Positions 1 through 27,131 are shown, counted from the first letter of the stretch. The stretch is DNA of 27,131 nucleotides from Vulcanimicrobiota bacterium (GCA_003135555.1 PLCF01000021.1:1-27131), one strand, 5' to 3'. A program made the numbers and translations. The notes: generated by a model from the sequence alone, not told the origin.

Positions 1-18
1 ACGGCGAAGGGCGTTCGT

Positions 19-3000
19 ATGATCCGAGGCGTGGGCCTGCGTTCGGCGGTCGCGATCAACGTCGCGACGATGGTCGGAGCCGGCCCCTTCATCACGCTGC
101 CGCTGATCGTCGGGGCGCTGCACGGTGTGTCTGCGGTCGCTTGGGTCGTGGGAGCGCTGATCGCGCTTTGCGACGGCCTCGTGTGGGCGGAGTTGTCGTC
201 GCGCTATCCGCGCAGCGGCGGGACGTATACCTATCTGCGCGAGGCGTTCGGACCGCGCGGCCCCGGGCGCCTGGTCGGGTTCCTCTTTATTTGGCAGTTT
301 CTCTTCTGGGCTCCGCTCATTCTCGCGTCGGGCTACATCGGCTTCGCACAGTATGCGGCCTATCTCGCTCCGGCGATCGCGGCGCCGCTTCCCACCCATC
401 TGCTGGCGGCGGCAGTTGGGGTCGTCACGCTGATCGCGCTGTACCGTCCTATCCCGCAGATCGCACGCACCGCTCTTCTGCTGGGCGCCATCGCGCTCGC
501 GACGCTCGTCGTGGTCGCGGTCGCCGGCCTGTCGCACCCCTACGCGCCCCTGGCGCATACGATCCCGATGACCTTCACCTTTGCGGTTCCGATCGTCGCG
601 CTGGGCGCGGCGCTGGTCTACACGATTTACGACTACGGCGGGTACGGCGACGTCTGCGCGCTTGGCGATGAGGTTCTCGCTCCGGCACGCACGATGCCGC
701 GTGCCGTCGTGCTCTCGGTCCTCTTCGTCGGCGTCGCGTACGTGCTGCTCAACCTGGGCGTCGCGGCGGCGATCCCGGCGAAGGAGATCGCCGCGTCGAC
801 CGCAATCGCATCGCTGGTCGCCCAACGCGCGTTCGGTGCACCGTTCGCCGTTGTCGTCACGATCGCGGTCATGATCACCGCCTTCGCGTCGACGTACGGG
901 CTCTTGCTGGGCGGTTCGCGCATCCCGTATGCCGCCGCGCGCGACGGTGAGTTCCTGGCCCGGTTCGCGCGACTTCATCCGAGCGGCAAGTTTCCGGCGT
1001 TTTCGCTCCTCACCATCGGGATTCTGGCCCTGCCCGCGTCGCTGCTGCCGCTCGACTTCGTGATCAACGCGCTGACGGCGGGGATCGTGCTCATTCAGGG
1101 CATGGGCCAGATCGTAGCGCTCGCGCTCGCGCGGCGCGGGCGCGCCGAATCGCCGTTCCGCGTCCCGCTCTATCCGCTGCCGCCGCTGATCGCCCTGGCC
1201 GGCTGGATCTTCTTGTTCTGGTCGACCGGGGCGCTCGCAATTGCTTTTGGCCTCGTCACGCTCGCGGTGGGAGCTGCGGTCTACCTCATCCGTGCGCGTG
1301 CCGTGCGCGGCTGGCCGTTCGCCGCTGCGGCCATCGCGTCGATCTTCACGGTGATCTGCGCGGCACTCCCCGCAGCGGCGGGCCCGCAGCCGCCGGCTGG
1401 ACCGAGCTTCGGTCATGCAGTCGTCGTGCAACGTGACGGCGAGCCGCGGCTGCTGGTGGACGGGAAGCCCTTCTTCTTCTGGGGCGGCGCGTTCTTCTAC
1501 GAGCGCATCCCGGCCGCGGGGTGGCGCAGCTCTATGCTGGCGATGCGCGAGCTCGGGGCGAACACGCTCGATCTCTACGTGCCGTGGAATTGGCACGAGC
1601 TCGCCGACGGGCGGTTCGACTTCGACGGGCACACCGATCCGCGCCGGAACCTGCGCGAGGTGCTGCGACTCGGTGCAAGCCTGGGCTTTCACTTTCTGGT
1701 GCGCCCGGGTCCGGTGATCCGCAACGAGTGGCGTAACGGCGGCTACCCCGCGTGGCTGCTCACCCGGCCGGAGTACGAGATGCCGCTGCACGACGTGCTC
1801 GAAGGGCGCTACCCGGCGACGGCGACGCTGCAGAACGCGCACAGCGACGACGCGGCCGCCGAGTGGATGCGCAACGCGACGCACCTGCGCTACGCTGCAC
1901 GCTGGCTGCACCGTGCACTGGCGGAGTTCCGGCCGTACGCCGACCGCGTCCTGGCGGTGCAGCTCGACGACGATCAGGCCGCCTACATCGACAATCAAAC
2001 GTATCCCGCGCCGCACATGCAACGCTATCTGCGCTGGCTCGACGCGCAGGTTCGCGACGTGATCGGCCCGGCAACCCCGACGTTCATCAACACCTTCGAG
2101 ATGCGCGTGCCGGCGGCGTCGCCGGTGTGGACGATGGGGAACTGGTATCAGAGCGACGCCTACACGATCGGGACGCACGATCGAGTCGAACTCGACCTCA
2201 CGACGCTGCTGCTGGCGACCAACCGGCGCGGACCGCTGGCGCAGAGCGAGTTCCAGGCCGGTTGGTTGGCCGGGGCCGAAGACCCGCAGCCCCGCTCGGC
2301 GGATCCGCGCAACACGACCGTCGCGTTGGATGAGCTGCTCGCGCTGGGCGCGCAGGGCATCGTGGATTTTCCCATGCAGGATACGCGCGCCGAGCCGGGT
2401 TGGGAGGCCCCATTTTCCAACGCCAGCTATGGCTGGGACGCGGCACTCCGCGCCGACGCCCTCGGGCGGCCGTCTCTGTTCTGGTCGAAACCCGATTCGC
2501 GCTTCTGGCCCACCCACGCGTTTGGGCGACTGATCGCCCGCCTCGCGCCGGTGCTGCTGGCGGCGCATCGCATCGCGCCGGTCGGCATCGCGTACGGCGA
2601 ACCCGCCCCGCGCGCAGATTCGCGGCCGCCGGACGGCGCGGCGGTCGTCGTCGCGCGCGCCCGCGCCGCGCTGACGGCGTGCATCGAACGCGGGCTGACT
2701 TGCGATCTCGTCGACGTGCGCCGGCCACCGCCGCATCTCGAGCGGTACACGACGCTGGTGATCCCACCGGAGACCGCCGCTGCAGCCCCGGCCGCCGTGC
2801 GCGCGCTGCACGCGCGGCTCGCGGCTGCGCATACCCTCTTCACTGCGGCGGTGCCGCAACGACGTGGACCGGGGACGACGATGCTGGCCGGTCCGGCCGG
2901 ACGGATCGAGTTCGGTGCGAATTGGACCGACCAGCCGTCGCCGGTGCGTTTTGTGAGCGGCGCGGCGAGCGTGCCGGCGCATGAGGTCGTCGTGCGCATC

Positions 3001-4104
3001 GACGACGTCGCGCTGAGCGCGCTGGGCGCCCGCGACGACAGCCGGCGCATATCGTCCGATTGCGGTTTTGAAGCGTTGGCGACGGCTTCCGCACAACCGT
3101 ACCAAACGGTGCTCACCTCCGAATCCGGCTGCCGCGTCACGCTACGCGGCGGCGGACGGCCGCGGACGCTCCGGCTCGCGCCGCGCGAGCGGTTGACGGT
3201 GCCGGGCCTGCGCCGCCTCGCGGCGGTCGACGACTTCTCGGAATCGAGCAGCAGCGAGGACTTTGCTTTTGCGATGGGCACCCGGGCCGGCGATTCGGTG
3301 GTGACGCGACAGCACGACGACGACTTCGGCGGCGACGCGATCGTCCTGGCGAACGACCGGATCTGGCTGGAACTCGACCCCCAGGCTGGTGCGCGCGCGT
3401 TCCGGCTGGTAGCCTTCGGTCCGGTGCTCAACTCCAGCGCGGGAACGTTCTTCGCACCCAACGCCTTTGACGCCACCGGTGCGTTCCGCGACGACGTGAG
3501 CCTCCCGGTGCCGCCGTCGGCGCGCGACTACATCGCGAAGTACACGCACGACTATCCCGCCGGCACCTTCAATCGGAGCTACCGCGCCGACGTGCTCGAA
3601 TCCGGGCCGCAGGCCACCGTCCGATTCTCGTACGCGATGCCCGATGCTGCACCGGCGGGGCTGACGTTCGAGCGAATCGTCTCGCTGGCGCCGCACTCTT
3701 GGCGCGTCGTCGTCGACGAGCGACTGACCGCGCCGCCGCGAGCGTCGCTCGGCGCTCAGCGCGCGATCGTGCGCTCCTCGCTGCCCGCGCTCGCGCTCAT
3801 CGGTCCCGGCCCGGTCGGGCTCGACCCGTTCCCACCGCCCCTCGGCGCGGCTGCGCCGGCGACGAACGGTTTGGCCACGTTCCGGGGCAAGGCGGTCTTC
3901 GCGGTCAGTTGGCGCGCGGGCGACGTGGAGCGCGCGAGCTGGACCGCGTACCGCAGTACGGGGACGTTGGCCCTCACCCTGGCGCCCGGCTGGCGCCGCA
4001 CGACGTACGTCTACGCGCCCGCATCGTCCGCCGACGCAGCCCGGCGAATCGCGCAAGCGGAGCGCGCATGGATCGCCGCGAACCCCGCTCCGGAACGTCG
4101 ATAG
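19..4104 (+). CDS. Fusion protein: APC-superfamily permease (aa ~1-430) + extra signal-like hydrophobic segment + GH35-like (beta-galactosidase / GlmA exo-beta-glucosaminidase-like) catalytic domain + C-terminal beta-rich domains
   Basis: Single 1361-aa ORF. N-terminus has ~12 hydrophobic segments and APC motifs (MVGAGPF, WAELSSRYPRSGGTYTYLREAFG, GGSRIPYAAARDG, FARLHP, PFRVPLYP). GH35 motifs follow (LLVDGKPF, YVPWNWHE..GRFDF, VRPGP.IRNEWRNGGYPAWL, SEFQAGW). The frame is open upstream of position 19, so the start is not certain. Confidence 0.88.
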   Translation: MIRGVGLRSAVAINVATMVGAGPFITLPLIVGALHGVSAVAWVVGALIALCDGLVWAELSSRYPRSGGTYTYLREAFGPRGPGRLVGFLFIWQFLFWAPLILASGYIGFAQYAAYLAPAIAAPLPTHLLAAAVGVVTLIALYRPIPQIARTALLLGAIALATLVVVAVAGLSHPYAPLAHTIPMTFTFAVPIVALGAALVYTIYDYGGYGDVCALGDEVLAPARTMPRAVVLSVLFVGVAYVLLNLGVAAAIPAKEIAASTAIASLVAQRAFGAPFAVVVTIAVMITAFASTYGLLLGGSRIPYAAARDGEFLARFARLHPSGKFPAFSLLTIGILALPASLLPLDFVINALTAGIVLIQGMGQIVALALARRGRAESPFRVPLYPLPPLIALAGWIFLFWSTGALAIAFGLVTLAVGAAVYLIRARAVRGWPFAAAAIASIFTVICAALPAAAGPQPPAGPSFGHAVVVQRDGEPRLLVDGKPFFFWGGAFFYERIPAAGWRSSMLAMRELGANTLDLYVPWNWHELADGRFDFDGHTDPRRNLREVLRLGASLGFHFLVRPGPVIRNEWRNGGYPAWLLTRPEYEMPLHDVLEGRYPATATLQNAHSDDAAAEWMRNATHLRYAARWLHRALAEFRPYADRVLAVQLDDDQAAYIDNQTYPAPHMQRYLRWLDAQVRDVIGPATPTFINTFEMRVPAASPVWTMGNWYQSDAYTIGTHDRVELDLTTLLLATNRRGPLAQSEFQAGWLAGAEDPQPRSADPRNTTVALDELLALGAQGIVDFPMQDTRAEPGWEAPFSNASYGWDAALRADALGRPSLFWSKPDSRFWPTHAFGRLIARLAPVLLAAHRIAPVGIAYGEPAPRADSRPPDGAAVVVARARAALTACIERGLTCDLVDVRRPPPHLERYTTLVIPPETAAAAPAAVRALHARLAAAHTLFTAAVPQRRGPGTTMLAGPAGRIEFGANWTDQPSPVRFVSGAASVPAHEVVVRIDDVALSALGARDDSRRISSDCGFEALATASAQPYQTVLTSESGCRVTLRGGGRPRTLRLAPRERLTVPGLRRLAAVDDFSESSSSEDFAFAMGTRAGDSVVTRQHDDDFGGDAIVLANDRIWLELDPQAGARAFRLVAFGPVLNSSAGTFFAPNAFDATGAFRDDVSLPVPPSARDYIAKYTHDYPAGTFNRSYRADVLESGPQATVRFSYAMPDAAPAGLTFERIVSLAPHSWRVVVDERLTAPPRASLGAQRAIVRSSLPALALIGPGPVGLDPFPPPLGAAAPATNGLATFRGKAVFAVSWRAGDVERASWTAYRSTGTLALTLAPGWRRTTYVYAPASSADAARRIAQAERAWIAANPAPERR

Positions 4105-4108
4105 ACGA

Positions 4109-4191
4109 GGGGAAGTGGCGAAACGGTATACGCAGTCGCCTCAAAAGCGACCGAGTGAGAGCTCATGTGGGTTCGAGTCCCACCTTCCCCA
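4109..4191 (+). tRNA. tRNA-Leu (anticodon CAA), long variable arm, CCA not encoded
   Basis: Acceptor stem GGGGAAG/CTTCCCC plus discriminator A; D-arm GCGAAACGGTATACGC; anticodon stem GTCGC/GCGAC with loop CTCAAAA; T-arm GTGGG-TTCGAGT-CCCAC. Confidence 0.96.
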
Positions 4192-5265
4192 ATGAGCGGC
4201 GTCTCTGATTTCGCGCGCGAGTCGTATCGTATCGACCAGCAGATTTGGGATGCGCTGGCGTTACGACCCGGCGAGCGCGCCCTGTTTTTGGGGGTAGCGA
4301 ACGAGGGCGCCTGGATCGCCCGCGCCGCCGAGCTCGGCATCGACGTCACCGTACTCGCCACGAGCGACGCGGCGATCGCACTGAGCGAGAAGCTCGGCGC
4401 CACCGCGATGCGCGGCAGCGCCACGATGATTCCGGCGACCGACAACGCCTACGACGTCGCGGTCGCGATGCACGTGTTGCACGAGATCGATCCGGGCTTT
4501 CACACCCAAGTCGTCGCCGAGCTCGCACGCGTCGGCAAGCGCGTCGCGATCGTCGAACCGTCGCCGCCGGCCGACCCGCTGGGCAAGCGCATCGCGGCGC
4601 TGTACGCGCGCGCCAAGCGCGAGGCGGGACAATTCGAGGCCTATCAGCCGCTCGAGTATTGGCGCAAGCTGCTGGCGCTGGTCAAGGGCGACGTGTGGCA
4701 GAACCTGTTCACCTTCACGCGCATCGCACCCAAGGACGCGGTCTCCGAGACGATCGCGTTGATCCTCGACGCGATGGTGATCGAGGAGATGCCCAGCGCG
4801 TACCTCGACGAGTTGCGCGAGCTGGCGGCGCGGCGCGACGCGCAGTTGCTGCCGCTGTCGCGCATCGTGCTGGTCGGAATCACCTCGGGCGAGCCGCTGC
4901 CGCAGGGAAGCGGCGCCGCATTTCGGCCGAACGTCGCGTTGGGTCCGCCGCCGGCAGCGCCGGCGGAAAAGACGCTTGCGGGCGCGTCCGGCCGTCCGGC
5001 CCCCGCACCGGTGCCCGCGTCGCCGCCCCCGCCGCCGAGCTTCGGGTTCGCGGCCGAGACGCCACCCGTCGGTGCGGGGATGGGGACCCCGGAGCTGCCG
5101 TCCCCGGCGGCGCCACCGGCTCGGCAGGCCTCGCCCTTCGGCGGTCCGTTCGCGCTGCCGGGAGGCGAAGACGAAGCGCCGTTCGGCGGCACCGCCGGCG
5201 AACCGGGCACGGGGTTCGGCTGGACCTGGGAGCCGCCCGAAGACCCGCTAAAAAAGCCGGACTAG
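4192..5265 (+). CDS. Class I SAM-dependent methyltransferase-fold protein (degenerate motifs) with long Pro/Ala-rich C-terminal tail
   Basis: LRPGERALFLG and IPATDNAYDVAVAMHVLHEI...VVAELARVGKRVAIVE resemble the Methyltransf_11-type core. ATG 4192 chosen because the longer ORF (4165) lies inside the tRNA. Confidence 0.7.
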   Translation: MSGVSDFARESYRIDQQIWDALALRPGERALFLGVANEGAWIARAAELGIDVTVLATSDAAIALSEKLGATAMRGSATMIPATDNAYDVAVAMHVLHEIDPGFHTQVVAELARVGKRVAIVEPSPPADPLGKRIAALYARAKREAGQFEAYQPLEYWRKLLALVKGDVWQNLFTFTRIAPKDAVSETIALILDAMVIEEMPSAYLDELRELAARRDAQLLPLSRIVLVGITSGEPLPQGSGAAFRPNVALGPPPAAPAEKTLAGASGRPAPAPVPASPPPPPSFGFAAETPPVGAGMGTPELPSPAAPPARQASPFGGPFALPGGEDEAPFGGTAGEPGTGFGWTWEPPEDPLKKPD

Positions 5266-5269
5266 CACA

Positions 5270-5608
5270 CTAGCGCCGCGCGGCGCGGCGGAAGGCCGCG
5301 AACTCGCGCCACAGCCGTCCGAACGCGGCGGCCAGCTGCGGCGGAATCGGGCCGCGACAAATGACCGCCGCAGCCGCACGCGCGCGCGCCAACAGCGGCG
5401 CGAGTTGGGCCAGCGCGGAATCGATGCGCCCTACGTCGCGTTCGGCGCGTTCCAACGCCGCGACGACCGGCAGGTCGGCGTACTCTTCGACCCGGGTTGC
5501 GATGCGCCCGATCTCGCGCAGCGCAGACGCGACCTGAAGGCCCGCGAGGGCCAGCACGACGATCAAGGCGACGAGCGTCGCCCAGAGAACGAGTGCCGCC
5601 GGCGACAC
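5270..5608 (-). CDS. Small protein with one N-terminal membrane anchor and a helical/coiled-coil domain, hypothetical
   Basis: N-terminal hydrophobic stretch LVLWATLVALIVVLALAGL; GTG start overlaps the TAG of the upstream FmdB-like gene. Confidence 0.65.
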   Translation of the reverse strand: MSPAALVLWATLVALIVVLALAGLQVASALREIGRIATRVEEYADLPVVAALERAERDVGRIDSALAQLAPLLARARAAAAVICRGPIPPQLAAAFGRLWREFAAFRRAARR

Positions 5609-5976
5609 TAGGCCGCGCTCGACTCGCTCTTCTTGGGTTTCGAATCGCCGCCGCTCGCGGGTGCCGCCGGAGCGGCTGTCGTTCCGGACGCCGCGGGCGT
5701 GGCGGGCGCCGCCGGGGTGGACGACCCGGACTCGCCGGATGTACTCGACTCGCCGGACTTGCTCGACTCAGCGGATTTCGAGGACTCGGTCGACTTCGGC
5801 CGCGAGTCGTTGATGTAGAAGCCCGAACCTTTGAACACGATCCCGGCCGGATTGAAGACCCGGGACATTTCGTCGCTGCCGCAGGCCGGGCACGCGCCTT
5901 CGAAGACCTCGCGGAAGCCATGGCGGACTTCGCTGATCTTCGAGCACGTGCGGCACTGGTAGTCGTAGAGCGGCAA
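5608..5976 (-). CDS. FmdB-family zinc-ribbon protein with low-complexity Ser/Ala/Pro tail (Ruc/Rv0991c-like)
   Basis: TTG start at 5976 with GGAG upstream gives MPLYDYQCRTC...CPACGS...GIVFKGSGFYIND, the FmdB signature. Confidence 0.9.
   Translation of the reverse strand: MPLYDYQCRTCSKISEVRHGFREVFEGACPACGSDEMSRVFNPAGIVFKGSGFYINDSRPKSTESSKSAESSKSGESSTSGESGSSTPAAPATPAASGTTAAPAAPASGGDSKPKKSESSAA
5725..5796 (-). repeat. Four imperfect 18-nt tandem units encoding KSTESS-KSAESS-KSGESS-TSGESG
   Basis: Units AAGTCGACCGAGTCCTCG / AAATCCGCTGAGTCGAGC / AAGTCCGGCGAGTCGAGT / ACATCCGGCGAGTCCGGG read on the minus strand. Confidence 0.75.
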
Positions 5977-6007
5977 GGGGATCTCCGGAAGGGAAGTTGC
6001 TTCCGAT

Positions 6008-6036
6008 AGTTTAGCGACTTTAGCAGACGCCGTCAA
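6008..6036 (-). promoter_or_regulatory. Sigma70-type promoter for the FmdB-like gene
   Basis: Minus strand TTGACG-17 nt-TAAACT (-35 at 6031-6036, -10 at 6008-6013). Confidence 0.75.
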
Positions 6037-6046
6037 CGAGTGCTAG
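6020..6046. promoter_or_regulatory. CIRCE element (HrcA operator)
   Basis: TTAGCAGAC-N9-GAGTGCTAG versus consensus TTAGCACTC-N9-GAGTGCTAA (15/18 match, exact 9-nt spacer); encloses the -35 hexamer. Confidence 0.85.
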
Positions 6047-6549
6047 AAGTCGTCGAGGACCCCATCCGGTGCCCGGTCGTACTCGACGAGCCCCTTGAAG
6101 TGGATCAGCGAGTCGTTCAGGGCGATGTCGAGCTTGCGTCGGCGGGTAAGGCGGTCGAACAGCGCGCCGAGCGCCCCGCCGTAGGTCGGGTAGTCGACGC
6201 GCACCACCAGCTTCGAGCGCTCGGACTTCTGCTCGATCCGGATGTCGATGCGGCGCCGCACCGAGTAGGCGCCCACGAGCGAGAGCTGGTGGCCCGGGAT
6301 GAAACGGTCGACTTCGAAGAGCTCTTCGTCCTCCCCGGGGATGTTGGAGCGGATCGCGACTTCGCTGCCCAGCCCGAGCGGTTGGGACGGTTCGGCGCGG
6401 CGCGCGCTGCGCAGGAACGAGAGCCAGACCGGCCACTTCTCGACCTCGCAGACGAGGTCGAACGCGGTGCGCGCGGGCGAGGCAACGTCCTGGCTGCGAA
6501 AGAGCGCCCGCGGTGACGGCCGGTCGAGAGACACGGACGGCATTGCCAT
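6043..6549 (-). CDS. SRPBCC (polyketide cyclase/START-like) family protein
   Basis: VASPARTAFDLVCEVEKWPVWLSFL...LGLGSEV pattern and C-terminal helix LNDSLIHFKGLVE. Start could be 6543, 6549 or 6555. Confidence 0.8.
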   Translation of the reverse strand: MAMPSVSLDRPSPRALFRSQDVASPARTAFDLVCEVEKWPVWLSFLRSARRAEPSQPLGLGSEVAIRSNIPGEDEELFEVDRFIPGHQLSLVGAYSVRRRIDIRIEQKSERSKLVVRVDYPTYGGALGALFDRLTRRRKLDIALNDSLIHFKGLVEYDRAPDGVLDDF

Positions 6550-6593
6550 GAGCACCCGGTTCGTCGGCGCTTGGACCTAAAGCCTGCCTTAAG

Positions 6594-6641
6594 ACACAAT
6601 ATATTGTGCACGCCGTCCACAATTACTACTAGGCCTTGTGG
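6594..6641. promoter_or_regulatory. Tandem NrdR-box-like sites upstream of the SRPBCC gene
   Basis: ACACAATATATTGTGC (6594-6609) matches the NrdR palindrome acaCwAtATaTwGtg; a degenerate copy CTACTAGGCCTTGTGG starts 32 nt later (6626-6641). Confidence 0.65.
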
Positions 6642-6669
6642 ACGGGCCCTGGGGAACGTGTGGAAACCG

Positions 6670-7845
6670 TCAGCGAATGGCTACGGCCCCCGAGCCGATT
6701 CCCCGGGCGAAGGCGACCAAGGTCTCGATCCCGGTCGGGATCGCGCCCTCGTCGAGCCGGAATTGCGGGCTGTGCCCGGCGTGGACGCTGCCGACGGCCT
6801 CGTTATAGATCCCGAGGCGGACCAGCACGCCCGGGACGCACTGCGCGAAGTACGCGAAGTCTTCCCCGCCCATCGTCGGCGCCGGCCGTTCGACCGTGAA
6901 ACCGCGCTCGCGCGCGTACTGCGCGAACGACTCGGCCAGCGCCGCATCGTTGATGACCGCGGGATAGCCGAGCAGCATTTCGAGCTGCACCTGCGCGCCG
7001 TACGCCGCCGCGATCCCGTCGACGATGCGCCGCAGCTTCCCCGTCGCCGCTTCGCGCACGGCCGGATCCTGAGTGCGCAACGTGCCCGTCATCGTCACGC
7101 GGTCGGCGATGACGTTGTTGCGATAGCCGCCCTCGATCGTGCCAATGGTGACCACGATCGGGGCCAGCGGATCGGTCTCGCGCGCCGCGACGTTTTGCAA
7201 CGCGAGAACCATCGCGGCGGCGCACGGGATCACGTCGACCGCTTTGTGCGGAGAAGCGCCGTGGCCACCCTTACCGCGAATGGTGAGGTGGAACTCGTCG
7301 GCGGCCGCGTTTACCGGGCCCGGCGTGATGCCGATCGTCCCGGTCGCGAGCCGCGAGTCGACGTGCAGCATCGTGACGGCTTCGACCTTCGGGTTTTCGA
7401 GCGCGCCTTCTTCGATCATCGGCTTGGCGCCGCCGGGCCCCTCTTCGGCGGGCTGGAACAGCAACACCACCGAACCGTGCAGCGTCTCGCGCGATTCTTG
7501 CAGCACGCGTGCCGCACCGAGCAGCATTGCCGTGTGCGAGTCGTGGCCGCAAGCGTGCATCTTCCCGGGCACCTCGGAGGTGCAGGCTTCGCCCGAGTCC
7601 TCGGTGATCGGCAGCGCGTCCATGTCGGCGCGCAGCCCCGACACGTGGCCGGGCAGCGCACCGCGGATGACACCGACGACGCCAGTCTGCGCGGCGCGGT
7701 AGTGCTCGATTCCGAGCGCATCGAGCTCGCGCTCCACGATCGCTTGGGTGTTGTGCTCTTCGAAACCCAGCTCCGGATGGCGATGGATCTCCCGCCGAAT
7801 CGCGACGGCGCGTTCGACGGTCGGGGCCGGCAAGGTGGCTGACAT
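6670..7845 (-). CDS. M20D family amidohydrolase (hippurate hydrolase / aminoacylase-like)
   Basis: HRHPELGFEE, LRADMDALP, MHACGHDSH, FQPAEE, GGHGASPH and GEDF motifs; ATG 7845 preceded by GAGGACGGAG. Confidence 0.93.
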   Translation of the reverse strand: MSATLPAPTVERAVAIRREIHRHPELGFEEHNTQAIVERELDALGIEHYRAAQTGVVGVIRGALPGHVSGLRADMDALPITEDSGEACTSEVPGKMHACGHDSHTAMLLGAARVLQESRETLHGSVVLLFQPAEEGPGGAKPMIEEGALENPKVEAVTMLHVDSRLATGTIGITPGPVNAAADEFHLTIRGKGGHGASPHKAVDVIPCAAAMVLALQNVAARETDPLAPIVVTIGTIEGGYRNNVIADRVTMTGTLRTQDPAVREAATGKLRRIVDGIAAAYGAQVQLEMLLGYPAVINDAALAESFAQYARERGFTVERPAPTMGGEDFAYFAQCVPGVLVRLGIYNEAVGSVHAGHSPQFRLDEGAIPTGIETLVAFARGIGSGAVAIR

Positions 7846-7903
7846 GCGATCTCCGTCCTCCGCGGCGTGACCCGCGCCCTCCCGCTTCACGTCGTGCGAC
7901 CGG

Positions 7904-7941
7904 AAAAGCACGACGGCCCGCCGGGCGGCGAGCCGTCGTGC
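7904..7941 (-). terminator. Intrinsic terminator after ftsZ
   Basis: Minus strand GCACGACGGCTCGCC-GCCC-GGCGGGCCGTCGTGC followed by TTTT, 13 nt after the ftsZ stop. Confidence 0.8.
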
Positions 7942-7954
7942 GGAGGCGACTCGC

Positions 7955-9031
7955 TCAGCCGCGGTAGCGGAGGAAGGCTGGGACTTCGATGTCGTCCATG
8001 TTGACGGGGGCGACCTTGTCGAAGTCCGAGGGCTGGCCGGACAGCGCCGAGGCGCTCGCGGCGCGGTGCTGGCGCGCGCCGCCGAAGCCGGCGGCGAGAA
8101 CCGTGACGCGCACCTTGCCGTTGAGGCTCGGGTCGATCGAGGCGCCGAAGATGATCTGCGCCTCGCTATCGACCGCTCGCGCGATCATCTCGGCGGCTTC
8201 GTTCACCTCGTACATCGACATGTCGGATCCGCCGGTGATGTTGAAGATCACGCCGCGCGCGCCTTCGATCGTCGTCTCGAGCAGCGGTGACGCGATCGCC
8301 TTCTGCGCGGCATCCGCGGCGCGGTGCTCGCCCGTGCCCTCGCCGATCCCCATCATCGCCGTTCCGGCGTCGGTCATGATCGTCTTGACGTCGGCGAAGT
8401 CGAGGTTGATGAGGCCGGGCTGCGTGATGAGGTCGGTGATCCCTTGGATCCCCTGGCGCAGCACGTCGTCGGCATATGCGAACGCTTCGTTGAGCGGCGT
8501 GCGCTTCTCGATGATCTGCAGGATGCGCTCGTTGGGGATGGTGATGAGGGTGTCGACCTTGGATTCGAGGTCGGCGATGCCGCGTTCGGCCGCCTGCATC
8601 CGTTTGCGTCCCTCGAAGCCGAACGGTTTGGTCACGACGGCCACGGTGAGCGCACCGGACTCGCGCGCCAACTCCGCGATGACCGGCGCTGCGCCGGTCC
8701 CCGTCCCGCCGCCCATGCCGGCGGTGATGAAGACCAGATCGGCGCCGTCGAGGATCATCGCGAGGTCCTCGCGCGACTCATCGGCCGCCTCGCGCCCGAT
8801 GTTCGGGTTCGAGCCCGCACCCAGGCCGCGTGTGAGGCCGCTGCCGATCTGCACGGTGTTGTTCGTCTTTGAATTTCGCAGCGCTTGGACGTCGGTGTTG
8901 ATGGCATAGAAGTCGCAGCCTGTCAGCCCCGCCTCGATCATGCGGTTGACCGCATTGCAGCCGCCGCCGCCGAGTCCGATCACTTTGACCGCTGCCGCGT
9001 GCTCGGGCACGAACCGTTTCGGATCAGACAT
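7955..9031 (-). CDS. ftsZ: Cell division protein FtsZ
   Basis: [16 protein letters not shown], tubulin signature [17 protein letters not shown] and C-terminal IEVPAFLR peptide. Start 9031 (ATG) or 9037 (GTG). Confidence 0.99.
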
Positions 9032-9070
9032 GTTCACAGTTTCCTCTTGCGGGAAGAGTGGGAGCAACGA

Positions 9071-10291
9071 TCAATTCCAGAGCGACTTGAACCAGTCGCC
9101 GAGTCGTGCCAGGACGCCCGAGGCCTGGCCGTTGAGATGCGGCGCTTGTTCGCCGCGCGGACCGAAGAGTACCAACCCGATCGCGGTGGCATACTCGGGC
9201 TGTTTTACGGCGTCGGTCAGCCCCGCCACGGTGGCAGGCACGCCGATCCGCACCGGAAGCCCGAAGACCTCCGCCGCGGTGGTCTCGATTCCGCGCAGGT
9301 GCGCTCCGCCGCCGGTGATGACGACTTCGCTGAGCACCTGATCGCGGGGGATATGGGACACGATGTTGGCCCGCGCCAACCGGAAGATCTCCAGCACGCG
9401 CGGGACGACGATGCTGCGCAGCTGCGAGGACGTCACCTCGCGCGTGCTGCGCCCGTCAAGGGACTTGACCTGGAACGACTGCTCGGCTTCGTCGGCACGC
9501 ACCAGCCCCGAGCCGTACGTGCGCTTGACGTTCTCGGCTTCGGCGAAGGTGGTCTTGAGCCCCAATGCGATGTCGTTGCTCAGGATGTTTCCGCCGACCG
9601 GGATGGTCGCGCTGTGGAGCACCCCGCCCTCGGCGAACACCGCGATGTCGGTGGTGCCGCCGCCGATGTCGAGCAGGATGACGCCGACCTGCTTCTCCTC
9701 GGGTAGGAGCGTCGCGGCCGCCGAAGCCAGCGGCTCGAAGACGATCCCGGTGGGTTCCAGCCCCGCGCGGTGAACGCATTTGAGCACGTTGGAGATGAAA
9801 GACGATCCGCCGGTGACGATGTGGGTGTCGACCTCGAGCCGTCCCCCGCTCATCCCGACCGGATCGGTGACGCCGTCCTGACCGTCGATGGTGTAGTGGC
9901 GCGGCAGCGCGTGGACGATCTGCCGGTCGGCCGCCACGTTGATGATCTTCGACGCATCCACGACGCGCTTGACGTCAGCGCCGATGACCTCGCGGTCGTC
10001 ACCGGTGACCGCAACGACGCCCCGGTTGTTGGTCGACTGCATGTGCTCGCCGGTGACGCCGACGTACACGTGCGAGACGTGAACGCCAGCCATGCGTTCG
10101 GCCTTTTCGGTCGCAGCCTCGATGGCGTGAACCGTCGCTTCGAGATCGGTGACGACGCCCTTGCGCATCCCCGTTGACACGGCTTCGCCGACGCCGATGA
10201 TCTCGAGTCCGTCGGGACCGGATGAGGCGATGACGGCACACGTCTTCGTCGTGCCAATGTCCAGGCCAGCGATCGTCTCGCCCCTAGCCAT
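9071..10291 (-). CDS. ftsA: Cell division protein FtsA
   Basis: GLDIGTTKT, GMRKGVV, LLDIGGGTTD, ITGGGAHL, YATAIGL and C-terminal amphipathic helix RLGDWFKSLW. Confidence 0.98.
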   Translation of the reverse strand: MARGETIAGLDIGTTKTCAVIASSGPDGLEIIGVGEAVSTGMRKGVVTDLEATVHAIEAATEKAERMAGVHVSHVYVGVTGEHMQSTNNRGVVAVTGDDREVIGADVKRVVDASKIINVAADRQIVHALPRHYTIDGQDGVTDPVGMSGGRLEVDTHIVTGGSSFISNVLKCVHRAGLEPTGIVFEPLASAAATLLPEEKQVGVILLDIGGGTTDIAVFAEGGVLHSATIPVGGNILSNDIALGLKTTFAEAENVKRTYGSGLVRADEAEQSFQVKSLDGRSTREVTSSQLRSIVVPRVLEIFRLARANIVSHIPRDQVLSEVVITGGGAHLRGIETTAAEVFGLPVRIGVPATVAGLTDAVKQPEYATAIGLVLFGPRGEQAPHLNGQASGVLARLGDWFKSLWN

Positions 10292-10312
10292 CCGTCCTCG
10301 CCATCACTTGCA

Positions 10313-10383
10313 CCACGACATATTGGGGGCAACCACGCCAATACCTACAAGATAATCCACAGGCGTCCACAATCACATCCACA
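10313..10383. promoter_or_regulatory. NrdR-box-like site(s) plus three DnaA-box-like TCCACA direct repeats upstream of ftsA
   Basis: CCACGACATATTGGGG (10313-10328) and a weak half-match CTACAAGATA starting 32 nt later (10345); TAATCCACA 10353, GCGTCCACA 10363, ACATCCACA 10375. Confidence 0.5.
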
Positions 10384-10399
10384 GCGCGCGGGGGATGGA

Positions 10400-11185
10400 T
10401 CAGCGAAACTCGACCGTCGGTGTCCCCGGCGACCGCAGGTCGATCGCACGGATCGGCCGCTTTGTCCCCATAGCGGTTCGCACCGGCTCGACCAAAGCGG
10501 CTTTCTTCATCAAGTCCCCGTCGTCGCCGAATTTGACGATGACGCCGGTCACGTCTACCGCTTCGAGGCCGCCCCAGCGGTCGCGGTCCAGGCTGCGCAC
10601 GCTCACGTTCGCCTTTACAAGCACGCGCGCGTCCCCCAGCAGTTGCCGCACCTCCGGATCGGCGATCGTTCCGCCCGGCGGCGGAAGCTTCGCGCTGCCG
10701 GCAACGATCCGCGGGAGCGTCGTTGCGACGCAGCCGGTCTGCAGCACGCGCGACACATCATCGATCGTCACGTCGAGCTCGCCCGCGCGCACGCAGGCCG
10801 AGGGCCGCCGTACCGTGATCGCCAGCTCCACGAAGGGGTGCGGAAATTGGCCGCGGTGAACGGCGGCGCGATCGACGTACGGGATCGCCTCGATGCGGCC
10901 GCGCATCGCCCACGGGTTGAGCAGCCAGACGTTGGCGTCGGCCCCGACGCCCGCGGCAGCCCGCACCCGATCGCGGCTGACCGCCGAGGCGATCGGAACG
11001 TCGATTCCGATCCGCGCTACGCGGAACGTGGGCGACGTCACGAACCAGACGGCGCCCCAGGCCGCCAGCCCGGCGAGCGGGATCGCGAAGATCCAGAACG
11101 GCTTGACCCGCGCCGCAAGCGACGGTTTGCGCCGCAGCGTGCGCGGGCTGGTACCTCCGCCGCCGCGGCGCGCCGTCGTCTTCAC
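10400..11185 (-). CDS. ftsQ: Cell division protein FtsQ/DivIB-like
   Basis: Basic N-tail, single TM, POTRA-like region (FRVARIGI...NVWLLN...IEAIPYVDRAAVHR.FP), C-terminal IDLR motif; directly upstream of ftsA. Confidence 0.85.
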   Translation of the reverse strand: MKTTARRGGGGTSPRTLRRKPSLAARVKPFWIFAIPLAGLAAWGAVWFVTSPTFRVARIGIDVPIASAVSRDRVRAAAGVGADANVWLLNPWAMRGRIEAIPYVDRAAVHRGQFPHPFVELAITVRRPSACVRAGELDVTIDDVSRVLQTGCVATTLPRIVAGSAKLPPPGGTIADPEVRQLLGDARVLVKANVSVRSLDRDRWGGLEAVDVTGVIVKFGDDGDLMKKAALVEPVRTAMGTKRPIRAIDLRSPGTPTVEFR

Positions 11186-12051
11186 GGCGGCACGCTGCCG
11201 GCGCCGCGCAGGCCCAGCACGTAGCGCTCGAGCGCCTCGGCGACACCGTCGTGCGCGACGTCCGCGACGACGTGATCGGCATGTTCGAGGAGCTCAGGCG
11301 GCCCCGACCCCATCGCGACGCCGACGGCGGCCGCATCGAGCATCGGTACGTCGTTCCAAGCGTCGCCGATCGCCAGCGTCTGGTCGAGCGGCACATCGTA
11401 GCGGCGCGCGACGAACGCCAGCGCCTCGCCCTTGTTCACCGAGGGGTCGATCACTTCGACGAAGTCGACGTGGCTGCGCGTGATGTAGGCGCGCTCGCCC
11501 AGCACGGCGTGCAGCGCGAGGAGATGCTGCTCGGATCGATCGGGATCGTCGACCAGCACGACCTTGACCGTCGGCCGCTCGGCGAAGGCAGCCTGCAGCG
11601 AGGGCACCAGTACCGGCTCGACGCGCGCCAAGTCGGTGTAGCGCTTGGAGAAGCGGTTAATCTGATCGACGTAGAGCGTGTCGTCGGCATAGCACTGCGC
11701 GTGGACGCCGTGCTCGGCGGCCCAGCTCAGCGTGTCGCGGGCCACGTCCGGGCGCACCGGGATTTGCCGCAACGTCGCGCCGCTTGCGACGTCGAAGATC
11801 GCGGCACCCTGGTAGCAGACGATCGGCCCATCGATCCCCAATGCTCGGGCGAACGGCCGCGCGGCGGCGAACATGCGCCCGGTCACGATGGTGACGGCGA
11901 TGCCGCCGGTTCGCGCGGCGGCGACGGTTTCACGCACGCGCGGCCGCAACACGAGATCGTCGCCGATCAACGTCCCGTCGAGGTCGAGCGCGACCAGACG
12001 GATGCGCGTCGGTGCCAGCATCGTGTCGCGCCCGTTCGACCCTTGCATCAT
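11182..12051 (-). CDS. Cof-type HAD-IIB phosphatase
   Basis: LVALDLDGTL, VTGR, CYQGA, VNKGEAL, AIGDAWNDVPML, GVAMG, DGVAEALE. ATG 12051 overlaps the hisD stop (alternative start 12021). Confidence 0.93.
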   Translation of the reverse strand: MMQGSNGRDTMLAPTRIRLVALDLDGTLIGDDLVLRPRVRETVAAARTGGIAVTIVTGRMFAAARPFARALGIDGPIVCYQGAAIFDVASGATLRQIPVRPDVARDTLSWAAEHGVHAQCYADDTLYVDQINRFSKRYTDLARVEPVLVPSLQAAFAERPTVKVVLVDDPDRSEQHLLALHAVLGERAYITRSHVDFVEVIDPSVNKGEALAFVARRYDVPLDQTLAIGDAWNDVPMLDAAAVGVAMGSGPPELLEHADHVVADVAHDGVAEALERYVLGLRGAGSVPP

Positions 12052-13337
12052 CCCGACCCGCCGCGCATGCGCGCGGTCCGTGCGTGCGCGGGGAGGCCCT
12101 CGAAGTCGGCCAAAGCGGCGAGCAACTCGGCATCGGCCGCCATACGGGCGCGCGTATTTTCCACCAACGTCATCGTGCGCAGGTAGTCGGCAGTGCGCAG
12201 CCCCGACGAGAACCGGCTCGCGCCGGAGGTCGGCAGCGTGTGGTTCGTGCCGGCAAGATAGTCGCCGGCAGCGACCGGCGTCTGGTCGCCGACGAAGATC
12301 GCGCCGGCGTGACGGATCTTGGGCACCCAGTCGTAGGGGTCGTCCACCATGAGCGAGAGATGCTCCGGCGCGAAGCGTTCGATCACGTCGAGCATCTGCT
12401 CGTCGTCGGCCGCGTGGACGAGCCAGGCCCGCGCGTCGAGCACCTGCGCGACGATCGCGTCGCGACCGCTCGCGCGGCCGAACTCTCCGTCGAGCAGCGC
12501 CGCGACCCGTTCGAGCAGCGCACGGTCGCGCGAGACCGCGGCGACGCGCGCGAGCGGGTCGTGTTCGGCCTGCGCCACCATCTCGCCGGCGACCAGCTCC
12601 GGCTTCGCGCGCGAGTCCGCGACGACCAAGACTTCGGACGGGCCGGCGAGGCCGTCGATCCCGCACCGGCCGTAGACCTGGCGCTTCGCCTCGGTGACGT
12701 AGACGTTCCCGGGGCCGACGATCTTGTCGACCTGCGTGATGCTCGCCGTGCCGAACGCGAGCGCGGCGATCGCCTGCGCGCCGCCGACCGCGTACAGCTC
12801 GTCGACTTCGGTCAGCGCGCAGGCGTACAGCACGGCGGGATTGACCCCGCCGTCGCGCTGCGGCGGCGTGACGACGACGACCCGCTCGACGCCGGCGACC
12901 TTGGCCGGCACGACGGTCATCAGCACGGTCGACGGTAACGGAGCGCTGCCGCCGGGGACGTACGCGCCGATCGCGGCGAGCGGTCGCGCGAGGAAGGCAT
13001 AGTGGGTCAGATCGTGCGCGTGGTAGTCGATCGGAGCGGGCAACTGCCGCACGTGGAAGTCGGCGATCCGCTCGCGCGCCAACTCCAGACCGGTCGCGAT
13101 CTGCTCGGGCACGAGGCGCCGCGCGTTCTTGCGCGACGGTACGGCGACGCGCAGCCCCGCAAGCGTCGCGCCGGTGCAATCCCAGCGCCGCGTGTAGTCG
13201 AGCAGCGCGGCGTCGCCGCGCGCGCGCACGTCCTCTAGGATCGTGCGAACGTCGTCCACAACGGCCCGCGGCGGATCCCAGCCGGCTGCGTACAAGCCGC
13301 GCAGCGCCGCGCCGTTAGTCGCCGCGACGATCTTCAC
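12048..13337 (-). CDS. hisD: Histidinol dehydrogenase
   Basis: GAYVPGG, GGAQAIAALAFGT, VDKIVGPGNVYV, IDGLAGPSEV, AQAEHD, APEHL, GDYLAGTNHTLPT, EGLPAHA; GTG 13337 overlaps the upstream stop. Confidence 0.97.
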   Translation of the reverse strand: MKIVAATNGAALRGLYAAGWDPPRAVVDDVRTILEDVRARGDAALLDYTRRWDCTGATLAGLRVAVPSRKNARRLVPEQIATGLELARERIADFHVRQLPAPIDYHAHDLTHYAFLARPLAAIGAYVPGGSAPLPSTVLMTVVPAKVAGVERVVVVTPPQRDGGVNPAVLYACALTEVDELYAVGGAQAIAALAFGTASITQVDKIVGPGNVYVTEAKRQVYGRCGIDGLAGPSEVLVVADSRAKPELVAGEMVAQAEHDPLARVAAVSRDRALLERVAALLDGEFGRASGRDAIVAQVLDARAWLVHAADDEQMLDVIERFAPEHLSLMVDDPYDWVPKIRHAGAIFVGDQTPVAAGDYLAGTNHTLPTSGASRFSSGLRTADYLRTMTLVENTRARMAADAELLAALADFEGLPAHARTARMRGGSG

Positions 13338-14128
13338 GTGGCGGTGCCGGCGCCATGGCGGCCGGCACCGGCTGCGAACCGGCCAGCGCCCGCGACGCCT
13401 TCGGCAAACACGATCTCGTAGCCGGCGGCGCCTTCGCGGCGTAGCGCTTCGCGCTCGTCGGCATCCCATGCGCCGTAGGCGCTGCGCCGGTCGGTCAACA
13501 TGCAGCGTTGCGGCGACGCGGCGATCTCGCGCGCCAGCGCCTCGGCGGCGTCGCGCGCGCAGCCGGCGCCCACGACGCGGTTGGCGAGCCCGAACGCCAG
13601 CGCTTCCTGCGCGCCCACGGCGCGGCCGGTCAGGATCATGTCGAGTGCGCGGCCCAGGCCGATGAGACGCGGCAGCCGCACGGTGCCGCCGTCGATGAGC
13701 GGAACGCCCCAGCGCCGGCAGAACACGCCGAACGTCGCGTCTTCTTCGACGACGCGCAAATCGCACAGCAGCGCGAGCTCCAGCCCGCCCGCGACCGCGT
13801 AGCCGCAGACCGCTGCGACGACCGGCTTGGTCAGGAGCATCCGCGTCGGGCCCATCGGCCCGGGTCCGACGCCGTCGGGCTCGATCTCGTTGCGGCGCCC
13901 GTCGTCGCCCAGCGCGGTGAGGTCGGCCCCGGCGCAAAACGTCCCGCCCGCGCCCCACAGCACGGCCACGCGCAGCGCGGCGTCGGCTTCGAACGCAACG
14001 AAGGCCGCGCGTAGCGCCGTCGCGACCGCACGGTCGACCGCGTTGCGCTTGGCGGCGTTGTCCATCACGATCGTCGCCACGGGATCGGCACGCTCGAGCC
14101 GCACCCCGGCCCCGAACTCGACGGTCAC
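13334..14128 (-). CDS. Crotonase / enoyl-CoA hydratase family protein
   Basis: RNAVD, FCAGADL, KPVVAAVCGYAVAGGLELALLCDLRV, FGVFCRRWGVPLIDGGTVRLPRLIG, GLANRVV. Confidence 0.95.
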   Translation of the reverse strand: MTVEFGAGVRLERADPVATIVMDNAAKRNAVDRAVATALRAAFVAFEADAALRVAVLWGAGGTFCAGADLTALGDDGRRNEIEPDGVGPGPMGPTRMLLTKPVVAAVCGYAVAGGLELALLCDLRVVEEDATFGVFCRRWGVPLIDGGTVRLPRLIGLGRALDMILTGRAVGAQEALAFGLANRVVGAGCARDAAEALAREIAASPQRCMLTDRRSAYGAWDADEREALRREGAAGYEIVFAEGVAGAGRFAAGAGRHGAGTAT

Positions 14129-14766
14129 GCCGGTACCGCGGTGAGCCGCTCGAGCAGCGCTGTGAGGGCGTCGTACTTGGCGCGAAAGCGCACCGGGTTC
14201 ACGACGAAGCGCGCCGTGCTCTCGGCGATCTCTTCGACCACGACCAGATCGTGCTCGCGCAGCGTCGTGCCCGTGGCCACGAGGTCGACGATGAGGTCGG
14301 CGAGGCCGACGAGCGGGCTGAGCTCCACCGAGCCGTGCAGCGGGATGAGCTCAACCGGCAGGTCGCGCTCGGCGAAGAACGTTTCGGCCGAGCGCGTGAA
14401 CTTCGTCGCCACCCGCAGGAACGTCGGCAGCGGCGCCCCCTCGTGGTAGCGATCGATACGGCGTCCGGCGAGGACCAGCCGGCAGTACCCGAATCCTAAG
14501 TCGGCGAGCTCGGCGACGTTCCGGTCGGTTTCCCACAGCGTGTCCTTGCCGACGATGCCGCAGTCGGCCGAGCCGAACTCGACGTAGGCCGGAACGTCGC
14601 TGGGCCGCAAGAACAGCAGCGTCGTGCCGTCCGCGGTCCGCACGGTGAGCTTGCGCCCGACGTGCTCGGGGACGTCGATCCCCGCCGCGCGCAAGCGCGC
14701 GGCCGCGTCGCGGTACAGCGCTCCTTTGGGCAACGCGATGGTGAGCGGCCCACCCTGAGCTGTCAT
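14125..14766 (-). CDS. hisG: ATP phosphoribosyltransferase, short form (catalytic subunit)
   Basis: LTIALPKG, DVPAYVEFGSADCGIVGKD, LRVATKF, LHGSVELSPLVGLADLIVDLVATGTTLREHDL; 213 aa with no regulatory domain, adjacent to hisZ. Confidence 0.96.
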   Translation of the reverse strand: MTAQGGPLTIALPKGALYRDAAARLRAAGIDVPEHVGRKLTVRTADGTTLLFLRPSDVPAYVEFGSADCGIVGKDTLWETDRNVAELADLGFGYCRLVLAGRRIDRYHEGAPLPTFLRVATKFTRSAETFFAERDLPVELIPLHGSVELSPLVGLADLIVDLVATGTTLREHDLVVVEEIAESTARFVVNPVRFRAKYDALTALLERLTAVPA

Positions 14767-14791
14767 CCTGAGCCTGTCGAAGGACGAAGGG
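14751..14791. repeat. Nested REP-like short repeat (GTCAyCCTGAGC-nnnn-CGAAGG type)
   Basis: CACCCTGAGC[TGTCATCCTGAGCCTGTCGAAGGAC]GAAGGG: one unit appears inserted inside a second. Only this locus is visible in the window. Confidence 0.6.
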
Positions 14792-14794
14792 CGG

Positions 14795-16003
14795 TCAACG
14801 GGCGTCCCAGTTCGAGGGCGTGCGCGGGATCGGCAACTCGTCGACGCGCGGTCCGACGCGCAGCTCGCGCACGGTCCCGTCGAGCGCGATCACGACGCGC
14901 GGAATGTCGTGGGCCCGCGCCTCCTCCACGAGCGCCTCATCACCGAGGTCCGCGCCGGCGAAGCGCACGACGTTCCCGGCGGCGCGCTCGCGCGCCGCGA
15001 CGACGTCGGAACCCGCGACGAGCACGTCGACGCGATGACGGCGCCGGCGGACATGCTTCCCGCGGCGCTCGAGCGCGATGAGCAGCCGCTCGACGCCGGC
15101 CGTCCAGCCGACGGCGGGGACGTTGTAGCCGAAGCGCGGCAGCAACGAGTCGTAGCGGCCCCCGCCGCACAACGAGAACCCGATCTCCTCGACGTAGCCC
15201 TCGAACAGGAACCCGGTGTAGTAGTCGAGGTCGCGCAGCAGCGCGAAGTCGACCGTGACCCGCGGGCCATAGCCCAGCGCGTCGGCGCGACGCAGCAGGA
15301 TGTCGAGGGCGTCGAGGGCGGCGCGTGATTCGGGGGTACGACAGATGCCGCGCGCGCTGTCGATCGCTTCGTGGCGCCCGCGGCGTTGCGCGAACTCCAC
15401 CAGCGCCGGGCGATCGAACTTTCGCAGGCCGACGAGGTTGCGGACCTTCATCAGCTCCTTGGCCTCGCGTGCCTGGTCCGGTTCGAGCCCCGCACCGCTG
15501 AGGATGCCGTCGACGATCCGCGCGTCGTTGACGTCGAAGCGCGCATCGCGCAAACCGATCTCGTCGAGCGCTTCGATCGCCATGAACAGCGTCTCGGCGT
15601 CGGCGTCGATCCCGGCGGCGCCGATGAGCTCGGCGCCGGCCTGGGTGAGCTCGCGCATGCGGCCTTCCTGCGGCTGCTCGTAGTAGCGGAAAACCGGCGC
15701 GATGTAGGCCAGCCGCAGCGGCACAGGCGCCTCGCGCATGCGCGTCGACACCATCCGCGCGATCGGGGTCGTCATCTCGGGCCGCATCGCCAGCGCCGTC
15801 GAACGCCGGTCGTTGAACTGGAACAGCAGCTCGGTCGCCTCCTCGCCGAGGCCGCGCTCCATCACGTCGAAACGCTCGATGATCGGCGTCTGGACCTCCT
15901 CGTAGGCCCAGCGCCCGAACACCGCGCGCATCTGCTGCTCGATCTCACGCTTGCGCGCCAGCTCGTGCGGCAACCAGTCGCGAACGCCTGCCGGAAGTCT
16001 CAC
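14795..16003 (-). CDS. hisZ: ATP phosphoribosyltransferase regulatory subunit
   Basis: HisRS-like sequence (RLPAGVRDWLP, LAMRPEMTTPIAR, RELTQAGAELIG, LDYYTGFLFEGY, GGGRYDSLL) next to short hisG; GTG 16003 overlaps the dnaE stop. Confidence 0.93.
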   Translation of the reverse strand: MRLPAGVRDWLPHELARKREIEQQMRAVFGRWAYEEVQTPIIERFDVMERGLGEEATELLFQFNDRRSTALAMRPEMTTPIARMVSTRMREAPVPLRLAYIAPVFRYYEQPQEGRMRELTQAGAELIGAAGIDADAETLFMAIEALDEIGLRDARFDVNDARIVDGILSGAGLEPDQAREAKELMKVRNLVGLRKFDRPALVEFAQRRGRHEAIDSARGICRTPESRAALDALDILLRRADALGYGPRVTVDFALLRDLDYYTGFLFEGYVEEIGFSLCGGGRYDSLLPRFGYNVPAVGWTAGVERLLIALERRGKHVRRRRHRVDVLVAGSDVVAARERAAGNVVRFAGADLGDEALVEEARAHDIPRVVIALDGTVRELRVGPRVDELPIPRTPSNWDAR

Positions 16004-19000
16004 GGCGCACCCTCGCGCACGTTGGGGGCGCCGACGATCGCGACGAGACGCTCGCGAACGCGGCGGTCCGCCGCGACGGCGCGCTGCACCGTCGAGCCGT
16101 TGATGTGCAGGACCAGCGGCGTCGTTCCCGGCCACTCCGACATCAGCAAGGCCAGGTCGTCGATCTGCTCGCGACGCGTGACGGTCACGTGCCAGCCCGC
16201 CGGCGGGAGCGAGCGCAGCGCCGCGTTGCGATCGAAGATCTGCACGTCGTTGACCGAAACGTTGAGCTCGAGCGGCACCTCTTCACCGGGGGTCGAGCCG
16301 CGGCGCTCGCGCAGCCGCAGCCGGCCAGTCACGACGACGATCCCGTCCTCGACGAAGCGCGACTGCAGGTCGGCGTAGCCCTTGGGGAAGACGATGCACT
16401 CGATCGCACCGGTCGTGTCTTCGACGGTCGCGAAGAGCATCTGGGTCTGGGCCTTGGTCAGGGTCCGCCGCACCGCGGTGACGAGCCCGGCGATCTTCAC
16501 CGGGCTGTCGTCCTCGAGGTCGCGCAGATCGCGTACGGCGATGGCGCCGGTGCGTGCGAGCGCTTCGGCGACGTCGGCGAGCGGGTGGCCGGAGACGAAG
16601 ATCCCCAGCGTCTCCTTCTCCCAGGCCAGCTGCTCCATCGTCGTCGGCGCCGGCTGGAAGCGCAGCGACGGTTTCATCGACGGGTGCGGTTCCTCGATCA
16701 TCCCGAACAGTGACGATTGCCCCAGCTCGCGGTCGCGCGCCTCACGCGAAGCGACCTCGAGCGCCGAGTCCAGCGCGTCGAGCTGCTGGGCGCGGTTCCC
16801 CGGCAGCCGGTCCAGCGCACCGCATTTGATCAGCGCCTCGAAGACCTTGCGGTTGACCGCCTTGAGGTCGACCCGCGCCACGAGGTCGAACAGATCCACG
16901 AACGGCCCGGCCGCGTCGCGCGTATCGAGGATCGATCGCACGCCGTTCTCGCCGACACCCTTGATCGCCGCCAGACCGAAGCGAATCTCACCGGCCACGA
17001 CGGTGAAGTCGACCAGCGACGCGTTGACGTCGGGCGGCAGGACGGCGATCCCCATCTTCTTGGCCTCGTCGATGTACTCCACGAGCTTGTCGGTCTTGTC
17101 GCGCACCGACGACATCAGCGCCGCGAAATACTGCAGCGGAAAGTTCGCCTTGAGATACGCCGTCTGGTACGCGATCCACCCGTACGCCGCGGAGTGGCAC
17201 TTGTTGAACCCGTAGCCCGCGAACGGTTCGATGAACGCGAAGATGTCTTCGGCCAGCTTGGGCGCCAGCCCGTTGGCCGCGCAGCCGTCGAGGAACTTCT
17301 TGCGATAGATGGGGATCTGTTCTTTCTTCTTCTTCCCCATCACCTGACGCAACTCGTCGGCCTGCCCCATCGAAAAACCGGCAAGGTCGCGCGCTATTCG
17401 CATAACCTGTTCCTGATAACAAGCAATCCCATATGTTTCATCGAGTATGGGCTCGAGCGCCGGGTGCAGGTAGGTCACCGGTTTGCGGCCGTGCTTGCGG
17501 TGGATGTACTCCGGGATCAACTCCATCGGGCCGGGACGATACAGCGCGACCAGCGCGATGATGTCGTCTAGGCGCGACGGCTTGAGCTCGGTGCAGACGC
17601 GCTTCATCCCGTCGGACTCGAGCTGGAACATCCCCAGCGTCTCGCCGCGCCCGATCATCTCGTAGGTCTTGGCGTCGTCGTCGGGCATCTTCGCCAGATC
17701 GAAGTCGGGCGCGACGGTGCGGCGGATCTCGTCCGACGCCGCCTTCATCACGGTGAGGTTGCGCAGCCCCAAGAAGTCCATCTTGAGCAAGCCGACGCGC
17801 TCGACGTCGCCCATCTCGTACTGCGTGTTGACGTCGCCGTCGCCGATCCGCACCAGCGGGACGTGATCGGTGAGCGGGTTTTTCGAGATCACGACACCGG
17901 CGGCGTGGGTCGAGGCGTGGCGGGCCAGCCCCTCGATCGACTTCGCCGTGTCGAGCAGCTTGCGGATCTGCGGATCGTGGTTGTAGAGGACGCCGAGCTC
18001 GGGGATCTGCTCGAGCGCCTTCTCGATCGAGAGGCCGCCGGGGCCCGACGGGATCAGCTTGGCGACGCGGTCGACGTCGGGGAGCGGCACCCCCAAGGCG
18101 CGGCCGGCGTCGCGCACCGCGGCGCGCGCCGCCATCGTTCCGAAGGTGACGATCTGGGCGACGCGGTCCTTGCCGTACTTCTCGATGACGTACTTGATGA
18201 CTTCGTCACGCCGCTCGACGCAGAAGTCGGTATCGATGTCGGGCATCGAGATCCGCTCGGGGTTGAGAAACCGCTCGAACAGCAGCTTGAACTTGATCGG
18301 ATCGAGGTCGGTGATGTGCAAGCAGTACGCGACGATCGAACCGACCGCCGAGCCGCGGCCGGGGCCGACCGGGATGTCGCGGTCGCGCGCGTACTTGATG
18401 AAGTCCCAAACGATGAGAAAGTACGACGCGTAGCCCATCTTGATGATGACGCCCAGCTCGTATTCCAGCCGCTCGCGGATCTCGGGATCGTTCTGCACGC
18501 GCTCGGCGCCGTAGCGCTCCAGCAAGCCGTGTTCGCACTGCTCGCGCAGATACTCCTCGGCCGTCGGCCCGAAGAGCGCATCCGTCTTGGGTACCGGGTA
18601 GTCCGGCAGGTAGAAGACCTTGTCGGGGATCTTGATGTCGATCCGCTTGACGATCTCGAGCGTGTTGTCGCAGGCCTCGGGGATGTCGGCGAACAGCTCG
18701 CGCATCTCTTCGGCGGACTTCACGTAGAACTGGTCGGAGAAGAACTTCATCCGGCTGGTGTCTTGCACGGTCTTACCGGTCCCGATGCAGAGCAGCACGT
18801 CGTGCGCCTGGGCGTCGCTCTGCAGGAGGTAGTGCGAGTCGTTGGTCGCTACCAAGGGGTAGCCCAGCTCGCGCGCGATGCGGATCAGGCCCTCGTTGAT
18901 GACGTCCTCTTCGGGCATCCCGTGGCGCATGATCTCGATGTAGTACCGGTCGCCGAAGATGTCGTGGAACATCTTGGCGTTGCTCTTGGCCGTCGCGTAG

Positions 19001-19443
19001 TCGTTCTTGAGCAGTGGCGCCGAGACCATCGACGACATGCAGCCCGACAGCACGATGAGCCCTTCGTTGTACTGCGCGAGCAAGTCCATGTCGATGCGCG
19101 GCTTGTAGTAGTAGCCTTCCAGGAAACCTTTCGAGATCAGCCTCGTGAGGTTCTTGTAGCCGACGTCGCTGGCCGCGAGCAGCGTGACGTGGGCCTCGTC
19201 GCGCACGGTACGGTCGAAGCGTCCGCGCGGCGCGATATAGGCCTCGCAGCCGATGATCGGCGTCAGACCGACCTTCTTCGCGGCGTCGTAGAACTCGACC
19301 GCGCCGAACATCACGCCATGGTCGGTCAGCGCGATCCCGGGCGCGCCTTCGTTCGCCGTCTTCTTGCAAAGGTGTTCGACGCGGCATGCACCGTCGAGCA
19401 GCGAGTACTCGCTGTGGACGTGCAGATGGACAAAGGAGCTCAA
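16000..19443 (-). CDS. dnaE: DNA polymerase III alpha subunit
   Basis: HLHVHSEYSLLDG PHP domain, GPGRGSAVGS, RISMPDIDTDF, HAAGVVI, GLLKMDFLGL, YQEQ, GYGFNKCH, OB fold; TTG start. Confidence 0.99.
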   Translation of the reverse strand: MSSFVHLHVHSEYSLLDGACRVEHLCKKTANEGAPGIALTDHGVMFGAVEFYDAAKKVGLTPIIGCEAYIAPRGRFDRTVRDEAHVTLLAASDVGYKNLTRLISKGFLEGYYYKPRIDMDLLAQYNEGLIVLSGCMSSMVSAPLLKNDYATAKSNAKMFHDIFGDRYYIEIMRHGMPEEDVINEGLIRIARELGYPLVATNDSHYLLQSDAQAHDVLLCIGTGKTVQDTSRMKFFSDQFYVKSAEEMRELFADIPEACDNTLEIVKRIDIKIPDKVFYLPDYPVPKTDALFGPTAEEYLREQCEHGLLERYGAERVQNDPEIRERLEYELGVIIKMGYASYFLIVWDFIKYARDRDIPVGPGRGSAVGSIVAYCLHITDLDPIKFKLLFERFLNPERISMPDIDTDFCVERRDEVIKYVIEKYGKDRVAQIVTFGTMAARAAVRDAGRALGVPLPDVDRVAKLIPSGPGGLSIEKALEQIPELGVLYNHDPQIRKLLDTAKSIEGLARHASTHAAGVVISKNPLTDHVPLVRIGDGDVNTQYEMGDVERVGLLKMDFLGLRNLTVMKAASDEIRRTVAPDFDLAKMPDDDAKTYEMIGRGETLGMFQLESDGMKRVCTELKPSRLDDIIALVALYRPGPMELIPEYIHRKHGRKPVTYLHPALEPILDETYGIACYQEQVMRIARDLAGFSMGQADELRQVMGKKKKEQIPIYRKKFLDGCAANGLAPKLAEDIFAFIEPFAGYGFNKCHSAAYGWIAYQTAYLKANFPLQYFAALMSSVRDKTDKLVEYIDEAKKMGIAVLPPDVNASLVDFTVVAGEIRFGLAAIKGVGENGVRSILDTRDAAGPFVDLFDLVARVDLKAVNRKVFEALIKCGALDRLPGNRAQQLDALDSALEVASREARDRELGQSSLFGMIEEPHPSMKPSLRFQPAPTTMEQLAWEKETLGIFVSGHPLADVAEALARTGAIAVRDLRDLEDDSPVKIAGLVTAVRRTLTKAQTQMLFATVEDTTGAIECIVFPKGYADLQSRFVEDGIVVVTGRLRLRERRGSTPGEEVPLELNVSVNDVQIFDRNAALRSLPPAGWHVTVTRREQIDDLALLMSEWPGTTPLVLHINGSTVQRAVAADRRVRERLVAIVGAPNVREGAP

Positions 19444-19552
19444 CGAAAAGTCAACCTACGACTGGAGGGGCGGGCGCGGGAATGTCCTCTGATACCTGTG
19501 AACCCGCAACGCGCCCTGCGAGCGTACCAACGCTTACCAGAACCCACCGGCT

Positions 19553-19596
19553 CCCGCAAACGCCGCGGCCGGAAGGACCGGCCGCTCGCTTGCGGG
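19553..19596 (-). terminator. Long GC-rich hairpin after the secreted hypothetical gene (possible terminator or stabiliser; no U-tract)
   Basis: Minus strand CCCGCAAGCG-A-GCGGCCGG-TCCTT-CCGGCCGC-GG-CGTTTGCGGG. Confidence 0.45.
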
Positions 19597-19613
19597 CCCC
19601 GCGCCCACTCCAG

Positions 19614-20597
19614 CTACGGCAGCAGCGACAGGTAGTCCGAGCGCAGCTCGGCCTGCAGATTTCGGCCGGCCTCGATCATCGCCGCGTCGCTCCAGGATCC
19701 GCCGGGACCGGACGTCGTCTCATCGAGGCCGGCGACGTGCAGGTACCGAGCCTCGCGACAGTCGCGGCTGTAAACGTCCGCGTGAATGGTCGCATAGGGG
19801 CCGCTCGGGGCGAACCCGTACGAGAGCGTCTCATTGCTGACCGCATACACGAAGCGATCTGCAGATGAGCACAATGCGGCGAACTCCGCATCGCTTCTCG
19901 TGCGCACGAGAGCCACGGGAATGTCCGGCACGTCGCCGCGCGGCAGCTGCAAAGTCTTCGCCACCACGTTAGCCGAGGCGAAATCGCGGAGTTGCATCCA
20001 AAGGCTCGTGACGGTCGACGGCGCGATAGGCACGAGATGGCCGGCCGTGTCGCGAGCGTGCACCGTCAGCGGCCCCGCCGCGAACACGATCTCAACAGGG
20101 ATCGCACGGCCCGCTGCTTGGACCCTGAAGCGCGACGCGGCCGTAACGTTCGGCGAAACTGCCGCCGTCGGGGCCGGCGGAATCATGGGAGAGGCCGCAA
20201 TCGGCCGCGCGAGCGTGCCCAACGTCGGTTGCACCACGTCACGATGACGGGGGCCGAAAACTGCGTGAGGCGTCCGCCTCGGTGGCGCGACAGGGGGCGC
20301 AATCATCGCCGCCACAGCCGGCAGAGCCAATGCGAGGAGCTCAACGCGGCCCCACGGACCCTTCGAGCGACCGATGCAAGCGGCCGACGCGGGACGCGGC
20401 TTCTCATGCACCGCCACCTTCTCGCCGTCACAAGTCTTTAGCCACCGTCCGTCGGGCGACAAGAATCCGGTGTAGTTAATTCCGTCTTGTGCGAGCCGGT
20501 ATACGGACCCGCCCGCCGCCGCCGCCAGAGGCGCGACCGCGAGCGCAAGCGCAAGCGACGCGGCAGCGGCGATTCGACAGCTGACATACGGCGTCAT
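19614..20597 (-). CDS. Hypothetical exported protein (signal peptide, Pro-rich linker)
   Basis: ATG 20597, 7 nt after the upstream stop, gives MTPYVSCRIAAAASLALALAVAPLAAAA; no family recognised. Confidence 0.6.
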   Translation of the reverse strand: MTPYVSCRIAAAASLALALAVAPLAAAAGGSVYRLAQDGINYTGFLSPDGRWLKTCDGEKVAVHEKPRPASAACIGRSKGPWGRVELLALALPAVAAMIAPPVAPPRRTPHAVFGPRHRDVVQPTLGTLARPIAASPMIPPAPTAAVSPNVTAASRFRVQAAGRAIPVEIVFAAGPLTVHARDTAGHLVPIAPSTVTSLWMQLRDFASANVVAKTLQLPRGDVPDIPVALVRTRSDAEFAALCSSADRFVYAVSNETLSYGFAPSGPYATIHADVYSRDCREARYLHVAGLDETTSGPGGSWSDAAMIEAGRNLQAELRSDYLSLLP

Positions 20598-20604
20598 GGC
20601 GGCG

Positions 20605-21411
20605 TCAGCACGCCGGGGTAGCCGACGGGACGGCGGAGCCCCCGGATTCCGGCGAGGGCGCGGGCGTAGGCTTGCCAATGTATTTCCCTATCAGGATTGC
20701 GGCAGTCGCAACGTAGTCGCCGGGTTGAATCGTGATGAGGTGACCTTCGTGGAGGAATCTCCCGTCTGTACACGGTTGCGTGAGGACCACCAAACCTTTT
20801 TCGCTGTGTGCGACGACACGCAGTCCCTTGGCATCATTTTCGTGCAACATGAAGTCCAGGAATGTCTCACGGTCAACCACGTGTTTGAACGTTTCGCGCG
20901 CTTTGTTGGTAAAAAAAACTCGCGTGCGAATGGCGTCGCTTTGGACGCGCAACGCGAGCACTGCATCTTGCGCTGCCGATCGGGCGGCGAGGTCGAGGAC
21001 GAGGAACACCGCCACGACGCCGAGGATCACGACGGCGTAACGCGCGTTTGTGAACCGGTTCAACATGTGCGGCCAGCGCGCGGCCGCAACGGAAGCAGCG
21101 GCGATCAAGACGAGCAACGCCGCAGCCCATACCGCATTGTCGCTCAGCACCGCGTAGGCGTAAACCGCCATTTGGGGCAGAGCCGAGTTGTCACCGGAAT
21201 CCGCAATCCCCTGAAGCGCGGTCAGAAAGTAATCGCGGTACAAGATACCGGTGAAGAACAGAAAGATCCCGATGATAGCCGCGACGTCGCGGGCCAGCGT
21301 GATCGCGTCCTTGATGTGCGTGCCTGCTTCAGGCGCGGCGCCGCCGTCCACTCCGGGCTGAGCCGCGGCCCCCGGCTTGGCTGGCGCACTGGCCTTCTCG
21401 TCGTCACCCAT
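20605..21411 (-). CDS. Hypothetical membrane protein (about 3 TM segments plus soluble C-terminal domain)
   Basis: Hydrophobic segments VAAIIGIFLFFTGILY, VWAAALLVLIAAASVAAA, YAVVILGVVAVFLVL; noticeably more A/T-ending codons than neighbouring core genes. Confidence 0.65.
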   Translation of the reverse strand: MGDDEKASAPAKPGAAAQPGVDGGAAPEAGTHIKDAITLARDVAAIIGIFLFFTGILYRDYFLTALQGIADSGDNSALPQMAVYAYAVLSDNAVWAAALLVLIAAASVAAARWPHMLNRFTNARYAVVILGVVAVFLVLDLAARSAAQDAVLALRVQSDAIRTRVFFTNKARETFKHVVDRETFLDFMLHENDAKGLRVVAHSEKGLVVLTQPCTDGRFLHEGHLITIQPGDYVATAAILIGKYIGKPTPAPSPESGGSAVPSATPAC

Positions 21412-21528
21412 CGATGCGCTCCCACCGGACGCTCGCGACTAATACTGGCCGTCTTCTTACCCAAACCGAGCAAGCCTGCCCGGACGGGCCCGGAAGCCTG
21501 GAGGCAGCGTGCGACGAAGGTGGTGCGC

Positions 21529-21553
21529 TGCGGAAAAGATTTCCGTATAGACT
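21529..21553 (+). promoter_or_regulatory. Palindromic candidate operator abutting a -10-like hexamer upstream of sdhA
   Basis: CGGAAA-AGA-TTTCCG (21531-21545) followed by TAGACT (21548-21553). Confidence 0.35.
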
Positions 21554-21597
21554 TGGTCTGAACACGACCTCGAAGGTAGAGGGGCGCAAACACACAG

Positions 21598-23280
21598 GTG
21601 ATCAAGCACGACATCGTCGTGGTCGGCGGGGGGCTGGCCGGCATGCGAGCCGCCGTCGAAGCGGCGGAACGCGGAGCCGACGTCGCGATCGTCTCCAAGA
21701 TGCATCCGGTTCGCAGCCACTCGGGGGCGGCGCAAGGCGGGATCAATGCAGCGCTAGGCAATCGCGAGGACGACTCGCCGGAGAACCACGCCTTCGACTG
21801 CGTCAAGGGCTCGGACTACCTGGGGGACCAGGACGCCATCGAAGCGATGGCCGACGACGCCCCGCGGCAGATCATCTGGCTCGAGCACCGTGGCTGCATC
21901 TTCTCCCGCATGCCCGACGGACGCATCGCGCAGCGCCCGTTCGGCGGGGCCGGCTCGGCGCGGACCTGCTACTCCGCCGACGTTACCGGGCTGGTCATTC
22001 TGCACACCCTGTGGGAGCAGCTCGAGCGCTTCGGCGTCAAGGTCTACGAGGAGTACTTCGCCACGGCCCTGTGCGTCGAAGACGGCATCGGCAGCGGGCT
22101 GGTCGCCTACAACATGCGCAACGGCGAGCTCGAGCTCGTCACCGCCAAGGCGACGATCTTCGCGACCGGCGGCCTGGGCCGGGCCTACCGCAAGACCACC
22201 AACGGCTACGCCTCGACAGCCGACGGTACGGCGATCGCCTACCGCGCCGGCATCCCGCTCATGGACATGGAGTTCGTCCAGTTTCATCCGACCTCGCTCA
22301 AAGAGAACGGCGTCCTGCTCTCCGAGGCGGCGCGCGGTGAGGGCGCCTACCTGCTCAATGCCGAGGGCGAGCGCTTCATGTTCAAGTACGCCCCGACCAA
22401 GGGCGAGCTGGCGTCGCGCGACGTGGTCAGCCGGGCGGAGTGGACCGAGATTCAGGAAGGGCGCGGCGTCGACGGCTGCGTCTTCCTCGACCTGCGCCAC
22501 CTCGGGCGCGAGAAGATCCTCGAGCGCCTGCCGCAGATCCGCGAGCTCGCGCTCGACGCCACCGGCAAGGACGCGATCGAAACGCCGATCCCGATCCTGC
22601 CCGGCATGCACTACGCGATGGGTGGGATCGAGACCGACAAGTTCGGGGCAACGCGAATCCCGGGCGTCTACGCCGCCGGCGAGTGTGCGTGCGTCTCGGT
22701 CCACGGCGCGAATCGTCTGGGCGGCAACTCGCTGCTGGAGACCATCGTCTTCGGCGCGCGTTCGGCCCGACACGCGGCCGACTACATCAAAGGCCTCGAG
22801 GTCAAACCCTCGACCAAAACGCTCCAAGCCGAGCGCGACCGGATCGACGGGATTCTGGCGCGCACCGGCGGCGAACGGCACAGCCAGGTCCGTAAGGCCG
22901 TCAACAACGCGATGAGCGATCACGCTTTCATTTTCCGCGACGACGCCAACCTGCGGGCCGGGATGGACGAGTTGCGCCAAGCGCGCGAGATGGCCCAAAC
23001 TATGACCGTGCAGGACAAGTCCAAGACGTTCAACACCGACCTCATCGGGTTGCTCGAAACGGAGTGCCTCGCCGACATCGCTCAGCCCATCGTTCTGGGC
23101 GCGATCAACCGCCAAGAGTCGCGCGGCGCGCAGGCGCGCACCGACTTCCCCGAGCGCGACGACGAGAAGTGGATGGTCCATACCCTGATGCGGTACAAGG
23201 GTCCGACGACCGACCCCGAACCCGACTACTCGCGCAAGGTCGTGACCACCAAGTGGCAGCCGACCGTCCGGAGCTATTAG
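21598..23280 (+). CDS. sdhA: Succinate dehydrogenase / fumarate reductase flavoprotein subunit
   Basis: [18 protein letters not shown] (covalent FAD His), [58 protein letters not shown]. Confidence 0.96.
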
Positions 23281-23284
23281 CCCC

Positions 23285-24241
23285 ATGGCCTACACCCTAG
23301 ACATCTTTCGTTTCGACCAGGGGACCGACGAGGTTCCGCATCGGGATCGCGTCGAGATCACCGAGCTGCCCGAGACGGCGACCGTCCTCGACGCGCTCGA
23401 GCACGCCAAGGCGGAGATCGACGGCTCGATCACCTTCCGCCGCTCGTGTCGCTCGGCGATCTGCGGCTCGTGCTCGATGAACATCAACGGGACGACCGGC
23501 CTGGCGTGCAAGACGCCGGTGCGCACCGTGCTGCGGTCGGACCGGTCGATCGCGATCGACCCGATGCCCAACTTCCAGCCCATGCGCGATCTGGTCGTCC
23601 ACATGGATCCGTTCTGGGACAAGTACACCCGTCTCAAACCGTACCTGCAGCCCAAGGACAAGGACGAGGATCACGCGACTGAAAGGCGTGTCTCGCCCGA
23701 GGACATGAAGAAGCTCGTCGCGGTCGCCAACTGCGTGATGTGCGCGACCTGTTATGCGCTGTGTCCGGTCGTTTCCGTCGATCCGGCGTTCGCCGGCCCG
23801 GCGGCGATCGCGTACGCCTTCCGCTTCATCGAAGACGTCCGGGATTCCAAGCGCAAGGAGCGCGCCGCGCAGATCAGCGACGACTACCTGTGGCTGTGCG
23901 CGCATTGCTACGCCTGTTCGTACTGCCCCAAACACGTCGATCCCCACGACGACATCATCGCGGTGAAGCGCGCCACGATCGAAGAGGGGATCACCGACGC
24001 CGCCGGCCCGCGCCATGCGCTGGTCGTCGCCAAGACGATCAAGGCCACCGGGATGCTCCACGAGACCGAGGTCATCCAAGGGACCGTCGGGCGCTTCAAC
24101 ATCAAGGGCCTCATCAAGGTCGCACCGCTGGGGATCCGTCTGGCGCTGGCCGGGAAGCTGCCGCCGATGTTCCTCAAACCCGTTCCGAAGGTCGATGAGA
24201 TTCGGACCATCTTCGAGACCCTGGAGGCTCCAACACTCTGA
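23285..24241 (+). CDS. sdhB: Succinate dehydrogenase / fumarate reductase iron-sulfur subunit with extended C-terminus
   Basis: SCRSAICGSC..C ([2Fe-2S]), CVMCATCYALCP, CAHCYACSYCP; 318 aa with an HdrC-like C-terminal extension. Confidence 0.93.
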   Translation: MAYTLDIFRFDQGTDEVPHRDRVEITELPETATVLDALEHAKAEIDGSITFRRSCRSAICGSCSMNINGTTGLACKTPVRTVLRSDRSIAIDPMPNFQPMRDLVVHMDPFWDKYTRLKPYLQPKDKDEDHATERRVSPEDMKKLVAVANCVMCATCYALCPVVSVDPAFAGPAAIAYAFRFIEDVRDSKRKERAAQISDDYLWLCAHCYACSYCPKHVDPHDDIIAVKRATIEEGITDAAGPRHALVVAKTIKATGMLHETEVIQGTVGRFNIKGLIKVAPLGIRLALAGKLPPMFLKPVPKVDEIRTIFETLEAPTL

Positions 24242-25191
24242 TGCCTGCAACACTGGAAAAGCCCGTCATCAAGGGCAAGTCGAAGTCGGCGCAGATGCGC
24301 AAGTACGGGTTCTTCCCGGGCTGCGTCGCCAAAGAGTCGTGCAAGGAGCTGTTCAATTCCACCATGCTCCTGGCCGACCGGCTGGGCATCGAGCTCGTCG
24401 AGCTCACCGCCGCATCGTGCTGCGGGGCATCGGTGCTCAACGACACCAACCGTGACGTCGCGCGCGTGCTCAACGCGCGGACCTACGCGCAGGCCGAGGC
24501 GCTGGGCCTCGACGACGTGATCACGATCTGCTCGACCTGCACCGGCCACATGCGCGCCGCGAACAAAGAGCTGCTCGAGAACGAAAGCCACATGGGCCAG
24601 GCCAACGCGATCCTCGGAAAGTTCGGCGCGAAGTACGAGGGCAACGTGATCGTGCGCCATCTGTTGTGGCTGCTCATCGACGACATCGGTCTGGACGAGC
24701 TGTCGAAGATGGTCGTCAACCCGCTCAACGGGCTCAAGGTCGCCGCGTTCTATGGTTGCCACATCATCCGGCCCGAGTCGGTCAACGGCTGGGAGTCGGC
24801 GCGCAACCCGCACTCGCTCGAAGACCTCATCGTCGCACTCGGCGGCGAAGCCATCGACTACGCCGGACGCACGCGCTGCTGCGGCTTCCACGTGCAGCTC
24901 GAGAAGGACGGCATCGCGCCCAACATGGTCGGCCAGAACATGCGTATGGCCAAGGACGCCGGCGCCGAGGCTGTGATCACGCCCTGCCCGCTGTGCCACC
25001 TCGCGCTCGACGGCTACCAGGCCGATTCGGTCGCGCGCTGGGGCCGCACCGATCTCCCGATCTTCCATCTGCCGCAGCTCGTCGCACTGGCGCTGGGCGT
25101 CGACCCGTCGACGCTGGGGATGAACAAGCACATCATCACGCCGGGCCTGGTGCTCCAACAGCACGACCTCGCCCCCGCCCACGTCGCCTAG
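24241..25191 (+). CDS. CCG-domain (HdrB-like) subunit; putative anchor of a type E succinate:quinone oxidoreductase
   Basis: FFPGC, SCCGA, ICSTC, FYGC, RCCGF, TPCPLCH: two CCG repeats; start overlaps the sdhB stop. Confidence 0.9.
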   Translation: MPATLEKPVIKGKSKSAQMRKYGFFPGCVAKESCKELFNSTMLLADRLGIELVELTAASCCGASVLNDTNRDVARVLNARTYAQAEALGLDDVITICSTCTGHMRAANKELLENESHMGQANAILGKFGAKYEGNVIVRHLLWLLIDDIGLDELSKMVVNPLNGLKVAAFYGCHIIRPESVNGWESARNPHSLEDLIVALGGEAIDYAGRTRCCGFHVQLEKDGIAPNMVGQNMRMAKDAGAEAVITPCPLCHLALDGYQADSVARWGRTDLPIFHLPQLVALALGVDPSTLGMNKHIITPGLVLQQHDLAPAHVA

Positions 25192-25312
25192 CGCTCGGTC
25201 CAGGACCGCTCGAACGGTAACAGCGCGGCGGTTCCCGCTGGTTACCGGTGGATGGCATCCTAGGGGCACTCCCTCGAGCCCCCGCGCTGCGCGGGATCGG
25301 ACGTTAGCGACG

Positions 25313-25462
25313 ATGGCCGGCATAATGACCTTCCCCACGATCAAGGAAGCGCTGCACGCGGGATTCCACGTGTACGACCGGACGGAGAACGGCTATCTGG
25401 TTCGCACCCGCACAGCGGGCGGTTTTGCCCTAGCGCTCGTGGTCGTGCGCCGGGGGGTCTAG
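25313..25462 (+). CDS. 49-aa small protein (not in ORF track): MAGIMTFPTIKEALHAGFHVYDRTENGYLVRTRTAGGFALALVVVRRGV
   Basis: ATG 25313 (or 25325) to TAG 25462; GC3-biased codons and globular helix plus beta-strand composition; fills an otherwise empty gap. Confidence 0.6.
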   Translation: MAGIMTFPTIKEALHAGFHVYDRTENGYLVRTRTAGGFALALVVVRRGV

Positions 25463-25575
25463 CCCCGCGGCCGGCCGTTGCGGCGTTCTTCGATGAAGCC
25501 GCCCCAGAAGATCAGGCCGACCAGAATGACGCTGAGCGCGACGAGCGACCACGGAATCAACCAATACGACGGCAC
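25459..25575 (-). CDS. 38-aa single-TM peptide: MPSYWLIPWSLVALSVILVGLIFWGGFIEERRNGRPRG
   Basis: GTG 25575 preceded by AAGGGAG; one hydrophobic helix followed by a basic tail. Confidence 0.55.
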   Translation of the reverse strand: MPSYWLIPWSLVALSVILVGLIFWGGFIEERRNGRPRG

Positions 25576-25658
25576 ACGGCTCCCTTCGCCGCTCCGATTC
25601 CGGCCCCTCGGGCCGGCCTTGCGCGGTGACGGCGTCCGCGCGGGTACGGCAGGACCAC

Positions 25659-26198
25659 ATGAGACTTTTCGTCGCGGCCGATCTCGACGACGCATCGCGT
25701 GAGGCGTGCGTGGGTGTCGCCGGGAGCCTGCGCGAGCGTGGTTGGCCGGGGCGCTGGGTGGCGCCTGAAAACTACCACCTCACCGTCGCCTTTCTCGGAT
25801 CCGTCGATCCCGCCCGACTGCCCGAAGTCCTCGAGGCGGTGCGGGTCGCCGCGCCACGGGTGACGGCGTTCGAGGTTCCGCTCGACACGGTCGGCGCGTT
25901 TCCGAACGCTCGCCGTCCGCGCGTCGTGTGGGTCGGCCCGGGTGTACCGGTGCCGACATTCGGGACACTCTGCAGCGTCGTACGCAGCGAGCTTGCGGCG
26001 CTGGGGTTCACCTTCGAACCGCACGCCGACGCGCACGTGACGTTGGCCCGCGCCGCCGGTCCGACCGTCGCGCTTCCAGCCGTCGACCCGCCGCGCATCG
26101 CGCCACTTCGAATCGCCGAGCTGACGATCTACGAGTCGTTCACCGAACGCGCCGGCGCTCGGTACCAAGTCGTGGAGCGTTTCAGGCTCGCCGACTAG
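25659..26198 (+). CDS. thpR: RNA 2',3'-cyclic phosphodiesterase (2H family, LigT/ThpR)
   Basis: MRLFVAA start, RWVAPENYHLTVAFLG, GAFPNARRPRVVWVG, second HVTLAR motif, GARY; AGGA RBS. Confidence 0.93.
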   Translation: MRLFVAADLDDASREACVGVAGSLRERGWPGRWVAPENYHLTVAFLGSVDPARLPEVLEAVRVAAPRVTAFEVPLDTVGAFPNARRPRVVWVGPGVPVPTFGTLCSVVRSELAALGFTFEPHADAHVTLARAAGPTVALPAVDPPRIAPLRIAELTIYESFTERAGARYQVVERFRLAD

Positions 26199-26734
26199 CG
26201 GCGCGCTCCGCGGAGACCGAAGAACGCGAACAGCGCCGCGATAGCGATGAGAACGGTGCCGACCCACGGCATCTCGGAATCGGCCGTCGCGGAGACGTCC
26301 GGCGCGGAGACCGTCTCGGCCGAGGAGCTCCCCGAAGCGACACGCACGAGCTTGCCGCGAAACAGTTGCGCGCGCGCCGGAGCACCCGACCGGACGCTCT
26401 CGACGAAGTCGCGGCCATCGGAGCCGTCGAGGTCGTCGCTGTGCATGCTCCCATCGGCGAAGCGCAGGTACGCGTAGGGCGTGCGGCTGGGCGGGCGGCC
26501 CCACGGGCCCATGCGCATCTCGGCGACCAGGACGGTCGCGGTGACGACGGTGCAGTCACCGGGCGGCGCAGCGGCCGTCAACGCAGCGGTGCAGCTTGGA
26601 TCGGTGCGGAACGCGTTTGCCGCCGCGCCGTCGCGTGGCGCCAGTTGATTGCCCGATATCACGAACCCGACGCCCAGCGCGAAGAACCCGATCGCAAAGA
26701 CCAGACATGCGCAGCCGTTGAGCGTCAGACGCAC
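26195..26734 (-). CDS. Hypothetical membrane protein (N- and C-terminal TM helices around an extracytoplasmic beta domain)
   Basis: Hydrophobic termini LVFAIGFFALGVGFVI and WVGTVLIAIAALFAFFGL; a Cys pair in the loop. Confidence 0.65.
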   Translation of the reverse strand: MRLTLNGCACLVFAIGFFALGVGFVISGNQLAPRDGAAANAFRTDPSCTAALTAAAPPGDCTVVTATVLVAEMRMGPWGRPPSRTPYAYLRFADGSMHSDDLDGSDGRDFVESVRSGAPARAQLFRGKLVRVASGSSSAETVSAPDVSATADSEMPWVGTVLIAIAALFAFFGLRGARR

Positions 26735-26755
26735 CAGTGACTCCGCGCCGGGGCG

Positions 26756-27131
26756 CTAGGTGCCGGCGGGCTGCGCGACCCAGCTCCGGAAATACTGCGC
26801 GTCTTCGACCCCGCTCACCGTTTCGGCGACGCGGAGCGGACCGTAGGCGTCGATCGCGACCGCTAGCTCGTCGGTGAACGTCTTGCCCAGCGACGCTTCC
26901 ACGGCGCCGGGCTGCGGGCCGTGCGGTGCGCCGGCCGCGTGCAGCGTCACCGACTTCTCCTCGATGCCGCGCCGCGACATGAAGTTGCCTGATGCGTAGT
27001 AGATGATCTCGTCACAGTCAACCGACGAGTGGTTGTACGGCGCCGGCACCGCGAGCGGGGGATAGTCCAACATGCGCGGTGCGAACAGGATGAACGCGGC
27101 GCCGGGGGCGTCCCAGATCTGGTGCGACGAC
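26756..27131 (-). CDS. hmgA: Homogentisate 1,2-dioxygenase, 3' part (gene runs off the window)
   Basis: FAPRMLDYPP.AVPAPYNHSSVDCDEIIYY..GNFMSRRGI...SVTLH..G.PHGPQPG...TDELAV.ID with Fe ligands H/E/H; frame open to the window end. Confidence 0.88.
   Translation of the reverse strand, partial: SSHQIWDAPGAAFILFAPRMLDYPPLAVPAPYNHSSVDCDEIIYYASGNFMSRRGIEEKSVTLHAAGAPHGPQPGAVEASLGKTFTDELAVAIDAYGPLRVAETVSGVEDAQYFRSWVAQPAGT

Follow-up and report, generated by a model that had tools for sequence, protein, structure and literature searches.

A LAT-like APC permease fused in one reading frame to a predicted extracytoplasmic GlmA-like glycosidase module in a family of soil and peat bacteria

In Sus-like loci, and in AmpG with NagZ, a glycosidase is paired with a dedicated carrier to form a two-protein system that cleaves and then imports. 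The gene described here, from a 27,131-nucleotide stretch of Vulcanimicrobiota DNA (the window), follows a similar pairing logic, but in those systems the partners are separate proteins, the carriers come from other families and the enzymes are located elsewhere. APC carriers move amines and amino-acid conjugates, and members that share the fold of the window permease, such as BasC (an Ala-Ser-Cys exchanger) and FrlA (fructoselysine), are stand-alone 12-TM proteins, whereas the window permease is fused and falls well below all curated subfamily cut-offs. The nearest likeness in overall layout is found in the SLC7 plus SLC3 pairs (b0,+AT-rBAT, LAT1-4F2hc and xCT-4F2hc), where, according to PMC7159911, a 12-TM LAT-type carrier likewise stands beside an N-in/C-out helix carrying an extracellular glycosidase-fold TIM barrel. 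Those pairs are two disulfide-linked chains with a GH13 fold and are found in animals; the window protein is a single bacterial polypeptide with a GH35 fold and strongly conserved active-site residues. On the enzyme side, the closest solved relative is GlmA, whose three-domain layout is common to the window ectodomain; GlmA is a soluble cytoplasmic homodimer (PMC6566704), whereas in the window protein the enzyme is attached to a permease through a signal-like segment. Both parts of the fusion belong to well-known families, while their union is new to the literature searched and marks out a single family of soil and peat bacteria. Our full-text searches found no paper on an APC carrier joined through a signal-peptide-like helix to an exported GlmA-like enzyme, in agreement with the first-pass annotation, which knew of no characterised APC-glycosidase fusion.

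The gene lies at 19..4104 on the + strand and comprises 1361 codons plus a stop, encoding the permease, a signal-like TM13 and a four-domain glycosidase-like ectodomain. It begins with an ATG at position 19; the frame is open upstream to window base 1, and the starts of homologues coincide at MIRGVGLRS. The contig itself starts 18 bases ahead of this codon. The third-position GC content (GC3) of the ORF is 0.85, a pattern matching that of the real genes of the window. Three parts can be recognized: aa 1-428 form a 12-TM APC permease, aa 429-457 a 13th hydrophobic segment, and a module of 900 residues, predicted to be extracytoplasmic, combines three GlmA-like GH35 domains with a galactose-mutarotase-like domain. 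The uninterrupted frame, the Pfam matches, the hydropathy profile and the structural models bear out the initial description of a roughly 12-TM APC permease joined to a GH35-type barrel and further C-terminal domains.

The fusion of permease and glycosidase in one ORF is real. It recurs in related genomes: of the 120 best clusters in the database, 114 carry both PF13520 and PF01301 (46-99% identity), and the junction (query aa 300-700) is spanned by one stop-free open frame at 121 of the 150 best genomic places in the phylum, or 116 of 144 when six places from unpublished genomes are left out. Among 82 GH-bearing ORFs in 81 loci, 48 also carry the permease. Contigs from four sequencing runs, one of which (X1) may be the source sample and three of which (X2, X3 and X6) belong to other studies, cover window positions 900-2100 free of insertions and deletions, and individual pieces bridge the junction (1300-1494, 1300-1610 and 1276-2100). 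The check for a stop or frameshift, proposed for positions 1290-1420, thus found neither, in the run contigs or in the relatives. The first-pass annotation had also named two findings that would overturn its proposal; instead, the relatives are mostly fused, and the architecture is common in one family yet uncharacterised. An assembly or sequencing artefact merging two genes found no support, although the contig itself begins shortly before the start codon, and since independent assemblies and runs agree on an indel-free junction and the fusion recurs in clusters and genomic places, we reject this explanation as having a negligible probability.

The permease module (19..1302, + strand, aa 1-428) is a LAT/ABT-like protein of the APC superfamily. 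AA_permease_2 (PF13520) matches aa 6-400 at 5.5e-35 (121.5 bits against a cut-off of 27, profile positions 2-395 of 427), and hydropathy places 12 TM segments within aa 9-424 and the 13th at 431-452. The curated subfamily models are all missed: TIGR00909 (ABT-type) reaches 142.4 against a cut-off of 556.8 (1.9e-41), TIGR00911 (LAT) 112.3 against 701.8 (2e-32) and the FrlA model NF008466 85.2 against 800 (4.6e-24). By model score, then, the permease is LAT/ABT-like, yet is not a member of these NCBIfam subfamilies. Its best solved relatives are xCT (1.2e-44), BasC (1.3e-36) and LAT1 (2e-33), and the TM1 G-A-G and TM6 Y-x-Y-x-G-Y stretches of these alpha-amino-acid exchangers are kept, which suggests that the permease is no less suited to an amino acid than to a sugar. 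The parallel drawn earlier with FrlA holds at the level of the APC family, but the permease is closer to LAT/SLC7-type exchangers of amino acids, and the FrlA, PotE and AdiC models all match weakly.

The permease is followed by a linker and 13th hydrophobic segment (1303..1389, + strand, aa 429-457; RAVRGWPF...ALPAAAGPQ), whose n-region, h-region and Pro/Ala-rich c-region resemble a Sec signal peptide or signal anchor. This n/h/c layout is found in all 105 fused proteins compared, each with a net charge of +2 to +4 in the eight residues ahead of WPF; the uncharged run of the h-region has a median length of 17, borderline between signal peptide and anchor. Small-x-small motifs in the c-region (105 observed, shuffle mean 100.9) are expected from composition, and the enrichment of A-x-A is slight: 93 proteins have it, compared with 80.4 on average and 92 at most among 200 shuffles. 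Pro occurs at -3 to -8 of the A-x-A in 82 of those 93 proteins, and in 43 of the 105 the end of the A-x-A falls two residues ahead of the conserved enzyme start. Strain variants in the run contigs fall mostly at third codon positions within 1303..1389. The same segment forms the N-terminal signal peptide of all six unfused proteins among the 120 clusters, and of other unfused ORFs. A 13th TM segment after a 12-TM core, its positive n-region and its use as a signal peptide in unfused orthologues together predict that the glycosidase part lies outside the cytoplasmic membrane, which upholds the proposed cell-surface location of the enzyme. The term single-chain fits the gene, which is one ORF; since the linker has the make-up of a signal peptide that could be cleaved, the term may fail for the mature protein, whose chain may be split.

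These same features, along with the existence of unfused enzymes, are what would be expected if the fusion carried no functional link, that is, if a permease gene and a downstream secreted-enzyme gene had merged through loss of the intervening stop codon, and cleavage at the internal signal peptide left two independent products. The split forms argue against this. A stand-alone permease homologue (aa 1-434, or 1-429 in one case; 53-56% identity) is present in 10/10 tested genomes whose GH gene lacks the permease, whereas the five fused genomes tested and the window's own contain only the fused copy; this pattern indicates that the two modules are selected together. The frame is also kept family-wide at 46-70% identity, as neutral fusions are not, and we consider an unlinked fusion very improbable. 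Unfused GH genes retain the first ~10 codons of the permease, and stand-alone permeases stop just past the WPF that opens TM13, indicating that the split forms descend from the fusion with both halves kept. The existence of split forms also means that the covalent tether is dispensable.

Structure modelling, suggested at the outset, recovered the GlmA-like GH35 barrel together with further domains. The (beta/alpha)8 barrel (1417..2565, + strand, aa 467-849; AlphaFold pLDDT 86.3, pTM 0.90) superposes on GlmA 5gsm (Z 28.4, 524 aligned, rmsd 3.4, with model residues 8-611 compared to the whole chain) and on human GLB1 3thc (Z 28.0, 317 aligned, rmsd 2.6), with a Foldseek E of 6e-19. GlmA is also the best sequence match among solved structures (3.6e-32). 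Glyco_hydro_35 (PF01301) matches aa 478-588 at 4.8e-30 (105.7 bits against 27), over profile positions 2-108 of 319 only, and the best NCBIfam GH model, NF041127 (exo-beta-D-glucosaminidase), reaches 102.7 bits at aa 477-583 and misses its cut-off of 1500. The barrel is followed on the + strand by an alpha/beta domain (2566..2871, aa 850-951) and a beta domain (2872..3219, aa 952-1067), which by model alignment correspond to GlmA domains II and III, respectively. Absent from GlmA is the additional 270-residue C-terminal domain (3292..4101, + strand, aa 1092-1361; pLDDT 85.1), modelled as a galactose-mutarotase-like beta-supersandwich, a fold that is common in glycosidases. A Pfam search with aa 1092-1361 gave no match; the structural matches are the GH38 C-terminal domain 7ufs (Z 18.8, 207 aligned, rmsd 2.7), the putative mutarotase 3mwx (Z 18.7) and the YidC periplasmic domain (about Z 15). 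A second structural match group is represented by the GH35 beta-1,2-glucosyltransferase IaSGT of Ignavibacterium album (7VKW and related entries; Z 26.9, 472 aligned), a soluble enzyme whose sequence match to the window protein covers just the first ~110 barrel residues. IaSGT illustrates that the chemistry of GlmA-like GH35 proteins need not be that of a galactosidase and can even be transglycosylating (PMC8861115).

When the active site is compared with that of GlmA, the site of amine recognition is preserved, while the site of acid/base catalysis is altered. An acid/base Glu, set in an N-E motif (D-E in GlmA), defines clan GH-A and GH35. In the window protein, the end of predicted strand beta4, where this Glu is expected, carries LDDDQ (1963..1977, + strand, aa 649-653), which aligns to I-D-D-E-P of 5gsl and L-D-D-E-P of the GlmA-like protein P0251. 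D651 corresponds to GlmA Asp178, which contacts the C2 amine (ammonium), and D652 occupies the position of the acid/base Glu179 (PMC6566704). The DDD motif is invariant in 120/120 proteins, and with it Asp652; hydrolysis is consequently not assured, and an Asp at this position throughout the clade implies novelty in either chemistry or substrate. The GlmA -1 subsite residues Tyr53, Glu103 and Asp178 are matched by the invariant Y520, E570 and D651. The two O4 contacts differ: Cys101 is replaced by Arg568 in a gap-free alignment and Tyr379 by Pro785 (DFPMQ against NFYMM, a weak stretch of the hhalign alignment), so that the substrate would not simply be chitosan; Gly102 is replaced by Asn. We propose E744 of SEFQ (2245..2256, + strand, aa 743-746) as a candidate nucleophile, because it is invariant in all 67 fused proteins, lies at the end of predicted strand beta7 (model strand 287-291) and sits in SEFQA, which resembles SIETQA of P0251. 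The hhalign alignment with P0251 places this stretch differently and does not pair SEFQ with SIETQ, and the invariant E796 is an alternative. The designation GlmA-like is thus sound as regards the closest solved relative and the amine-recognising Asp, but does not extend to the acid/base residue or the two O4 contacts.

Our best reading of the fusion gene, cutting outside and then importing, is one that we hold tentatively, at somewhat less than an even chance; the first-pass interpretation, which was of this kind, is partly supported. The analysis shows the architecture and its conservation, the topology signals, the pattern of active-site residues and the joint inheritance of the two modules, from which catalysis, substrate, cargo and cleavage are inferred. 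The 12-TM permease would insert with both ends cytoplasmic, and TM13, resembling a Sec signal peptide, would then take the 900-residue C-terminal part across the membrane. The ectodomain, combining the GlmA-like GH35 enzyme with the mutarotase-like, putatively sugar-binding domain, would stay anchored by TM13 or be clipped by signal peptidase I. Once exported, the enzyme may remove a terminal beta-linked sugar with a positive charge at C2, i.e. an amino sugar, probably related but not identical to the glucosamine substrate of GlmA, and the permease would import the amine-bearing product.

The animal heteromeric transporters suggest a different reading, in which the permease is an ordinary LAT-type exchanger and the ectodomain on its single N-in/C-out helix supplies no substrate but assists the carrier as an ancillary subunit, be it in stability, assembly, ligand sensing or attachment to the envelope. 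The GH13-like heavy chains rBAT and 4F2hc serve SLC7 light chains in this way, and rBAT is described as lacking catalytic activity (PMC7159911), as the window enzyme lacks the canonical acid/base Glu. Among solved structures, the permease indeed comes closest to SLC7 light chains and BasC, TM13 is oriented as in a type II heavy chain and leads into a TIM-barrel glycosidase fold, and the modules are co-retained when split. However, the surroundings of the -1 subsite hold dozens of invariant polar residues, among them the GlmA-type Asp and two Glu, and decayed active sites usually look otherwise. The DDD motif also occurs in many unfused relatives of 1100-1350 residues without a permease, so the motif belongs to an enzyme clade as such and does not mark a transporter accessory. 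The ectodomain is GH35/GlmA-like, not GH13, and within the single ORF the TM3-TM4 loop (aa 108-123) contains no Cys for a heavy-chain disulfide. The N-in/C-out helix and glycosidase-fold ectodomain beside a LAT-type carrier therefore represent a likeness of layout only, making convergence likely and not homology of the ectodomains, and we regard a purely ancillary ectodomain as unlikely.

The two readings can be combined: a bacterial counterpart of the heteromeric transporters might retain an active enzyme on one chain with a LAT-like carrier, released or anchored via the internal signal peptide, and hand its charged sugar product directly to the carrier. The product could be an amino sugar or even a sugar amino acid, the latter fitting both the Asp and the new pocket Arg. 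This combination is doubtful, but if true it would give the APC fold its first natural case of hand-over from enzyme to carrier, and provide a working model for animal LAT carriers that ride with a glycosidase-like subunit. The bacterial layout in any case mirrors that of the animal LAT carrier and its glycosidase-like heavy chain, the purpose of which is still debated. It also offers a natural case of co-production and retention of a membrane carrier with an extracytoplasmic enzyme, presents an uncharacterised GH35 clade with Asp at the acid/base position, and may bear on how uncultured peat bacteria obtain nitrogen-bearing sugars.

The distribution of the gene raises a further alternative. 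Of the 206 genomes sampled from the window's own family, 201 carry the gene (193 of 198 leaving out unpublished genomes); it is almost missing elsewhere, and was a single copy in all 11 fused-form genomes checked (the window's own and ten others). Its position is fixed across the family, a few kb from ftsQAZ and adjoining an M20 peptidase gene. Such near-universal single-copy presence is unusual for an accessory scavenging gene, and both it and the synteny would fit a housekeeping role in turnover, with the exported enzyme trimming a wall or capsule glycan that belongs to the cell itself and the permease taking the freed unit back up. The gene order could, however, reflect plain vertical inheritance, and the neighbouring genes either lie on the other strand or have a tRNA gene in between; we judge envelope recycling distinctly unlikely. 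No sugar-catabolism gene was seen among the conserved neighbours inspected across the family, which counts against the reading of cutting outside and importing. In the window, a tRNA-Leu(CAA) gene (4109..4191, + strand) begins 5 bases past the stop codon; it closes the coding part of the transcription unit and lies outside the system.

A single open reading frame of 1361 codons occupies window 19–4104 (+), and Pfam finds both AA_permease_2 (aa 6–400, E = 5.5e-35) and Glyco_hydro_35 (aa 478–588, E = 4.8e-30) in its product, which bears out the first-pass annotation's claim that a permease and a glycosidase are joined in one uninterrupted frame. The third-position GC content of this frame is 0.85, and its codon-position GC pattern is like that of the real genes in the 70% GC window. 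The ATG lies only 18 bases from the start of the contig, which therefore lacks the region upstream of the gene; homologues share the start MIRGVGLRS, so the fusion gene is complete. When the whole protein was used as the query, 114 of the 120 best clusters (46–99% identity) carried both domains, confirming that the architecture recurs in relatives, and the remaining six held the glycosidase (GH) part alone (905–986 aa). A scan of one genome per species gave 307 stretches encoding relatives; the 80 that were kept come nearly all from Vulcanimicrobiota (Eremiobacterota, WPS-2) assemblies, and together with the window's own locus they hold 82 GH-bearing ORFs, 48 of which have the permease in the same frame.

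In the phylum, 212 of 301 sampled genomes match the junction itself (query aa 300–700), as do 201 of 206 in the window's own family, with weak matches elsewhere. Among the best 150 places, 121 start at or before query residue 14 and read through the junction in a single stop-free frame; in the remaining 29 the match begins at query residues 100–164, at or just before the signal-like segment. Eight of these genomes are flagged as unpublished; when they are left out, the junction is matched in 204 of 293 genomes and in 193 of 198 family members, and 116 of 144 places read through it. Contigs from four public peat-metagenome runs (one possibly the source sample, three from other studies) cover window 900–2100 with zero inserted or deleted letters and include pieces that bridge the junction (1300–1494, 1300–1610 and 1276–2100); linker variants among them fall mostly at third codon positions. 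The junction thus holds in independent contigs, and we regard the joining of two genes by an assembly or sequencing artefact as extraordinarily improbable. A search of the ESM Atlas returned one GH35 cluster (score 0.93) together with weak matches.

Hydropathy places the twelve helices of the APC core at aa 9–424, followed by a thirteenth hydrophobic segment (TM13) at aa 431–452. APC carriers have both termini in the cytoplasm, as established from structures, so TM13 would cross from inside to outside, and the 900 residues after it would be extracytoplasmic. The segment appears to be laid out like a Sec signal peptide: the eight residues before its opening WPF motif carry a net charge of +2 to +4 in all 105 fused proteins examined (15 of the 120 proteins were left out of this count, six being unfused and nine not fitting the pattern), and the median uncharged run is 17 residues long. 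An A-x-A with a proline at −3 to −8 occurs in 82 of 93 proteins, and the A-x-A ends exactly two residues ahead of the conserved enzyme start in 43 of 105. As proof of a cleavage site, however, the A-x-A is weakened by a shuffle control: small-x-small occurs in 105 proteins against a shuffled mean of 100.9, as expected from the Ala-rich composition, and A-x-A is only slightly enriched (93 observed; mean 80.4, maximum 92 in 200 shuffles), so that either motif alone proves little. The homologous segment is the N-terminal signal peptide of unfused orthologues (GH ORFs without the permease), which is a stronger argument than the cleavage motif for regarding TM13 as signal-like. We put the chance that signal peptidase I clips TM13 at about even. 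A complex prediction of the permease (aa 1–428) with aa 429–951 (TM13, barrel and alpha/beta domain) gave no answer (score 0.00, mark 0.32) and is evidence neither way.

The AlphaFold model of aa 455–1361 is confident (pLDDT 86.3, pTM 0.90), and the whole chain of GlmA, an exo-beta-D-glucosaminidase (PDB ID: 5gsm), superposes on model residues 8–611 (Z 28.4, 524 aligned, rmsd 3.4). The next structural matches are human beta-galactosidase (Z 28.0, over the barrel) and the I. album GH35 glucosyltransferase (Z 26.9). The C-terminal ~270 residues have no counterpart in GlmA, and Pfam matched neither the C-terminal 293 aa nor aa 848–1094, even at E up to 5. Folded alone, this domain is predicted to be a galactose-mutarotase-like supersandwich (pLDDT 85.1), matching the GH38 C-terminal domain 7ufs (Z 18.8), the putative mutarotase 3mwx (Z 18.7) and the YidC periplasmic domain (~Z 15). 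In the predicted structure, the further C-terminal domains of the first-pass annotation include this mutarotase-like supersandwich after the GlmA-like part; an invariant His/Glu pair suggestive of a working mutarotase was sought in it and is absent.

In GlmA, the review PMC6566704 assigns the acid/base to Glu179 on beta4, the nucleophile to Glu347 on beta7 and the reading of the C2 ammonium group of glucosamine to Asp178, with further −1 subsite contacts from Tyr53, Glu103, Cys101 and Tyr379. A gap-free alignment to 5gsm equates the invariant Y520 and E570 with Tyr53 and Glu103, and sets the invariant R568 and N569 in place of Cys101 and Gly102. The motif LDDDQ (aa 649–653) closes predicted strand beta4 and is found unchanged in all 120 proteins, except that the Q is kept in 119. 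It pairs with IDDEP of 5gsl and, at an hhalign probability of 99.7, with LDDEP of P0251, a full-length GlmA-family protein that scores 887 bits on NF041127, the NCBIfam equivalog model of GlmA, and whose DDE Glu is residue 179. This pairing implies that the amine-reading Asp is kept (D651) and that the acid/base Glu is replaced by Asp (D652).

The invariant E744, within SEFQAGW, ends predicted strand beta7, and its motif resembles SIETQAF of P0251. The hhalign alignment of the family to P0251 is sound for the first ~200 residues and for DDD/DDE but sets SEFQ opposite unrelated residues, so the assignment of E744 as candidate nucleophile rests on strand position and motif likeness; the invariant E796 is the alternative. 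Tyr379 is apparently replaced by the invariant P785, in a weak stretch of the same alignment. The replacement of Glu by Asp, together with the Arg and Pro that are new to the O4 side, would point to a substrate other than chitosan and, speculatively, to one with an acidic group. We conclude that the protein is homologous to GH35/GlmA and is GH35-related and GlmA-like but not a GlmA: of the GH35/GlmA-like glycosidase first proposed, the fold and the amine-reading Asp stand, whereas in two defining features it departs, as the acid/base Glu is Asp and the protein falls short of the equivalog score. DDD(Q) is also common to many unfused relatives of 1100–1350 aa (36–47% identity), GlmA-like proteins having DDE and others N-E, so DDD marks out a wider GH35-related clade that is uncharacterised. 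That wider set, beyond the permease fusions, includes P0154–P0173, which have the same range of length and identity and combine DDDQ with (S/I)E(F/Y)QAGW.

Those unfused GH proteins that are most similar to the window's protein begin with M-x-x-x-(V/A)-G-L-R-S, the counterpart of the permease's first ten residues in the fusion, and then go straight into the signal peptide; the in-frame sequence 5' of the start is also common to both forms. The kept permease N-terminus and the common upstream frame indicate that the unfused GH genes are in-frame deletions of the 12-TM part. A stand-alone permease was present in all ten tested genomes with an unfused GH, which represent eight distinct branches of the GH tree; it covers aa 1–434 (1–429 in one) at 53–56% identity, and those read end a few residues past the WPF of TM13. 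In five of five fused-form genomes and the window's own (84% complete), a search for a stand-alone permease found the fused copy alone. In the permease tree, fused sequences surround a single clade (99/99) of seven stand-alone ones, and three further stand-alone sequences are long-branched, frameshift-like splits. Unfused forms are scattered over the GH tree, where starred branches force at least 11 changes, some 'unfused' labels being contig truncations (L025, L033, L034) or a frameshift (L037). Both halves thus carry vestiges of a fused ancestor and are always both kept, a pattern that fits fission by duplication and complementary loss. Of the evidence here, this co-retention speaks most strongly for the two modules working together, and it contradicts a fusion without functional link, which we consider very unlikely. 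The split forms also show that the covalent tether itself is dispensable.

The best-supported reading, to which we would give a little under an even chance, is a coupled enzyme–carrier pair that cuts outside and imports. The permease would insert and TM13 would then export the enzyme, which would stay anchored or be clipped by signal peptidase I; outside the membrane it would remove a terminal beta-linked sugar with a C2 amine from a glycan, and the carrier would take up the released product. Surface release and import by the attached permease, as first suggested, agrees with this reading, with substrate and transported product as proposals from sequence. The carrier is a LAT/ABT-like member of the APC superfamily that scores under every curated subfamily cut-off, and its best solved relatives are xCT, BasC and LAT1. 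Together with a layout that matches type II, glycosidase-like heavy chains, these relatives would also suit an accessory ectodomain, like the heavy chain of a heteromeric transporter, on an ordinary amino-acid exchanger, a role that we think unlikely; glucosidase activity was absent from one such chain, rBAT (PMC7159911). The likeness to heteromeric amino-acid transporters is in layout only: the fusion has an ectodomain of another family, a single chain and no loop Cys. In the full-text literature, with most subscription journals out of reach, we found neither an APC–glycosidase fusion nor GH35 in this phylum described beyond one unrelated mention, in line with the initial remark that no characterised fusion of this kind was known.

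Downstream of the fusion gene, a tRNA-Leu(CAA) (4109–4191, +) begins 5 bases past the stop codon and covers the earliest start available to the next ORF (4165), so that gene probably begins further 3'. This ORF (4165–5265, +) encodes a Methyltransf_11 protein (2.1e-6) with a long Pro/Ala/Gly-rich C-terminal tail; 16 of 81 loci have a homologue 3' of the fusion gene and in the same orientation. Window 5273–11185 (−) then holds, in order, genes for a small protein, a Zn-ribbon protein, an SRPBCC (Polyketide_cyc2) protein and an M20 peptidase, and ftsZ, ftsA and ftsQ. This 3' block is kept across the family, sometimes with an ECF sigma factor added. The fixed position near division genes, the near-universal presence in the family (201/206) and the single copy in the 11 fused-form genomes checked would suit recycling of the cell's own envelope glycan, which we judge to be quite improbable.

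Upstream, related loci carry genes for glycerate kinase, DUF5069, cystathionine beta-synthase, a Cys/Met PLP enzyme (57/81 loci), a small secreted protein and a divergent PF00756 esterase. No conserved sugar-catabolic neighbour of the fusion gene was found, and Rfam gave no riboswitch match at E up to 1 in L013 (one such locus) 7300–8800. We take the gene order on both sides to be inherited and to tell little about function. The cystathionine beta-synthase/gamma-lyase genes (57/81 loci, same strand) were set aside as a clue to a sulfur-amino-acid substrate, since other genes, including the divergent esterase, part them from the fusion gene and the same order stands beside unfused GH genes. In L009, one 904-aa ORF (5561–8272, +) combines PALP, CBS (cystathionine beta-synthase-like) and Cys_Met_Meta_PP, and may join two transsulfuration enzymes that most other loci encode separately. 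The PF00756 'putative esterase' (L013:7586–8590, −) is directly upstream and divergent in at least 17 of 81 loci; the end of a spurious minus-strand window ORF (1..3105, ending DHTNALRR) matches the over-extended N-terminus of the L013 esterase ORF, placing the esterase just beyond window base 1. An upstream match to a 'TrAA12-like' sugar dehydrogenase (E 4.7e-4) was spurious and arose because the ORF had been drawn too long. The true product is a secreted protein of ~175 aa that has a lipobox-like LAAC and is rich in Asn, Gly and Pro in its middle part; its gene, on the same strand as the fusion gene, is conserved about 1 kb ahead of it in 28 loci (L006–L039 and others; e.g. L013:6999–7523).

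Elsewhere in the window, a short-form HisG (213 aa) adjoins a histidyl-tRNA-synthetase-like protein (446 aa) at 14128–16135 (−), which we take to be the usual HisG/HisZ pair of ATP phosphoribosyltransferase. GC dips to 0.63–0.66 at 17001–25000, against 0.67–0.74 elsewhere, over dnaE and a succinate-dehydrogenase-like operon, and no ORF passes the codon-position filter within 19443–21598. Ten of the related loci (L014, L038, L044, L048, L052, L064, L066, L067, L074 and L079) are binned as Chloroflexota, Rhodospirillales, Alphaproteobacteria, Acidiferrales, Janthinobacterium, Binatia or Armatimonadota. Most share the gene order and several lie 0.02–0.06 substitutions per site from Vulcanimicrobiota sequences in the trees; mis-binning is more likely here than transfer.
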